64,000 bases of DNA, from assembly GCA_965116475.1 (NCBI GenBank), contig OZ220691.1:3483077-3547076 (forward strand), written 5' to 3'. Every line of letters begins with the position of its first letter. Position 1 is the first letter of the stretch. Under the pieces are notes generated by a model that was not told the origin of the DNA, ran no database searches, and was given only the letters and a program-made list of their open reading frames with translations. Source of the DNA: Gemmatimonadota bacterium. GTDB lineage: Bacteria > Gemmatimonadota > Gemmatimonadetes > Palauibacterales > Palauibacteraceae. Positions 1 through 64,000 of this stretch are shown one piece after another. The position numbers were made by a program, and so were the translations under genes.

Positions 1-160
1 CGTGGCGGCCCGCGTGCTCGAGGTCGAGCACCGCATCCTCCCCGCGGCCGTCGAAGCGCTGGCTTCGGGCGCGGTTCGGCTGGAGGCGCACCGCCGGGTC
101 CACTGGGTTCGTGAGTGGTTCCAGACAGAGACGTTCACCAACCGGGAAGGATGAGTGGGA

Positions 161-1750
161 ATGCCGACTGCGCTCGTGAGCGTTTCGGACAAGACGGGAA
201 TCGAGGAATTCTGCGCCGGGCTGATCGCGCGGGGCTGGGAGATCGCGTCCACGGGAGGGACGATGCGGGCATTGCGCGCGGCGGGGCTTGAGGTCCGCGG
301 CGTGAGCGACTTGACCGGCCATCCGGAGATGCTCGATGGCCGGGTGAAGACGCTGCACCCGAGGGTGCACGGCGGGATCCTCGCCCGGCGCGAGGTGGCG
401 GACGACCTGGACCAACTCGCCGCGCACGGGATGGTTCCCATCGACCTCGTGGCCGTGAACCTGTACCCCTTCCGCGAGACGGTGGCTGGCGGCGACGTCA
501 CGCTCGGGGAAGCGCTGGAGCAGATCGACATCGGCGGCCCGACGATGCTCCGGGCGTCGGCGAAGAACCACCCGTCGGTCTGGTCGGTGTGCGACCCGGC
601 CGACTACGGGCGCGTGCTCGCGGCCATCGATGCCGGGGACGCGCCGGAGACGGCGGGGCTGAGGCGGGAGCTGGCGGTCAAGGTGTTCGGGCATACCACG
701 GCCTACGACGCGGCGATCACCCGCTACCTGGCCCGGCCGGACGGCGCCGCGGATGCGCCCGACCTCCCGGCGGGAGAGACCGTCATCCCGCTCGTCCGCG
801 TGCAGACGCTCCGCTACGGGGAGAACCCGGACCAGGAGGCCGCCTTCTACCGCGACGGGTCCGGTCCGGCGCGGGGGATTCCCGCGCTCGCCCAAGTCCA
901 CGGCCGGGAACTCTCGTTCAACAACCTTCTCGATGTGGACGGCGCCCTCACCGCGATCGCGCCCTTCGTGTTCGGGAGACGGGCCGCCTGCGCGATCCTC
1001 AAGCACTCGACGCCGTGCGGCCTCGCCGTCGGCACGTCTCCGCTGGAGGCCTACGAGAAGGCGCTCGCGTGCGATCCCGTTTCGGCGTTCGGCTCGGTCA
1101 TCGCCTTCACGGACCCGCTCACGGATGACGTCGCGGAAGCCCTCTCGCGCAACTTCGTGGAGTGCGTCGTGGCGCCGGGATACTCGGAGGACGCGCTCCA
1201 CATCCTGCGGGCGAAGAAGAACATCCGGATTCTGCAGCCCGAGGCGGGCGCGGCGCTGGACGCGGACGGTCATCTGCAGGACGGGGTCGAGGTGCGCGGC
1301 GTGCGCGGCGGGGTCCTGATGCAGGCGGCCCCGCGACCGGCACGCGAGGTGCGTCGGGAGGCGCACGTCCCGACGGCGCGCGCCCCGAGCGACGCGGAAT
1401 GGGACGATCTCGCGTTCGCCTGGTCCGCGGTGCAGAGCGTGAAGTCGAACGCGATCCTGCTCGCGCGCGATGGGGCCTCGATCGGCATCGGCGCGGGGCA
1501 GATGAGCCGCGTCGATTCGGTGGAGATCTCCGTCCGCAAGGCCCGGGCGCAGGGGTTCGACGTGACGGGCGCCGTCCTCGGGTCGGACGCGTTCTTCCCC
1601 TTCCGCGACGGCATCGATGCGGCGGCCGCCGCCGGGGTGACGGCGATCGCCCAGCCGGGTGGCTCGAAGCGCGATGCGGAGGTCATCGAGGCCGCGGACG
1701 AGCACGGCATGGCGATGGTCTTCACCGGCCGGCGGCTCTTCCGCCACTAG
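161..1750 (+). CDS. purH: Bifunctional AICAR transformylase / IMP cyclohydrolase
   Basis: 531-aa ORF with MGS-like N-terminus (ALVSVSDKTG, HPRVHGGILARR) and AICARFT C-terminal domain; start could be GTG 155 or ATG 161. Confidence 0.9.
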   Translation: MPTALVSVSDKTGIEEFCAGLIARGWEIASTGGTMRALRAAGLEVRGVSDLTGHPEMLDGRVKTLHPRVHGGILARREVADDLDQLAAHGMVPIDLVAVNLYPFRETVAGGDVTLGEALEQIDIGGPTMLRASAKNHPSVWSVCDPADYGRVLAAIDAGDAPETAGLRRELAVKVFGHTTAYDAAITRYLARPDGAADAPDLPAGETVIPLVRVQTLRYGENPDQEAAFYRDGSGPARGIPALAQVHGRELSFNNLLDVDGALTAIAPFVFGRRAACAILKHSTPCGLAVGTSPLEAYEKALACDPVSAFGSVIAFTDPLTDDVAEALSRNFVECVVAPGYSEDALHILRAKKNIRILQPEAGAALDADGHLQDGVEVRGVRGGVLMQAAPRPAREVRREAHVPTARAPSDAEWDDLAFAWSAVQSVKSNAILLARDGASIGIGAGQMSRVDSVEISVRKARAQGFDVTGAVLGSDAFFPFRDGIDAAAAAGVTAIAQPGGSKRDAEVIEAADEHGMAMVFTGRRLFRH

Positions 1751-1908
1751 TGGGACCGCCGCCCGCCGGCGCGTGGCCAGGTCCCGTGCCGGGCGAAGGG
1801 TTGCGAAACACGCGGCCCCGGAGCGGTTATAATTGAGTAAGTGACGCCGCGGACGAAGCGGCCGGCGGCCGGCGAGGGCCGGAGGCCGAACGGCAAGGGA
1901 GACTCCCC

Positions 1909-2940
1909 ATGGCGAACATTCATATTCCGCCCGGTTGGCGGATCAGGGAGAGCGAGGCGACGCCGGAGTCGGTGTACCTCGACCGGCGGCAGTTCGTGGC
2001 CCGCATGGGCGGGGGCGCGGTCCTCGCCGCCGCCTCGCTCGCCTGCCGGCCGGGCGCGGCGGCGGAAGCCCAGCAGCGCGGCCCCCTCGACAACATCCCG
2101 GACACCCCGACCGCGGATCTCTATCCCGTGGCCGTGAACGATCCGCGCTTCACGCCCGGCGACCGCCACAAGGAGGTGTCGCCCGAGGAGATCGTGGCCA
2201 CGTACAACAACTTCTACGAGTTCGGCACGGACAAGGACGGGGTGTGGCGCAACGTCGGCCCGTTCGAGGCTCGACCATGGCAACTGGAAGTCACGGGCCT
2301 CGTCGAGAACCCGGGCGTCTACGACCTGGTGGAGCTGGAACGCGCCTTCCCGCTCGAGGAACGGATCTACCGGCACCGCTGCGTGGAGCGGTGGTCCGTC
2401 GTCGTACCGTGGATCGGCTTCCCGCTCGCCCGGCTGCTGGAGCGGGTGCAGCCGCGCAACGATGCCCGCTACGTCGGCTTCGTGACCTTCAACCGGCCCG
2501 AGCAGGCCTTCGGCCAGAAGACGCAAAGCTGGTACAAGTGGCCCTACTACGAAGGGCTTCGCATGGACGAGGCGATGAACGAACTCGCCTTCGTCGTGAC
2601 GGGCATGTACGGCCATCCGCTCCAGAAGCAGAACGGCGCGCCGGTCCGTATCCACGTGCCCTGGAAATACGGATACAAGAGCCCCAAGAGCATCGTCCGC
2701 ATCGACGTCACCGCGGAGATGCCGACGACCTTCTGGAACGAGCTGCAGCCCTCCGAGTACGGCTTCTATTCGAACGTGGATCCGGGCGTGCCTCACCCCC
2801 GCTGGTCGCAGGAGCAGGAGGAGATCGTCGGCACGGGGCAACGGATTCCGACGCTCCCGTTCAACGGATATGGCGAGTGGGTGGGAGACCTCTACGATGG
2901 TCGCGTGACGCCCGTCGGTGACGTGCCGCACGCCCGCTGA
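1909..2940 (+). CDS. msrP: Protein-methionine-sulfoxide reductase catalytic subunit MsrP (YedY), molybdopterin oxidoreductase
   Basis: Tat motif RRQFV; NNFYEFG, LEERIYRHRCVERWSVVVPWIGFPL, PRWSQ motifs match E. coli MsrP closely; no msrQ adjacent. Confidence 0.85.
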   Translation: MANIHIPPGWRIRESEATPESVYLDRRQFVARMGGGAVLAAASLACRPGAAAEAQQRGPLDNIPDTPTADLYPVAVNDPRFTPGDRHKEVSPEEIVATYNNFYEFGTDKDGVWRNVGPFEARPWQLEVTGLVENPGVYDLVELERAFPLEERIYRHRCVERWSVVVPWIGFPLARLLERVQPRNDARYVGFVTFNRPEQAFGQKTQSWYKWPYYEGLRMDEAMNELAFVVTGMYGHPLQKQNGAPVRIHVPWKYGYKSPKSIVRIDVTAEMPTTFWNELQPSEYGFYSNVDPGVPHPRWSQEQEEIVGTGQRIPTLPFNGYGEWVGDLYDGRVTPVGDVPHAR

Positions 2941-3060
2941 AGTCCAGGCGGGCGGGATTCCTTGACCCGCCCGCCGTCCTCAGCTAGAGTCCCGCGGGCT
3001 TTGCGGAGGCGGAGCCCGCCCTGAATCGAGACTTTCCCCGAAACGCATATAGATACGCCC

Positions 3061-4065
3061 TTGAGACGACGCGCGATCGCAGCGCTCGTGCTTTTCCTGG
3101 GGGTTCTGATCAGCCAGGGTTGCGGCGCCGAATATCCGCAATCCGCACTGCACCCCAGTTCAGATTCGGCCACGATCATCGACCGGCTCTTCGACCAGAT
3201 CTTCTGGTGGGCGGTCGGCGTGTTCGTCGTGGTGGGGGGCATCCTCATCTACGTGGTCGTCCGCTTTCGCGAGCGGCCGGGCGACGGGCGGCCGAAGCAG
3301 GTCCACGGCCACCTTCTCCTCGAAGTGGGTTGGACGCTGGCCCCGGCGCTCATCCTCGTGGCGATCGCGATTCCGACCATCCGCGCCATCTTCATCATCG
3401 ACCGCTCGACGCCGGACCCGGAGGCGCTCGTCATCGAGGTCATCGGCAAGCAGTGGTGGTGGGAATTCCGCTATCCGGAACTCGGCATCGTGACGGCGAA
3501 CGAGGCGCACGTCCCGCTGGGCCGCACCGTCGACCTGAGGCTCCGTTCCGCCGACGTCATGCATTCGTTCTGGATCCCGCGCCTGGCCGGAAAGCGGGAC
3601 CTCGTGCCGGGGATCGAGAACCAGCTCTGGTTCCGGCCGGATTCCGTCGGCGTGTACCACGGGCAGTGCGCGGAGTTCTGCGGCACGGCGCACGCGCTCA
3701 TGGGGATGCGCGTGATCGTGGACGAACCCGGGGAGTTCGAGCGCTGGGCGCGGGCGAACGCGGAGCCGGCTTCGACGCCCGGGGACGCGGAGGCGCGGGC
3801 GGGGCAGGGCGTGTTCATGGCGAACGCGTGCGTGAGCTGTCACACGGTGAGAGGGACGCCGGCGGCGGGGCCGTTCGGCCCCGACCTCACCCACTTCGGG
3901 AGCCGGCTCACGATCGCCTCGGGCGTACTCGAGAACACGCCCGCGAACCTGGTGCGCTGGCTGGATTCCACCCAGCACGTGAAACCCGGAAACCTGATGC
4001 CCGAGGTGGAGCTGAGCGACGCACAGATTCGCCAGCTCGTCGCCTACCTCGGCTCGCTGCGTTAG
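3061..4065 (+). CDS. ctaC: Cytochrome c oxidase subunit II with C-terminal cytochrome c domain (caa3-type)
   Basis: CuA site HSFWIPRL...CAEFCGTAHALM; C-terminal CVSCH haem-c motif; TTG start. Confidence 0.9.
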   Translation: MRRRAIAALVLFLGVLISQGCGAEYPQSALHPSSDSATIIDRLFDQIFWWAVGVFVVVGGILIYVVVRFRERPGDGRPKQVHGHLLLEVGWTLAPALILVAIAIPTIRAIFIIDRSTPDPEALVIEVIGKQWWWEFRYPELGIVTANEAHVPLGRTVDLRLRSADVMHSFWIPRLAGKRDLVPGIENQLWFRPDSVGVYHGQCAEFCGTAHALMGMRVIVDEPGEFERWARANAEPASTPGDAEARAGQGVFMANACVSCHTVRGTPAAGPFGPDLTHFGSRLTIASGVLENTPANLVRWLDSTQHVKPGNLMPEVELSDAQIRQLVAYLGSLR

Positions 4066-4069
4066 CGCC

Positions 4070-5908
4070 ATGGCGATGACCGACGCGCATTCCACCGGAA
4101 TCCTGAGCTGGCTGACGACGGTCGACCACAAGCGGATCGCGATCATGTACTTCGTGGTCGGGTTCGTCTTCCTCCTCATCGCGGGCGTCGAGGGGCAGCT
4201 CATCCGGCTGCAGCTCGCCGCCCCCGAGCGCAGCTTCCTCGATCCGGACCTGTACAACCAGTTGTTCACGATGCACGGCACGACGATGGTGTTCTTCGCC
4301 GGCATGCCGCTCGTCGTCGCCTTCTTCAACTTCGTCGTGCCCCTGCAGATCGGGGCGCGCGATGTCGCCTTCCCGCGCCTGAACGCGTTCTCCTTCTGGG
4401 TCTTCCTCTTCGGCGGCCTCTTCCTGTACGCGAGCGTCCCGCTCCGCGTGATGCCCGATGGGGGCTGGTTCGCGTACATGCCGCTGACGAACCCCGAGTA
4501 TTCGCCGGGGCCGGGCATCGACTTCTACGTCCTCGCGCTCCTGATCTCCGGCGTGGGGTCGATCGCGGGCGGACTGAACTTCCTCGTCACGATCCTCAAC
4601 ATGAGGGCGCCGGGGATGACGTTCATGCGGATGCCGCTCTTCACCTGGATGGCGCTCATCGTCTCCGCGCTCATCCTGCTCGCCTTCCCGCCCTTCACGG
4701 TCGGCCTGATCTTCATGCTCTTCGACCGCAGCTTCGGAACGCACTTCTTCGACGCGGCGGCGGGCGCGGACCCCGTCCTCTGGCAGCACCTGTTCTGGGT
4801 CTTCGGCCACCCCGAGGTCTACATCCTCATCCTGCCCGCCTTCGGCATCGTGTCGGACGTGATCCCGACGTTCTCGCGGAAGATCCTGTTCGGGTATCCC
4901 GTCGTCGTCTTCTCGGGCGTCCTCATCGCCTTCCTCGGTTTCGGTGTCTGGGTCCACCACATGTTCTCGGTCGGACTCGGGCCGGTGGTGAACGCGGTCT
5001 TCGGCGGGGCGACGATGCTCATCGCGATTCCCACCGGGATCAAGATCTTCAACTGGATCGCGACGATGTGGGGGGGTCGTCTACGCTTCCGGACGGCGAT
5101 GCTGTTCGCGATCGGACTCGTGGCGACGTTCACGATCGGCGGCCTGAGCGGCGTCATGCACAGTTCGCCGCCCGCGGACCTGCAGCAGACGGACACGTAC
5201 TTCGTGGTGGCGCACTTCCACTACGTGCTCATCGGCGGGACCGTGTTCGGCCTCTTCTGCGGCTTCTACTACTGGTTCCCGAAGGCGACGGGGCGGATGC
5301 TGCACGAGGGGCTGGGGAAGGCCCACTTCTGGCTCTCCTTCCTCGCGCTGAACGTGACCTTCTTCCCGATGCACTTCTCGGGACTCCTGGGGATGCCGCG
5401 GCGTACCTACACCTACGCGGAGGGGCTGGGCCTGGACGTGTTCAACCTGATCTCGACCATCGGGGCCTTCATCTTCACGCTTTCCTTCGTGCCGCTGGTC
5501 TGGAACCTGTGGCGCACGTGGCGGCGCGGAGAGGCGGCCGGACACAATCCGTGGGACGCGTCGACGCTCGAATGGACGATGGCCTCGCCGCCGCCGCACT
5601 ACAACTTCGCGGAGATCCCGGCCGTCGACCGGCGGGACCCGCTCTGGCATCCCTACATCGAGCCGGAAGCGCGCCGCGAGGGGGATGAGCCCGGGGGCGC
5701 GGTGCCGCGGCGGCAGCCGGAGGAGCCGCCGGAGCCCGTGGTCATGCCGAATCCGTCGTACTGGCCGCTCGTGCTCGCCGTGGGGCTGCTCCTCATGACG
5801 ATCGGCGGGCTCGGGTCGCTGGGGCTGACGCTCTTCGGCCTGCTCGTGACGGCGGTGGGGCTCTTCGCGTGGGCCTTCGAGCCCCCGTTCGGCGAGGAGG
5901 CGCACTGA
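4070..5908 (+). CDS. ctaD: Cytochrome c oxidase subunit I
   Basis: 612-aa polytopic membrane protein with canonical COX1 motifs (WFFGHPEVY-like HPEVYILILPAFG, VWVHHMF). Confidence 0.95.
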   Translation: MAMTDAHSTGILSWLTTVDHKRIAIMYFVVGFVFLLIAGVEGQLIRLQLAAPERSFLDPDLYNQLFTMHGTTMVFFAGMPLVVAFFNFVVPLQIGARDVAFPRLNAFSFWVFLFGGLFLYASVPLRVMPDGGWFAYMPLTNPEYSPGPGIDFYVLALLISGVGSIAGGLNFLVTILNMRAPGMTFMRMPLFTWMALIVSALILLAFPPFTVGLIFMLFDRSFGTHFFDAAAGADPVLWQHLFWVFGHPEVYILILPAFGIVSDVIPTFSRKILFGYPVVVFSGVLIAFLGFGVWVHHMFSVGLGPVVNAVFGGATMLIAIPTGIKIFNWIATMWGGRLRFRTAMLFAIGLVATFTIGGLSGVMHSSPPADLQQTDTYFVVAHFHYVLIGGTVFGLFCGFYYWFPKATGRMLHEGLGKAHFWLSFLALNVTFFPMHFSGLLGMPRRTYTYAEGLGLDVFNLISTIGAFIFTLSFVPLVWNLWRTWRRGEAAGHNPWDASTLEWTMASPPPHYNFAEIPAVDRRDPLWHPYIEPEARREGDEPGGAVPRRQPEEPPEPVVMPNPSYWPLVLAVGLLLMTIGGLGSLGLTLFGLLVTAVGLFAWAFEPPFGEEAH

Positions 5909-6477
5909 TGGAGGGGCCGACCTCGACGGGCATCCCGAACCGCAAGCTCGCGATGTGGACCTTCATCGGGTCCGAGTGCATGCTCTTCGGCACCCTCATC
6001 GCCACGTACATGATCTATCGCGGGCGGAACCTCGTGCCGCCCTATCCGCACGACCTCCTGAACATCCCGTTCATCACGGTCACGACCTTCGTGCTCCTGA
6101 TGAGCAGCCTCATGATGGTGCTCGCGCTCGCGGCGGTGCAGAGGAACGACCTGCGGGCGACGAAGCTGTGGCTCGGCCTGACAGCACTGTTCGGCCTCAT
6201 CTTCCTCGGCGGGCAGTACTACGAGTTCAACCACTTCGTCCACGAGGGGCTGCCGCTGTCGAGGAACCTGTTCTCGTCGACCTTCTTCGTCCTCACGGGA
6301 ACCCACGGCGCTCACGTCGCCGGCGGCGTGATCTGGCTGAGCACGCTCCTCGTGAGGACGGTGCAGGGGAAGCTCGACGCCCGCCATGCGGAGACGGTGG
6401 AGATCGCCGGTCTCTACTGGCACTTCGTCGACGTCGTGTGGATTATCCTCTTCACCCTCATCTACCTGCTGGTGTGA
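5908..6477 (+). CDS. ctaE: Cytochrome c oxidase subunit III
   Basis: ATG overlaps ctaD stop (TGATG); COX3-like membrane protein; ORF track extends start to 5869. Confidence 0.85.
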   Translation: MEGPTSTGIPNRKLAMWTFIGSECMLFGTLIATYMIYRGRNLVPPYPHDLLNIPFITVTTFVLLMSSLMMVLALAAVQRNDLRATKLWLGLTALFGLIFLGGQYYEFNHFVHEGLPLSRNLFSSTFFVLTGTHGAHVAGGVIWLSTLLVRTVQGKLDARHAETVEIAGLYWHFVDVVWIILFTLIYLLV

Positions 6478-6484
6478 GGCACCC

Positions 6485-6778
6485 GTGAGCCACTCCGCCG
6501 AATCGCACCCGAGCACGCGCCTCTACGTCGCCGTCGCGGTGATCCTCGCCGCGCTGACGGCGCTCGAGGTGATGGTGTTCTACATCGAGGCGCTCGCGCC
6601 CGTGCTCATCCCGATCCTGCTCGTGATGATGGCGGCGAAATTCGCGCTCGTCGCGATGTTCTTCATGCACCTGAAGTCCGATGGCCCGGTCCTCACCGCC
6701 ATCTTCGCCTGGGGGGTGTTCATCGCCACCGCCATCGTCGTCGGGCTGATGGCGATCTTCGGGAAGTTCGGCGCCTGA
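6485..6778 (+). CDS. ctaF: Cytochrome c oxidase subunit IV (caa3 prokaryotic-type)
   Basis: Small ~97-aa protein with 3 TM helices directly after ctaE; GTG start inferred inside the longer ORF 6386-6778. Confidence 0.6.
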   Translation: MSHSAESHPSTRLYVAVAVILAALTALEVMVFYIEALAPVLIPILLVMMAAKFALVAMFFMHLKSDGPVLTAIFAWGVFIATAIVVGLMAIFGKFGA

Positions 6779-6814
6779 CGACGAACCTGCTGTAGGGCGC
6801 CGGGTGCCGGGCCG

Positions 6815-7618
6815 TCAGCGGGCCGGGGTCGCGGAAAGGGCGTAGAGGAAGAGGTTCACGCCCATCCGCATCGCGGACTCCCGTACCTCGGGCGCGTCCC
6901 CGTGCACGCCCTCGTCCTCCCAGCCGTCCCCCAGGTCGGATTCGAAGCTGTAGTAGACCGCGAGGCGGCCATCGAGGAAGATGCCGAACCCCTGTGCGGG
7001 ATTCCCGTCGTGCTCGTGGATCTTGGGCAGTCCGTCGGACATCTCGTAGAAGATCCGGTAGATGCTGTGCTCGAGCGGGACTTCGGCGAGGGGCAGGTCC
7101 GGGAAGAGGCGGGCGATCTCGCGGCGAAAGGACTCGTCGAGGCCGTAGTTGTCGTCCACGTGCAGGAAGCCGCCGCCGTACAGGTAGGCGCGCAGGCGTT
7201 CGACCTCGAGCGCGGTGAAGGACATGTTGCCGTGTCCCGTCGCGTACAGGTACGGATGGTCGGCGAGGTCGGGATCCGCGGCGCCCACTTCCGCCGGCCG
7301 GTCGGCCACCGGAATCCCGGTTCGGAGCCGGATCTGCTCGAGGAGGTTGTCGAGGCTCGAGGGATTCGCGTACCAGTCGCCCCCGCCGTCGTAGCGCAGG
7401 CGCGCGATCGTCGGCGGCTCCGTCCCCCCCGCGTCGCCCGGCGGCTGGCCGGCAAGGCTCGGGCAGGACCCGAGCGCGGCCAGCGCGGCGGCGGCGACGG
7501 CGACGAAACCGATCACCATCTGCGGCGCGCGGTCGCCGCGGCGCTGCGTGGCGCGGCAGTGCGGACAGGTCCGCGTCGCGTCCGGTACGCTGCACTTGCA
7601 GCGTCGGCAGGGCTTCAT
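6815..7618 (-). CDS. DUF4159 domain protein with N-terminal CxxC...CxxC zinc-ribbon-like segment
   Basis: C-terminal LFLYAL-type DUF4159 region; N-terminus CRRCKC...CPHC then a TM segment; real start may be the internal Met (MVIGF, ~7519). Confidence 0.55.
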   Translation of the reverse strand: MKPCRRCKCSVPDATRTCPHCRATQRRGDRAPQMVIGFVAVAAAALAALGSCPSLAGQPPGDAGGTEPPTIARLRYDGGGDWYANPSSLDNLLEQIRLRTGIPVADRPAEVGAADPDLADHPYLYATGHGNMSFTALEVERLRAYLYGGGFLHVDDNYGLDESFRREIARLFPDLPLAEVPLEHSIYRIFYEMSDGLPKIHEHDGNPAQGFGIFLDGRLAVYYSFESDLGDGWEDEGVHGDAPEVRESAMRMGVNLFLYALSATPAR

Positions 7619-7824
7619 TTGCCTGGGTTCATCGTGGCGCCTCGATCGCGTGGCGCGGCGCCCTGGCCGCGCCGTGTCCCACCCCGTCTTCCCGTCCGCC
7701 CGGCCCCGGGCGCGGATCGGCGATGGGCAGGTAGATTATCGGTTCGCGCGCCCCGGGGCGAAGGCTTAGGATGTGCCGCGCGACGGGCCGCTTTCCGGCC
7801 TGCCGGACCACGAGGACCTGGACG

Positions 7825-8964
7825 ATGCGTCGATACTCGGCCTACGACCCCCCTGAGTACGTCTCCTGGCAGCCGGACCCCGAACTCCTCGAGGAGTACA
7901 GGTCGCGCATCCGGGCGGACGATGCCCGCGCGCGCGAAATCGCCGCGTTGCCTCCCGGCGCGCACATCGAGCTGTATCGCGGGCTCCTCCGCTTCCGCCT
8001 CAGCGACATCGCCCTCACGAGGTGGGTGAAGCAGGGCGTGATCTCGAAGGCGTGGCTCGCGACCGGCGAGGAAGCGGTGACCGTTGGGGCCGTGAACGCG
8101 CTCGACCGCCGCGGCGCCGACGGGGACATCGTGGGGCCCATGATCCGCAACCAGGGCGCGAACCACGAGATGGGCATGCCGATGGCGGAGGTCTTCCGCA
8201 CCTACCTCGGGACGGCGGACGCCCCGGCGGAAGGACGGGACCTGCACCTCGGAGACCTGCGCTACGGCGTGTGTCCGCCCATCAGCATGGTCGCGACGCT
8301 GTCGACGGTCATGAACGGGTTCGCTCTCGCGTTCCGGATCCGCGGAGAGTCGCGGGTGGCGCTGACCTGGGTCGGGGACGGCGCAACGAAGCATGGCGAG
8401 GCGCACGAGGCGTTCGCCTTCGCGGCATCGCTCAGCCTGCCGATCGTCTTCATCATCCAGAACAACCAGGTGGCGCTGGGGACCCGGCTGGACCAGCACC
8501 ACGTGCCGCCCGACTTCTCGGACTGGGGCGCGGCGTACGGGATTCCCTCCGAATCGGTGGATGGGAACCACGTGCTCGAGGTCTATGCGGCGACGCGGGT
8601 GGCCGCCGAGCGCTGCCGGCGGGGGGAGGGGCCGCAACTCATCGAGGCGCGCACCTTCCGCATGGGAGGGCACGCGACGCACGACGTGCGCGAGGCCCGG
8701 GCCACCTTCTCCGGCGAATTGTTCCGGTACTGGGGCCGGCGCGATCCCATCGGGCTCTATGAGGAATACCTGGCGGGGATCGATCTCGGAGTCGCCGGCG
8801 CCGGCAACTTGCGAGAGCGGAACCTCCGGAAGCTCGCATTGGTGGAGCGTGAAGTGGAGACGGAGATCGAGCAGGCGGCGGACGAGGCGCTGGCGAGCCG
8901 CGAGACGGCCGTGCCCCGCGGCGAGACGGTGACGCGCGGCGTGTACGGCGGGGGGGCGGCGTGA
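7825..8964 (+). CDS. TPP-dependent dehydrogenase E1 component alpha subunit (pyruvate/2-oxoacid dehydrogenase family), orphan
   Basis: TPP-binding motif region GDGATKHGEAHEAFAFAASLSLPIVFIIQNNQ; no E1 beta or E2 gene adjacent. Confidence 0.8.
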   Translation: MRRYSAYDPPEYVSWQPDPELLEEYRSRIRADDARAREIAALPPGAHIELYRGLLRFRLSDIALTRWVKQGVISKAWLATGEEAVTVGAVNALDRRGADGDIVGPMIRNQGANHEMGMPMAEVFRTYLGTADAPAEGRDLHLGDLRYGVCPPISMVATLSTVMNGFALAFRIRGESRVALTWVGDGATKHGEAHEAFAFAASLSLPIVFIIQNNQVALGTRLDQHHVPPDFSDWGAAYGIPSESVDGNHVLEVYAATRVAAERCRRGEGPQLIEARTFRMGGHATHDVREARATFSGELFRYWGRRDPIGLYEEYLAGIDLGVAGAGNLRERNLRKLALVEREVETEIEQAADEALASRETAVPRGETVTRGVYGGGAA

Positions 8965-9419
8965 CGGGCGGCGGCGCCCGCCCGCGGCGGTCGGGCCGGG
9001 TCGACGGCGCCACGTGGACGCTGTACGACGCCGGCCGGGCGCCGTCCGGCCTCGGGCTCGGCTACTTCGTTTGCGACGACCCGGAGGTGGCGGACCGGCG
9101 GGCGGCGCTTCCCGCGGGGCTGGTCCTCGCGGATCTCGACGACGACGCCTTTCGCGCGTTGTGGGAGGCGGGACGACCGCTCACGGGGACCGAGCGCCGG
9201 GTCATCGACGGCAGCGGAGCGATCTGGCTTGCCCAGGGCCGGGGGCCGGTCTGGGCCGAGGGAGGGAGCGCGGCGGGTACCGTGGGCCTTCGCGTCCGCT
9301 GCATCAGCGCCGACCGCCCCGTGCTGGAGTTGAACGGCGCCTCGCTCTCCGGGATGTCGGACGCGGAACTGATCGCGCGGGTCGGCCCGCCTGAAGGAGT
9401 CGCGCCATCCTCCGATTGA
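8961..9419 (+). CDS. Hypothetical protein
   Basis: 152-aa ORF with 4-nt start-stop overlaps to E1-alpha and rnz; no recognisable motif. Confidence 0.4.
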   Translation: MTGGGARPRRSGRVDGATWTLYDAGRAPSGLGLGYFVCDDPEVADRRAALPAGLVLADLDDDAFRALWEAGRPLTGTERRVIDGSGAIWLAQGRGPVWAEGGSAAGTVGLRVRCISADRPVLELNGASLSGMSDAELIARVGPPEGVAPSSD

Positions 9420-10345
9420 CATTTCTCGGAACGGCTTCCTCGCGGCCGACGGTGTCGCGGAACGTTTCGTCGCTCGCGCTGAAGCGCGAGGGGCGGTTGT
9501 TTCTCCTCGACTGCGGCGAGGGGACGCAGCGGCAGATGATGCGCTACGGGGTGGGCTTTTCCATCGGAGACATCCTCGTCACGCACCTCCACTCCGACCA
9601 CTACCTCGGGCTCGCGGGCCTGCTCCGCACGATGAGCCTCCAGGGGCGCGAGGAGCCGCTGCGGATCTGGGCGCCGGGCGGCGCGGGCGAGACGCTCCGC
9701 GCGCTCCGGGATCTGGGCGGGGACCGACTGGCGTTCGACGCGACCGTGCACGAACTGCGGGCGGGCGAGGCGGTGGAAGGGGAGGGCTTTCGCGTCGAGG
9801 CGTTCGCGACCGAGCACACGCGGCGCTCGCTCGGATTCGCCCTCATCGAGGATGCGCGCCCCGGGAGGTTCGACGTGGCGGCGGCCCGAAAACTGGGCGT
9901 CCCGGAAGGCCCGCTCTTCGGGCGACTGCATCGCGGCGAGAGCGTGGACCTCGAGGACGGCCGGCGCATCCGCCCCGGGGACCTCGTGGGTCCTCCGCGG
10001 GCGGGCAGAAGGGTCGTGTACACCGGGGATACGCGTCCCTCTCCGGAAACGGTCCGGATCTCGCGCGACGCCGACCTCCTCGTGCACGAGGCGACCTTCA
10101 CGGAGGAGGAACGAAATCGGGCGCGGGAGACCGGCCACTCCACGGCCGCCGACGCGGCCGGGGTCGCCCGCGAGGCGGGTGTGCGGCGGCTCGTGCTGAC
10201 GCACGTCAGCGCCCGCTACGCCGAGCGGCCGGCGCAACTGCTCGAGGAGGCGCGTGCCGTCTTTCCGCGGGCGGAACTCGCGCGCGACGGCTGGTCCACC
10301 GAGATCTCCTTCGATGACGCGGACCCGGGAGATCCGGACCCTTGA
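9416..10345 (+). CDS. rnz: Ribonuclease Z (metallo-beta-lactamase fold)
   Basis: HLHSDHYLGL motif, ElaC-like N-terminus FLGTASSRPT. Confidence 0.85.
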   Translation: MTFLGTASSRPTVSRNVSSLALKREGRLFLLDCGEGTQRQMMRYGVGFSIGDILVTHLHSDHYLGLAGLLRTMSLQGREEPLRIWAPGGAGETLRALRDLGGDRLAFDATVHELRAGEAVEGEGFRVEAFATEHTRRSLGFALIEDARPGRFDVAAARKLGVPEGPLFGRLHRGESVDLEDGRRIRPGDLVGPPRAGRRVVYTGDTRPSPETVRISRDADLLVHEATFTEEERNRARETGHSTAADAAGVAREAGVRRLVLTHVSARYAERPAQLLEEARAVFPRAELARDGWSTEISFDDADPGDPDP

Positions 10346-12348
10346 TCCGCGTGCGCGTACCCGGGGACAAGTCGATCTCCCACCGGGCCGCGCTCATCGC
10401 GCCGCTCGCCTCGTCGGCGTCCGTCGTGCGCGGCCTTTCGGACGGCGCCGACGTGCGGGCCAGCGTGCGGGCGATGCAGCGACTCGGCGCGGCCGTCGAG
10501 TGCGAGGAGGGGGAGCGCGGCCTCACGATTCGCTGCGAGGGTGGCGGACTCGACATCGCGTCGGCTCCGCGGCTCGACTGCGGGAACAGCGGGACGACGG
10601 CGCGCCTGCTCGCCGGGATCCTGGCCGGTACCGGCAGCGCCGCGGTCCTCGATGGCGATCCATCGCTTCGCGGCCGCCCCATGCGCCGCGTCATCTATCC
10701 GCTGCAGGCCATGGGAGCGCGGATCGAGTACGATGGGGAGCCGGAACGGCTTCCCGTGCGGTTCCGCGGGCGCGCCACCGGGACCTTGCGGACGCTGCGC
10801 CACCGCGCGCGCGTGGCCAGCGCCCAGGTCAAGTCGGCCGTGCTCCTGGCCGGCGTGCTGGCCCGCGTGCGGGTCGAAGTCAGCGAGCCCGCCCTTTCCC
10901 GGGACCACACCGAGCGCCTGCTGGCCGAGATGGGTGTGCCGGTCGCATTCGATCCCGCGCGGACCGGGGAGGGGGAGGTGAGCTTCGACCCAACCGGCTG
11001 GGACGGTCGGATCGAGGGTCTCCGCATGACCGTGCCCGGCGACCCTTCCTCGGCCGCCTTCCTGATCGGGGCCTCACTCCTCGGCGGCCGGGCCGTCAGG
11101 GTGGAAGCCGTGGCGGCCAACCCCGGGCGCAGCGGTTTCCTCTCCGTGCTCGAGGAAATGGGGGTCCGGGTGGACCGGGAGTCCGCGGCGGCCCAGGCGG
11201 GGGAACCGCTGGAGACGTGGACCGTCCATCCTCCGGGCGACCTGCGGGCGTTCTCGATCGGCGGAGGCCTGATTCCGCGCGTGATCGATGAGATACCCCT
11301 TCTCGCCGTCCTTGCGGCCCGGGCGCGGGGCCGTTCCGAAATCCGGGATGCCGCCGAACTGCGCGTGAAGGAGAGCGACCGTCTCGCCGTACTGGCCCGG
11401 ACGCTCGAGGCACTCGGGGTCGTTGCGGAGGAGAAGCCCGACGGTCTCGTGATCGAGGGCCGTGCCGGGCGGTTGCACGGCGAGGTCGAGACGCGCGGCG
11501 ACCACCGGATCGCCATGGCGTTCGGGGTGCTCGATGCGGCGGGGGATGCCGACCTGCGGATTGACGACCGCGCCTGCGCGGACGTTTCGTTTCCGGGTTT
11601 CTGGGAGGCGATCGAGCCCTTCGCCCGCGGGTCCCGCCGCCCGCGATCTTCACGGACGGGACGAGTGATCGCGGTCGACGGCCCCGCCGCTTCCGGCAAG
11701 AGCAGCACGGCCCTGAGCGTGGCCCGCCGCCTCGGCTTCGTGCACGTGAACTCCGGACTGCTTTACCGGGCGATCACCTGGTGGGCCTTCGACCGGGGGA
11801 TCGCCGGGGACGGCCCGTCGATCGAGGCCGCCGTTCCCGGGCTGGGCATCGATCTCGTCCCCGCGCGCGGTGGATTCGATGGATTGGATGGATGGGATGG
11901 ATTCGACGTAGCCGTGGAGGGGATCCGGCCCGGCCCGCGCCTCGAATCGCCCGAAGTGACGGCGCGGGTGTCCGCCGTCTCCACTCTTCCGGCCGTTCGG
12001 GAGGTCGTGCTGGAGCGGCTGCGCCGGGCGGGCCGCCGGTACGAAATCGTCTGCGACGGACGCGACATCGGCACGGCCGTCTTCCCCGGCGCGGATCTGA
12101 AGATCTTCCTCGTGGCGGAAGCCGGCGAGCGAGCCCGCCGGCGACTGCGCCAGCGCGCCGTTCCCTTCACGGACGACGATGTCGAGCGCGAAACCCGGTG
12201 TCTCGGGGCGCGCGACGAGCTGGACCGATCGCGTTTGCTGTCTCCGCTGCGGCGCGCTCCCGACGCCATCGAGATCGATACGACGTCGATGTCGCCGGAC
12301 GAGGTCGTGGAAGCGATCATCGAGCTTGCGGCCGCCGCTTTCCGTTGA
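10342..12348 (+). CDS. aroA-cmk: Fused 3-phosphoshikimate 1-carboxyvinyltransferase / cytidylate kinase
   Basis: N-terminal ~430 aa is EPSP synthase (KSISHRA, LDCGNSGTTARLLAG). C-terminal ~210 aa is Cmk (P-loop DGPAASGKSS). One uninterrupted ORF; it contains an in-frame 9-bp x4 repeat. Confidence 0.85.
   Translation: MIRVRVPGDKSISHRAALIAPLASSASVVRGLSDGADVRASVRAMQRLGAAVECEEGERGLTIRCEGGGLDIASAPRLDCGNSGTTARLLAGILAGTGSAAVLDGDPSLRGRPMRRVIYPLQAMGARIEYDGEPERLPVRFRGRATGTLRTLRHRARVASAQVKSAVLLAGVLARVRVEVSEPALSRDHTERLLAEMGVPVAFDPARTGEGEVSFDPTGWDGRIEGLRMTVPGDPSSAAFLIGASLLGGRAVRVEAVAANPGRSGFLSVLEEMGVRVDRESAAAQAGEPLETWTVHPPGDLRAFSIGGGLIPRVIDEIPLLAVLAARARGRSEIRDAAELRVKESDRLAVLARTLEALGVVAEEKPDGLVIEGRAGRLHGEVETRGDHRIAMAFGVLDAAGDADLRIDDRACADVSFPGFWEAIEPFARGSRRPRSSRTGRVIAVDGPAASGKSSTALSVARRLGFVHVNSGLLYRAITWWAFDRGIAGDGPSIEAAVPGLGIDLVPARGGFDGLDGWDGFDVAVEGIRPGPRLESPEVTARVSAVSTLPAVREVVLERLRRAGRRYEIVCDGRDIGTAVFPGADLKIFLVAEAGERARRRLRQRAVPFTDDDVERETRCLGARDELDRSRLLSPLRRAPDAIEIDTTSMSPDEVVEAIIELAAAAFR
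11871..11906. repeat. In-frame 9-bp tandem repeat x4 (TGGATTCGA/TGGATTGGA/TGGATGGGA/TGGATTCGA) encoding GFDGLDGWDGFD inside the cmk domain
   Basis: Read directly from sequence. Confidence 0.8.
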
Positions 12349-12557
12349 CGCTTTTGCGGCCTGAATCTAAGTTAGCTTACTGTTCGAGGATCGGTGGCGG
12401 AAAAAGTGGCGCTCCGCCCCGCATCCTGTGGAGACTCGACACCAGGGGATCGGCCGGCGGCTGGGCGGAGGTGGTGAAGCTCGGTTGAGGTCGATTCTTT
12501 TTTGCCACGAGGCCCGGCGAGGCGCACGGTTGGCCCCGCGCGGGAACTTGATTCCCT

Positions 12558-14435
12558 ATGCCCGACGACACGAACCCTCAGACCGACGTCCCCGAGACGG
12601 ATCTCCCCGAAACGACGGATGCGTCGACGGAAGTCGACGACGCCGCTTCGGAAGACGCGGAAGTCGGCGTCGCGACACCGGCGGCCTTCGAGCCAACGGC
12701 CATCGATCTCGATCTCGACGCCGATCCCCGGGACGACTCGCAGCACGATCAGGCGGAGTACGCCGAACTCTACGCGCTCTACGAGGACACGCTCAGCCGC
12801 ATCACGGAAGGCGAGATCGTCTCCGCGCAGGTCATCGGCAAGACCGAGACGGATATCATCCTCGACGTCGGTTTCAAGTCCGAAGGAGCCGTCCCGCTCG
12901 AAGAATTCTCGGATCCGGACGAAGTTCAGCCGGGCGACTCCGTCGATGTCCTCCTCGAGAGCCTCGAGGATGAGGAAGGCGTCGTCGTCCTGTCGAAGAA
13001 GAAGGCGGACTTCCTCCGCGTCTGGGAGAAGATCAAGGACGCGTTCGACAACAACCGTCCCGTGCCGGGCCGCATCAAGCGGAAGATCAAGGGCGGCGTG
13101 ACAGTCGACCTCATGGGGGTCGACGCTTTCCTCCCCGGGTCCCAGATCGCGCTTCGCCGCGTGCCGAACGTCGACGATCTTCTGGGCGACGAGTACGACT
13201 TCAAGATCCTCAAGCTCAACAAGCGCCGCCGGAACATCGTGGTGAGCCGTCGCGTCCTGCTCGAGGAGGAGAGGGCGGGGAAGCGCGAGGAACTCAAGAA
13301 GGAGCTGTCGGTGGGCGACGTGCGCTCCGGAGTCGTCAAGAACATTACGGACTTCGGCGCCTTCATCGACCTGGGCGGCATGGACGGCCTCCTCCACATC
13401 ACCGACATGTCCTGGGGGCGCATCGGTCATCCCTCGGAAGTCTGCGACATCGGCCAGTCGCTCGAGATCAAGATCCTCGACATCGACTGGGACCGGGAGA
13501 GAATCTCGCTCGGCCTCAAGCAACTCCAGGAGTACCCCTGGAAGAACGTGGCCGAGAAATACCCGGTCGGGATACGCGTGCTGGGCCGGGTCGTCTCGAT
13601 CACGAACTACGGCGCCTTCATCGAACTCGAGCGCGGGATCGAGGGTCTCGTCCACATCTCCGAGATGTCGTGGACCCGCAACGTTCGCCATCCATCGCAA
13701 CTGGTCGGCATCAACGACAAGGTCGAATGCGTCGTGCTGCGCGTCGATGAGGAGGCGCAGAAGATCTCGCTCGGGATGAAGCAGGTGGAGGAGGACCCGT
13801 GGCTGGCGCTCCCGGCGCAGTATCCGCCCGGGACGAAGATCCGCGGCCTCGTCCGCAACCTCACGTCCTTCGGCGCCTTCGTGGAGGTCGAGGCGGGCAT
13901 CGACGGCCTCGTCCATATCTCCGACATGAGCTGGACGCGGCGGGTGCAGCATCCGGCGGAGGTGCTTCGCAAGGGGGAGGAGGTCGATGTCGTCGTACTC
14001 TCGATCGACCCCGACCAGAAGCGGATCTCCCTGGGTTTGAAGCAGGTGCAGGAAGATCCGTGGTACCAGCTCGCGCAGGCCTACCAGCCGGGACGGGAAG
14101 TGGCGGGTTCGATCACGCGGCTGCTCGAGAAGGGCGTCGTCGTGGACCTCGGGAGCGATCTCGAAGGCTTCGTGCCGATCTCGCAGCTCGGCGTGGAGTC
14201 CCCGGCCTCCGAGCCCGCCGACCACTTCGACGAGGGGCATCAGTTGGAGCTGCGCGTACTCGAGACGGATCCGATCAACCGCCGCATCGTGCTCGCCGTC
14301 GTGGACGCCCCCGATGTCCCGTACGACGCCGAGGAAGTAGAGTACGAGAATATGGCGGCGTCGAAGTCCGGCTCCGCGGCGGATGACACGGACGAGGGGG
14401 GGCAGTCCGATTCCGGTGGTGAGGCGGGGGAGTAG
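12558..14435 (+). CDS. rpsA: 30S ribosomal protein S1
   Basis: Six S1 domains, acidic N- and C-terminal extensions; conserved cmk-rpsA linkage. Confidence 0.95.
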   Translation: MPDDTNPQTDVPETDLPETTDASTEVDDAASEDAEVGVATPAAFEPTAIDLDLDADPRDDSQHDQAEYAELYALYEDTLSRITEGEIVSAQVIGKTETDIILDVGFKSEGAVPLEEFSDPDEVQPGDSVDVLLESLEDEEGVVVLSKKKADFLRVWEKIKDAFDNNRPVPGRIKRKIKGGVTVDLMGVDAFLPGSQIALRRVPNVDDLLGDEYDFKILKLNKRRRNIVVSRRVLLEEERAGKREELKKELSVGDVRSGVVKNITDFGAFIDLGGMDGLLHITDMSWGRIGHPSEVCDIGQSLEIKILDIDWDRERISLGLKQLQEYPWKNVAEKYPVGIRVLGRVVSITNYGAFIELERGIEGLVHISEMSWTRNVRHPSQLVGINDKVECVVLRVDEEAQKISLGMKQVEEDPWLALPAQYPPGTKIRGLVRNLTSFGAFVEVEAGIDGLVHISDMSWTRRVQHPAEVLRKGEEVDVVVLSIDPDQKRISLGLKQVQEDPWYQLAQAYQPGREVAGSITRLLEKGVVVDLGSDLEGFVPISQLGVESPASEPADHFDEGHQLELRVLETDPINRRIVLAVVDAPDVPYDAEEVEYENMAASKSGSAADDTDEGGQSDSGGEAGE

Positions 14436-14496
14436 CCCCTTCCACGAGCGGCGCAGAGCAGCGCGGAGGCGTCTGGCCCTCGGCTGCAGCGCCGTG

Positions 14497-16350
14497 ATGG
14501 TCGCGGCCGCGGGCTGTGCGCTCATCGCCGGCAACCCACCCATGGAAGCCGCCGCGGCCCGCGCGATTGACGCGGAAGGAGCCGCCGCCGCCCTCCGCCT
14601 TGCCGAGGCCGATTACGAGCAGGGGCGGTTCGCCGCAGCCGCGGCGCGCGGGGACTCGCTCGACGGCGCCTGGCGTGAGATGGAGCCTCTCCGTGCTCTA
14701 GCGGACCGCGCCCTCTCCGTGGCGGGCCGGGCGCTGGAGGCGCAGAGCCTCCCGGGCGCCGCGGCGGATCGCTACAATCGGCTCCTTGCGCGGGCACCGG
14801 CCTCCTCCCTGGAAGCGGCCACCCTGGAGCGACTGGTGCGGGTCCTCTCGGATACGAGCCGGGAGCCCGAGGCGGTCGCCGCGATCCTCTCCACGCCCCT
14901 GGGGCTCGAGACGATCGGCGCGGAGGAGTTCCGCCGATTGACTTCCGCCCTCACCGTCGGGGAATTGCGTCCGTTGACCGAGACCTTCCCGCCGGAGACT
15001 GCGGCGGCCGCGATCGTTCATGCGCAACTCGTCCGCCTCCTCGTCATCGCGAGGGAGGAGGATGAGGCGAGGCGTCTGGCCGCTCGCATCCTGGAGGGGC
15101 AGCCGGCCGAACCGGAGCGGGTCACGGCGGAGATGATCGCGGGGGCGAAAACCGATCTCGGCAGCGCCGCCGCCCGCATCGGCGCGATCCTGCCGCTTAC
15201 CGGCGACCTCTCGGACGTGGGCCAGGTGTTGCGCGAGGGGATCGAACTCGCGCTGGAGCGGTACCGGGATGAGCGCCCGGCGGGCGCCGACGTCGAGCTC
15301 ATCGTCGTCGATGACGAATCGGATCCTGAGAACACCGCGGACCTCGTCCGGTCGCTCGAGGAACGGGGCGTGATCGCGATCGTCGGTCCCCTCCGCGCCG
15401 AATCCTTCGAGGCGGCGGCCCGGGCCCGCCGGAATCCGCGGCTGCCCGTCATCAGCCCCACGGCGACGGAGGTGCTGAGTCCGGCGCCGGCGGCCTATAC
15501 CCTGTACGACGCGGGTACGCGCGCCTCGGATGTGGCGGAGGAACTTGCGCGCTGGACGGTGGAAGAGCTGCGGCTCCGGCGGGTCGCCGTCCTCGAGCCG
15601 GAGGGAGTCGGACTTGGAGGCGCCGTGAGCGCGTTCACGCGAACCCTCGGGGAGCGGGGCGGAATGCTCGTCGGGCACGAACGCTACGATCCAGGGCTCA
15701 CCACCTTCCAGGGACCCATCGAAGCCGTCGCCGCCTCGGAGCCGGACGTCGTCTTCGCGCCGGCGGCGACGGCGTCCGGTGTCCTCGCCGTCGCGCCTCA
15801 GCTCTTCTATTACGGACTGTACAACGCGATCGTCATCGGGAGCGAAGCCTGGGCCGAACCGGCCGTGCTGCGTCGTCTCGAACGCTTCGCGACGGACCAC
15901 CGCGTGATCGGCCTTGCGACGGACCGCGTCAGCGCGGGGACGCCGTGGCGGCGATTTGTGGCAGATTATGAGAGACGGTACCGAAAGACGTTGCGGGACA
16001 ACATTATGCCGGCTCTGGCACACGATGCCGCACTCCTGGTCCTCTCCGCCCTCGACGGCGCGATGCTGCCGATTCCGGCCGCGCTCGCGGCATACCTCGA
16101 ATCGGGGCCTGAAGTCGAGGGCGTCACGGGCCGCCTGCGCCCCGAAGCCGCACGATCCGTCGTGCGGCGCTCCACGGAGGTCCGCATGCTGGTCGACGGC
16201 TCGCCCGTGGAGGCGGACAGGACGCAACTCCTCGCCTGGCTGGCGGAGGTGCGGGCGGCGCCATCGCCCTTTGCGCCGCGCGACTCGCTACGCGTGGACA
16301 CCCTGCGCACGGAGGGGCGGCGCCGGGTGGGAGCGATGAACCGCCGATGA
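14497..16350 (+). CDS. Periplasmic lipoprotein, LpoA-like / type-1 periplasmic binding fold with N-terminal TPR-like region
   Basis: Lipobox AAAGC at the internal Met (14497); PBP1/ANF-receptor-like C-terminal domain. Confidence 0.5.
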
Positions 16351-17894
16351 GCATGCGCGAGAAGCTGGCCGAACTGAAGGCCCGAGCCGAGCGCGCCGCG
16401 CGCGGAGATCCGGATCGGCTCGCCCGCCAGCACGCGCGCGGCAAGCTGGGCGCCCGGGAGCGCCTCGAGATCCTCCTCGACGAGGGCAGCTTCGTGGAGT
16501 TCGACCGCTTCGTCGAGCACCGCTGCACGGACTTCGGGCTCGGCGACCGGCGCATCCCCGGCGACGGGGTCATCACGGGCTACGGCCGCATCGACGGACG
16601 AACCGTCTACGTGTTCAGCCAGGACTTCACGGTCTTCGGCGGGTCGCTGTCCGAAGCGCACGCCGGCAAGATCGTGAAGGTGCTGGACCTCGCGACGCGG
16701 AACGGCGCCCCCTTCATCGGGATCAACGACTCGGGCGGCGCACGGATTCAGGAGGGGGTCGCCTCTCTGGGCGGCTATGCGGACATCTTCCTCCGAAACA
16801 CGCTCGCCTCGGGCGTGATCCCGCAACTGAGCGCCATCCTGGGACCGTGTTCCGGAGGGGCGGTCTACAGCCCCGCGATCACGGACTTCGTGTTCATGGT
16901 GGACGGCGTAAGCCACATGTTCATCACGGGTCCCGGCGTCGTGAAGACGGTCACGCACGAGGACGTGACGTTCGACGAACTCGGCGGCGCGGCGGTGCAC
17001 GCGAGCCGGTCCGGCGTGGCGCACTTCCGGTCGGAGACCGAGGTCGAGGCGCTTGGCGCCGTACGCCGCCTCCTCTCCTATCTGCCGTCGAACAACCAGG
17101 AGACGCCGCCGTGGCGCGAGACCACGGATCCGCCGGACCGGGCCGACGAGGCGCTGCTCGAGATCGTGCCGGACGATCCGAAGCTCCCGTACGACATGCT
17201 GGACATCATCCGCCGGGTCGTCGACGCCGACAGCCTGATGGAAGTCCACGCCGACTACGCCCGCAACATCATCACCGGCTTCGCCCGGCTCGGGGGGAAC
17301 GCCGTGGGCATCATCGGCAACCAGCCCGCCGTCCTGGCCGGCGTCCTGGACAGCGATGCGAGCATCAAAGCCGCGCGTTTCGTCCGCTTCTGCGATGCGT
17401 TCAACGTGCCCCTGGTGACCTTCGAGGATGTGCCCGGCTTCCTCCCGGGGCTGAGGGAGGAGCACGAGGGGATCATCCGAAACGGCGCGAAGCTCCTTTT
17501 CGCCTACTGCGAAGCGACGGTGCCGAAGCTCACCGTCATCACGCGCAAGGCGTACGGCGGCGCATACGATGTCATGTCGTCCAAGCACATCCGGGGCGAC
17601 CTCAACCTCGCCTGGCCCAGCGCGGAGATCGCGGTGATGGGGGCGAAGGGGGCGGTGGAGGTTCTGTTCCGGCGCGAGATCGCGGCGGCGGAGGATCCCG
17701 TGGCGCGCACGGCCGAACTCGAGGCCGAGTATCGGGCGAAGTTCGCCCATCCCTACCTCGCCGCCGAGCGCGGGTTCATCGACGACGTGATCGACCCCCG
17801 CGAGACGCGCGCGCGCCTCGTGTCGGGGCTCGAGGCCATGGCGGAAAAGCGCGATCGCAACCCGCCCAGGAAGCACGGCAACATCCCGCTGTGA
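16347..17894 (+). CDS. pccB: Propionyl-CoA / methylmalonyl-CoA carboxyltransferase beta subunit
   Basis: Carboxyltransferase family ([37 protein letters not shown]). Confidence 0.9.
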
Positions 17895-17910
17895 TCCCGT
17901 CCGAGGCCGG

Positions 17911-19401
17911 ATGTTCGACAAGGTTCTGATCGCGAACCGCGGCGAGATCGCGGTTCGGGTCATCCGCGCCTGCCACGAGGAGGGCCTCGGGACAGTCGCC
18001 GTCTACTCCGACGCGGACCGCCGGGCCCCCCACGTGCTGCTCGCGGGCGAGGCGGTCCGGATCGGGAGGGCCGCGGCCGCGGAGAGCTACCTGTCGATCG
18101 ACCGGCTGCTCGCCGCCGCGGAGGATACGGGGGCGGGCGCGGTCCATCCGGGGTACGGGTTCCTGGCTGAGAACGCCGACTTCTCGCGCGCTGTCGAAGC
18201 CGCCGGGCTCGTTCATGTCGGACCTCCCGCCGAGGCGATCGACATCATGGGCGACAAGACGCGGGCCCGGGCGCGAATGGTGGGGGCGGGAGTCCCCGTC
18301 ATATCGGGCAGCGACCCGCTCGCTTCGGCGCGAGAGGCCGTCGTTGAGGCCGAGAAGATCGGATTCCCCGTTCTCCTGAAGGCGGCGGCGGGAGGGGGCG
18401 GCAAGGGCATGCACGTCGTCTCCGGCGCAGAGGAGATGGAGCGGGCGTTCGGGCGGGCGACCCGGGAGGCGCGGAGTGCCTTCAGTGACGGACGCGTGTT
18501 CGCGGAGCGCTTCCTGCGTTCTCCCCGGCACATCGAGATCCAGGTGCTCGCCGACGACGAGCGGACGCTGGACTTCGGCGAGCGGGAGTGTTCGATCCAG
18601 CGCCGACACCAGAAACTGATCGAAGAAGCGCCGTCCACGGCCATCGACGACGCCCTCCGGCGCCGGATGGCGGAGGTCGCCGTGCGGGCGGCCGAGGCGG
18701 TCGGCTACCGGAGCGCGGGTACGGTCGAGTTCCTGGTCGAAGGAGGAGAGTTCTTCTTCCTCGAGATGAACACCCGGATTCAGGTCGAGCACCCGGTGAC
18801 GGAACTCGTCACCGGCGTGGACCTCGTGCGGCAGCAACTGCGCGTTGCCCGGGGGCTTCCCCTGCTGGGCGGCGGAGAGCCACCGACGGCGCGCGGACAT
18901 GCGATCGAATGCCGGATCAACGCGGAGGATCCCGCCGCCGGATTCGTCCCGTCGATCGGTCGGATCGACCGCTTCGAGGTGCCGACGGGGCCCGGCGTGC
19001 GCTGGGACGGCGGGATCCGCAACGGGTCGGAGGTCGGCCCGCACTACGACTCGCTGCTCGGCAAGCTGGTCGTCCATGCCTCGGACCGGGAGGCTGCGAT
19101 CCGCCGCATGCGGTCCGCGCTCGAAGGGCTCGTCATCGGCGGCGTCGAAACGACCGTCCCCTGGCATCTCGCGGTGATGGACGAACCCGACTACCGGACG
19201 AACGACCTCTCCATCCGGTACGTAGAAGAACACCCCGGACTCGGAGAGACGGCGGACCCCGGTTTGCGCGACGTGGCCCTGGCGACCGCCGTGCTCCTCG
19301 CGGCCCGGGAACGGCCGCGGGTCGTTTCCGGCGGCGCCCCGCGCTCCCGCGACGGGGGGAACGGGCTGTCGGCCTGGGTGCGGGCGGGCCGGGAGACGTG
19401 A
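17911..19401 (+). CDS. accC: Biotin carboxylase
   Basis: ATP-grasp biotin carboxylase (KVLIANRGEIA, EMNTRIQVEHPVTE); no fused BCCP domain. Confidence 0.9.
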   Translation: MFDKVLIANRGEIAVRVIRACHEEGLGTVAVYSDADRRAPHVLLAGEAVRIGRAAAAESYLSIDRLLAAAEDTGAGAVHPGYGFLAENADFSRAVEAAGLVHVGPPAEAIDIMGDKTRARARMVGAGVPVISGSDPLASAREAVVEAEKIGFPVLLKAAAGGGGKGMHVVSGAEEMERAFGRATREARSAFSDGRVFAERFLRSPRHIEIQVLADDERTLDFGERECSIQRRHQKLIEEAPSTAIDDALRRRMAEVAVRAAEAVGYRSAGTVEFLVEGGEFFFLEMNTRIQVEHPVTELVTGVDLVRQQLRVARGLPLLGGGEPPTARGHAIECRINAEDPAAGFVPSIGRIDRFEVPTGPGVRWDGGIRNGSEVGPHYDSLLGKLVVHASDREAAIRRMRSALEGLVIGGVETTVPWHLAVMDEPDYRTNDLSIRYVEEHPGLGETADPGLRDVALATAVLLAARERPRVVSGGAPRSRDGGNGLSAWVRAGRET

Positions 19402-19408
19402 AGCCGTC

Positions 19409-19912
19409 ATGAAGTACCACGTCGAGGTGGACGGCGGGAGCTTCGAGGTCGAGCGGCTGGCCTCCGGATTGCGCCTGAACGGTGCCGAACGGGAAGCCGG
19501 GTTCGCGTGGCTGGCGGAGGGCGAAGTCCAGCTCACCCTGGACGGGACGCACCATCGCGTGCTGGCGCGCCGGACGTCCGGGGGGTGGCGGCTGACCGTG
19601 CGCGGCCGGACGTTCGACGTCACGGTGGAGGATGAGCGCACCCGGACCCTCCGGGCCCTGGCCGACCGGAGCGCCGGGGGGGCGGGACCGCGGGAGTTGC
19701 GCGCCCCGATGCCGGGGCTGATCACGCGCGTTCTCGCGGAAGCCGGGCAGCGCGTGGATGCGGGGGATGGGCTGGTCCTGATCGAAGCCATGAAGATGGA
19801 GAACGAACTGCGGGCCCGGGAACCGGGAACCGTGGCCGTGATCGCCGTCCGTCCCGGCGATGTCGTGGACCGCGACCAGGTGCTCGTGACGCTCGAGGCG
19901 GAGGCGTCGTGA
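19409..19912 (+). CDS. Biotin carboxyl carrier protein (biotinyl domain)
   Basis: C-terminal EAMKMEN biotinylation motif. Confidence 0.8.
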   Translation: MKYHVEVDGGSFEVERLASGLRLNGAEREAGFAWLAEGEVQLTLDGTHHRVLARRTSGGWRLTVRGRTFDVTVEDERTRTLRALADRSAGGAGPRELRAPMPGLITRVLAEAGQRVDAGDGLVLIEAMKMENELRAREPGTVAVIAVRPGDVVDRDQVLVTLEAEAS

Positions 19913-21471
19913 GCGAGCGGCGTCCGGTCTTTTCCACGACGAGCGGCATCGAAGTCGACCCGGTCTACCGCGCGGGCGAGGCGAGACCGGAACCGGCGCT
20001 GCCCGGCGAGTTCCCCTACACGCGCGGCGTGTACCCCACGATGTACCGGGGGCGGCTGTGGACGATGCGCCAGTACGCCGGCTTCGGCACGGCGGCGGCG
20101 ACGAACGCCCGTTTCCGCTATCTGCTGGAATCCGGGCAGACGGGCCTTTCCGTGGCCTTCGACCTTCCGACCCAGATGGGGTACGACTCCGACGACGCCA
20201 GGGTGCGGGGGGAAGTCGGACGGGTCGGCGTCGCGATCGATTCGATCGAGGACATGCACCGCCTGTTCGACGAGATTCCGCTCGAGCGCGTATCGACGGC
20301 CATGACGATCAACGCCACCGCGCCCGTGCTCCTCGCGATGTACGCGGGCGCGGCCCGGGAACGGGGGATCGACCCGGCGGTCCTCCGGGGCACGGTCCAG
20401 AACGATGTGCTGAAAGAGTTCATCGCGCGCGGGACGTACATCTATCCGGTGGAGCCCAGCGTTCGGTTCGTGACGGACGTGTTCGACTTCTGCGCCCGGG
20501 AGATGCCGCGCTGGCGCTCGATCTCCATCAGCGGGTATCACATCCGCGAAGCCGGGGCGACGGCGGCCCAGGAGCTGGCCTTTACGATCGCCAACGGGCT
20601 CGAATACGTGCGCCGCGCTACCGCCCGCGGGCTGAAGATCGACGACTTCGCTCCCGGGCTCAGCTTCTTCTTCTCCGCCGACCGGCTGTTCTTCGAGGAG
20701 GTGGCCAAGTTCCGCGCGGCCCGCCGCATGTGGGCCCGGCTCATGCGGGACCGTTTCGGGGCCGCGGAGGAGAGTTGCCGGCTGAAGTTCCATACCCAGA
20801 CGTCGGGGGCGGCGCTGACGGCCCAGCAGCCGCTGAACAACGTCGTGCGCGTCGCGGTCCAGGCGCTTTCCGCCGTCCTCGGGGGGACGCAGTCGCTGCA
20901 CACGAACAGCTACGACGAAGCGCTATCGCTTCCCGGGGCGGACGCCGCCCGGCTCGCGCTCCGGACGCAGCAGGTCCTCGCCGCCGAGACGGGCGTCGGG
21001 GACACCGTCGATCCTCTGGGGGGCTCCTGGTTCGTGGAGTCGCTCACGGACGACCTCGAGGCGCGCGCCGCGGCATACCTCGCGCGCATCGAGGAACTGG
21101 GCGGCCCCGTCCAGGCGATCGACTACATGCGGGAGGAGATCCACCTCGCCGCCCGCCGGCACCAGGAGGCGGTCGAGAGAGGTGAACTCGAAGTCGTCGG
21201 CGTGAACGTGCACGCGGACGCCGACCCGGTCGAGATGCCGAAGGCGCCGGATTTCGCCCGCCTGGCGGATGAACAGCGCGGGCGGCTCGCGCGGCTCAGG
21301 GCGGAAAGGGACAGCGCGGGCGTGGAGGCGTCGCTGGCGGAGATCCGGCGGGCGGCGGCCGGAGATGCTAACCTCCTGCCCGTTCTGATCGACGCCGTCC
21401 GGCGCCGCGCGACGCTGGGCGAGATCAGCCATGCGCTGCGCGATGTGTGGGGGGAGTACCGTCCCGGCTGA
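19909..21471 (+). CDS. Methylmalonyl-CoA mutase, catalytic (N-terminal) domain subunit
   Basis: MCM TIM-barrel domain motifs (RQYAGFG, GLSVAFDLPTQMGYDSD); no B12-binding domain in this ORF or adjacent. Confidence 0.9.
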   Translation: MSERRPVFSTTSGIEVDPVYRAGEARPEPALPGEFPYTRGVYPTMYRGRLWTMRQYAGFGTAAATNARFRYLLESGQTGLSVAFDLPTQMGYDSDDARVRGEVGRVGVAIDSIEDMHRLFDEIPLERVSTAMTINATAPVLLAMYAGAARERGIDPAVLRGTVQNDVLKEFIARGTYIYPVEPSVRFVTDVFDFCAREMPRWRSISISGYHIREAGATAAQELAFTIANGLEYVRRATARGLKIDDFAPGLSFFFSADRLFFEEVAKFRAARRMWARLMRDRFGAAEESCRLKFHTQTSGAALTAQQPLNNVVRVAVQALSAVLGGTQSLHTNSYDEALSLPGADAARLALRTQQVLAAETGVGDTVDPLGGSWFVESLTDDLEARAAAYLARIEELGGPVQAIDYMREEIHLAARRHQEAVERGELEVVGVNVHADADPVEMPKAPDFARLADEQRGRLARLRAERDSAGVEASLAEIRRAAAGDANLLPVLIDAVRRRATLGEISHALRDVWGEYRPG

Positions 21472-21516
21472 CCGCGGGCGGCGTCACGCGTTTCACGGAT
21501 TCATCCGGGGGCAGGT

Positions 21517-21831
21517 GTGCCAACGTACGAATACAGATGTCGCGGTTGCCGACACGATTTCGAGCGGTTCCAGCGCATGTCGGACGCCCCGGTCCGCGTC
21601 TGTCCGTCGTGCGGGGAACAGCAGGTGAAGCGGCTGATCTCGACCGGTGGCGGCATCGTCTTCAAGGGTCCCGGTTTCTACGCGACCGACTACCGGCAGC
21701 CGGCCGCTGATGGCGGGAAGTCCGGCGCGGCGGAGGCGTCGGACGATGACTCGTCTCCTGCGCGGGGCGGCGCCTCGTCTACGACGGATGCCGCTTCAGC
21801 AGGGTCATCGGAAAGCGGCTCCGACTCTTGA
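21517..21831 (+). CDS. FmdB-family zinc-ribbon protein
   Basis: MPTYEYRCRGCRHDFE...CPSCG. Confidence 0.7.
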   Translation: MPTYEYRCRGCRHDFERFQRMSDAPVRVCPSCGEQQVKRLISTGGGIVFKGPGFYATDYRQPAADGGKSGAAEASDDDSSPARGGASSTTDAASAGSSESGSDS

Positions 21832-23516
21832 CGGGGGATGCCGGTCCGGCCCGGCTCGCCGCGGCGCTCGAATCCGCCCTGTCCGCCGTCGGGGCACCGG
21901 AGGGCTTCTCCCCGGAACTGGAGCGGCCGCGCGATCCGACGCACGGAGACTGGGCATCCAACGCGGCGCTCGTGCTCGCGAAGACGCTGGGCCAGCCTCC
22001 CCGGGCGCTCGCGGAGCGCGTCTGCGAACTCATCGACGCCGCGGCCGCCGGCATCTCGGCGGTGGAAGTCGCGGGCCCCGGGTTCCTGAACTTCCGGCTC
22101 TCCGGCCGATCCATCTGGCGGCGGCTGGCGGAGGTCATCGAGGCGGGCCGCGACTGGGGGCGGACGCGGGCCTCCCCGGCGCTCCGCGTCAACGTGGAGT
22201 TCGTTTCCGCCAATCCGACGGGGCCGCTGCATGTGGCCCACGGGCGCGGCGCGGCGCTCGGCGACGCCGTCGCCTCGTTGCTGGAATGGGCCGGACACGA
22301 AGTGACTCGTGAGTTCTACGTGAACGACGCCGGGCGGCAGATCGAACTCCTCGGCGAATCCGTCGAAGCCCGCTACGAGGAGACGGCCGGCCGGCCCGCC
22401 GCCATTCCCGAAGGCGGATATCACGGCGAGTACGTCCGCGATGTGGCGCTGGCGATCCGCGACGCCGCCGGCCCGGAGGTTCTCGCCTCGCTCGCGCCGG
22501 GCGAGCGGCGCGCGCATTTCCGGCGCGAAGCCGTGCGCCTGCTCCGCGAGGAACAGGCGGAGGACCTGTCGCGCTTCGGCGTCGACATGGATCTGTACTA
22601 CTCCGAACGCTCGCTCTACGAGTCCGGTGCCGTCGACCGCCTGCTCGAGGCGCTCGAGGCCGGCGACCTGATCTACCGCTCGGAGGGAGCGACCTGGCTT
22701 CGGACGTCGAATCTGGGCGACGAGAAGGACCGGGTCCTCATCAAGAGCGACGGCTCCTTCACCTACTTTCTGCCGGACCTCGCCTATCACCTCGACAAGG
22801 CGAGGCGCGGCTTCGAACTCGCGATCGACGTCTGGGGCGCGGATCATCAGGGCCACGAGAAGCGCATGCTGGCGGCCCTGCGCGGACTGTCGCACCCTGA
22901 CCTGCTCGAGGTCCTGATCATCCAGCTCGTCACGGTGCTGCGCGACGGGAAGGAAGTCCGGATGAGCAAGCGCGCCGGGCGCTTCGTAACGCTGGGCGAA
23001 CTCGTCGACGAAACGGGGCCGGATGTGGCGCGGTACTTTTTCCTCATGCGCCGGGCGGAGGTCCATCTCAATTTCGATCTCGACCTCGCGCTGGACACGT
23101 CGGACGCGAATCCGGTCTTCAAGGTCCAATACGCGCATGCACGCATGTGCAGCGTATTCCGCAAGGCCGGCATCGCCGCGGAACAGGTGCCGGCCGCGCT
23201 CGACGTCCCGGACACCTTCGGCACTCCCCCGGAGCGCGAGGTCGCCCTGTCCGTCATACGGCTTCCGGAGGTCATCGCGACCGCCGCGGCGGGCCGGGCT
23301 CCGCACCTGGTCTGCGCCTACCTCGAGGAGACGGCGGGGCTCGTGAACGCCTGGTACCACCAAGGCAACCTGGACCCGGCGCAGAGGATCCTGGCCGAGG
23401 TGCCGGAACGGGCCGCGAGAATCCGGCTCGCGCGCGCGGTCCAGCTCACGCTGCGCAACGGGCTGCGGGCCCTCGGCCTCTCGGCGCCCGAGACCATGAT
23501 CCGGGAGGCGACGTGA
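21828..23516 (+). CDS. argS: Arginine--tRNA ligase
   Basis: Class I ArgRS (HVAHGRGAALGDAV, NDAGRQIELLG, KMSKR-like MSKRAG). Confidence 0.95.
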   Translation: MTGDAGPARLAAALESALSAVGAPEGFSPELERPRDPTHGDWASNAALVLAKTLGQPPRALAERVCELIDAAAAGISAVEVAGPGFLNFRLSGRSIWRRLAEVIEAGRDWGRTRASPALRVNVEFVSANPTGPLHVAHGRGAALGDAVASLLEWAGHEVTREFYVNDAGRQIELLGESVEARYEETAGRPAAIPEGGYHGEYVRDVALAIRDAAGPEVLASLAPGERRAHFRREAVRLLREEQAEDLSRFGVDMDLYYSERSLYESGAVDRLLEALEAGDLIYRSEGATWLRTSNLGDEKDRVLIKSDGSFTYFLPDLAYHLDKARRGFELAIDVWGADHQGHEKRMLAALRGLSHPDLLEVLIIQLVTVLRDGKEVRMSKRAGRFVTLGELVDETGPDVARYFFLMRRAEVHLNFDLDLALDTSDANPVFKVQYAHARMCSVFRKAGIAAEQVPAALDVPDTFGTPPEREVALSVIRLPEVIATAAAGRAPHLVCAYLEETAGLVNAWYHQGNLDPAQRILAEVPERAARIRLARAVQLTLRNGLRALGLSAPETMIREAT

Positions 23517-24469
23517 GGCACGGTGCCCCCGTGGAGGAGGATGCCCGGGCTCCGGCGACGCCGATTCTCGTTGTGGGCAGCGTCGCCCTCGATGAGATTT
23601 CGACCCCCGCCGGACACCGGGAGGGCGTGGTCGGCGGGACGGCGGTCAACTTCAGCGCCGCGGCGTCCCTGCTCGCGCCCGTCCAGCTCGTGGGAGTCAT
23701 CGGCGATGACTATCCGACGGAGGAACTCGACTTCCTTCGCCGCAGGGGCGCGGACCTGTCGGGGCTCGAGCAGCGGCCCGGCCGGAGCTTCCGGTGGGGC
23801 GGCTTCTATCACCGCGACATGAATACGCGGGACACGACGTTCACCGAACTGGGCGTCTTCGCGGATTTCCATCCGACGATTCCCGACGCGTTCCGCAGCG
23901 CGCCCTGGGCCTTTCTGGGCGCCATCGACCCCGCCCTTCAACTCGAGGTGCTGGACCAGATCGAGTCGCCCGTGCTCACGGCGTGCGACACGATGAACTA
24001 CTGGATCGAGGGGACGCCGGAGCGCCTCGCCGAAGTCATCGCGAAGATCGACCTCATCACGCTGAACGACGAGGAGGCGAAGCAGCTGTCCGGGGAGCAC
24101 AACCTGGCCCGGGCCGCGCGCTGGATTCAGAGCCGGGGCCCGCGCCACGTCGTGATCAAGAAGGGAGAACACGGAGCCGTGCTGCTCACGGGCGACGGCT
24201 TCTTCCTCACCCCGGGCTTTCCGCTCGAAGATGTGGTCGACCCCACCGGGGCCGGCGATGCGTTCGCGGGCGGCCTGCTCGGGTATCTGGCGCGCTGCGG
24301 TTCGATCTCGGGACCGACGTTGAGGCGCGCCGTCGTGTACGGCTGCGCCCTCGGTTCCTTCGCATGCGAAGCCTTCGGGGCGCGCCGCATGGTGACGCTC
24401 ACCATGGCCGAAGTGGAGGACCGCGTGCGAAGCTTCGGGACGCTCACGAGATTCGATGTTCCAGGGTAA
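23513..24469 (+). CDS. PfkB-family carbohydrate kinase
   Basis: C-terminal DPTGAGDAFAGG motif; GTG start overlapping argS stop (GTGA); upstream part of ORF 23147 is an out-of-frame extension over argS. Confidence 0.75.
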   Translation: MRHGAPVEEDARAPATPILVVGSVALDEISTPAGHREGVVGGTAVNFSAAASLLAPVQLVGVIGDDYPTEELDFLRRRGADLSGLEQRPGRSFRWGGFYHRDMNTRDTTFTELGVFADFHPTIPDAFRSAPWAFLGAIDPALQLEVLDQIESPVLTACDTMNYWIEGTPERLAEVIAKIDLITLNDEEAKQLSGEHNLARAARWIQSRGPRHVVIKKGEHGAVLLTGDGFFLTPGFPLEDVVDPTGAGDAFAGGLLGYLARCGSISGPTLRRAVVYGCALGSFACEAFGARRMVTLTMAEVEDRVRSFGTLTRFDVPG

Positions 24470-24483
24470 GGCGTGAAGGAGAT

Positions 24484-25509
24484 ATGAGCGACGGATTGAC
24501 GTACCGGGACGCGGGCGTGGACCTCGAGGCGGCGCGCGCGACGAAGGCCCGGATCTCCCGGCTGGTCCAGGGGACCCGGACCGATGCGGTGAGTTCCGAC
24601 TTCGGCTCGTTCGGAGGGCGGTTCCGGGCGACCCCGGGCCGGGAACTCGTGGCGAGCGCCGATGGCGTCGGGACAAAGCTGAAGATCGCCTTCATGGCGG
24701 ACCGGCACGACACGGTAGGCGCCGATCTCGTGAACCACTGTGTGAACGACATCCTCGTTGAAGGCGCCCGGCCTCTGATCTTCATGGACTATGTCGCCTG
24801 CGGCGTGCTGGACCCGGACACCGTGACGAGCGTCGTGTCGGGACTCGCCGACGCCTGTCGCGCGAACGGCTGCGCGCTGCTCGGGGGAGAGACCGCGGAG
24901 ATGCCGGATTTCTATGCGCCGGGGGAATACGACCTCGCCGGGTTCGTGGTGGGCGAGATCGTCTACCCGGAGCTGTCCCGCAGAGATCTGGAGCCGGGGG
25001 ACCATCTCGTCGGGCTCGCATCGAGCGGCATCCACACGAACGGCTACAGCTTCGTGCGCGCCCTCTTCTTCGACCGTCTCGGACTCGGGGCCCACGACGC
25101 CTTCCCGGGCGCCGAAGGTTCTGTGTCGGACATCCTCCTGCGCCCTCACCGGAGTTACCTGCCGATCCTGGAGCGCAGCCTCGAAGCAGGCCGCGTGCGG
25201 GCGCTGGCGCACATCACGGGGGGCGGGATCCCGGGGAACGTGGACCGGGTCATCGGACCGGATCTCGATGCGGTGGTGCGCACCGACCGCTGGGCGCGCC
25301 CGCACGAGTTCGACGTCATCGCGCGCGAAAGCGGGGCGGACGAGGCGGAGCTCTTCTCCACCTTCAACATGGGCGTGGGGATGGTCGCGGTCGTGCGCGG
25401 GGGGGAGGCCGGACGGGTGCTCGACGAGATTCGCGACGCCGGCTGCGAGGCGTTCATATGCGGCGAACTCGTCGCGGGCAGCGGCAAGGTGCACCTGGAG
25501 GGTTCGTGA
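24484..25509 (+). CDS. purM: Phosphoribosylformylglycinamidine cyclo-ligase (AIR synthetase)
   Basis: MSDGLTYRDAGVD..., DGVGTKL motif; ATG 24484 with upstream GGAG. Confidence 0.95.
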   Translation: MSDGLTYRDAGVDLEAARATKARISRLVQGTRTDAVSSDFGSFGGRFRATPGRELVASADGVGTKLKIAFMADRHDTVGADLVNHCVNDILVEGARPLIFMDYVACGVLDPDTVTSVVSGLADACRANGCALLGGETAEMPDFYAPGEYDLAGFVVGEIVYPELSRRDLEPGDHLVGLASSGIHTNGYSFVRALFFDRLGLGAHDAFPGAEGSVSDILLRPHRSYLPILERSLEAGRVRALAHITGGGIPGNVDRVIGPDLDAVVRTDRWARPHEFDVIARESGADEAELFSTFNMGVGMVAVVRGGEAGRVLDEIRDAGCEAFICGELVAGSGKVHLEGS

Positions 25510-26666
25510 CGGCGCGGGGATTCGACCCCATCGCCGGGGCGCCGCCGAGCCGCACCGAGGACCTGCGGCACATGCGCGAGGCGCTGGCGGTGGCGCCGCG
25601 CGGGCAGGGCCGCGTGTCGCCGAATCCGCTCGTGGGCGCCGTCGTGGCCCGGGGGAACCAGGTCTTCGGCACGGGGTGGCACGCGGAATACGGCGGCGAT
25701 CATGCGGAAGTCATGGCGCTGCGGGAGGCCGGGCCGCGGGCGGCGGGCGCAACGCTGTACGTCACGCTCGAGCCGTGCCGCCACGAGGGGCAGACGCCCC
25801 CGTGCACCGCCGCCATCATCCGCTCCGGTGTGCGGCGCGTCGTGATCGCCTGCCGGGACCCCAATCCGGAGGCGCGCCATGGGGCGGAGGAGCTGCGGCA
25901 GGCCGGCCTGGACGTCGAAATCGGCATCGAGGAGAACGCCGCGAAACGGCTGAACGCGGCCTTCCTCTGGTTTCACCGGCGGTGGGTGCCCTTCGCCTCG
26001 CTCAAACTCGCGCTCTCCCTCGACGCGAAGCTGGGAGAGGAGAGCGTTCGCACGCCGGTGACCGGCATACGGGCGCTCGACGAGGTCCACCGCCTTCGCT
26101 CCTGCAACGATGCGATCCTGATCGGTTCGAACACGATCGAGATCGACGATCCCCTGCTGACGGCCCGCGGCGAGGTCGTGCCGCGCGTACCGCCGATACG
26201 GGCGGTCCTGGACACCACGCTCCGGCTCCGAACGTCGAGTCAACTCGTGCGCACGGCCTCCCAGGCGCCCGTATGGGCCTTCGCCGACCCCGAGTCGGAC
26301 GGCTTCGAGGAGCGCGCGGGCCCGCTCCGCGATGCGGGCGTGGAAGTGATCGGAGTGCCGCCGAGCGAGGACCACAGGCTCGATCTGGGCGCCGTCTGGA
26401 ACGAAATGGCCATCCGCGGCGTGCTCTCGGTGCTCGTCGAGGGCGGAGGGCAGGTCGCCGCGTCGTTGCTGCGCGACGGGCACATCCAGCGGATCCATGC
26501 CTTCATCGCCCCCATGTTCTACGGGCGGGATGGCGTGCCGGCCTTTCCGGGTCTCGAGCCTTCGACGCCTGGCGACTGGCTGGCCGTGCAGCGAGAATCG
26601 CTGGGACAGGACACGCATGTCGTGTTCGAGCACCGCCAGCTCCAGGAAACCCTGGACAACCTCTGA
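25506..26666 (+). CDS. ribD: Bifunctional diaminohydroxyphosphoribosylaminopyrimidine deaminase / 5-amino-6-(5-phosphoribosylamino)uracil reductase
   Basis: CDA zinc motif HAEV...EPCRHEGQTPPC; reductase C-terminal domain; GTG start overlaps purM stop. Confidence 0.9.
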   Translation: MTARGFDPIAGAPPSRTEDLRHMREALAVAPRGQGRVSPNPLVGAVVARGNQVFGTGWHAEYGGDHAEVMALREAGPRAAGATLYVTLEPCRHEGQTPPCTAAIIRSGVRRVVIACRDPNPEARHGAEELRQAGLDVEIGIEENAAKRLNAAFLWFHRRWVPFASLKLALSLDAKLGEESVRTPVTGIRALDEVHRLRSCNDAILIGSNTIEIDDPLLTARGEVVPRVPPIRAVLDTTLRLRTSSQLVRTASQAPVWAFADPESDGFEERAGPLRDAGVEVIGVPPSEDHRLDLGAVWNEMAIRGVLSVLVEGGGQVAASLLRDGHIQRIHAFIAPMFYGRDGVPAFPGLEPSTPGDWLAVQRESLGQDTHVVFEHRQLQETLDNL

Positions 26667-26678
26667 GCGGCCGGATTC

Positions 26679-27287
26679 GTGTTCACCGGAATCATACAGG
26701 CGGTTGGCGAGGTCGCGGGCCGTGAGCGCCGAAAGACCGGGCTGCGGCTGACGATCGCCCGCGTCCCGTTTCTCGAACGGCTCCGGGACGGAGATTCGGT
26801 GTCGCTCGCGGGTGTGTGCACGACGGTCGTTGCGCTTGGAGAGGAGACCTTCGATGTCGATGTCGTCGAGGCCACGCTGGAGCGGACGACGGTCGGGAGG
26901 TGGGGGGTCGGCGATCCCGTGAACCTCGAGCCTGCGCTGCGCGCCGGGGATCCGCTGGGCGGGCACATGGTCCAGGGACACATCGATGGGGTGGGGACCG
27001 TGACGGCGGCCAGGTGGGAAGGCGGGTCGGGCGTGCTCGAGATCGAACTCCCGGACGGCCTCGAGGGGGTGACCGTGCCGCAGGGCTCCCTCGCGGTCGA
27101 CGGCGTGAGTCTCACGGTCAACCGCTTGAGCGGGGCCATCGCGCGCTTCGCCATCATCCCATATACATGGACCCACACGACCCTGGGGCGCCTCGTGTCC
27201 GGCGCGAGCGTCAACCTCGAGGCGGACCTGATCGGCAAGCACGTGGCGCGTGCCCTCCGACCACACGCGGCCCCGGCGGACCAGTAG
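26679..27287 (+). CDS. ribE: Riboflavin synthase
   Basis: MFTGIIQAVG N-terminus, duplicated lumazine-binding halves. Confidence 0.9.
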   Translation: MFTGIIQAVGEVAGRERRKTGLRLTIARVPFLERLRDGDSVSLAGVCTTVVALGEETFDVDVVEATLERTTVGRWGVGDPVNLEPALRAGDPLGGHMVQGHIDGVGTVTAARWEGGSGVLEIELPDGLEGVTVPQGSLAVDGVSLTVNRLSGAIARFAIIPYTWTHTTLGRLVSGASVNLEADLIGKHVARALRPHAAPADQ

Positions 27288-27299
27288 GCTTCCGTTCGA

Positions 27300-28547
27300 A
27301 TGGAAACCGGGAAAGGATCTCGGCTGGCGGACATGGCCGCAGACACGGTGGAAGCGGCGATCGCGCGTATCCGCAGCGGCGGACTCGTGATCATCGCCGA
27401 CGATGAAGATCGCGAGAACGAGGGGGACCTCGTCTGCGCGGCGGCGTTGGCGACGCCCGAGACGATCAACTTCATGGCCAGGCACGCCCGGGGACTCATC
27501 TGCCTCGCGATGCCCGATGAGATGGCCGATCGCCTCGATCTCCCGCTCATGACGGACGACCGGCTGGCCGATCCCAACAAGACGGCGTTCACCGTGTCGA
27601 TCGATGCCCGCCAGGACTTCGGCGTGTCGACCGGGATCTCCGCGCAGGATCGCGCCCGGACCATCCGCGTCGCCGTGGATCCCCAGACGCGTCCCACGGA
27701 CCTCATGCGTCCCGGCCACATCTTTCCGCTCCGCTCCCGGCCCGGCGGCGTGCTGCAGCGCGTGGGCCAGACGGAGGCGTCCGTCGATCTCGCCCGGCTC
27801 GCCGGACTCACCCCGGCGGGCGTGATCTGCGAGATCCTCAACGAGGATGGGACGATGGCGCGCCGTCCGGAACTCGAGAAGTTCGCGGAGGAGCATGACC
27901 TTCCCTTCATCACGGTCGCTGCCCTCGTCTCCCACCGGTTGCGCACGGAGAGTCTCGTACGGCGCGTCGCCGAAGCGGACCTGCCCACGCCGTGGGGCGA
28001 TTTCCGCATCGTCGGGTACGCGAACGAGGTGGATGGGCGCGAACACGTCGCGCTGGTGCGCGGCGACGTGGCGGGTGCGGAAGATGTCCTCGTCCGCGTG
28101 CACTCGCGTTGCCTGACGGGCGATGTGTTCCACTCGCACCGCTGCGACTGCGGCAGCCAGCTCGACGCCGCGATGCGGATGGTCGTGGAGGCCGGCGCCG
28201 GGGTCATCGTCTATCTCGACCAGGAAGGGCGGGGGATCGGGCTCCTGAACAAGCTCCGAGCCTACGAGCTTCAGGACGAGGGTCACGACACGGTCGAGGC
28301 GAACGAGGCGCTCGGCTTCCCGCCCGACCTGCGGAACTACGGCATCGGGGCCCAGATCCTCGTGGATCTCGGACTGCACTCGATCCGCGTCCTGACGAAC
28401 AATCCGAAGAAGCTCGCGGGGCTGGAGGGGTTCGGCCTCGCGATCCGCGACCGCCTGCCGCTCGAGTTCGGCGGGGTCGACGACCGGGTGGTCCGCTATC
28501 TTCGCACGAAGCGCGAGAAGCTCGGACACCTGACCGGATCCGCGTGA
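27300..28547 (+). CDS. ribBA: Bifunctional 3,4-dihydroxy-2-butanone-4-phosphate synthase / GTP cyclohydrolase II
   Basis: DHBP synthase N-terminal domain (DDEDRENEGDLV) and GCHII domain (CDCGSQL). Confidence 0.95.
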   Translation: METGKGSRLADMAADTVEAAIARIRSGGLVIIADDEDRENEGDLVCAAALATPETINFMARHARGLICLAMPDEMADRLDLPLMTDDRLADPNKTAFTVSIDARQDFGVSTGISAQDRARTIRVAVDPQTRPTDLMRPGHIFPLRSRPGGVLQRVGQTEASVDLARLAGLTPAGVICEILNEDGTMARRPELEKFAEEHDLPFITVAALVSHRLRTESLVRRVAEADLPTPWGDFRIVGYANEVDGREHVALVRGDVAGAEDVLVRVHSRCLTGDVFHSHRCDCGSQLDAAMRMVVEAGAGVIVYLDQEGRGIGLLNKLRAYELQDEGHDTVEANEALGFPPDLRNYGIGAQILVDLGLHSIRVLTNNPKKLAGLEGFGLAIRDRLPLEFGGVDDRVVRYLRTKREKLGHLTGSA

Positions 28548-29068
28548 GAAGCGGGTCGGAACCTCCTCGCGGCGACGGCCCGGACGGCTTCACGCGCGGG
28601 CGTCTGAAGGAGTACGAGGGCGTGGCTTCGGGGAGCGGCCGGACGGTATGCATTCTCGTCAGCCGGTTCAACTCCCGGGTCACCGACCGCCTGCTGGAAG
28701 GCGCCGCGCGGACGGCGCTCGAATGCGGCGTGGCCGAGGAGGATGTCGATATCGTGTACGTCCCCGGCGCCTGGGAACTGCCGCTCGCCGCGCGGCGAGC
28801 CGCCGCGCGCGGATACGCCGCCATCGTCGCGCTGGGCTGCGTGATTCGCGGGGAAACCGCGCACTTCGACCACGTCAGCCGCGCGGCCACCGACGGCCTC
28901 GCAAGGGTACAGCTCGACGCGGGCGTGCCGGTCGGTCTCGGCGTGCTCACCCCGGACACGGTGGAGCAGGCACTCGCGCGGGCCGGCGGCGAACTCGGCA
29001 ACGCCGGTGCGGAGGCCGCCCGCGCCGCGCTCCGCATGGCCGACCTCCACGAACGGCTGGGCGCGTGA
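28544..29068 (+). CDS. ribH: 6,7-dimethyl-8-ribityllumazine synthase
   Basis: CILVSRFN..., GCVIRGETAHFD motifs; GTG start overlaps ribBA stop; start uncertain. Confidence 0.85.
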   Translation: MRSGSEPPRGDGPDGFTRGRLKEYEGVASGSGRTVCILVSRFNSRVTDRLLEGAARTALECGVAEEDVDIVYVPGAWELPLAARRAAARGYAAIVALGCVIRGETAHFDHVSRAATDGLARVQLDAGVPVGLGVLTPDTVEQALARAGGELGNAGAEAARAALRMADLHERLGA

Positions 29069-29499
29069 CGCCGACCGCCCGGACGCACGTACATTCGCGG
29101 GCCCGCAGCTGGGCGTTGAACTTCCTCTATGCGTGGGAAGTGGGCGGAGAGGGCACGCCGCTCGAACACGCGGCGCAGAGCCTCGTCCACCGCCGCATGT
29201 CCAAACGTTACCGCCCGCACGTCCGGCGTCTGCTCGAGACCGCGGGCCGCCATCTGGACGAGATCGACGCGACGATCGCTCATCACGCCTCCAACTGGCG
29301 GATCGAGCGCCTGCACGCCATCGATCGCAACATCCTGCGAATCGGGATCGCGGAACTGCTGTGGTTCGAAGACGTGCCGCCGAAGGTCGCGATTCACGAA
29401 GCCCTGAAACTGGCGCGCCGGTACGGCAGTCCCGGCAGTCCGCGCTTTCTCAACGGCGTGCTCGACGCGGTGCTGAAGGCCCGGGAGGCCGGGTCCTGA
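29065..29499 (+). CDS. nusB: Transcription antitermination factor NusB
   Basis: ARSWALNFLYAWEVGG N-terminus; classic ribH-nusB linkage. Confidence 0.85.
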   Translation: MTPTARTHVHSRARSWALNFLYAWEVGGEGTPLEHAAQSLVHRRMSKRYRPHVRRLLETAGRHLDEIDATIAHHASNWRIERLHAIDRNILRIGIAELLWFEDVPPKVAIHEALKLARRYGSPGSPRFLNGVLDAVLKAREAGS

Positions 29500-29507
29500 G
29501 CGAACCG

Positions 29508-30629
29508 GTGGCGCGGCCGCTCCGGATCCTCCTGCTCAACTGGCAGGACCGGGAGAACCCCGAGGCCGGCGGCGCCGAGGTGCACCTCCACGAGATCTTC
29601 GGCCGGCTCGCCGCCCGCGGACACCTGGTGCGGGCCGTCGTGAGCGGCTGGCCGGGCGCGGCCCCCTCCACGACGCTGGACGGCATCGAGTTCCATCGGG
29701 TCGGAAACCGGCACAGCTACGCATGGCGTGCCCGGCGCGCCGCGCGGGGGCTCGTGCGGGACTTCGCCCCCGATGTCCTCGTCGAGGACATCAACAAGAT
29801 CCCGCTTTATTCGCCCCGTTGGGCCGGTGCCCCCGTGGTCGCGCTGGTACCGCACCTGTTCGGGGCCACGGCCTACGCGGAAGCGTCGATCCCCATCGCG
29901 ACGGCGGTGTGGGCCGCGGAACGGGCGATCCCCGGCGTCTATCGGCACTGTCCCTTCCAGGCGATCTCGGAGAGCACGGCGCTCGACCTCACGAAGCGAG
30001 GCCTGCTCGCACGGGACATCACGGTCATCCCGCCCGGCATCGATCACGACACCTATCGTCCGGATCCAGGCACAGTGCGTGCGGAGGGGCCGACGCTGCT
30101 CTACGTGGGCCGCCTCAAGCGCTACAAGGGCCTCGATGTCCTGCTCGAGGCGATGACGCGGCTGAGCGGCCGGCTGCCGGACGCGAGGCTCGTCATCGCC
30201 GGCCGCGGCAGCGACGAGCGTCGCCTGCGAAGGCTCGTGCGGCGCGCCGGACTCTCGCACCGGGTACGCTTTCTGGGGTACATCTCCGAGGAGGAGAAGG
30301 TCGCCTGGCTGCGCCGGGCCTGGGCCGTGGTCTATCCCTCTCCGAAGGAAGGGTGGGGAATGACGAACGTGGAGGCGGCCGCGTGCGGCACGCCGGTGAT
30401 CGCGAGCGATTCGCCCGGGCTGCGCGAGTCGGTGGCGGCGGGGGAATCGGGCCTGCTCGCCCCGCACGGGGACGTCGCGGCGTGGGCGGCTTCGATCCGC
30501 GAAGTTCTCGAGCAGCCGTCGGTGCGCGAACGGCTCGGGAGGGGCGGGGTCGACCACGCGGCCCGGTTCTCGTGGTCGCGTGCAGCGGATGAGACGGAAG
30601 CGCACCTTTATCAATCACTCGAACCCTGA
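29508..30629 (+). CDS. Glycosyltransferase family 4
   Basis: GT-B fold GT4 (LLYVGRLKRYKGLD, EGWGMTNVEAAACGTPVIASD); GTG start after nusB stop. Confidence 0.75.
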   Translation: MARPLRILLLNWQDRENPEAGGAEVHLHEIFGRLAARGHLVRAVVSGWPGAAPSTTLDGIEFHRVGNRHSYAWRARRAARGLVRDFAPDVLVEDINKIPLYSPRWAGAPVVALVPHLFGATAYAEASIPIATAVWAAERAIPGVYRHCPFQAISESTALDLTKRGLLARDITVIPPGIDHDTYRPDPGTVRAEGPTLLYVGRLKRYKGLDVLLEAMTRLSGRLPDARLVIAGRGSDERRLRRLVRRAGLSHRVRFLGYISEEEKVAWLRRAWAVVYPSPKEGWGMTNVEAAACGTPVIASDSPGLRESVAAGESGLLAPHGDVAAWAASIREVLEQPSVRERLGRGGVDHAARFSWSRAADETEAHLYQSLEP

Positions 30630-30638
30630 TGAGGACCG

Positions 30639-30986
30639 ATGCGAACCATCGTCACCGCGCGCAACACCGATGTCTCGGACATTCGCGAGATCATCGAGAC
30701 GCGCTTTGCGAACCTGACTCGTTTCGAGCCGCGCGCGTCGAAGGCCGAGATCGTATTCACGGGAGAGAAGACGCAGGTGCGCGCGGCGGCCGTGATCAGC
30801 GTCGACCGCGCCCGCCCCGTGCACGGCGAGGCGGCGGGTCCCGATCCCCGCACGGCGCTCGACCGGCTCGCGGACAAGCTCGGAAACCAGCTCCGCCGCA
30901 ACCACGACCGGTACAACGAGCACTCGGCGCCGCCGATGGATGAGCTGTTCGGGAATCCCTTCGAGGCGGGCGGAGAAGCCGGGTGA
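30639..30986 (+). CDS. hpf: Ribosome hibernation promoting factor
   Basis: 115-aa RaiA/HPF fold. Confidence 0.85.
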   Translation: MRTIVTARNTDVSDIREIIETRFANLTRFEPRASKAEIVFTGEKTQVRAAAVISVDRARPVHGEAAGPDPRTALDRLADKLGNQLRRNHDRYNEHSAPPMDELFGNPFEAGGEAG

Positions 30987-31939
30987 CCCTCACGGTCGCG
31001 TCGCTGCTCCGACGCAAGCAGGAAGCGTTTTCGCTCACGGTCGTGGCCGGCGAGTCCGGCATCGAGCGCGAGATCGAGGTGCCGGAAGTCTCGTCGCCGG
31101 GACTCGCTCTGGCGGGCTACAGGGAACGCTTCGTCTCCCAGCGGGTGCTCATCTTCGGCGAAACGGAGATCGCCTATCTCGATAGCCTCCGCGGTTCGGA
31201 ACGCGCCGCCGCTCTCAAGTTCGTGTTCGAGTCCGGCGTTCCCTGCGCGATCGTCACCAAGAACCAGGCGCCGCCGAAGGAACTGATCTCCGCGGCGGAG
31301 GCGGCCGGCGTGGCCGTGCTGGAAACGCCCCTGAAGACGGGCGATTTCTACCGGAGGCTGCAGCCCTATCTCGAGGAAGAGTTCGCGCCCCGAACCTCTC
31401 TTCACGGGTCGCTCGCGGATGTGTACGGGATCGGCCTCCTCTTCATCGGGCCCTCCGGCATCGGCAAGAGCGAGTGCGTGCTCGACCTCGTGGAGCGGGG
31501 CCACCGCCTCGTCGCCGACGATCTCATTCTCGTGCACCGCCGCCAGAGCGACATCCTCCTCGGGCGCGCGCACGAACACCAGCGCCATCACATGGAGATC
31601 CGGGGCGTGGGCATCATCGATGTGCGCGCCATGTTCGGGATCCGGGCCGTGCGCCAGCAGAAGCGGATCGAGGTCGTCGTCGAACTCGAGGTCTGGGGAG
31701 AGCGCGATGACTACGATCGAACGGGCCTGGAGGCGGAGGAGTGCGAGATCCTGGGCGTAAAGCTGCCGAAGGTCCGCATCCCCCTGAACCCGGGCAAGAA
31801 CATCACCGTCATCGCCGAAGTCGTGGCGATGAACCATCTCCTGCGCTATTCCGGGGAAGACCCGGCGGCGGCGTTCGAGCGCGACCTCATCGAGCGCATG
31901 CGGCCGGTGCGCGACTACCTCGAGTCCGATGACGAATAG
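30983..31939 (+). CDS. hprK: HPr kinase/phosphorylase
   Basis: P-loop GPSGIGKSE, LVADD, signature HMEIRG. Confidence 0.9.
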   Translation: MTLTVASLLRRKQEAFSLTVVAGESGIEREIEVPEVSSPGLALAGYRERFVSQRVLIFGETEIAYLDSLRGSERAAALKFVFESGVPCAIVTKNQAPPKELISAAEAAGVAVLETPLKTGDFYRRLQPYLEEEFAPRTSLHGSLADVYGIGLLFIGPSGIGKSECVLDLVERGHRLVADDLILVHRRQSDILLGRAHEHQRHHMEIRGVGIIDVRAMFGIRAVRQQKRIEVVVELEVWGERDDYDRTGLEAEECEILGVKLPKVRIPLNPGKNITVIAEVVAMNHLLRYSGEDPAAAFERDLIERMRPVRDYLESDDE

Positions 31940-32330
31940 CCGGGTCCGCGGCGTCGTCGTGGCGCATTCGGAACTCGCGCATGCCCTCGTGTCCGCCGTC
32001 GAGGCCATCAGCGGCGTCGGCGGCGCGCTGCATGCCGTGAGCAACGATGGTCTGGGACCCGACGAACTGGTCGAGATCATCGGAGAGGCGGCGGGCGGTG
32101 CGGAGGCGATCCTCTTCGTGGACCTTGCGGGCGGCAGTTGCAGCCTGGCCAGCCTTCGGCACGTGCGGGAGAGCGGCGGCGGCGCGTGGATCACGGGCGT
32201 CAACCTTCCGATGCTGCTCGACTTCGTCTTTCACCGCGAGATGCCGCTCGAAGCGCTCGTCCCGCGCCTTCTCCGGAAGGGACGGGCCGGACAGCGTGCG
32301 CACCCGCCTCCGTCGGCCGGGACCGACTGA
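31929..32330 (+). CDS. PTS EIIA component, mannose family
   Basis: 133-aa EIIA-Man fold; N-terminal VVVAHSELAHAL. Confidence 0.75.
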   Translation: MTNSRVRGVVVAHSELAHALVSAVEAISGVGGALHAVSNDGLGPDELVEIIGEAAGGAEAILFVDLAGGSCSLASLRHVRESGGGAWITGVNLPMLLDFVFHREMPLEALVPRLLRKGRAGQRAHPPPSAGTD

Positions 32331-32339
32331 GCGGGACGC

Positions 32340-32819
32340 ATGCCGCTCGAACTCCTGCGGATCGATGAGCGTCTGATCCACGGACAGGTGCTCGTGGGTT
32401 GGGGGCGGCCCCTGGACCTCGATTTCTACGTCATCGTCGACGATCTGCTCGCCTCCAGCGAATGGGAGCAGGAACTCTGGGCCAGCGCGCTCGCCGACGA
32501 GGAGCGGGCCGAGTTCCTCGGGGTGGACGAGGCGGCACGGCGCTTCGGGGAGCTGAGCGCCCGGGTGGAACGCGGCGCGCTCCTGACGCGGGATACGGCG
32601 ACGATGCGGGCGCTGGCGGAGCGGGGATGTCTCGACGGGCGGGCGGTGAACGTGGGCGGCGTGTACGCCGCGGGAGGGCGGCAGAAGATCCTCGACTACG
32701 TGCATCTCTCCCCGGCGGAGGTCGAGGATCTGCGGGTGATCGGTGAGCACGCTCCCGTGAGCGCCCGGAACCTCCCCACCGCACCCGAGGTCCGTCTCGA
32801 CGCCCGGAAGCTTCGATGA
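32340..32819 (+). CDS. PTS EIIB component, mannose/sorbose family
   Basis: LLRIDERLIHGQV N-terminus with phospho-His. Confidence 0.75.
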   Translation: MPLELLRIDERLIHGQVLVGWGRPLDLDFYVIVDDLLASSEWEQELWASALADEERAEFLGVDEAARRFGELSARVERGALLTRDTATMRALAERGCLDGRAVNVGGVYAAGGRQKILDYVHLSPAEVEDLRVIGEHAPVSARNLPTAPEVRLDARKLR

Positions 32820-33514
32820 CCGGGGTGGAGCTTGCGGCGGGCGACTGGGCATTGGCCTGCCTGCTCGCCGCGGTCATCGGTCTCGACGAGGTGTCCTGGC
32901 CGCAGGCCATGTGGTCGCGGCCCATCGTGGCCGGCACGCTGGGAGGGGTGCTTTTCGGGGCGCCCGCCGCGGGGTGCGTGGTCGGCGCCTGGCTGCAACT
33001 CGTCCTGTCGCGGCATCCCCCCTTCGGCGGTGCGCGGCATCCGGAGACCGGGCCGGCTTCGTTTACGGCGGGAGCGGCGTACGCGATCGGCGGCGGCGGC
33101 GCCCCGGCCGGCATCGTCGCCGCGGTGGCGGTCGGCTGGGCGGTCGGCTGGACGGGCGCGTACTCCGTGACGCTCCTCCGGCGCGTGACGCCGCGGCTCG
33201 TCTCGCGGCCGGACGGGTTTTCCGGAGGAGCTGCCGCCCTCGCGCGACGGCACAGGCTGGCGATGGCGCTGGACGGGCTGCGCGCCGGATTGCTCGTCGC
33301 CACGCTGCTCGTGCCGTCCGCGCTGTTCGTGCGCCTGCTGTCGGCGCAGCCACCCGGCGCGCCGGGCGCCGCCTGGTGGTTCGCCCTCGCCGGACTCGGG
33401 CTTGCCGGGGCCGCGGGCGTCGCGGCTCGCGGGCTCGGCGCGCGGGCCCGCCACTGGCCCGCACTGGCCGCCGGATGTGTCCTGGGAACGCTGCTTGCCC
33501 GGGTGTTCTCATGA
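32816..33514 (+). CDS. PTS EIIC component, mannose-family-like (short)
   Basis: Polytopic membrane protein in EIIC position; 232 aa is short for the family. Confidence 0.55.
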   Translation: MTGVELAAGDWALACLLAAVIGLDEVSWPQAMWSRPIVAGTLGGVLFGAPAAGCVVGAWLQLVLSRHPPFGGARHPETGPASFTAGAAYAIGGGGAPAGIVAAVAVGWAVGWTGAYSVTLLRRVTPRLVSRPDGFSGGAAALARRHRLAMALDGLRAGLLVATLLVPSALFVRLLSAQPPGAPGAAWWFALAGLGLAGAAGVAARGLGARARHWPALAAGCVLGTLLARVFS

Positions 33515-34239
33515 GGCCGCGCCGGAGGGACTTCGCCCGCGCCGTCCTGCGCAGTTTCTCCATCCAGGGCTCATGGAACGACCGTACGATGACGGGGCCC
33601 GGCCTGGCGCATGCGCTCGCGCCGCTGCTGGCGCGCATCCACGCGGACGATCGCACCGCGTTCCGGGAGGCCGTGCAGCGCCATTCGCGCGCCTTCAACG
33701 CGCATCCGTACCTGGCCCCCGTCGCGATCGGGGCCCTTGCGCGTCTCGAGTCGGATGGCGCCGACCCCGACACCCTGTCGCGCTTCCGGTCCGCCCTCCG
33801 CGCGCCGCTCGGGGCCCTCGGCGACGGCGTCGCGTGGGCCGGGTGGCGGCCCTTCTGCACGTCCGCCGCCGCCATCGCGTTCGTGCTGGGACTCGACGCC
33901 CTGTTCGCCGCCGGCGCGTTCCTCGTCGTGTACAATGCCGGCCACCTCGGCCTCCGCATCTGGGGGCTGCGCTGCGGCTGGCGAGCGGGCCGGTCCGTCG
34001 CATCGGCGTTGAAGCGCGCGCCGCTGCGCCGGCTGGAGAGGGCGCTCGTGCTCGCAAACCAGGTGCTCATCGGGGCCCTCGCCGCGCTGCTCATCGGCCA
34101 GCTTCCGGGAACCGGCCCCATCCCCTGGCGGGACGGCGGTGCAGTCATCGTGGCGTTGATGGGTTATCTTGTTCCGCGACACATCTCGGCGGTCGCCATG
34201 GCGAGCCTCCTTGCCGCGTGCGCGGCGTGGCTCCTGTGA
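33511..34239 (+). CDS. PTS EIID component, mannose-family-like
   Basis: N-terminal cytoplasmic region (RSFSIQGSWNDRTM, PYLAPVAIGALARLE) then TM helices; ATG overlaps EIIC stop. Confidence 0.6.
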   Translation: MRPRRRDFARAVLRSFSIQGSWNDRTMTGPGLAHALAPLLARIHADDRTAFREAVQRHSRAFNAHPYLAPVAIGALARLESDGADPDTLSRFRSALRAPLGALGDGVAWAGWRPFCTSAAAIAFVLGLDALFAAGAFLVVYNAGHLGLRIWGLRCGWRAGRSVASALKRAPLRRLERALVLANQVLIGALAALLIGQLPGTGPIPWRDGGAVIVALMGYLVPRHISAVAMASLLAACAAWLL

Positions 34240-34318
34240 GCGTCCCGGCAGGCGGTGCAGCCTGCCGCGACGCACGGCCCGACGCCGATCGTTCGCTCGA
34301 CCGGAGCGGAGAGTTTCC

Positions 34319-34627
34319 GTGACCACGCGACACGAAGCAGCGGTACGTATACGGAACCGGCTGGGGCTGCACGCCCGCCCGGCCGCGGAGTTCGTTAAGC
34401 TGGCGAGCCGCTTCCGGGCCGAGGTGTGGGTCGAGAAGGATGAACTGGAAGTGAACGGGAAGAGCATCATGGGCGTGATGATGCTCGCGGCCGAGGCCGG
34501 CGCTGCCATCCGTATCCGGGCCGCGGGGTCCGACGCGGAGAACGCCGTCGATTCGCTCACCGAACTCGTTCTGTCCGGGTTCAGCGAGGGACTCGCTCCG
34601 GACGTGGACACGGACGGGCCGGCGTGA
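34319..34627 (+). CDS. ptsH: Phosphocarrier protein HPr
   Basis: GLHARPAAEFV around phospho-His15; regulatory Ser46 region (KSIMGVMML). Confidence 0.8.
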   Translation: MTTRHEAAVRIRNRLGLHARPAAEFVKLASRFRAEVWVEKDELEVNGKSIMGVMMLAAEAGAAIRIRAAGSDAENAVDSLTELVLSGFSEGLAPDVDTDGPA

Positions 34628-36372
34628 GCGAAGTCATTCACGGAATCGGGGCCGCGCCCGGACGTGCGCTCGGGGTGGTTCGGCGACTCGAGCGTCACGA
34701 GTGGCGGCCGGAGCACCGGACGATCGCGCCCGACGCCGTCGAGCGTGAGGTGGCGCGTTTCGAGGAGGCGCTGGCCTGGGCCGCGGACCGTGTCCGGGAC
34801 ACGCGCGAACAGGCCGCGCGCTCGCTGGGCGAAGTGGAAGCGAACATCTTCGACCCGCAGATTCTGATCCTCTCGGACCCCGACCTCGTCGCGGGCACCA
34901 TCCGCTATGTCCGGGAGAACTTCCTCTCGGCGGAGCGCGCCTTCGACTGGCGCCTGACCGAACTTCGGACGGCGATCATCGATGCGGGGCACTTCATGGT
35001 CGTCGACCGGCTGGCCGACCTGCGGGACATTCGGTCTCGCGTCCTCGCGCGGCTCACCGGCCACGACGAGGATCCGCTCGCACTTCCCGGGGAGCCCGGG
35101 CTCATCGCCGTTGACGACCTCACGCCCAGCTTCGCGGTGGGCCTCGACCCGGCACTCGTTCGCGGGGTGGCGAGCGGATCGGGGTCGCGAACCTCGCACA
35201 GCACCCTGGTCGCCCGCTCGCTGGGCATTCCGGCGGTCGTCGGACTCGGCGCCGACCTCGCGAAGATCGAAGATGGAACCACCGTCCTCCTCGACGGAGG
35301 CAACGGTCGGGTCCTCATCGAGCCCACGGACGCGGAGAAGGCGGCGCATGTGCGGATGGTCCGCCGCCTTGCCGGGCGTCCCGCCGCCGACCTCACGCGG
35401 GAACCCGCGCCTCTGCTGACGGCGGACGGGGTGCGCGTGCATCTCCGGGCGAACATCGATCAGCCGCACGATGTGCCGGCGGCCCGGCGTGTGGGCGCCG
35501 AGGGGGTGGGGCTCTTCCGGTCCGAGTTCCTGGTCATCGGGCGGCGGGTGATTCCGAGCGAGGAGGAGCAGTACGAAGCCTACCGCGAGGTCGTGGACGG
35601 GTTCCCGAACCACCCCGTGACGCTCCGGACGTTCGATATCGGCGGCGACAAGTTCCCGCTCTTCCTCGACCTTCCTCCGGAGGAAAACCCCTATCTGGGC
35701 TGGCGCGCCATCCGCGTCTGCCTGGACCGGCCGCAACTCTTCCGCAACCAGTTGCGCGCCGCGATCCGGGCCGGGGGGCCGTCAGCCCGCATGCGGATCC
35801 TCGTCCCCTTCGTCATCTGCGAGACCGAGATCCTGCGCACGAAGGACATTGTGGCGGAAGTCGGCCGCGAACTGGGTCAGACGGAACCCGTTTCCTTCGG
35901 CGTGATGGTGGAGACGCCCGCGCTTGCCGACACGCTCGATCTCGTGGGGCGGCACCTGGATTTCATCAGTCTCGGCACGAACGACCTGACGCAGTATTCC
36001 CTGGCCGTGGACCGCGGCAACGCCCGGCTCCAGCATCTCTCGAACCCCATGCATCCCGCGCTCCTCCGCAGCTATGAGCGGATTGTCAACACGGCCACCG
36101 CCCTCGACCTCGACATCGGCGTTTGCGGAGACCTTGCCGCGGAGCCGGTAGGGCTCGCCCTCCTGCTCGCCCTCGGCTATCGGGACTTCAGTCTCGCGCC
36201 TGCGTCGATTCCCGAAGTGAGGGAACTCGTCGGACTTCTTTCGGTGGCGGAGCTGTCGGAACTCTGGAACCGCGTCGGTCGCGATGGCTCCCCTTCCGGG
36301 ATGCCCGGCGAAGTCCTCGCGCGGCTGGAGGACGCGATTCCGGTCGAACCGTCGCCGCTGTACGTCTCCTGA
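34624..36372 (+). CDS. ptsI: Phosphoenolpyruvate-protein phosphotransferase (Enzyme I)
   Basis: EI family; phospho-His domain ([21 protein letters not shown]), PEP-utilising C-terminal domain. Confidence 0.95.
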
Positions 36373-36478
36373 ACCCGCGGCGGCGACGTTGCCTCCGCCC
36401 GGTCAGGCGGCCACTATCCTGACCGCTACGCCTCCTGCGGTGCTCCGCCGCGAACCTCGAAGTGGGAGAATCAGCCTC

Positions 36479-37621
36479 GTGAAGGGGATACAACCGTTTT
36501 CCTCCGAATCCGTGACCGAGGGACACCCCGACAAGGTCGCGGACCAGATATCGGACGCGGTCCTCGACTGCATCCTCGCGAAGGACGACCGGGGCCGCGT
36601 CGCGTGCGAGACGCTCGTGACGACCGGCCTCGTTCTTGTGACCGGCGAGATCACCACGGCCGCCGGGATCGACATCGCCGCCATCGCCCGGGAAGTGCTG
36701 CGCGACATCGGCTACACGCGCGCGGAGCACGGAATCCGGTGGGACACGTGCAGCGTGCTCACCGCGATCGACGAGCAGTCGGCGAACATCGCCCAGGGCG
36801 TGGATGTCGGCGGCGCCGGAGATCAGGGGATGATGTTCGGATACGCGACCGATGAGACGCCGGAGTTGATGCCCCTTCCCATCATGCTGGCGCACGCGCT
36901 GTCGAAGCGCCTGGCCGACGTGCGGAGATCGGGAGGCATCGGGTGGCTGCGGCCGGACGGGAAGGCACAGGTGTCGGTCGAATACCGGGACGGGGAACCG
37001 GCGAGGATCACCACGGTGGTCGTCTCGGCCCAGCACGACGGCGACGTCGCGCAGGAAGAAATCGAGGCGGCGATCCGGGAGGAAGTCATCGGGCCCGTCC
37101 TGCCGGACGACCTTTACGACGAAGACGGGGCGCAGTGCCACATCAACCCGACGGGCCGGTTCGAGATCGGCGGGCCACAGGGCGATGCCGGCCTCACCGG
37201 GCGGAAGATCATCGTGGACACATACGGCGGCGTGGGCCGGCACGGCGGCGGCGCCTTTTCGGGGAAGGACCCGTCGAAGGTCGACCGCTCGGCGGCGTAT
37301 GCGGCCCGCTGGATCGCCAAGAACCTCGTCGCGGCGGAACTCGCGCGCCGCGCCGAAGTCCAGCTCGCCTACGCCATCGGCGTCGAGGAGCCGGTCAGTG
37401 TGATGGTCGACACCTTCGGCACGGGACGCCGGCCGGACGACGAACTCGCACGGCGGGTGACGGAGGTTTTCGACCTGCGGCCGCGAGCCATCATGGAGCG
37501 GCTCGGACTCCGGAAGCCGATCTACCGCCGGACCGCCGCCTACGGACACTTCGGTCGCGAGCCGGAGGGCGACGCGTTCACGTGGGAGAGAACCGATCGG
37601 ACCGATGCCCTCGCCGGCTAG
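36479..37621 (+). CDS. metK: S-adenosylmethionine synthetase
   Basis: [17 protein letters not shown]; [16 protein letters not shown]; GTG start. Confidence 0.95.
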
Positions 37622-37639
37622 CCAGCGGAGGGGGGTGGA

Positions 37640-38179
37640 ATGACGGAGTCCGGGATGCGGGAGGTCGCCGTGGCCAGCCTCGGACTCGACAAGACGACGG
37701 GCGCCCCCGTCGTCATTCTCAGGGAGAAGGACGGTGAGCGCTTCCTCCCGATCTGGATCGGACCCGGCGAGGCCTCGGCCATCGCGATGGAACTCGCCGG
37801 AGTCCAGTTCACGCGCCCCCTCACGCACGATCTCTTCAACGCCGTGGTGCGCGGGCTTGACAGCACCTTCGTCCGCGTACTCATCACGAAGGTCGTCGAC
37901 AACACCTACTACGCGTCGCTCGTATTCCGGCGAGAGGACGAGTTCATCTCCATCGACGCCCGTCCCAGCGACAGCATCGCGCTGGCGCTTCGCGCCGGGG
38001 TCCCGATTCATGCGGCGGAGAGTCTCCTCGAAGCGAGCGCGTTCGAGATCGAGGAGACCGGAGTGGCCGAGGGAGAGGCGCCGTCTCCCGGGGCCGGGCC
38101 ATCCCGAGCCCCGGAGGAGCCGCTGAGCGACTACCTCAAGGGGTTGGATCCTGAGGACTTCGGCCGTTTCGAGCCCTGA
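37640..38179 (+). CDS. Bifunctional nuclease (BFN/DUF151) family protein
   Basis: BFN domain pattern (PVVILRE...RFLPIWIG..EA.AI...L.G....RPLTHDL). Confidence 0.7.
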   Translation: MTESGMREVAVASLGLDKTTGAPVVILREKDGERFLPIWIGPGEASAIAMELAGVQFTRPLTHDLFNAVVRGLDSTFVRVLITKVVDNTYYASLVFRREDEFISIDARPSDSIALALRAGVPIHAAESLLEASAFEIEETGVAEGEAPSPGAGPSRAPEEPLSDYLKGLDPEDFGRFEP

Positions 38180-38433
38180 AGGGCGCGGCCTGCCGGAACG
38201 CCGTTTCCCGCGTGTCGCCGGGAGCCGACGAGCGGCGCTTCGTCGCCAATAGTGGCCCTCCAAACGTTATTCTGAGGGAAGCTCGGTGACCCGGACGGCC
38301 GGTGCGGCGTCCGCTTGCCGTTCACGACCCGCGAGCGGACCTTGCCGGGAAGCACCCAACCGCCGCGATACGGCCGGCTCCCGGTCGGCGATCGGTCGCG
38401 GGCCGCACAGGCTGGGCATCAGAGGAGCGGATC

Positions 38434-39570
38434 ATGCGGAGACGTAGCCGGATACAGATTGGCACCCTGGCGGTCCTCGCCGGGTGTGGCGGCTCGAACG
38501 GGACGGGCCCGGATGAGCCCGACATCGTAACCCCCGAGCGGTCGGAGTTCGCCGTGCTCAACTCCATCTCGGGGACCCTGCAGCAGTTCAACAGGATCGG
38601 TGGCGAGATCGTCCCCTTCGGGCCTGACATCCAGATGGGGGCGGGGTTCACGGGCCGGACCGCGGATTTCATTCAGGATCTGTGGGTGACGGCGTGGGAC
38701 ACTCCGGAGGGGAGCAACGTCCTCTTCGGGTCATTCTCGACCGACGAACGGACGACGGCCGCGTTTCCGAACAACGCCATCGTGGACCCGGGCAAACCCA
38801 CCGTGATCTTCGATGCGGGCGGCACCGTCGGGGCGCTCATCCCCGCCCGGGCACTGGATGCGGTGTACGTGGCCTTCCCCGGCACTCCGATGGCGCAGAT
38901 TGCGGTCGAGGCGGTGGGCACCTTCGTGGAGAGGGTGATCCCGGCGGGGCAGTTCCTGGTCTCCGTCGACGGCAACCTCGACGACGAGGACGGCGGAAGG
39001 GAGCCCCTCGGCCCGCCCCGCATCGTCCTCCACGAGTTCATCAGCGGCAGCTACTTCGATGAGTTGAGGCTTCCGGAAGGCACCGTCGGGGTCACCGAGG
39101 CCGTCGTGCTCGAAGACAACATGCTCCTGCTGGCCGGCGGCGGGGTCGATCCGCTGACCTCCGCCCCGCAGGGGGACGGGAATCTCGTCGAGATCGACAT
39201 GTCGGCCCGGAGCGTGCAGGACGTGAACGCCCTCGGCGGAAACGGAATCTCCATGGAAGCCGGGCGCGACGGGCTCGTCTACGTCGTGCGAACGAAGCAC
39301 GTCGAAGCGGCGGAGACGGACGTGCTGACGTTCAGTTTTGCGGTTCGGTCATGGGTGAACGGGCCGGAAAACCCGATCCAGCCGCGCGACCGCGACGGCT
39401 CGAATCTCAGCTGCCGGGTCGCGGCCGGATTCCTGGACGGCCAGATCCTCTGCGCCACCTACGTGGCCGCGGGCCAGGGACGCCTCGTTCTCCTCTCGGC
39501 CGAGGGCGAGTTCATCGACGAGGCGCCGATCGGGGCGGGAACGACCGATATTCTGCTTCGACCCGGCTGA
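38434..39570 (+). CDS. Hypothetical lipoprotein
   Basis: Lipobox LAGCGG at the internal ATG, preceded by GGAGCGG; no family assignable. Confidence 0.5.
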   Translation: MRRRSRIQIGTLAVLAGCGGSNGTGPDEPDIVTPERSEFAVLNSISGTLQQFNRIGGEIVPFGPDIQMGAGFTGRTADFIQDLWVTAWDTPEGSNVLFGSFSTDERTTAAFPNNAIVDPGKPTVIFDAGGTVGALIPARALDAVYVAFPGTPMAQIAVEAVGTFVERVIPAGQFLVSVDGNLDDEDGGREPLGPPRIVLHEFISGSYFDELRLPEGTVGVTEAVVLEDNMLLLAGGGVDPLTSAPQGDGNLVEIDMSARSVQDVNALGGNGISMEAGRDGLVYVVRTKHVEAAETDVLTFSFAVRSWVNGPENPIQPRDRDGSNLSCRVAAGFLDGQILCATYVAAGQGRLVLLSAEGEFIDEAPIGAGTTDILLRPG

Positions 39571-39642
39571 CCGCGTCCGGGCGAGCGCCTCGCAGCTCTC
39601 GGCGCCGACGCGGGGTCTTGTCACGGACTGCCAGGAGGCCGA

Positions 39643-40374
39643 GTGGGACTCGTAACGACGCGGGCGGTGGTCCTCCAGACGTACAGGTATAGCGAAACCA
39701 GCAAGATCCTGCGGCTGATGACGTGGGAAGTCGGCCCCTGTTCCGCGCTCGCCCGCGGGGCGCTGCGCCCTCGAAGCCGTTTCGGAGGCCTGCTGGAACC
39801 CTTCGTGGAAGGGGAGGCGACGTTCTACAGCCGGCAGGGACGCGATCTGCATACCCTCTCCAACTTCGAACTCCTCCGCGACCGGAGAGGACTCGACCGC
39901 TCGATCGAACTCTTCACGATCGCATCCGTCCTCTGCGAGCTCGTCATGCGCCTCGCCCCGGAGCACCGCGACGCGGAACTGTACCGAACGCTGACGGAGG
40001 GTCTCGACGGACTCCATGGCCGGGTCCGGAAGGGGGCGGCGACCGGCGGGCTCGAGTACGTCTGGGGTGTGGTCAACGCCCTCGGCTTCCGCCCCGAGAT
40101 CGAACATTGCGTCGGCTGCCGGAATCCCATCGGGGCAGCGGGCGTGCGCTTCGACTTCGAGGCCGGCGGGCTTCGCTGCGGCTCGTGCGGGTCGGTCGGG
40201 CCGGGACTCGATCCCGCGGAGCTCGATGCCCTGCGGCGTCTGGTATCCGGCGGGCCGGCGGAACGGAGCCGCGCCAACGGTCGCCAGGGGCGCTGGGTGG
40301 CCGAGTTCATCCGGCACCACGTGGCCGAGGGGGCACAATTGAAGTCCCTGCCATTCCTCAGTCGGCTGGGCTGA
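39643..40374 (+). CDS. recO: DNA repair protein RecO
   Basis: OB-fold N-terminus (AVVLQTYRYSETSKILRL), C-terminal CxxC...CxxC zinc finger. Confidence 0.85.
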   Translation: MGLVTTRAVVLQTYRYSETSKILRLMTWEVGPCSALARGALRPRSRFGGLLEPFVEGEATFYSRQGRDLHTLSNFELLRDRRGLDRSIELFTIASVLCELVMRLAPEHRDAELYRTLTEGLDGLHGRVRKGAATGGLEYVWGVVNALGFRPEIEHCVGCRNPIGAAGVRFDFEAGGLRCGSCGSVGPGLDPAELDALRRLVSGGPAERSRANGRQGRWVAEFIRHHVAEGAQLKSLPFLSRLG

Positions 40375-40404
40375 GCGCCCCGTGAACCGACCGGTGAGCG
40401 CACC

Positions 40405-42327
40405 GTGAGCGAGGGCGCAAAGGAGGGCGTGAGCGAACGGCGCGGGATCGTGATCGGCACGGCCGGCCATGTGGATCACGGCAAGACCGCCCTCGTGCGG
40501 GCGCTGACGGGGATCGAGACGGACCGCTGGCTGGAGGAGCGGAAGCGGGGACTGACGATCGACCTGGGCTTCGCGCGGCTCGACCTCGATCCCGGCCTGG
40601 AGACGGGGATCGTCGACGTCCCGGGGCATGAGGACTTCCTCAAGAACATGCTCGCCGGCGCCACGGGCATCGACGCCCTCCTCCTCGTCGTGGCGGCGGA
40701 CGAAGGGCCGATGCCGCAGACGCACGAACACCTTGCGATCGCGCGTCTCTTGAACATCCGGCGCGGGGTCGTCGCGCTTACGAAGCGCGACCGGGTGGAT
40801 GAGGACTGGCTCGAGCTCGCGAGCGAGACGACCCGGGAAGTGCTGGATGAGGATCCCGCGCGGGCGTCATGGGAGATCGTGCCGGTCTCCGCCCTGACGG
40901 GCGACGGGATCGAGCCCCTGCGGGCCGCGCTGCGCAGATCGACGGCGGGGATCCGCGCGCGCCACGTCGATGACCGTTTTCGCCTCCCGGTCGACCGTTC
41001 GTTCTCGATCCGCGGTACCGGTACCGTGGTGACCGGCACTGTGTGGAGCGGCGCCGTCCGCGTGGGCGACACCGTGAACGTTTTTCCCGGGGGTGACTCG
41101 GCCCGCGTGCGCGCGCTCCAGGTGCACGAAGACCCTCGTCGGCGCGTCACCGCCGGCCGCCGGTGCGCCGTCGCACTCGTCGGCGTCACGCCGGTCGCGG
41201 TGGAGCGGGGCAGCGTGCTCGTGGACCCGTCCGAGTGGACGCCGAGCGAGCGTCTCGGCGTCCGGGTACGGGCGCTCGGGAGTCGCGACCGGCCTCTCCA
41301 CCATGGACAGCGTCTCAGGGTCTACCTGGGCACTCGTGAAGTCATGGCCCGGCTCCAAACGGTTGATCGCCGGCCCGTCGCACCCGGGGCGACTGCCTGG
41401 GCCGTGCTTGCCCTCGAGGCGCCGCTCCTCGCGCGGACCCGCGACCGGGCCATCCTCCGCTTCTACTCGCCGGTGACGACGATCGGCGGGATACGCGTGG
41501 CGGAACCGAACCCGCCGCCCGACTGGTCGGCGCGGACGGAAGCCTGGCGGCGGATTCTCGATGGCGCCCCGGCCGAGGCGGTCGGCGCGGCCGTAGCGCT
41601 GGAGGGCCTGCGCGGGCTCCCCGTCGCGACATCATCGATCCGCCTCGGATGGCGAGCTCCCACGCTCGAGACGGCCGCCGAGGAGGCCGGCTGCGTGCGC
41701 ATCGGCGAGCGCTGGTTCGCCGCCGATGCGGTGGCGGAGGCCATGGAGGTCGTGGAGGAAAGCATGGCCCGCCTCCACGCCGCGGACCGCCGTGCCCCCG
41801 GCGTTTCGAAGGAGGCCGTGCGCTCGGCGATGGCGCCGGTCTGCGATCTCGCACTGGCGGAGACCGCCCTCCGCCGACTCCTCGCGGATCGTCGCCTCCT
41901 CGAGCGCGGCCCGCAGCTCGCGCTTCCGGGCCATGGGCCCCGCCTCACTCCGCGCGAGGAAGAGGGGCGCCGGCTACTCGCCGGGACGATCGAAGCCGCC
42001 GGGCTGCAGCCGCCGCTCGTCACGGAACTGGGGAAGACGGTGCACCTGGACCGTGCCGTGCTCGATGACCTTCTCCGGCTGCTGCAGGAATCCGGCATGA
42101 CGAAGGCCGTGACGCCCGAACTGCACGTCGCCGCCGGGGCTCTGGAGGCGATGGAGGCGCGGGTGCGAGAGCTGCTCGCCGATGGCGCGCCGGCCCCTCC
42201 CGCGCGGTTCAAGGAAGCGTTCGGGCTCTCCCGGAAGTACCTGATTCCGCTCCTCGAATACCTGGACCGGGAAGGCGTGACCCGTCGAACCGCGGAAGGG
42301 AGAGTTCTCGCCCGCCCGCCCGGCTGA
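40405..42327 (+). CDS. selB: Selenocysteine-specific elongation factor SelB
   Basis: GTPase G1 [11 protein letters not shown]; 640 aa with C-terminal winged-helix extension typical of bacterial SelB. Confidence 0.9.
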
Positions 42328-42350
42328 GCCGGACGCGGCTCAATCCGGGG

Positions 42351-42707
42351 TCAGCCGACGTGGTAGAGGAAACAGCCGCAGTACTCGCACGATTCGACGC
42401 GGAGATTCCGATCCGCCTCGGAGGCGCGGGCCGTGGACACCGCTACGAAGCAGCCGTAGCAGATGCCGTTGATGACCGGCGCGACGACGCGCGGCGCCTT
42501 GTCCGCGATGCGGCGATAGCGCTCCCGGATACCCCGCGTCAGCCGCTCCGCGAGTTCCTCGACCTTCTCGTCGAGCGATCGGATCGCGTCCTCGATCTTG
42601 ATGTCGAAGACCTCCGCCTCGAGGTCCGTCAGCGTTCCATCCGTGAGACCCCGACGCTGCATTCGCAGGTCCTGGATCTCAAGCAGCAGTTCGAGTTGCT
42701 GGTCCAC
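42351..42707 (-). CDS. Zinc-ribbon domain protein (COG1579-like)
   Basis: Coiled-coil followed by C-terminal CYGCF...CEYCGC; GTG start overlaps ptsN stop (TAGTG); longer ORF 42351-43070 is an artefactual extension. Confidence 0.55.
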   Translation of the reverse strand: MDQQLELLLEIQDLRMQRRGLTDGTLTDLEAEVFDIKIEDAIRSLDEKVEELAERLTRGIRERYRRIADKAPRVVAPVINGICYGCFVAVSTARASEADRNLRVESCEYCGCFLYHVG

Positions 42708-43159
42708 TAGAGATCCTTCGCGTCGAGCAACTCGATGAACTCTTCGGGGCTCGATATGCGGGCAAGCCGTTCCGGCACGTCGGCCTCCTTGCCGAACTGC
42801 GCGATCTTGCCGAGCACCGGGAGATACTGATTCGAGACCTCCAGCGGCGGCGCGACGATGAGGAAGACGTACCGGACGGGTTTCTCGTCGATCGCCTTGA
42901 AGTCGAGACCCGAGAGCTTTCGGCCGAACGCGACCCTCAACCGGGTCACGACGAGCGAACGGCAGTGGGGGATCGCGATTCCGCGGCCGATCCCGGTCGA
43001 ACCGAGATTCTCCCGCCGCTTCAACATCTTGTAGAGGATTCCTTCGGACTTTCCGTCGAGGCCCATACACGACACGAGTTCCTTCAGGGCCTCATCCTTC
43101 GTCTCGGCCGCCAGGTCGAGTTTGACGGCGGACGGGACGAACAATTCGCTGAGCTGCAC
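42707..43159 (-). CDS. ptsN: PTS EIIA-Ntr (nitrogen regulatory IIA, fructose-family EIIA)
   Basis: 150-aa EIIA-Fru fold with GIAIPHCR phospho-His motif. Confidence 0.8.
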   Translation of the reverse strand: MQLSELFVPSAVKLDLAAETKDEALKELVSCMGLDGKSEGILYKMLKRRENLGSTGIGRGIAIPHCRSLVVTRLRVAFGRKLSGLDFKAIDEKPVRYVFLIVAPPLEVSNQYLPVLGKIAQFGKEADVPERLARISSPEEFIELLDAKDL

Positions 43160-43351
43160 TTGGATCTATATCTCCTCCCCGCGAGCGCGGGGCGCATATC
43201 GAATCAACGGGAACCGGCGCCGCCGGACCCGGCAAACTCCGAGTATACCCGTGCCGGTTTCCGGCTGTCAAAGAACCTCCGGGGACGCTCCCGGAACTTG
43301 CGTTGCACGCCGGGATAAACGACCGTGTGGGGTTAGCCTTTGCGAGTATCA

Positions 43352-43721
43352 GGGGGCGACACGGCTTCGACGCGTGAACCGGAAGCCGCGGAAGCGTGCC
43401 GAGGTGCCCGGGGCCTCGTTAAACACCGGGAAACCTTTAGGTGCCAACGACGGTTTGGCTCTGGCTGCGTAAAACCACGTAGCCCGTCCCCGAGAGGTCC
43501 GGGCCCGAGGACCTCCCGACGGACGTCGATGAATCGGGCTGGTCACCCCGGCGTGCCGTGAGCCGCGGGTGACGAGAGCACGGCGAGAGCCGCGCGCACG
43601 GCTGGTTTCGCAAGGGTTTGTTCGTGAACCCTCGCGGGACGAGACCTGATCACGGACTACGCACGTAGATGCCGTGGCGGATGGGCTCGCGGACGCGGGT
43701 TCGATTCCCGCCGCCTCCACT
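43352..43721 (+). ncRNA. ssrA: tmRNA (SsrA), tag peptide (A)ANDGLALAA
   Basis: 5' GGGGGCGACACGGCTTCGACG pairs with 3' GGTTCGATTCCCGCCGCCTCCA acceptor/T-arm. Internal ORF GCC AAC GAC GGT TTG GCT CTG GCT GCG TAA at 43443-43472. CCA is not encoded. Confidence 0.85.
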
Positions 43722-43734
43722 ATTGCCATGAGTG

Positions 43735-43775
43735 CAGTGCTCCGCCCGGGGCGCCTCCCTTTCCGGGAGCGCCTC
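43735..43775 (+). terminator. Rho-independent terminator after tmRNA
   Basis: GGCGCCTCCC-TTT-CCGGGAGCGCC hairpin followed by a T-run (TCGGCTTTTTTT). Confidence 0.5.
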
Positions 43776-43820
43776 GGCTTTTTTTGCGGCCGGCCCGTCA
43801 ACGGGTCGAGGAGGTTCCGG

Positions 43821-44288
43821 ATGATCGAAGAACTGCAGCGCAAGATCGGGGACGAAGCGGAGACGCTCCTCCACGAGCTGAACGTCATCCTTCCGAAAGA
43901 GATCGAGAAGGCCGTCGCCCAGGGCGATTTGCGGGAGAACTCCGAATACACCGCCGCCCTGGAGCGGCAGGGCTTCGTGCGGGCGCGGCTCGACTACCTG
44001 GCGCGCCGAATGTCGCAACTCGGCGAACTCGATATCGATAACATCCCGACGGACCGGGTCGGGTTCGGTTCGCGGGTCGCGGTGCGCGACCTCGAGGACG
44101 ACGAGGTCGAATCCTTCAACCTCACGATCGGCGACGACGTCGACATTGAAAACAACGACATCTCGATGGAATCGCCCATCGGCCGCGCACTCCTGGGCAG
44201 GAGGAAGGGCGAATTCGTGAGCGTGAGGCTCCCCGCCGGCGCTCGCGAGTTTGAGGTCGTCGATTTCGAGACGCTGCACGACCTCTAG
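43821..44288 (+). CDS. greA: Transcription elongation factor GreA
   Basis: N-terminal coiled coil with acidic tip (DLRENSEY), C-terminal FKBP-like domain. Confidence 0.9.
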   Translation: MIEELQRKIGDEAETLLHELNVILPKEIEKAVAQGDLRENSEYTAALERQGFVRARLDYLARRMSQLGELDIDNIPTDRVGFGSRVAVRDLEDDEVESFNLTIGDDVDIENNDISMESPIGRALLGRRKGEFVSVRLPAGAREFEVVDFETLHDL

Positions 44289-44318
44289 CAGTCCGTCGCT
44301 CCGGGCCGGGCGCCGGTC

Positions 44319-45299
44319 CTAGAAGACCCGGATCGGCGGGATGAACCTGCCCGGGTCGGCCCGCACCTCGGCGAGGAACACGTTCAGGTCCACCACGATC
44401 TTGAGGAACTCCTCGTATAGCGTCGCATCGGCGAGGAGTTGCCCGACCGCCCCTTCGCCGTTTTCGATGAGGCTCAGGATGGAGTTGGCCCGGGTCGCCG
44501 AGGAAGCGAGCGCGCGATACAGGGAGTCCGACGCCAGCAGACGCCCAAGCGTCCCTTCGCCCGCCGCCAGCGCCCCCGTCACCGTGTCGAGGCGGGCGGT
44601 GGAGGACACGAGGCCATCGTAAAACTCCTCATCCACAAGCAGGCGGGCCAGCGAGCCTTCCCCGTCCGCGATCGGACCCAGGACGGCCGCGAGGTTCTCG
44701 TTGAGTTCGACGAGGCCGTCGTAGAGCGCTTCGTCGACGAGGAGGCGCCCAAGCGACCCCTCGCCGCTCGAGACGCGGGCCAGCGTTGCGGAAAGATCGT
44801 TCGAGAGCTGCGTGAGACCGAGGACGGCGTCGGCCGCCTGCCCGAGGAGTTCGTCGTAGCTCAGCGCCGGCGCCGTTCCGATGGTGTCTCCGGGCACGAG
44901 GATGGCCGAATCGGGAGATCCCGGTTCGATGTCGATGAGACGGTCGCCGAGCAGTCCCTGCGTCCGCACGCGGGCTCTCGAGCCGCGCCGAACCTGCTCC
45001 CGGACCTCCACGTTGACCCCGAGCCAGACCGCGACGGCCGCTTCCGAGTCGCCGCGCTCCTCCGGCGCGATGAACTCCACGCGCTCGACCTGGCCGACGC
45101 CCCTCCCGGCCACCTGGACGGGGGCTCCGGGGCGGAGCCCGGAAGCGGACTCCATCAGCGCGACCAGCTGGTAGCGCTCGCCGAACACGTCCCCGATCCG
45201 GCCCACGAACAGCACGCACAACGCGAGCAGGACGAGGGAGACGATGAGGACGAACCCCACGCGCATCTGATCCCAGGTGATCGGCTCCGATCGTCGCAT
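44319..45299 (-). CDS. mlaD: MCE-family protein MlaD
   Basis: N-terminal TM + MCE domain; C-terminal repeats GEGSLGRLLVDE x4. Confidence 0.8.
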   Translation of the reverse strand: MRRSEPITWDQMRVGFVLIVSLVLLALCVLFVGRIGDVFGERYQLVALMESASGLRPGAPVQVAGRGVGQVERVEFIAPEERGDSEAAVAVWLGVNVEVREQVRRGSRARVRTQGLLGDRLIDIEPGSPDSAILVPGDTIGTAPALSYDELLGQAADAVLGLTQLSNDLSATLARVSSGEGSLGRLLVDEALYDGLVELNENLAAVLGPIADGEGSLARLLVDEEFYDGLVSSTARLDTVTGALAAGEGTLGRLLASDSLYRALASSATRANSILSLIENGEGAVGQLLADATLYEEFLKIVVDLNVFLAEVRADPGRFIPPIRVF

Positions 45300-45344
45300 C
45301 GTATCCCTGTGCCCCTTGTCTGACTCCTCGGCGGCCCGTCGCGG

Positions 45345-46187
45345 TTAGCCGCGGAAGGCCCGAACATAACGGTCTTCCGTGGCATGCATCTCCTCGGGCG
45401 TTCCGCTGAAGATAATCTTCCCGTCCTTCAGGAGCGCGGTCTCGGTCGCGATTCTCGCCGCAGACCGCACATCATGGGTCACGACGACCACGCAGACGTG
45501 GAGTTCCCGCCGCAGCTTCAGGATCAGTTCGTCGATCCTCCGCGTCGTGATCGGGTCGAGCCCGCTCGTCGGTTCGTCGAAGAGGAGGATGGGCGGCCGA
45601 TGCACGATCGCCCGCGCGATGGCGACGCGTTTGCGCATGCCTCCGGACAGTGCGGACGGGAGCAGCGGGAGGACCACGCCCGGGTCGAGGTCGACGAAGG
45701 ACAGCACCTCCTCGACCCGCTCCCGGATTTCGTCGTCCGCCAGCTTCGTATGCTCGTAGAGCGGAAAGGCCACGTTGTCGAACACGTTCAGGGAATCGAA
45801 CAGCGCCGAGCCCTGGAACACCATCCCCATGCGTTCGCGCAGGGCCAGAGCCTCCGGCCGGGACACCGCGCTGATGTCGCGTCCTTCGATGAGGACCTCG
45901 CCGCGGTCGGGGAGGAGGAGCCGGAGCATGAGGCGCAGGATCGTCGACTTCCCGACCCCCGACCCGCCGAGGATGCAGAGGGTCCCGCCGCGCGCGACGC
46001 CGAGCGAAACGCCGCGCAGCACCTCGTGGTGTCCGAACGAGAGCCAAACGTCCCGAAGCTGGACGATGTCGGGCTGCCCGGACCCGCCTCCGTGGGTCTC
46101 GAGTTCGCGGCGAATCTCGTCGCGCAACTCCGCCTCGAAGGCCTCGCTTCCCGGCTCCGGCGCGCCGGCGGGCGTGCGGTCGCTCAT
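45345..46187 (-). CDS. mlaF: ABC transporter ATP-binding protein MlaF
   Basis: Walker A GGSGVGKST, signature LSGGMRKRVAIARA, Walker B ILLFDEPTSGLD. Confidence 0.9.
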   Translation of the reverse strand: MSDRTPAGAPEPGSEAFEAELRDEIRRELETHGGGSGQPDIVQLRDVWLSFGHHEVLRGVSLGVARGGTLCILGGSGVGKSTILRLMLRLLLPDRGEVLIEGRDISAVSRPEALALRERMGMVFQGSALFDSLNVFDNVAFPLYEHTKLADDEIRERVEEVLSFVDLDPGVVLPLLPSALSGGMRKRVAIARAIVHRPPILLFDEPTSGLDPITTRRIDELILKLRRELHVCVVVVTHDVRSAARIATETALLKDGKIIFSGTPEEMHATEDRYVRAFRG

Positions 46188-46200
46188 CTCGGATCCTCGC

Positions 46201-46971
46201 TCACCATTGGAACGTGGTCAGCAGGATCTGCGTGAGGAAGTAATCCATCGCGAGGATGAGGATGGACGAGGTCACCACGGCCCGTGTCGTCGCGCGCCCG
46301 ACGCCCTCCGTGCCGCCCTCCGCCCTGAGACCGTGGAAGCAGCTCGTGAGCGCGATGATCCCGCCGAACGCGAAGGGCTTCGCCAGCCCCTGAATCAGGT
46401 CGATGGGGATGACCGTGAGCACGAAGCCGGTCTGCGCGAGGGTTTCCCACACGGAGTTGATATAAAGCTCGGCCGTGAAGTCCAGCGTCAGCACCGCGAC
46501 GAGGAGCCCGCCCAGAATGGCGATGGCATCGCCGATGATCGTGACGACGGGGAGCATCACGAGGGCGGCCAGGAAACGCGGCACCACGAGTTTCCGGATC
46601 GGATCCACGCCCATCGTGCGGAGCGCATCGACCTGCTCCGTAACCCGCATCGCGCCCAGAGCGGCCGCCATGCCGGCCCCCGCGCGGCCGGTGACGATGA
46701 GCGCTGTGAGGACGGGGCCGAGTTCGCGGATCGTACTGGCACCCACCAGGCGGCCGATGTAGACGGTCGCCCCGAAACGCTCCATCTCCACGGCGGCCTG
46801 GAGGGCGAGCACCATCCCCGTGAAGAGGCCCGTCAGCATGACGATGAAGATCGAAGCGACGCCGATCGTGTCCATCTGCTGCACGAGGTCGCCGCGGTAG
46901 AAGGGCCGGGACAAACAGGCCCTCGCCACGCGCACGAAAAGCCTGCAATAGGCCTCGACCGCGAAGGCCAT
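46201..46971 (-). CDS. mlaE: ABC transporter permease MlaE
   Basis: MlaE family permease; real start inferred at internal Met (MAFAVEA); the 354-aa ORF is an N-terminal over-extension. Confidence 0.8.
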   Translation of the reverse strand: MAFAVEAYCRLFVRVARACLSRPFYRGDLVQQMDTIGVASIFIVMLTGLFTGMVLALQAAVEMERFGATVYIGRLVGASTIRELGPVLTALIVTGRAGAGMAAALGAMRVTEQVDALRTMGVDPIRKLVVPRFLAALVMLPVVTIIGDAIAILGGLLVAVLTLDFTAELYINSVWETLAQTGFVLTVIPIDLIQGLAKPFAFGGIIALTSCFHGLRAEGGTEGVGRATTRAVVTSSILILAMDYFLTQILLTTFQW

Positions 46972-47231
46972 GCGGAGTACGGCATCGCGGGCGAGTCTTG
47001 CGGCGGAACGGCGGGCCGAGCCGTCGGGCACGATCTTTGGCGCTCTCCGGGGGATCGAAGTATGTTCGCCCGACCGCCAGAACGCGTTCGAACGCAACGA
47101 CTCGCCTCCAGCGATGAGGCGTACGGGCGAGGTTACCGGCTCCCACCGATCCGATGCAAGGCAGCGGCGACCACGCCGCGTCCTGCCCGGTGGCGACGGC
47201 CGATCGCCCGCCCCCGAAAGGAGCCTCGAGC

Positions 47232-47621
47232 ATGCAGACCGGACCGGTCCACACCGACCATGCACCCGCCGCCGTCGGCCCCTACTCTCAGGGATACTGG
47301 GCCGGCGAGCTGTTCTACTCCGCAGGGCAGGTGGGACTGGTCCCGTCCACCGGCCAACTCGTCGGCCCCGATGTCGTCTCCCAGGCGGAGCGCGCGATGA
47401 CGAACCTCGCGGCCGTGCTGGACGAGGCGGGGCTGACCTTCGGAGATGTCGTGAAGACGACGATCTTCCTCGCGGACATGGGCGATTTCGGCGCCGTGAA
47501 CGAGGTCTACGCCCGCCACCTCGAGCCTCCGTATCCCGCGCGCTCGACGGTGGCCGTGGGCGCGCTGCCCCTGGGGGCCCGGGTCGAGATCGAGGTGATC
47601 GCGCGCGCGCCGTCGTCGTGA
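47232..47621 (+). CDS. ridA: RidA family protein (reactive intermediate/imine deaminase)
   Basis: YjgF/RidA motifs (APAAVGPYSQG, KTTIFLAD). Confidence 0.85.
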   Translation: MQTGPVHTDHAPAAVGPYSQGYWAGELFYSAGQVGLVPSTGQLVGPDVVSQAERAMTNLAAVLDEAGLTFGDVVKTTIFLADMGDFGAVNEVYARHLEPPYPARSTVAVGALPLGARVEIEVIARAPSS

Positions 47622-47654
47622 GATCGACCGGAACAACGCACGATGCGGCTGACC

Positions 47655-47750
47655 GGGAGCGGATGGTGACTGGTGTCGCCTGCGGTCTTCAAAACCGTTA
47701 CGGGGCGTTCGCGCGTCCCGGGTGGGTTCGATTCCCACACGTTCCCGCCA
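47655..47750 (+). tRNA. selC: tRNA-Sec (anticodon UCA)
   Basis: 8-bp acceptor GGGAGCGG; 6-bp D-stem GGUGAC/GUCGCC with 4-nt D-loop; anticodon loop CUUCAAA (UCA); long variable arm with UUCG loop; T-arm GTGGGTTCGATTCCCAC; encoded CCA; selB lies 5 kb upstream. Confidence 0.75.
47735..47750. repeat. attL core: 16-bp direct repeat CCACACGTTCCCGCCA (3' end of tRNA-Sec)
   Basis: Identical 16-mer recurs at 58324-58339; similarity extends to CGAT five bases further left. Confidence 0.8.
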
Positions 47751-47804
47751 GATCATTAGCGAAGTGCTCTTATAACAACGATTTACAGATGTTCAAGCGG
47801 GCGA

Positions 47805-47827
47805 GTACCCCACCGGGTACCCCAAAA
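47805..47827. promoter_or_regulatory. Putative integrase arm-type sites (GTACCCC x2, second followed by AAAA) near attL
   Basis: GAGTACCCCACCGGGTACCCCAAAAG; same motif repeated three times near attR (58141-58190). Confidence 0.4.
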
Positions 47828-47840
47828 GTGGGAGTGTGAC

Positions 47841-48347
47841 GTGTCCGTGAGATCGCCCCTCCAAGACCCTGGGTCTTTCCGTTCATGGATTCAGGAGATG
47901 ATCGAGGTGACCGGATTGGAGTGGGAGCCGAAAACGGTCCATGTCGTTCTCGCAGACCTTCCCTTGATCGCGAAGGCGACGTACTTCAACGCGTGGTTGG
48001 CGGGCCAGTTCTTCCGCGAAGATGATGTGGGGTGGCTCTCGTCGGTGATCAGCGACATCGACCTGGAGTGGTGGCCGTTCGAGGAGAACGACCTTGGCGT
48101 TCTCCGACACCAGATCGAAAGCCACTACAACGGCCAGTTTCCGCAAATCATGAGTGCTGCGCACGCGGAATGGACTACGTTCGCCGCCGATGTCCGCATG
48201 GCCTTCATCGCCTGCTTCACTGACCACGGCTGCCGACGTTGCCCACCTTGGTGCCAAGCTCTCCGAGACGAGCTGGAGGCACGTGCGAACCCCAGCAAAG
48301 AACCCAATGACTCGGAGGGTGAGCCGGAAGCGCCGGCCTCTGGATAA
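47841..48347 (+). CDS. Hypothetical protein (island cargo, only + strand gene of the element)
   Basis: 168-aa ORF, lower GC, no recognisable motif; GTG start. Confidence 0.4.
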   Translation: MSVRSPLQDPGSFRSWIQEMIEVTGLEWEPKTVHVVLADLPLIAKATYFNAWLAGQFFREDDVGWLSSVISDIDLEWWPFEENDLGVLRHQIESHYNGQFPQIMSAAHAEWTTFAADVRMAFIACFTDHGCRRCPPWCQALRDELEARANPSKEPNDSEGEPEAPASG

Positions 48348-48351
48348 GGAT

Positions 48352-48762
48352 CTACCCGCGCTTTCGCTGCCGGTCTTCGAGGGCAACCTCAGGATTGAGC
48401 CGGCGGCGGTCGATCCCGGCGAAAGGCCGGGTCTCTCCCGGCTGACGCTGGATGGCCAGCCACAGATCCGCCGCAGCGCGCCCGTACTTCTTCTCCAACC
48501 GCCCGCGCTTCAGCGCCAGCCTGGAGGCCTCCCGGCAGCGAGCGCAGAGACTGAAGTCCGCATCCTCGCGTTCCCGACCGCACCGGCACAGGCCGGCGGC
48601 ACGGCGTGCTGCGTGGCTCTCGGCGATCGTGCCTCGATACGTTTCCCGGCAGGTCTTGCAGTAGATCCCGTGGGTGGCCGGAGCGCCGCCGCAGTTCGCA
48701 CACAACCCATCGCGTTTCCAGCTGCGTCTCTTGTCCCGCACCCAGTCTGCGGCGTAGCTCAC
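48352..48762 (-). CDS. Hypothetical Cys-rich protein (four CxxC pairs)
   Basis: CANCGG...CKTC...CRC...CARC; GTG start overlapping upstream stop (GTGA). Confidence 0.35.
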   Translation of the reverse strand: MSYAADWVRDKRRSWKRDGLCANCGGAPATHGIYCKTCRETYRGTIAESHAARRAAGLCRCGREREDADFSLCARCREASRLALKRGRLEKKYGRAAADLWLAIQRQPGETRPFAGIDRRRLNPEVALEDRQRKRG

Positions 48763-49112
48763 CTCGTGCGGGCTGCGAGCCTGGCGGCCTCGCTCTTCAC
48801 GAGCGCGGTGGCGATGGCCTGACTGACGGCCTCCACGCCCTCGATGGATGGCTCCAGCCACTCGTACTTGCCCCCCAAGTGCTCGGCGACCTCGAGGAAC
48901 AGGCCGGGGCGTTTGCCGGCTCCCACGCGGGCCAACGTCGTGCTCACAACTTCGTAGGAGATCGAGCGGGCGGTCACACCCGTGTCCCTCGCGATCCGCC
49001 TGCGGGCGAACCTGACGACCTCCTCGGCCAGCTCCTCAACGATCTTCTCGGACATGCGGTCGAGCGCCCGATGGTGCTGCCGGAGGTTGGACTCGAACTT
49101 GACCGGCGTCAT
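48759..49112 (-). CDS. Phage head-tail/neck protein, HK97 gp10-like (tentative)
   Basis: ~117 aa, position and size in the neck module; ATGA overlap with upstream gene. Confidence 0.35.
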   Translation of the reverse strand: MTPVKFESNLRQHHRALDRMSEKIVEELAEEVVRFARRRIARDTGVTARSISYEVVSTTLARVGAGKRPGLFLEVAEHLGGKYEWLEPSIEGVEAVSQAIATALVKSEAARLAARTR

Positions 49113-49543
49113 ATCCCCAGCCTCTCCCGGATCGCCGCCGCCGAGTAGACGCGCGACCGGAAGACGATCCCGGCGTAACGGTGGCGACCGGCGTCGGCGA
49201 TGTCCCAGCCGCCGGCGAGGGTGCGCCACGGGCCGCTCTGCAGGTCGGAGGTTCCAAGGTGGAAGCCGCGGAAGAATCGCTGGATGGCCTCGCGGACTTG
49301 GGCGGCGTCTCCCGGATCCCGGAAGGTCTCGACGGTGACGGCGACGCGGGCCAAGTAGCCCGGACTTTGGTCGATGGTCTCGAGGTCGCGGGAGCCGCCA
49401 TCCTCCACAATGACGCGGATCTCGTCGGAGGTCTTCTCGAGTGGGCGCGAGGGCTGGCCGACGATCACGGTCACCACGTAATCCCCCGAGAACGCGGAGT
49501 CCAAACCGTCCCGAATCGTGGCCAGCACCTCGGCCTCAATCAT
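49109..49543 (-). CDS. Hypothetical phage neck/head completion protein
   Basis: 144 aa between the head-tail joining and gp10-like genes; no motif. Confidence 0.3.
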   Translation of the reverse strand: MIEAEVLATIRDGLDSAFSGDYVVTVIVGQPSRPLEKTSDEIRVIVEDGGSRDLETIDQSPGYLARVAVTVETFRDPGDAAQVREAIQRFFRGFHLGTSDLQSGPWRTLAGGWDIADAGRHRYAGIVFRSRVYSAAAIRERLGI

Positions 49544-49880
49544 CGATCTCCAGCCAGACCCGCACCGTGCCGCCGCGCTGAGGCTCGGCCTCGACCACCT
49601 TCCAGATCCGATCTCCGGACTCGAGCGTCACGTCCTCGGCGGTGACGTCACCCGTCCAGTCGCTGGGCATGAGATGGGCGGAGGTCTTCGATCTGGTCTC
49701 GCCGCCCGGCTGGGCGTCCTCGAAGAAGCGCGCCGAGGTGACGATGGCGCGCGTCTCGCGTGCCTCCAGTAGCGTTCCGGACATCTCCCTACCCATGGCG
49801 TCCAGCGCACCGCGTTCGCGCCGCGTGAGGGTCGCGGGGACGCCCAGCGCCTCGATCAGCGCGGGAGCCGGGGCTCTCAT
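49536..49880 (-). CDS. Phage head-tail joining (adaptor) protein (tentative)
   Basis: 114 aa directly downstream of portal; C-terminal IWKVVEAEP...VRVWLE resembles head-tail joining family. Confidence 0.4.
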   Translation of the reverse strand: MRAPAPALIEALGVPATLTRRERGALDAMGREMSGTLLEARETRAIVTSARFFEDAQPGGETRSKTSAHLMPSDWTGDVTAEDVTLESGDRIWKVVEAEPQRGGTVRVWLEIDD

Positions 49881-50935
49881 GCCAGTCCCGCCTTCTCCAG
49901 TGCCTCATCCAGAGACAGGCCGCTCTCGACGAACTGCTTCAGCGCGCGGCCTCGGGCGGCGAGATCGGACGCGGCGAGACCGCCGAAGGAGAACTCCAGC
50001 GAGGTCTCCAGCACGCGGGCGATCTCGTTCTGGACGCGCACTGCGACCGGCGCGACGCCGAGGAAGACGAACTGCCGGTAATCCTCCCTGCGCGTGGTCC
50101 CGTCTCCACCCGGCATCACGAGCGAAGCCGGGACGCCTGCGGCGCTGGCCACGGTCGAGATCGCATCGCGCCTCAGCGCGATCAGCGAGTCCGGAGGGTT
50201 CGCGCCCAGCCTGGCTGGCACGAGATCGCGCCGTGGCGCTGAACCCGCGTCGCCCCAGCCGCCAGCTACGGTCTCCGTGAGGACGGTGCTCCCCTTGGCG
50301 TCTCGGATGTCGTCTCTGAGCGTGTCGAGATCGCTTGTCTCCGGTCCCTGCGGAACCGGGAGGAGATGGGCCGCCACGCCGCCGGCTTCTTGGCCCAGCC
50401 GCATCTCGAGGGCCGAGAGGAGATCTCCCGAGAGACCGGCCAAGGGCGACAGGCTGCGCCACGGCTCGGCTGCTCGCGGTGCCCACATGAGGTGGATGAC
50501 CGAGTCGCGAGGCATCCATCGCGTCTGGATCTTCGACGGGGCGGACGTGGTGACGTGGTACCGCCACGACGCGGGAGACGGGCCGCCCCAGACCGTCCAA
50601 CTGCTCGCCACCGACAGCATCGGCGGGACGTCGAAGGCCAGGACGATCTCTCCCTGCAGGATGAGCTCCCGGCCGACGAGATCCAGCACCTCGGGCGTCA
50701 CCAGCATCTTGGCGAGTTCGTCGCCCTCGACCTCGGCCGATGACAGCGCCCTCGCCCAGAGATCGCCGAGCGCCTGTGCGGTCCCGGTCTCGTTGACGCG
50801 ACCTGCTGGGCTCTCGGAGCCGGACGCCGACGCGGCGATCAGAGAGACCAGCGCATCGGTGTACGAACTCCGAACTTCCGCCGTCTTCCGCTGCCACGGG
50901 AGCCTCATAGCGCGAGACCTCGGCGCTTGACCCAC
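49877..50935 (-). CDS. Phage portal protein (HK97-family-like)
   Basis: 352 aa; C-terminus DLAARGRALKQFVESGLSLDEALEKAGL matches the conserved portal C-terminal pattern. Confidence 0.55.
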   Translation of the reverse strand: MGQAPRSRAMRLPWQRKTAEVRSSYTDALVSLIAASASGSESPAGRVNETGTAQALGDLWARALSSAEVEGDELAKMLVTPEVLDLVGRELILQGEIVLAFDVPPMLSVASSWTVWGGPSPASWRYHVTTSAPSKIQTRWMPRDSVIHLMWAPRAAEPWRSLSPLAGLSGDLLSALEMRLGQEAGGVAAHLLPVPQGPETSDLDTLRDDIRDAKGSTVLTETVAGGWGDAGSAPRRDLVPARLGANPPDSLIALRRDAISTVASAAGVPASLVMPGGDGTTRREDYRQFVFLGVAPVAVRVQNEIARVLETSLEFSFGGLAASDLAARGRALKQFVESGLSLDEALEKAGLA

Positions 50936-51210
50936 TGAGACAGCAAAGACGCCGCGCCAGACGCTCGCAGGGCAGCTCTGGAGGCCGCGACGTACTCGGT
51001 CTCCACGTCACCCACCCGGACGCGCCTGGCGGCCGCTGGGGCGTCTCTTAGGTACGCCGCCACCCGGATCGCGGCTTCGTTCTCCACCGCCGCAGGCGGT
51101 TCTCCCTCGCCGGTGTGTTTCTCGACAAGACCGGCGGCGACCTCGGCAAGACGCGTTGCGTTGTCACCTCCCCCGAGGGCCGAGGCCACCACCGATCGCT
51201 CTACAGCCAT
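50905..51210 (-). CDS. Phage gp6-like head-tail connector protein
   Basis: ~100 aa; NATRLAEVAAGLVEKHTGE...AAIRVAAYL pattern of Phage_connect_1; start at internal Met. Confidence 0.45.
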   Translation of the reverse strand: MAVERSVVASALGGGDNATRLAEVAAGLVEKHTGEGEPPAAVENEAAIRVAAYLRDAPAAARRVRVGDVETEYVAASRAALRASGAASLLSQWVKRRGLAL

Positions 51211-52139
51211 ATGCGCCTCCTGCGGCGGGCCGGGCGCGTGATCTCCAGCGGAGCGAGTTCTCCCGTTTCGCCGGTCACCAGCGCCAGCTCGATTGCGCGG
51301 ACGTCCATCTCGGAGACGTCGTAGAGGTCTCCCGCGACCTCGGCCACCGAGGTCTCCTCCGGTGCCCACGGGCGCACGCTCCAGAATCCCGTCTCGGAGG
51401 AATCGAGGAAGGCGCGTCCGGCGTCGTTGTCGGTGATCTGGTCGATCTCGATCCGGAGTTCATCGTCGAGAACCCGGAGCCTCAGTCCGGCACCGGTGGC
51501 GGCGACCGGCTCGGAGAATCTTCCAGACATGAACGCCGTGATCGTCCGCCGTCCCTCGGCTGCCTCGCGGAGCGCTTTGTCCAGCGCCTTCCGCCCGATG
51601 CGGATCCGCGCACAGCCGGTCTTGCACCTGCACGGCAGCTGGCGGCCCAGCGGCACCCGACCGGAGACCCGCGTCCCGCCGATCGTGCGCCGGCGCAGCT
51701 CCACCCGGTTCGGAAACACCGGCGAATCCACCAATCCCAGACCGAGGAGACGTCCGCGCTCGATGACGCGGACTCCGCCCTCGGTCTGCTCGCTCAGCGC
51801 ATCGAACTCGAGACTCGTGCCCGTGAGCTTCCCGGCGGCCACCAGCGCTCGGATCTCGGGCGTGATCTGCGCGCGGAACTCCATGCCGCCGGCGGTGGTG
51901 TCCCGGAACCGGAGAGAGCCCTCTGGGTGGAAGCTGGAGTCGATCCCATGTCGGAAGTCGTGCTGGACGTTCAAGAGGACGCGCACCTCGGACGCTGGCC
52001 CGAACGCGCCGGGCTCGAACCGCTCCCCAAGGCCGTGCGGCGTGTTCGCGGGCGGGGCGGTGATCCCGGGATCGAACACCATCCCGGAGATCTCGCCGGC
52101 GTCCGCGCTCAGCCCGGAGACGAAACGGAACTCGCTCAC
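51201..52139 (-). CDS. HK97-family prohead serine protease (S78), extended C-terminus
   Basis: GMVFDPG...ERFEPGAF, LLNVQHD, GKLTGTSLEF motifs; 312 aa is longer than typical. Confidence 0.7.
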   Translation of the reverse strand: MSEFRFVSGLSADAGEISGMVFDPGITAPPANTPHGLGERFEPGAFGPASEVRVLLNVQHDFRHGIDSSFHPEGSLRFRDTTAGGMEFRAQITPEIRALVAAGKLTGTSLEFDALSEQTEGGVRVIERGRLLGLGLVDSPVFPNRVELRRRTIGGTRVSGRVPLGRQLPCRCKTGCARIRIGRKALDKALREAAEGRRTITAFMSGRFSEPVAATGAGLRLRVLDDELRIEIDQITDNDAGRAFLDSSETGFWSVRPWAPEETSVAEVAGDLYDVSEMDVRAIELALVTGETGELAPLEITRPARRRRRIWL

Positions 52140-52374
52140 CAGAGGGCGAGGATCGTGGCCGTCGAGGAGGCGCGCACCGCCGAGACGGCGACCGGAATCA
52201 CCATGATCGACGCCGTCACTGTGAGCGCCGGCGCGTCCGCATCATCGTCCGGCAACCGGATCGTCAGATCGCCGTCGCTGAGGACGATGAACGCCCGCGC
52301 CGGGGGATCGAACACGCTCTCCTGCCCGGCGACGGTCGCCTCGCTCGCCTGCGCCGAGTAGATGGCCCAACGGC

Positions 52375-53616
52375 TCAAGTGACGAACTTCAGCCTGGCGA
52401 AGTTGGACGCCCGCGGGAGCTTGAATCCCCAGCTGTACTGCAACGTCAGCGAGATCTCATCCGAGGCTGCCTTGGTGTATGGATCTCGAATCAGCCGGCC
52501 CTCCCGCCAGACGCACGCGACGCCGGCGTTCACGATCCCGCGCTTGCGTCCGATGAAAGCGCCGAACTTGCCGTTCGATGTGGCCGTCTCGATGTCGCCG
52601 CGCACCATCCAACTGAGGCCGTTCGCCATCAGGAATTGCCTCAGCGTCATGTTGTCGGCGGCCGAGTTGATGACGGTGGAGTGCCACAACGTGTTCGCGC
52701 CGACGGAGGCCACGATCGCCAGATCTCCGGGGCTGGCGGCGTGCTTTCCGTCGATCAGCTCGGCGAACTTCACCAGCGTCTCCGGCCCCTTGATCTTGTC
52801 CGCCTGCTTGATCGTCTTCTCGACCATGTCGGCGGCGGTCTGGAGACCGGTGATGTCGGCGGCGTTCTCGTTCGCCCCGTCGTCTCCCAGGAAGACCGCG
52901 CGGTCGATCCCCTCGGCCATCGCCATCCGCAGATCGCGCCGGAGCGCCTGCTCGAGGCCGGGGATCCTGTCCGCGTCGACGCCGTTGAACACGGCGCGTG
53001 CGCGGTTGCCGGTCGGCTTGATCTCGGTGACGCCGATCGTCCACGCGGCGTCTGCCGCGTCCTCGGCCCGGCCGCGCTGCGCCGCCGAGGCCCCCGCCGT
53101 CGTGACCGGGTAGCTCGCGATCCCCGGCGCGCAGGAGGCGAACGTCACGCCCAGATGCATCGCGGCGGTGTCAGCGAACAGCCGGTCGATCCATGGGCGC
53201 TGGACGACCGTCGACTCGGCGTCCGTCGAGGCGCGAACCTCGGCTGGCGTCGGCTCGTCGAGAAGGAGCTCCAGCGGGAATGACCGGCGGCCCATGCCGA
53301 ACGCGTCGTTCAGCTCGCCGGCGGCTCCGTCCACGCCGCGTCCGTCCATCGCGGCCTCGAAGTAGCCGCCCACGTCCACCCGGCGGCGAATGGCCCGGAT
53401 CTCGGCCGCCTCGCCGTCCTCCACTGTGGGCTCCGGCTCCTCGGCCTGCGCGGCGATCAGCGCCCGGCGCTTGGTCTCGACGGAGCGCAGCTCGGCGGTG
53501 AGCTTGTCCACCTCCTGCTGCTGCTCGTCGGAGAGATCTCCGGCGGTCTGGCCGAGATCGTTGAGTTGCTGCCGGAGCTCGGACGAACGGAGCTCGGCGC
53601 GTTGCAGATCGGTCAT
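52375..53616 (-). CDS. Phage major capsid protein, HK97 family, with N-terminal delta (scaffold) coiled coil
   Basis: Coiled-coil N-terminus; FLGDDGANENAADITGL, LRMAMAEGIDRAVF and C-terminal region align with HK97 gp5 motifs (LLNGDGTGDNLEGL etc.). Confidence 0.75.
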   Translation of the reverse strand: MTDLQRAELRSSELRQQLNDLGQTAGDLSDEQQQEVDKLTAELRSVETKRRALIAAQAEEPEPTVEDGEAAEIRAIRRRVDVGGYFEAAMDGRGVDGAAGELNDAFGMGRRSFPLELLLDEPTPAEVRASTDAESTVVQRPWIDRLFADTAAMHLGVTFASCAPGIASYPVTTAGASAAQRGRAEDAADAAWTIGVTEIKPTGNRARAVFNGVDADRIPGLEQALRRDLRMAMAEGIDRAVFLGDDGANENAADITGLQTAADMVEKTIKQADKIKGPETLVKFAELIDGKHAASPGDLAIVASVGANTLWHSTVINSAADNMTLRQFLMANGLSWMVRGDIETATSNGKFGAFIGRKRGIVNAGVACVWREGRLIRDPYTKAASDEISLTLQYSWGFKLPRASNFARLKFVT

Positions 53617-53734
53617 TCTCTCGTCCCTTCGCGCGGCCAGGCAGCCACGCTCCTTCCGGGACGAAGAAGGGCCGCCATAGCTCAGTTGGTGCGTTCTCCA
53701 ATTCGCTAAGGCGACCCCGAAAGGTCTCCGCAAT

Positions 53735-54334
53735 TTAGGGTCCGGCCAGCTCCTCTACAAGCTGCCTCCAGCCGGCGTCTTCCTCCCGTCGGTGGCGGGC
53801 GAAATGGCACGAGACGCAGAGCGTCCGGAGGTTCGATGGATCGTCGGTGCCGCCGTCTCTCAGTGGCGTCTCGTGGTGGACCTCGAGCCGTCCTGGCTGG
53901 CCGCAGTCCCGGCAGCGGTGGCCGTCTCTCTGGAGGATCTTCCGGCGCAACTGAGCACCGGCGCGGCCTCTCAGACGACGGCGGATCGAAGTCTCCGAGA
54001 CGGACGGGACCGACGCCGATGCGCCTCGGCGACGCACAAGGCCAACGCCACGGCGAGATCGTCTCTGCGCCGGAGGGTGGTACGGCGGATCTTGGCGTTC
54101 CCGGCCTCGTCCGTAGCCGTCTTGGCGTTCGCCAGGCACACCCTCAGGGCGAGATTCGTTGGTGCGGCCAGCCAGTCTGCAGCGGCAAGCCGGAGGCGGC
54201 GCAGATCGTTCGCGCCGTCCTTGAAACCCATCCCGCGCAGCTTCAGCGGCACCGACTGACCGAGCGTGGCCAACGCCTCGCGGATCGAGGCCTCCCGCCA
54301 CCGGTCGGCTACGATCATCGCCGGGACGCCCCAC
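53735..54334 (-). CDS. HNH endonuclease (C-terminal HNH domain; start uncertain, overlaps TerL 3' end)
   Basis: HRCRDCGQ...EVHHETPLRDGGTDDPSNLRTLCVSCH; no ATG downstream of the TerL stop. Confidence 0.6.
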   Translation of the reverse strand: MGRPGDDRSRPVAGGLDPRGVGHARSVGAAEAARDGFQGRRERSAPPPACRCRLAGRTNESRPEGVPGERQDGYGRGRERQDPPYHPPAQRRSRRGVGLVRRRGASASVPSVSETSIRRRLRGRAGAQLRRKILQRDGHRCRDCGQPGRLEVHHETPLRDGGTDDPSNLRTLCVSCHFARHRREEDAGWRQLVEELAGP

Positions 54335-55443
54335 CGCTCGAACGCCTCGGTCAGCACACCCCCGACATCGACCTCGAACGTCCCGTGCAGGGACAGCTCC
54401 TTCCTGGCTCGCATCTTCTCATACAGGGAGCCGACGTTGTGCTCCTTTCCGCGCCGCATGAGGTCTGGATCTCGCGGGAAGACCAGAAAGCCGTCCGCGG
54501 CTCCCGTGGCCGGCCAGCAGACGGCCGCGCCGGTGGCCTGCGTGGTGGAGAGATCGAGACCGAGCACCGGGCGACCCGAGCGCAGCGCAGTCCGTCCCTC
54601 GCAGCGCGTCCACGTCCCGGCGGACAAGACCTGCTCCTCGGCTACGCCGATCCCGCCGAGGTTCAAGTGGAGCTGCAGGTATCTGGCCAGCGCCTCGGGA
54701 CTCTCTCTGGCCAGCTTCGCCTGCTTCTTCACCTCGCGGGCGAGGTGCGGCCAGAACTTCATCGATGGATTCGCTCTGTGCATGGCCGCCGCGCGAAATG
54801 GATCCTCGTCTTCCTCGGCCGCGTAGCAGATCGCCCGCTCCTTCTGGAGTTCGGCCTCGAAGGGATGGCCGGAGCCTGCCGGCGGTCGCGTCCCGGTGTA
54901 GATGATCCGCGCCTCCATCTTGGCCTTCGCCGTGTCGAGCGCGGCGATCATCTCGTCCACCGTTGGCCAGCTCGTGACCTCGTCGCAGACGATGAGCGCG
55001 GGCCGCAGACCCATGGCGCGCTTCGGGTCGCTTCCGATGGCCAACACCCGGCGGCCCGTCTTGAGGTCTCGGATCTCCGAATGCTGGAGGCTGTCGGCGA
55101 TCCTGTACCGCTTCCGGTCTCCCAGCTTCACTACCTGCTCCAGATACCGGCGGGTGTCTTGGTAGACGATCCGCGTCTGCCGGTGGCTCGCGGCGACGAG
55201 AATGATGTCGGAGCCCTTCGGGGCTAGCTCCAGAACGGGATCGAAGTACGCTCCCGCCACGATTGACGCCCAAGCGCTTTTTCCGTTGGCGCGGGCCATG
55301 CTCAGCGCGAAGTCGCCGGGAGTATCGAGACGCTTCCACGCTTTTCTCTGCCACGGCATCGGCTGGAGCGCCCTCCCGGCCATCGGACCGTCCAGAACGG
55401 TCAGACCAGATGCCCACCGGGAAACCTTCGTCGAGGTCAACAT
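53971..55443 (-). CDS. Terminase large subunit
   Basis: Walker A ARANGKSAW, Walker B LIVCDEV, C-terminal RNaseH-like nuclease region (GLDLS, MIVADRW). Confidence 0.8.
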   Translation of the reverse strand: MLTSTKVSRWASGLTVLDGPMAGRALQPMPWQRKAWKRLDTPGDFALSMARANGKSAWASIVAGAYFDPVLELAPKGSDIILVAASHRQTRIVYQDTRRYLEQVVKLGDRKRYRIADSLQHSEIRDLKTGRRVLAIGSDPKRAMGLRPALIVCDEVTSWPTVDEMIAALDTAKAKMEARIIYTGTRPPAGSGHPFEAELQKERAICYAAEEDEDPFRAAAMHRANPSMKFWPHLAREVKKQAKLARESPEALARYLQLHLNLGGIGVAEEQVLSAGTWTRCEGRTALRSGRPVLGLDLSTTQATGAAVCWPATGAADGFLVFPRDPDLMRRGKEHNVGSLYEKMRARKELSLHGTFEVDVGGVLTEAFERWGVPAMIVADRWREASIREALATLGQSVPLKLRGMGFKDGANDLRRLRLAAADWLAAPTNLALRVCLANAKTATDEAGNAKIRRTTLRRRDDLAVALALCVAEAHRRRSRPSRRLRSAVV

Positions 55444-55542
55444 ACCGGAGGCTCTGCTGCAGAAGCGTGACTACGCCAACGGTGTCCGGCGGTCACGGAG
55501 GGCTCCGAACAGGGGTCCCCGAGGAGCTGGGGCGGGCCACAT

Positions 55543-55989
55543 TCATTCGCCCGGCAGGCGCGGTACGTAGACGGCCCATAGCCACGGCGCTCCGTCACGG
55601 CGCGCGGCCGTCACGCGATGTCGTCCAAGCAGCACTTCAACCGGGCGCGAACTATCGTCGCCCAGGACGACGATCGGCGGGCCGTACTGACCACCGGACA
55701 GGTTCTGGAGCCGCTTCTCGTCCAAGCGCGATACGTCGAATTCCATGATGCGAGTCAGCGGTAGCCCTCTCCTTGGGAGCGTCTCCGACATCGCCTCCAT
55801 GATCCGCGTCTTCGTGTTGGCGACAGCCGCCGCCACGTCCGGCCAGTCTTCAGCGGTAGTGTCTTGCTCTTCGAGGAACCACCGCTCCAACCGGCGAAAC
55901 CAACGGAGCAATTCGTCGGCTTCGCAGTCTTCACCTTGCAGCCGGTTCTCCACTTGGTCCCGGTATCGGAGGATGCTGGTATTGGACAT
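55543..55989 (-). CDS. Hypothetical protein, possible small terminase / ParB-like nuclease domain
   Basis: Position immediately upstream of TerL; LLGRHRVTAARRDG resembles ParB/Srx motif; weak. Confidence 0.3.
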   Translation of the reverse strand: MSNTSILRYRDQVENRLQGEDCEADELLRWFRRLERWFLEEQDTTAEDWPDVAAAVANTKTRIMEAMSETLPRRGLPLTRIMEFDVSRLDEKRLQNLSGGQYGPPIVVLGDDSSRPVEVLLGRHRVTAARRDGAPWLWAVYVPRLPGE

Positions 55990-56324
55990 CACCCCAGACC
56001 GTACTCGTCCCACGCATGGACGATCTCGAAGAGCGCACCGATCTCAGACTTCGTGAGCGCCCGGAGGTCGTCCAATCCACCGTCACCTTCGACCGACTTT
56101 GGTATCAGACGCCCGAGTTCGCCCGCCCACTCCAGCAGCTGCGCGACCGACACGCCGTGCCGTTCACAGCGCCCGTACACGTAGTACACCTGCTTCTCGG
56201 TTGGTGACTCCGGGTGCAACGCATTCTTCGCGATGATCGTCTTATCTGTGGACTCTACCGCATCCCGCCAGCTCCCTGTGGGCTGCCCAGAGCTGCCGTT
56301 GTCTCCCTCACGTGTCCCTGTCAT
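55989..56324 (-). CDS. Hypothetical small protein (possible regulator)
   Basis: ~111 aa from internal Met; first gene after a 570-bp non-coding region downstream of int. Confidence 0.3.
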   Translation of the reverse strand: MTGTREGDNGSSGQPTGSWRDAVESTDKTIIAKNALHPESPTEKQVYYVYGRCERHGVSVAQLLEWAGELGRLIPKSVEGDGGLDDLRALTKSEIGALFEIVHAWDEYGLG

Positions 56325-56897
56325 CGATCTCCTCCCTCTCTCCAGTCGCCGGGGCGCACCTCTCCCTATTTTGTTCTCGGCCTCGCCGGTTCTCCCTCTA
56401 ATTGTCTGAAGCGATGACCGGCCCGGTGAGGGACAGCAGCAGACCGAGGGCCAGCCCGGGCCGTTGCGAAAGGGAGGCATGGTTTCGTCTCCCACGGTAT
56501 CCGAGTTGGTGTCTCGGCCTGCTGAACATGACCTGGCGGAGCCGGGCATAGCAGGCTGTGGGAGCTGCTTCCCTCCGGCCTCTCGACCGGAGCCAGCCGC
56601 CTCGCTCTCCCACTTCGACCTCGAGGCCTCATCTCGGCGCTATTGGCTGGATGCCCTTCCCGGTGCGCCACTCTCTCGCATTCCCGCGCCGGTGGGTGGA
56701 CCCTCTCCTCCACGGTTCAGCGTTCCAACGATCCCACGCATAACACGACCGGCCGATTCTCGCCAATGGTTCGGTCAGCGTCGGAGGATGTGAATCATGG
56801 ATGCAAGAAACCCCGAGACGAGAGGTCTTTTGGGAGAGCTTCGCCTCGGGGCTTCCTGCACCGGCCCAAGGAAGAATCCTCGAGCGCGTCCACAATC

Positions 56898-58121
56898 TCA
56901 GTCGCTTGTCACCGGCGCAACGTACTCGGCCCATGCCTCCATCACCGGACGCCGACGCTCGAGGAGATCGCTGCGCTGGTAGGCCCGCACGACGGCGTTT
57001 CGCTCGACATGACCGAGGATCGCCTCGGCCACTGCGAAATCGACGCCCGTATCTTCACACCAACTGCGCATGGAGGTTCGCAAACCGTGCGGCGTGGCCG
57101 GGACGTCGAGACGCCTGAGGAGCTGGAGAAACGCCATCTTGCTGAGGGGCCGATCAGCGCCAGCGCGCGGGCGAGAGGAAGGGAAGACCCAACCGGTCCC
57201 GCCCCAGCGCGCCTGGGCGTCTTCTAGCACCCTCAGGGCGCAATCTGCGAGCGGTACGCGGTGAGACCTACCTGACTTCGTCCGGAGGCTCGGAATCGTC
57301 CAGATCGCGTTCTCCAGGTCGATCTCGTCCCACGTCATCTCTCGGACCTCGCCGGTCCGAACTCCCGTCAGCGCCAAGAACGTGAACGCCGAGCGCGTCA
57401 CGCGGTCGGCGGTGGACGCCTCGACCATCTCGAGCAGGCCGGCGATCTCGCTGTGGTGCAGGGCCGGGTGGTGACGCTTCACGCGGCTGGCGTGACGCGG
57501 CAGCACCGTGAGGAGGTGGCGGCCCGCCGGGTTGTCGGTTCGGTGTCCCATCGCGACGGCCATCTCGAACGTCCTGGCCAGCCGAGCGCGGACCCTCCGG
57601 GCGGTCTCCTGCTTCTCCTCCCAGAAGCCGCGGGCCTGAAGCACCCGCGCCACGTCGGCGGACGTCACCTCGTCAACGCGCATCGCGAGCAGCGGATCGG
57701 CGTATCTGGTCACCGAGTTTCGCCACTGGCGCTCGCTATCGGGAGACCTCCAGCGGGGTTTCTCCCGGGAGATCACCGCCTCGAAGACCTCGCCCACCGT
57801 CGGGACGACCCCCTTCGGCTGCTCGGTGGCCGGAGGCTTAGCCTTCCGCCGGCGCGGATCCTCTCCGGCTTCGACCGCCGCGAAGTTCCGGAACGCCTGT
57901 TCTCGGGCCTCCCTGAGGCTCACCGCCGGCCACGTTCCCAAGCCGAGGGTGGTTTGCTTGCCGTTGATCTTCACCTTCTGTATCCACCGGCGTCTGGCGG
58001 TTCGGTCCGACGTGGGCCGGACGAGGAGTGAAAGGCCGGCGTATCCGACGGCGTACTTTCGTGGGCCGCCTAGCGTCCCGATCTTCTTCTCGGTGAGGCG
58101 CACCAAGGGGCGTTTCGGCAT
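56898..58121 (-). CDS. int: Tyrosine-type site-specific integrase (P4-like, N-terminal arm-binding DUF4102-like domain)
   Basis: Catalytic box HGLRTS...ILGH...VRAYQR (Y); N-terminal arm-binding domain; ~200 nt from attR. Confidence 0.9.
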   Translation of the reverse strand: MPKRPLVRLTEKKIGTLGGPRKYAVGYAGLSLLVRPTSDRTARRRWIQKVKINGKQTTLGLGTWPAVSLREAREQAFRNFAAVEAGEDPRRRKAKPPATEQPKGVVPTVGEVFEAVISREKPRWRSPDSERQWRNSVTRYADPLLAMRVDEVTSADVARVLQARGFWEEKQETARRVRARLARTFEMAVAMGHRTDNPAGRHLLTVLPRHASRVKRHHPALHHSEIAGLLEMVEASTADRVTRSAFTFLALTGVRTGEVREMTWDEIDLENAIWTIPSLRTKSGRSHRVPLADCALRVLEDAQARWGGTGWVFPSSRPRAGADRPLSKMAFLQLLRRLDVPATPHGLRTSMRSWCEDTGVDFAVAEAILGHVERNAVVRAYQRSDLLERRRPVMEAWAEYVAPVTSD

Positions 58122-58140
58122 GGGGATCTCCGTTCGCTAT

Positions 58141-58190
58141 GGGGTACTCGTGCCTGCGAGTACCCCAAAACATGCCCCAAGTACCCCAAA
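58141..58190. promoter_or_regulatory. Putative integrase arm-type sites near attR (GGGGTAC inverted; GTACCCCAAAA x2)
   Basis: GGGGTACTCGTGCCTGCGAGTACCCCAAAACATGCCCCAAGTACCCCAAA. Confidence 0.4.
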
Positions 58191-58323
58191 CTCGCAACTC
58201 TAGAGGAGGCATGGAGTTCCGCATGAACATCCGACAACAGGTTCCGTATAATACATGATATCAACGAGTTGTGAATCATCCAGAAGTCCAATGAACATCA
58301 AGGGATTCGCGATTGTGCGATCA

Positions 58324-58339
58324 CCACACGTTCCCGCCA
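58324..58339. repeat. attR core: 16-bp direct repeat CCACACGTTCCCGCCA
   Basis: Identical to 47735-47750. Confidence 0.8.
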
Positions 58340-58344
58340 CCCTC

Positions 58345-58845
58345 GTGCTTGCGGCCGCGCTTCTGTCCGGGCTGGCCCTGGACCCGTTGCCGCTGCGCGC
58401 GCAGGATCCGCCGCCTCCCGTCGTCCCCGACTCGGCCGCCGCCGAAACGAGCCCTGTCGCCGACACGACGGGCCGGCGCCCGCCCATCTCCCCCCTCGGC
58501 GCCTTCGGACGCTCCCTGGTCCTTCCGGGCTGGGGACAACTGGAGGTCGGACGCCCCGCCCGCGGCGCTTTCTACTTCGCCGCCGAGTCCGTCTTTCTGT
58601 TCATGGTCTTCAAGTCCGACGCGCGGCTCTCCGCCGCGAAGGAGGAGATGCCGCCGAACGAAGAGCGGATCTCCAACCGCACGGGGCAGCGGGAGAACTG
58701 GATCGTTCTGGCCGGGTTCTTCGCCTTCCTGAGCGGCCTCGACGCCTGGGTGTCCACGCAGTTCTGGGACTTCGAGCCCTCGATCGGTCCGCCCGCCGAT
58801 GGGTCCGTCGGGATCGCGCTCGGTTTCAAGGTCGATTTCCCCTGA
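58345..58845 (+). CDS. Hypothetical secreted protein
   Basis: Signal-peptide-like LAAALLSGLALDPLPLRA after a GTG; the ORF track starts it at 58255, spanning attR, so the true start is probably downstream of the repeat. Confidence 0.4.
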   Translation: MLAAALLSGLALDPLPLRAQDPPPPVVPDSAAAETSPVADTTGRRPPISPLGAFGRSLVLPGWGQLEVGRPARGAFYFAAESVFLFMVFKSDARLSAAKEEMPPNEERISNRTGQRENWIVLAGFFAFLSGLDAWVSTQFWDFEPSIGPPADGSVGIALGFKVDFP

Positions 58846-58877
58846 AGGAGACCGGCGGCCCGCCCCGCCGTCGGGAC

Positions 58878-59621
58878 TCAGCCCTCGCCGGGACCGCGGT
58901 ATGACTCCAGGCGGATCTCGTCCGCCGTCACGACGGCGAAACTGTTGTGATGGAGCCAGTCCCCGGAGTTGAGGTAGTACCTCCCCGGCGCGAGTTCCGT
59001 GACTTCCGGCCGGTGCGAATGCCCGAACACGACCAGGTCCACATCGTCGTGGGCGGCCAGCACCTCCGCCGCGTGCCGCGCGAGAACCGAAGCCCGGGGC
59101 GACTCCTTCGGGGCCCCTCCCGCCTGGGCCCGCCGCGTCCCGCTGGCGAGCCGCGCGAGCGGGAGTCCGAGGTCGGGGTGGACCCACCGGAAGAGTCCGC
59201 GCCCCACCGGACTGCGCGCGGCCCGGCGCAGAACCCGGTAGCCCCGGTCGGCGGGGCCGAGTCCGTCGCCGTGTGCGATGTACGCCCGCCGCCCCGCGAT
59301 CCGTCGCCGCGCCGGCTCTTCGAGGACTTCGACGCCGACTTCGTCGCGGAGAAAACTGCCCCCCCACGCGTCGTGGTTCCCGCCCATGAAGAGGACGGGC
59401 ATGCCGCGTTCGACGAGTCTTCGCAGGCGGGCGAGCACGTCGAGTTGACCGCGTGGGATCACCTGGCGGTATTCGAACCAGAAGTCGAACAGGTCGCCGT
59501 TGATGAGAAGTTCGTCGCCCCAGCGGTCCGCCTCTTCGAGGAAGGCGAGAAACGCGCGCGCGTTCTCCTCGGCCACGGCCCCGAGGTGGATGTCGGACAC
59601 GATGACGGTGCGTTCTGACAT
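58878..59621 (-). CDS. lpxH: UDP-2,3-diacylglucosamine diphosphatase (LpxH-like metallophosphoesterase)
   Basis: VSDIHLG, NGDLFDFW, GGNHD, GHSH motifs. Confidence 0.75.
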   Translation of the reverse strand: MSERTVIVSDIHLGAVAEENARAFLAFLEEADRWGDELLINGDLFDFWFEYRQVIPRGQLDVLARLRRLVERGMPVLFMGGNHDAWGGSFLRDEVGVEVLEEPARRRIAGRRAYIAHGDGLGPADRGYRVLRRAARSPVGRGLFRWVHPDLGLPLARLASGTRRAQAGGAPKESPRASVLARHAAEVLAAHDDVDLVVFGHSHRPEVTELAPGRYYLNSGDWLHHNSFAVVTADEIRLESYRGPGEG

Positions 59622-59735
59622 GGGGCCGAAGCTCGGCGCGCCGGGCGCGGCCCGTCAAACCCGGCGGCGGGCTGCGGGGCACCCGTCCCCGCGGAAAGTT
59701 CGACACCCGGTGCGTCGCGGGAGCATATTGCCCGC

Positions 59736-60179
59736 ATGGAAGCCGCGAACGGAGTCGGAACGACGGAAGTGCGCGTACGGTACGCCGAGACCGACCAGAT
59801 GGGGCGGGCGCACCACCGCCACTACCTCGTATGGTGCGAACTGGGGCGCACGACGCTCATGCGCGAGCGCGGCGTGTCGTACGCCGAACTCGAGCGCGGA
59901 GGCCTCTGGCTCCCGGTGTCCCGGGTCGAAGTCGAATACCGGATCCCGGTCGAGTACGACGAACTCATCCGGATTCACACCCGCGTGGAACGTGTCCGGA
60001 GCCGCGAAGTCGTGTTCGCCTACCGGATCGCGCGCGCCTCCGACGACGCGACGCTGGCGCGCGCCCGCACGGCCCTCGTGTGCACCGACGCGCGGGGCCG
60101 CCCGCACCGGTTCCCGGATGCCGTGAAGCGGCAGCTGCAGGCCCTCCCGGCCGTCGCCGCCCCGCCCGCCGCCACATGA
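59736..60179 (+). CDS. Acyl-CoA thioesterase (4HBT/YbgC-like)
   Basis: Hotdog fold with YAETDQMG..HH..Y motif. Confidence 0.8.
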   Translation: MEAANGVGTTEVRVRYAETDQMGRAHHRHYLVWCELGRTTLMRERGVSYAELERGGLWLPVSRVEVEYRIPVEYDELIRIHTRVERVRSREVVFAYRIARASDDATLARARTALVCTDARGRPHRFPDAVKRQLQALPAVAAPPAAT

Positions 60180-60830
60180 ACCGCGCCCCGATGCGCCGGA
60201 CTCTCCGGGTACTCCTCCTCCTGTCCCTGAGCGCCTGCGGCGGCGGTTTCGAGCGCGGGACCTCGCTGCCCGATCCAGAAGATGTCGCGCGGCGGGCGCG
60301 CGCGAACTCGGGCACGGAGCAGCCGATGCACGTCGTCTTCCGGTGGGAATACACCGGCGAGAGCGGGAGTTTCCGCGGCGACGGCGCCGCCCGGGTGAAC
60401 CCGCCCGACCGCTTCCGCCTCGACCTCTTCTCGACGGGGGAGGGAAGCCTCCAGGCCACGCTCGTCGACGGGCTCCTGGCCACGTCGGGCGACCTCGAGG
60501 GCGTCGAGCTGCCGCCGACCGTCTTCCTGTACGCCATGGCGGGCGTGTTCCGCCCCGGCGACATGCCTCCCGCCGCCGGGTCCGAGATCCCCGGGTTCCG
60601 CGTCCTCGAGTTCACGGTCGAAGGAGGCGCGACGCGAAGCTATTATCTTGACGAGGGCCGGCTCACCCGCCTCGAGGAGCGGCGGGCCGGCCGCCGTGAG
60701 CGTTGGATCGAGCTCGAGTGGGGGCGCGACCGCCGCTGGCCCCGGGAGGCCCGGTATCGGGACATCGTCGACTCGAGCGGGGTACGTTGGGAGTTGGTGA
60801 GCGCGACGGCTCAAACACAGCCATACGATG
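60176..60830 (+). CDS. Hypothetical lipoprotein (3' end uncertain)
   Basis: Lipobox LSACGG; ATG overlaps the thioesterase stop. The frame stays open to 61114 with non-protein-like composition, overlapping the next gene, so a frameshift or over-extension is possible. Confidence 0.4.
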
Positions 60831-60866
60831 AGGAACACTATGTCCTGCCGATTCCGCGCCGGAGCG

Positions 60867-61352
60867 ATGGCCACGATCACGATGCTCGCCGTGCTGGCGG
60901 GGTGCTACGGCTTCTCCGGCGGCGGCGGGCTGCCCAGCCACATGCGCACGGTGTGGGTCGCCCCGATCGAAAACGAGAGCACGCAGTTCGGCATCGCGGA
61001 ATCCCTGATGGACGAACTCCTCACGGCGGCGCGCCAGCGGCTGGGGCTGCGGCTCTCGTCCGAGGAGGAAGCGGACGCGGTCATCACGGCGCAGATCAGG
61101 CGCTACGCAGATGAGGCGGTCAACTTCGACGCCGTCGGCGGGGTCGGCGCGGACGTCTTCCAGCGTCGCGTGACCGTCAGCGTGTCCGTGGAGATCCTCG
61201 ATGTGGCCGAGAACCTCATCATCTGGGGCAACCAGAGCCTGACCGGGACCGGGGAGTACGAGCCCGGAGGGGAAACCGAAGACCAGGCGCTGGTCGTCGC
61301 GCTCGAGAATCTCGTTCAGCAGATCGTCGACGGGGCGCAGTCGCAGTGGTAG
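60867..61352 (+). CDS. Hypothetical outer-membrane lipoprotein (LptE/LpoB-like, tentative)
   Basis: Lipobox LAGC; amphipathic beta-rich composition. Confidence 0.45.
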   Translation: MATITMLAVLAGCYGFSGGGGLPSHMRTVWVAPIENESTQFGIAESLMDELLTAARQRLGLRLSSEEEADAVITAQIRRYADEAVNFDAVGGVGADVFQRRVTVSVSVEILDVAENLIIWGNQSLTGTGEYEPGGETEDQALVVALENLVQQIVDGAQSQW

Positions 61353-61515
61353 ACCGACCGGCGTCGACCGCCGGGACGGGATCGGGGCGGGAGCCCCTCG
61401 CGCCCGCGCGATCGGTTCGCCATTCTGTGGTCGATCGTTCACACGGGCCGATAACCTTCACTCAACGTCCGGGCGCCGACATGCCGCTAGCCGCTCGACC
61501 CGCCACGCCGAACCT

Positions 61516-61995
61516 GTGACGTACACCGCCGGTCTCGTCGCCATCCTGGCGGCTGTCTGGCTCCTGTTGTCGGGATACCTCGACAAACCGCTGCTCCTGG
61601 GGCTGGGCGCGGCGTCGGTGGCGTTCGTCGTCTTCATTTCGCTCCGCATGCGGATCGTCGATGACGAGGGGCTGCCGATCCAGCTCCCGGCGGGGCTCGT
61701 CCGCTACCTGCCGTGGCTCGTCGTCGAGATCGTGAAGGCGAACGTCGATGTCGCCCTGCGCATCCTGAGGCCGGGCCTGCCCATCCGTCCCCGCGTGATC
61801 CGCGTGCGGGCGGGACAGCGCACGGATGTCGGCCGGGTCATCTACGCCAACTCGATCACGCTCACGCCCGGCACCGTGACGATCGACACGGAGGGCGACC
61901 ACATCACGGTCCATGCCCTCACGGACGAGGCGGCCGAGGGCGTCCTCACGGGCGAGATGGACCGGCGGGTGGCCCGCGTCGAGGGACGCGGATGA
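61516..61995 (+). CDS. mrpE: Na+/H+ antiporter subunit E
   Basis: MnhE-family pattern; first gene of the mrp block. Confidence 0.7.
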   Translation: MTYTAGLVAILAAVWLLLSGYLDKPLLLGLGAASVAFVVFISLRMRIVDDEGLPIQLPAGLVRYLPWLVVEIVKANVDVALRILRPGLPIRPRVIRVRAGQRTDVGRVIYANSITLTPGTVTIDTEGDHITVHALTDEAAEGVLTGEMDRRVARVEGRG

Positions 61996-62273
61996 TCCTC
62001 GCCGCCGTCGTCGCCGCGATCATCGTCACGATGGGACTCGCGCTCGTGCGGGCCGGGAAGGGGCCGACCGTCTTCGACCGCATCCTCGCGCTGAACATGT
62101 TCGGCACGAAGACGGTCCTCCTGATTGCCGTAATCGGGTTCGTGACGGGCCGGCCCGATTTCCTCGACCTCGGACTCGTGTACGCCCTCATCAACTTCAT
62201 CAGCGTCATCGCCGTGCTCAGGTTCTCCAAGTACGGGAACTTCGCCGATCCGGACCGCGAGAGAACGTCATGA
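61992..62273 (+). CDS. mrpF: Na+/H+ antiporter subunit F
   Basis: 93 aa, 3 TM, ATGA overlap with mrpE. Confidence 0.7.
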   Translation: MILAAVVAAIIVTMGLALVRAGKGPTVFDRILALNMFGTKTVLLIAVIGFVTGRPDFLDLGLVYALINFISVIAVLRFSKYGNFADPDRERTS

Positions 62274-62593
62274 CGCTCGAGATCGTGAGTTCGGTACTCG
62301 TGATCGCCGGCGCGACCTTCGCGGTCATCGGCGGAATCGGCATCGTCCGCCTGCCCGATTTCTTCTGCCGCATCCACGGGGCGGGGATCACCGACACGCT
62401 CGGGGCGGGGCTGATTCTCACCGGGCTCATGTTTCTCTCGCCCCATTGGATCGTGGCGGTGAAGCTCCTCGCGATCCTCGTCCTGCTTTGGACCACGAGC
62501 CCCACGGCCACCCACGCCCTCGCCAACGCGGCGCTCGAAACCGGGCTCCGGCCACACGTCGATGAGACGGAGGAGGCGACATCGAGTTCGTAG
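62270..62593 (+). CDS. mrpG: Na+/H+ antiporter subunit G
   Basis: 107 aa, MnhG-like (VRLPDFFCRIH). Confidence 0.7.
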   Translation: MTLEIVSSVLVIAGATFAVIGGIGIVRLPDFFCRIHGAGITDTLGAGLILTGLMFLSPHWIVAVKLLAILVLLWTTSPTATHALANAALETGLRPHVDETEEATSSS

Positions 62594-62619
62594 CGCTCGA
62601 GGTCCAGGTCGTCACGGCG

Positions 62620-63159
62620 TTGCTCCTCACGCTGCTGTGCGCGACGGCGGTCGCGGTCGTCCGCATGCGCGGCCTGTTCGCCGCCGTCATGCTGATGGGG
62701 ATCTACAGCTTCCTCGGCGCCTCCTGGATGCTCCTGCTCGACGCCCCGGACGTCGCCTTCACGGAGGCCTCGGTCGGCGCCGGTATCTCGACCATCCTCG
62801 CGCTCGCCACCCTCGCGCTGACGACGCGCAAGGCGAAAGCCCGCGCTCGAAGACCGGTGGTGCCGCTGCTCGTCGTCGCCGTCACCGGGGCCGCCCTCGT
62901 CTACGGGACGCTGGACATGCCGCACTTCGGCGATCCGGAGGCGCCGGCCAGCAACTACCCGCACCCGTCCTACGTTGAGCGCGCCGAGGACGACATCCAC
63001 GTGCCCAACGTCGTCACGGCGGTGCTGGCGAGCTACCGGGGCTACGACACGCTCGGCGAGACGGTCGTGATCTTCACGGCCGGCATCGCCGTGCTGGTCC
63101 TCCTGCGGGGGAGCCGCAAACGCCGGCCCACGGGCGGGGGAGGGGAGGACGCGGGATGA
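62620..63159 (+). CDS. Mrp antiporter membrane subunit (MnhB-domain/DUF4040-like)
   Basis: TTG start uncertain; hydrophobic, MnhB-like C-terminal segment. Confidence 0.5.
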   Translation: MLLTLLCATAVAVVRMRGLFAAVMLMGIYSFLGASWMLLLDAPDVAFTEASVGAGISTILALATLALTTRKAKARARRPVVPLLVVAVTGAALVYGTLDMPHFGDPEAPASNYPHPSYVERAEDDIHVPNVVTAVLASYRGYDTLGETVVIFTAGIAVLVLLRGSRKRRPTGGGGEDAG

Positions 63160-63578
63160 CCGACCACACCGTGCTGCGCGTCGTCAGCAAGCTCCTGCTG
63201 CCCTACGTCCTCCTCTTCGCCCTCTACGTGCAGTTCCACGGCGACTACGGTCCGGGCGGCGGCTTCCAGGCGGGCGTGATCTTCGCGGCCGGCTTCGTGC
63301 TCTACGGGCTCATCTTCGGGCTCACCGCGGTGCGCCGCGTCGCCCCGGGCCGCATGATCGAACTCGTCATCGCGACCGGCGTGCTCGTCTACGCGGGCAC
63401 CGGGGTCGCGACGATGCTCATGGGCGAGAACTTCCTCGACTACGACGCCCTGTCCCCCGCGCACCCATCGACGGGGCAGCACTACGGCATTCTCGTCGTC
63501 GAACTCGGGGTCGGGATGACGGTCGCCGCGGTTATGATCGCGGTCTATTCGACCTTCGCGGGCCGAGGGCGCGCATGA
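63156..63578 (+). CDS. mrpB: Na+/H+ antiporter subunit B
   Basis: MnhB family (GGGFQAGVIFA). Confidence 0.7.
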   Translation: MTDHTVLRVVSKLLLPYVLLFALYVQFHGDYGPGGGFQAGVIFAAGFVLYGLIFGLTAVRRVAPGRMIELVIATGVLVYAGTGVATMLMGENFLDYDALSPAHPSTGQHYGILVVELGVGMTVAAVMIAVYSTFAGRGRA

Positions 63579-63946
63579 CCGGGACCCTCGTCGACGCCGT
63601 CCTCGGCCTCTACAACTACTGGGTCGTCATCTTCCTGATGATGACGGGGTTCTTCATCGTCATCTCGCGCGGTAACCTCATCAAGAAGGTCATCGGGCTC
63701 AACATCTTCCAGACCTCCGTCTTCCTCTTCTACATCACGGTCGGGAAGGTGAGCGGGGGCACGGCGCCGATCACGGCCGACGGACTGGAGGTCTACAGCA
63801 ACCCGCTGCCGAGCGTCCTCATCCTGACGGCGATCGTCGTCGGCGTGGCGACGACCTCCGTCGCGCTCTCGCTCGTCGTGCGCATCCGCGAGGCGTACGA
63901 GACGATCGAGGAGGATGAGATCCAGGCGCAGGACGAGATTCGGTGA
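63575..63946 (+). CDS. mrpC: Na+/H+ antiporter subunit C (NuoK-like)
   Basis: GLNIFQTSVFLFYI motif. Confidence 0.85.
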   Translation: MTGTLVDAVLGLYNYWVVIFLMMTGFFIVISRGNLIKKVIGLNIFQTSVFLFYITVGKVSGGTAPITADGLEVYSNPLPSVLILTAIVVGVATTSVALSLVVRIREAYETIEEDEIQAQDEIR

Positions 63947-64000
63947 TGGAGGCGATCCAGGCCCAGTTGCCGGTCCTGCAGGTCGTCATCCCGCTGCTCG
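63946..64000 (+). CDS. mrpD: Na+/H+ antiporter subunit D (5' fragment, runs off window)
   Basis: MEAIQAQLPVLQVVIPLL begins right after the mrpC stop. Confidence 0.4.
   Translation, partial: MEAIQAQLPVLQVVIPLL

Follow-up and report, generated by a model that had tools for sequence, protein, structure and literature searches.

A sponge-associated Gemmatimonadota bacterium, Candidatus Palauibacter, carries in its selenocysteine tRNA gene a run of integrase, packaging and head genes with no tail genes, which raises the question of whether this locus is what is left of a prophage, a domesticated head module or a mobile element in its own right. We consider it, with a probability of about 70%, to be a phage satellite of Ca. 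Palauibacter that is integrated, forms its own capsids, has no tail of its own and works like a cf-PICI. The window referred to below is the whole stretch of DNA that was analysed, 64,000 nucleotides in length.

Insertion at the 3′ end of tRNA-Sec

The integration target, tRNA-Sec (selC; 47655 to 47750, + strand), was called by ARAGORN and by Rfam (RF01852, 79.7 bits). Its 3′ 16 nt, CCACACGTTCCCGCCA, had exactly two occurrences in the window, the attL core within the gene (47735 to 47750, +) and an exact duplicate, the attR core (58324 to 58339, +), while 0 of 100 shuffles contained two matches with up to 2 mismatches permitted. In an alignment of four Palauibacter loci (Ca. Palauibacter australiensis L055 and L056, Ca. 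P. scopulicola L058 and L059), tRNA-Sec was intact and its 3′ end joined directly the sequence found after 58339. Since the site is uninterrupted in these relatives, the 16-bp repeats are the true junctions and the insertion is exactly 47751 to 58339 (− strand), 10,589 bp including a single copy of the repeat. Host housekeeping genes border the element, RidA and Mla at one end and those for an LpxH-like phosphoesterase and Mrp at the other, and in the sister species these genes lie beside the empty site; no tail, lysis or replication genes continued beyond the repeats. A sequence-only reading had proposed the same tRNA-derived repeats as the ends, and on each of these points it was borne out. 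We conclude that the element entered the tRNA-Sec gene at its 3′ end through a P4-type tyrosine integrase, with the tRNA regenerated and a 16-bp direct repeat left behind.

The element had a GC content of 67.0%, versus 69.6% in the remainder of the window and 68.4 to 70.7% in 10.6-kb windows of the host, and its tetranucleotide distance was 0.286, compared to at most 0.147 for host windows. The drop in GC described earlier is thus real, though modest. All genes lie on the − strand, again as first read, except one of 146 aa (47907 to 48347, +; ORF from 47841), which was backed by the GC3 frame signal and an ENA call. This orphan had no match in Pfam, PHROG or PADLOC and no homologue across the family loci described below, and is possibly an accessory or regulatory gene.

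The integrase (56898 to 58121, −; 407 aa; Arm-DNA-bind_3, Phage_int_M and Phage_integrase domains; phrog_1, 4.8e-53) is placed at the tRNA-distal end, as it is in relatives. Two GTACCCCA(A/C) repeats lay just within attL (47804 to 47825, +) and three GTACCCCA repeats, one of them inverted, between the integrase start and attR (58139 to 58189). These five matches, every one in the element ends, were the only ones in the window, a number reached by 0 of 100 shuffles, and from the Arm-DNA-bind_3 domain of the integrase we infer that they are candidate arm-type sites.

Between the integrase and the packaging operon lies a non-coding, lower-GC region of 573 bp (56325 to 56897, −), a candidate regulatory, ori or cos region, with a hairpin of 20-nt arms directly past the integrase stop (56802 to 56860). 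The whole interval from integrase to TerL covers only 1.45 kb, with two small genes and no alpA or pri-rep remnant, in keeping with the unusually minimal regulatory and replication region first described. The first gene (g111; 55989 to 56324, −; ENA call) encodes a 111-aa orphan with a strong Shine-Dalgarno sequence, GGGAGGAG, and gave no matches in the family loci or in family searches. The second (g148; 55543 to 55989, −), immediately upstream of TerL, encodes a 148-aa protein which in its AlphaFold model (pLDDT 93.8) has an N-terminal three-helix bundle and a ParB/sulfiredoxin-fold domain with the motif GRHRVTAARRDG. Its best Foldseek matches were ParB, Srx, Noc and phage ParB/Srx proteins; PDB profiles matched SbnI and ParB, and 45 remote homologues were found. 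It is a candidate DNA-recognition or packaging accessory factor.

Packaging, head and neck genes

The gene order was TerL-HNH-capsid-protease-adaptor-portal-neck, which differs from the order in which the genes had originally been listed. The large terminase TerL (53971 to 55443, −; 490 aa), with ATPase and nuclease domains (Pfam TerL_ATPase and TerL_nuclease; phrog_9, 2.5e-44), was about 24% identical to HK022 and actinophage TerL, and its 3′ end is overlapped by the gene for an HNH endonuclease (53735 to 54010, −; about 91 aa from the translation, start approximate; Pfam HNH, 3.3e-12; phrog_589, 2.4e-20). For the major capsid protein (52375 to 53616, −; 413 aa; dN/dS 0.25), matches to phrog_10 (8.4e-7) and phrog_617 (2.2e-5) weakly suggest a divergent HK97-type fold. 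Pfam Phage_capsid matched the capsid orthologues in relatives and not the window protein, and neither a PDB profile search nor hhalign against HK022 gp5 was significant. The AlphaFold model was poor overall (pLDDT 44), with a helical, delta/scaffold-like N-terminal region of about 110 aa whose helices reached pLDDT 70 to 86. The capsid has more than 1,100 homologues; a single one occurred in IMG/VR and none in 50,697 phage genomes, and the element is therefore not a piece of a known phage type.

Downstream of the capsid, an 80-aa protein (52136 to 52378, −) without a family match is kept in the relative L060 (dN/dS 0.23). It is followed by the prohead protease (51201 to 52139, −; 312 aa; dN/dS 0.19), assigned to the S78 type by orthology: the window protein had no direct Pfam match, and Peptidase_S78 was matched by its orthologues in L002, L052 to L054 and L062, as well as in 7 of 10 relatives; 53 homologues were found in family loci. 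The portal protein (49877 to 50908, −; 343 aa; dN/dS 0.18), conserved across the family, was matched by Pfam Phage_portal over the gathering score (3.8e-10) and by phrog_12.

The 101-aa protein encoded between protease and portal (50905 to 51210, −) is a probable gp6-like head-tail adaptor, with 41 homologues at the identical position in family loci; Phage_connect_1 was matched by 1 of 23 family members (7e-4), and hhalign against HK022 gp6 was not significant. Past the portal come the head closure protein Hc1 (49536 to 49880, −; 114 aa; phrog_82, 2.8e-5), a 144-aa protein (49109 to 49543, −) that had no Pfam or PHROG match and is presumed from its position to be a neck component, and, as the last neck gene, an HK97-gp10-like/Neck1 protein (48759 to 49112, −; 117 aa; Pfam PF04883, 9e-5; phrog_5, 1.7e-4). 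Here the module stops, at the very point after which HK022 has its tail terminator and tube. Next towards attL comes a gene for a Cys-rich zinc-ribbon protein (48352 to 48717, −; about 121 aa, ORF to 48861; weak DZR_2 and treble-clef matches), which had 7 homologues in family loci, some of them directly upstream of TerL, and a 121-aa gene at the equivalent position in L060.

With TerL, HNH, capsid, protease and portal, the set of head and packaging genes is complete, and the adaptor, Hc1 and the gp10-like protein supply a neck. The structural assignments of the sequence-only reading held directly for integrase, TerL, HNH, portal, Hc1 and the gp10-like protein, while those of capsid, protease and adaptor were weakly matched or came via relatives. 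Among the element genes, Pfam and PHROG searches detected no families for tails, lysis, primases, helicases or repressors, as that reading had stated, nor alpA, pri-rep or a recognisable TerS, and defence families gave no matches. Against the closest relative, dN/dS was 0.18 to 0.35 for capsid, protease, portal and Neck1, and by this measure the head genes are under purifying selection.

A family of similar elements in at least five phyla

The layout int-(alpA/rep)-TerL-HNH-capsid-protease-adaptor-portal was repeated in about 45 loci of uncultured MAGs from at least five phyla, whose hosts were Alpha- and Gammaproteobacteria, Gemmatimonadota, Acidobacteriota, Chloroflexota and Binatia. In 16 relatives the ends were marked by repeats of 14 to 56 nt derived from the 3′ ends of 8 other tRNA types, and 13 of the 16 measured 9.5 to 10.9 kb; 3 of 4 longer family members contained IS insertions. 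One relative was a circular contig of 10,095 bp, and some genomes held several copies, each in a different tRNA. For ten delimited relatives (136 ORFs), 25 of the 29 Pfam families were listed, and none of these was a tail or lysis family. Tail-less head elements of this kind form a large family that has apparently gone undescribed and that spans at least five phyla; most likely it spreads by borrowing the tails of other phages.

This family bears on the two alternatives raised at the outset. An integrase, a tRNA site and head genes are the expected leftover of the left arm of an HK97-like prophage, and a tailed temperate phage that had lost its tail, lysis and replication genes could look like this locus. 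Besides the distantly related TerL, the element shares with HK97/HK022-type cos phages an HNH gene beside the terminase, an S78 protease, a capsid with an N-terminal scaffold region, Hc1 and a gp10-like neck protein. However, it lacks TerS and tail, lysis, immunity and replication genes, its order is rearranged and it is 10.6 instead of 40 kb. Decay is further opposed by the 16 independently integrated relatives of equal content and about 10 kb in different tRNAs and phyla, by the circular 10.1-kb member, by a gene order unlike that of HK97-like phages, by dN/dS values well under 1, and by the capsid family missing from the 50,697 phage genomes; no pseudogenes or tail fragments were seen in the element or its relatives. 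This explanation is largely refuted, and we hold it to be highly improbable.

A GTA-like head module, domesticated by the host and packaging host DNA, could also consist of head-only genes of small capsid capacity; RcGTA-type GTAs, whose heads are small and of the HK97 type, abound in marine Alphaproteobacteria, where our family is common too. Nevertheless, GTAs have tails, lack an integrase and att sites, are inherited vertically and package random host DNA, whereas the element has its own integrase and att sites, its locus is empty in sister species, its composition deviates from that of the host and in some genomes the family is present in several copies in different tRNAs. By analogy with HK97-type systems, HNH/cos-type packaging would also imply specific rather than random DNA. 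With these points added to the family of about 45 loci, its tRNA-bounded relatives and the low dN/dS, we give this alternative next to no credence.

The family also shows what the window copy lacks. Many relatives carry AlpA/HTH_17 genes and AAA_25 primase-helicase, Replicase or DUF5906 genes adjoining the integrase, in an int-TerL interval of 2.5 to 3.5 kb. The window copy, without alpA, pri-rep or a recognisable TerS, could therefore be non-autonomous: a defective derivative that lost its alpA and pri-rep module and persists as an island, maybe mobilisable in trans. The short interval with two orphan genes and no remnant of the module would fit this, as would the presence of the exact proteins of the element on 2 contigs only. 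Yet its head, packaging and integrase ORFs are all intact and under purifying selection relative to L060, g111 has its strong Shine-Dalgarno sequence, g148 belongs to a conserved ParB/Srx family, and a rep gene was recognisable in only about half of the relatives anyway. In addition, the total of 10.6 kb is typical of the family because other genes lie at the far end, which suggests that the copy was remodelled to stay within a packaging limit and is not decaying. We regard a defective copy as unlikely.

Comparison with known satellites and a proposed life cycle

Like satellite P4 and its kin, the element has a P4-family integrase with an arm-binding domain, integrates at a tRNA 3′ end and has a genome of about 11 kb that would fit a small capsid, but P4 lacks genes for a capsid, a portal and a terminase; it relies on the cos site and terminase of P2, whose capsids it reshapes by means of Sid, and it has its own primase-helicase (alpha). 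With classical PICIs and SaPIs it shares, in relatives, the int-alpA-rep layout, as well as tRNA/att-site integration, a size in the range of 10 to 15 kb and, we infer, helper dependence. These islands, however, use helper capsid proteins and carry only TerS, Rpp or capsid-remodelling genes, without TerL, portal or capsid.

The closest likeness was to cf-PICIs such as EcCIEDL933 and KpCIDSM30104 (10.1101/2022.09.08.507074, 10.1101/2025.02.11.637232, PMC10085698). Both are integrative islands far smaller than a phage, and in both int occupies one end. Each encodes its own HNH, TerL, portal, protease and capsid together with a head-tail adaptor/connector, and neither has genes for a tail or for lysis; members of our family also have alpA and a primase-replicase beside int. 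The comparison with relatives strongly supports the cf-PICI-like part of the sequence-only reading. The element is nevertheless not a cf-PICI in the strict sense: the searches of the window copy turned up neither alpA and pri-rep nor a recognisable TerS, its gene order differs, and its capsid is without detectable similarity in the 50,697 phage genomes. It also measures 10.6 kb versus about 15 kb. Moreover, cf-PICI hosts are Enterobacteria, Pasteurellaceae and Firmicutes, whereas this family is found in Gemmatimonadota, Chloroflexota, Acidobacteriota, Binatia and marine Proteobacteria.

As a satellite, the element would probably be induced when a siphovirus-type helper infects or is itself induced. 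The integrase would excise it by acting at the GTACCCCA arm sites and the att core, and host or helper functions would replicate it, the window copy having no rep gene of its own. Its TerL-HNH (cos-type) machinery would cut the DNA, perhaps after recognition by the small ParB/Srx protein, the zinc-ribbon protein or both, and package it into small capsids of the element's own making, with room for about 10 kb. The neck proteins would join these heads to helper-made tails, and release would occur through helper lysis.

The analysis identified no helper phage; among 5.8 billion proteins the neck protein had just 3 homologues, each of them in a sister element. A self-sufficient element, whose capsid needs no phage tails and which enters by another route or docks to host tailocins or contractile injection systems, would account for this. 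Some relatives have the adaptor fused to an extension of 350 to 764 aa that could be a fibre, and one member, an episome, lacks an integrase and encodes a replicase of its own. To our knowledge such an element has no precedent, and the adaptor, head-closure and gp10-like genes are what joining a siphovirus tail requires, while the window copy has just the short 101-aa adaptor; we assign this explanation a very small chance. For a tail-borrowing satellite, divergence within the neck is of interest: Hc1 and the 144-aa protein were 55% and 52% identical to their L060 counterparts, compared with 83 to 91% for neighbouring genes. In cf-PICIs, too, neck proteins diverge faster than head proteins, and the divergence seen here parallels the tail-matching variation of adaptor and connector that has been reported for them (10.1101/2025.02.11.637232).

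Insertion site and boundaries of the element

The tRNA-Sec gene was placed at 47655-47750 (+) by ARAGORN and confirmed by Rfam. From the sequence alone, its last 16 nt had been said to recur exactly at 58324-58339, and indeed the 64-kb window contained the 3′ 16-mer CCACACGTTCCCGCCA in exactly two copies (47735-47750 and 58324-58339); with 2 mismatches permitted, none of 100 dinucleotide-preserving shuffles yielded two matches. Exact matches of flanking proteins assigned the window to Candidatus Palauibacter, a Gemmatimonadota genus described from marine and sponge-associated metagenomes (PMC10469786). The empty site, which the sequence-only reading had suggested looking for in related genomes, was reached via the flanking LpxH-like phosphoesterase in four contigs of this genus. 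The site was uninterrupted in Ca. P. australiensis (L055 and L056) and Ca. P. scopulicola (L058 and L059), with the gene order Mrp antiporter, LptE, thioesterase, phosphoesterase, 197-aa protein, tRNA-Sec, RidA, MlaE/F/D, GreA, and tmRNA. It read tRNA-Sec…CCACACGTTCCCGCCA|CCGTCGTGCTCGCGG…, i.e., the left junction of the window joined to the sequence 3′ of 58339 (alignment A2). The insertion is therefore precise and site-specific, covering exactly 47751-58339 (10,589 bp), with its crossover core in the 16-bp repeat that forms the junction in all four loci.

Five copies of the motif GTACCCCA(A/C) were located just within the element ends, two at 47804-47825 and three at 58139-58189, and no shuffle gave five. 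These copies are plausible candidates for the arm-type sites of an integrase with an Arm-DNA-bind_3 domain. The GC content, previously described as visibly lower than that of the flanks, was 67.0% in the element interval and 69.6% elsewhere in the window (68.4-70.7% in equal-sized host windows), a drop that is modest yet real and concentrated at the two ends. By tetranucleotide composition, the element lay at an L1 distance of 0.286 from the host, compared to at most 0.147 for host windows. At the attR end, a sigma-70-like promoter match (58224-58252, +) faces outward into the first host gene (58292-58846, +), whose product, of about 184 aa, looks secreted. This gene is called from a start within the element, the corresponding ORF overlaps tRNA-Sec in the gene calls of the empty-site genomes, and its 5′ end or expression may have been altered by the insertion.

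A head and neck gene set without tail or lysis genes

Gene order was determined from GC3 frame analysis, Pfam, PHROGs, and the ENA gene calls on an identical contig. Reading from the right-hand end, a P4-type integrase with an Arm-DNA-bind_3 domain (56898-58121) is followed by a 573-bp non-coding stretch (56325-56897), which has a hairpin directly after the integrase stop and no convincing iterons. Next come a 111-aa orphan with a strong Shine-Dalgarno sequence (55989-56324), a 148-aa protein with a predicted ParB/Srx fold (55543-55989), TerL (53971-55443; phrog_9, 2.5e-44, with TerL_ATPase and TerL_nuclease) and, immediately after TerL, HNH (about 53735-54010; Pfam, 3.3e-12). The capsid protein (413 aa, 52375-53616), an 80-aa protein with no assigned role (52136-52378), the protease (312 aa, 51201-52139), a 101-aa probable adaptor (50905-51210), and the portal (49877-50908; Pfam, 3.8e-10, above the gathering score) precede the head closure protein Hc1 (49536-49880; phrog_82), a 144-aa presumed neck protein (49109-49543), an HK97-gp10-like/Neck1 protein (48759-49112; PF04883 and phrog_5), and a Cys-rich zinc-ribbon protein (48352-48717), all on the minus strand. 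A 146-aa orphan (47907-48347) is the sole plus-strand gene of the element. The integrase, TerL, HNH, and portal calls made from the sequence alone all gained direct profile matches, and two of the small neck proteins suspected there were matched as Hc1 and gp10-like/Neck1.

The head, packaging, and neck genes are intact, and tail and lysis genes are absent: Pfam and PHROGs detected no tail tube, tape measure, baseplate, fibre, holin, or lysin family in the element. Neither did they detect a repressor, AlpA, primase, or helicase, and when the accessory proteins of relatives were searched against the element by tblastn for remnants of alpA or pri-rep, only the zinc-ribbon family matched. Both sets of absences agree with the sequence-only reading. 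The orphan proteins had no PADLOC match as defence cargo. In phage HK022, a gp10-family gene is directly followed by the tail terminator and the major tail protein, and the gene set of the element ends exactly at this type of head/tail module boundary. A GTA, one of the rival explanations for a head module of this kind, would be expected to have no integrase or att sites, to occupy a fixed locus, to be inherited vertically, and to carry tails. The element has an integrase and att sites, has no tail genes, and is absent from the sister species at the same locus, which makes a GTA poorly compatible with the comparative data.

Three of the structural calls were supported indirectly. The protease of the window copy had no Pfam match of its own, so the S78 assignment proposed earlier comes from its orthologues, as Peptidase_S78 was matched in L002, L052-L054, and L062 and in 7 of 10 delimited relatives. 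For the capsid protein, PHROG major-head matches were weak (8.4e-7 and 2.2e-5), and Pfam Phage_capsid was matched by its relatives only. An AlphaFold model from a 24-sequence alignment was poor (pLDDT 44) and was dropped for fold searching; only its N-terminal part, a helical stretch of some 110 residues that would fit a delta/scaffold domain, was modelled with confidence. Neither the comparison of the capsid profile with PDB sequences nor hhalign against HK022 gp5 was significant. The previously proposed HK97 capsid with delta domain was supported weakly by PHROG and through the relatives, the helical N terminus is compatible with it, and its fold was not confirmed by the model, PDB, or hhalign. 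The 101-aa protein keeps its position across 41 family loci and is a probable gp6-like adaptor, as had been suggested: one of 23 family members weakly matched the gp6-like Phage_connect_1 (7e-4), and comparisons by hhalign with HK022 gp6 and with PDB were not significant.

No TerS profile match was found in the element. The 148-aa protein upstream of TerL, one of the small ORFs recommended for structure prediction, gave a confident AlphaFold model (pLDDT 93.8), and in Foldseek its C-terminal half resembled ParB, sulfiredoxin, and Noc as well as many ParB/Srx proteins of phages; the sequence profile also matched SbnI and ParB in PDB. Exhaustive HMMER searches gave 45 remote homologues, most of 93-198 aa and about eight much larger and multi-domain, which shared the motif PIVV…DGRHRVxAAR. 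The protein does not qualify as a canonical TerS. In several relatives, a homologue of the zinc-ribbon protein lies directly upstream of TerL, and it could be that either the zinc-ribbon protein or the ParB/Srx protein supplies DNA recognition for packaging as a substitute for TerS.

A family of head-only elements

More than 1,100 capsid homologues were found at E ≤ 1e-5, the best 120 of which were 53-84% identical, and a scan with one genome per species gave 49 family loci. The host labels of these MAGs comprised Alphaproteobacteria (Rhodospirillales and Paracoccaceae), Gammaproteobacteria (Ca. Rariloculaceae and Immundisolibacterales), Gemmatimonadota, Acidobacteriota, Chloroflexota (Dehalococcoidia and Anaerolineaceae), and Binatia; judging from isolate names, many look like products of sponge-microbiome surveys. 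By tblastn, most family loci had the order int-(variable 2-3.5 kb)-TerL-HNH-capsid-protease-adaptor-portal, and a few were circularly permuted, with int-att between the HNH and capsid genes. Sixteen relatives had at either boundary a direct repeat of 14-56 nt that stems from a tRNA 3′ end (Ser, Leu, Lys, Thr, Met, Pro, Arg, or Ala), and 13 of these 16 measured 9.5-10.9 kb. Three of the four longer members contained IS insertions, and the extra length of the 12-13 kb members was IS. In L021, an IS21-like IstB with a 510-aa partner (5948-8313) splits TerL; L011 has a homologous pair, and L042 carries a DDE transposase (DDE_Tnp_1_4, 7706-9043).

In a Pfam search of 136 ORFs belonging to ten delimited relatives, the 25 of 29 matched families that were listed contained no tail or lysis family; they included integrase, portal, S78, HNH, TerL, capsid, Phage_connect_1, HTH_17/AlpA, AAA_25, Replicase, and Zn_Ribbon_Prim. 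The relatives thus have a PICI-like int-alpA-rep left end, with Phage_AlpA/HTH_17 as regulators and AAA_25, Zn_Ribbon_Prim, Replicase, or DUF5906 as pri-rep-type genes, unlike the window copy, which lacks this end. In several relatives, the gp6-like adaptor forms the N terminus of a protein of about 350-764 aa (L061, 764 aa; L024, 5038-6954; L020, 12092-13765; L048, 11202-12533; L029/L030, about 12115-13230), compared to the 101-aa adaptor alone in the window copy. The C-terminal extension is Ala/Pro/Thr-rich and beta-rich, has no Pfam match, and may form a fibre of the neck or head.

The closest relative, L060, was 83% identical to the element at the nucleotide level over 6.4 kb, and dN/dS between the two was 0.18-0.35 for the capsid, protease, portal, adaptor, Neck1, and 80-aa proteins. 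The architecture and size of the family are conserved and under purifying selection. A decayed prophage, the other rival explanation, predicts idiosyncratic deletions and pseudogenes; instead, content and size were conserved in 16 delimited relatives, and the ORFs were intact with these low dN/dS values, so that this explanation is also poorly compatible with the comparative data. Family conservation and the empty sister sites agree with the earlier preference for a cf-PICI-like satellite over a decayed prophage or a GTA. Hc1 and the 144-aa neck protein were only 52-55% identical to those of L060, compared to 83-91% for their neighbours. The adaptor and connector proteins of cf-PICIs diverge and decide which phage tails can be used (10.1101/2025.02.11.637232), and the rapid neck divergence seen here follows the same pattern. 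Two sequence irregularities were also noted: in L060 (1-1174), TerL is split into ORFs of 159 and 231 aa, either by a true frameshift or through a sequence error, the contig being 4x HiFi, and L001, otherwise identical to the window, has a 1-nt indel between the integrase and capsid genes.

By tblastn, the capsid protein matched none of 50,697 phage genomes, and the family capsid was present in 1 of 2.9 million IMG/VR contigs, making this capsid lineage invisible to phage databases. The single contig, L061 (1-10194, UViG 3300012932_000040), has ends identical over 99 bp, which close it into a 10,095-bp circular assembly. L061 lacks an integrase, carries a Replicase-PriCT_1-HTH protein, and resembles an episomal (plasmid-like) version of the head-only element; free replicons of about 10 kb therefore also belong to the family. 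The length peak of 9-11 kb among contigs with capsid homologues was discounted as a sign of free genomes, these contigs being low-coverage, read-sized HiFi fragments (ENA names of the type ctgNNN_3x_l, genes cut at contig ends); L061 alone had a true terminal overlap (99 bp).

Capsid identity reached at most 67.5% across phyla among the loci (medians of 52% across and 60% within host groups), so there was no sign of recent cross-phylum transfer, and this possibility was rejected; clustering by host group was only shallow. Several genomes held 2-4 family members. L023, L026, L034, and L040 come from one Alphaproteobacteria MAG (CBDDDJ01) and lie in different tRNA genes, as do the pairs L017 and L033 (OZ253470) and L029 and L030 (CAXXWW01); the capsid proteins of the last pair are identical.

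Relation to capsid-forming satellites

We compared the element with the SatelliteFinder core set for cf-PICIs (PMC10085698). An integrase at the end of a discrete island (56898-58121, with att repeats and an empty site), HNH, TerL, and the element's own portal, protease, and capsid were present, the protease and capsid being recognised partly via relatives. The neck was represented by Hc1 and gp10-like/Neck1, with a weak adaptor match. An AlpA-type (or MerR/Stl) regulator beside the integrase was absent from the window copy and present in relatives, and pri-rep was absent from the window copy. The excluded components, tail and holin, were absent from the element and from the relatives searched. 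Counted by function, 8 of 11 core functions were recognised in the window copy and none of the excluded ones (PMC10085698; 10.1101/2022.09.08.507074); the SatelliteFinder cfPICI model itself asks for at least 9 of 11 profiles. As it has no alpA, pri-rep, or recognisable TerS, the window copy was not filed as a cf-PICI member. It also differs from cf-PICIs in size (10.6 kb versus about 15 kb), gene order, capsid lineage, and host phyla. TerL was about 24% identical to its HK022 and actinophage counterparts.

Based on sequence comparison, the element is best read as an integrated phage satellite that lacks a tail, forms its own capsid, and would work like a cf-PICI. Induction would be linked to a helper phage, the integrase would excise the element, TerL-HNH would carry out cos-type packaging into small capsids with room for about 10 kb, the heads would dock onto helper tails, and helper lysis would free the particles. 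The narrow 9.5-10.9 kb size class is as a capsid-capacity constraint predicts; the textbook analogue is P4, whose T=4 capsid holds 11.6 kb. For the functional definition of a cf-PICI (small capsids of its own, packaging of its own DNA alone, and dependence on helper tails for transfer), this size class and the circular 10.1-kb member give indirect support. The absence of alpA and a rep gene means that the window copy may be non-autonomous.

Experiments on capsid-forming satellites so far come only from Enterobacteria, and genomics from some other Proteobacteria and Firmicutes (PMC10085698; 10.1101/2022.09.08.507074). In the literature searched, we found no publication tying cf-PICIs or phage satellites to Gemmatimonadota or sponge symbionts. 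The strategy of building heads and taking tails is already known; the family stands out by its breadth and its invisibility to phage databases. The same strategy appears to extend to Gemmatimonadota, Chloroflexota, Acidobacteriota, Binatia, and marine Proteobacteria, possibly as an additional independent origin of capsid-forming satellites. Such satellites may be general in bacterial communities, including uncultured symbionts, and virome and prophage predictors probably miss or misfile them. The family is a candidate vehicle for gene flow within sponge microbiomes, and the ~10 kb size class and the contrast between a conserved head and a fast neck lead to testable predictions on capsid geometry and tail matching. 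A far-reaching joint account, which we think unlikely to hold as a whole, would make the family an ancient, independently evolved satellite lineage that adds a fourth origin to three already reported for cf-PICIs, with a head module circulating among at least five phyla that live together in sponges and other marine holobionts. Dispersal as tail-less, DNA-filled heads taking any compatible phage tail would make it a cross-phylum gene-transfer vehicle, with some members being integrase-less episomes and others having a long fibre-like domain fused to the neck adaptor.

When the gp10-like neck protein was used as a query to trace a helper, only 3 matches were obtained, all in sister elements. 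The rest of the 64-kb window contained only housekeeping families and no prophage or tail genes, so there is no helper prophage nearby; the concern that tail, lysis, or replication genes might continue beyond the repeats was likewise settled, the flanks being host genes. These flanks include a tmRNA (43352-43720, +; ARAGORN and Rfam) about 4 kb upstream of tRNA-Sec, with the tag ANDGLALAA (ANNGLALAA in Ca. P. scopulicola), and a 640-aa ORF (40405-42327, +) about 5 kb upstream, in the same position as a gene annotated as SelB in the sister loci. At 44434-44765, inside a MlaD-family gene (44319-45299), a 26-nt motif occurs four times at an exact spacing of 102 nt, probably reflecting a repeated 34-residue helical unit of the protein.
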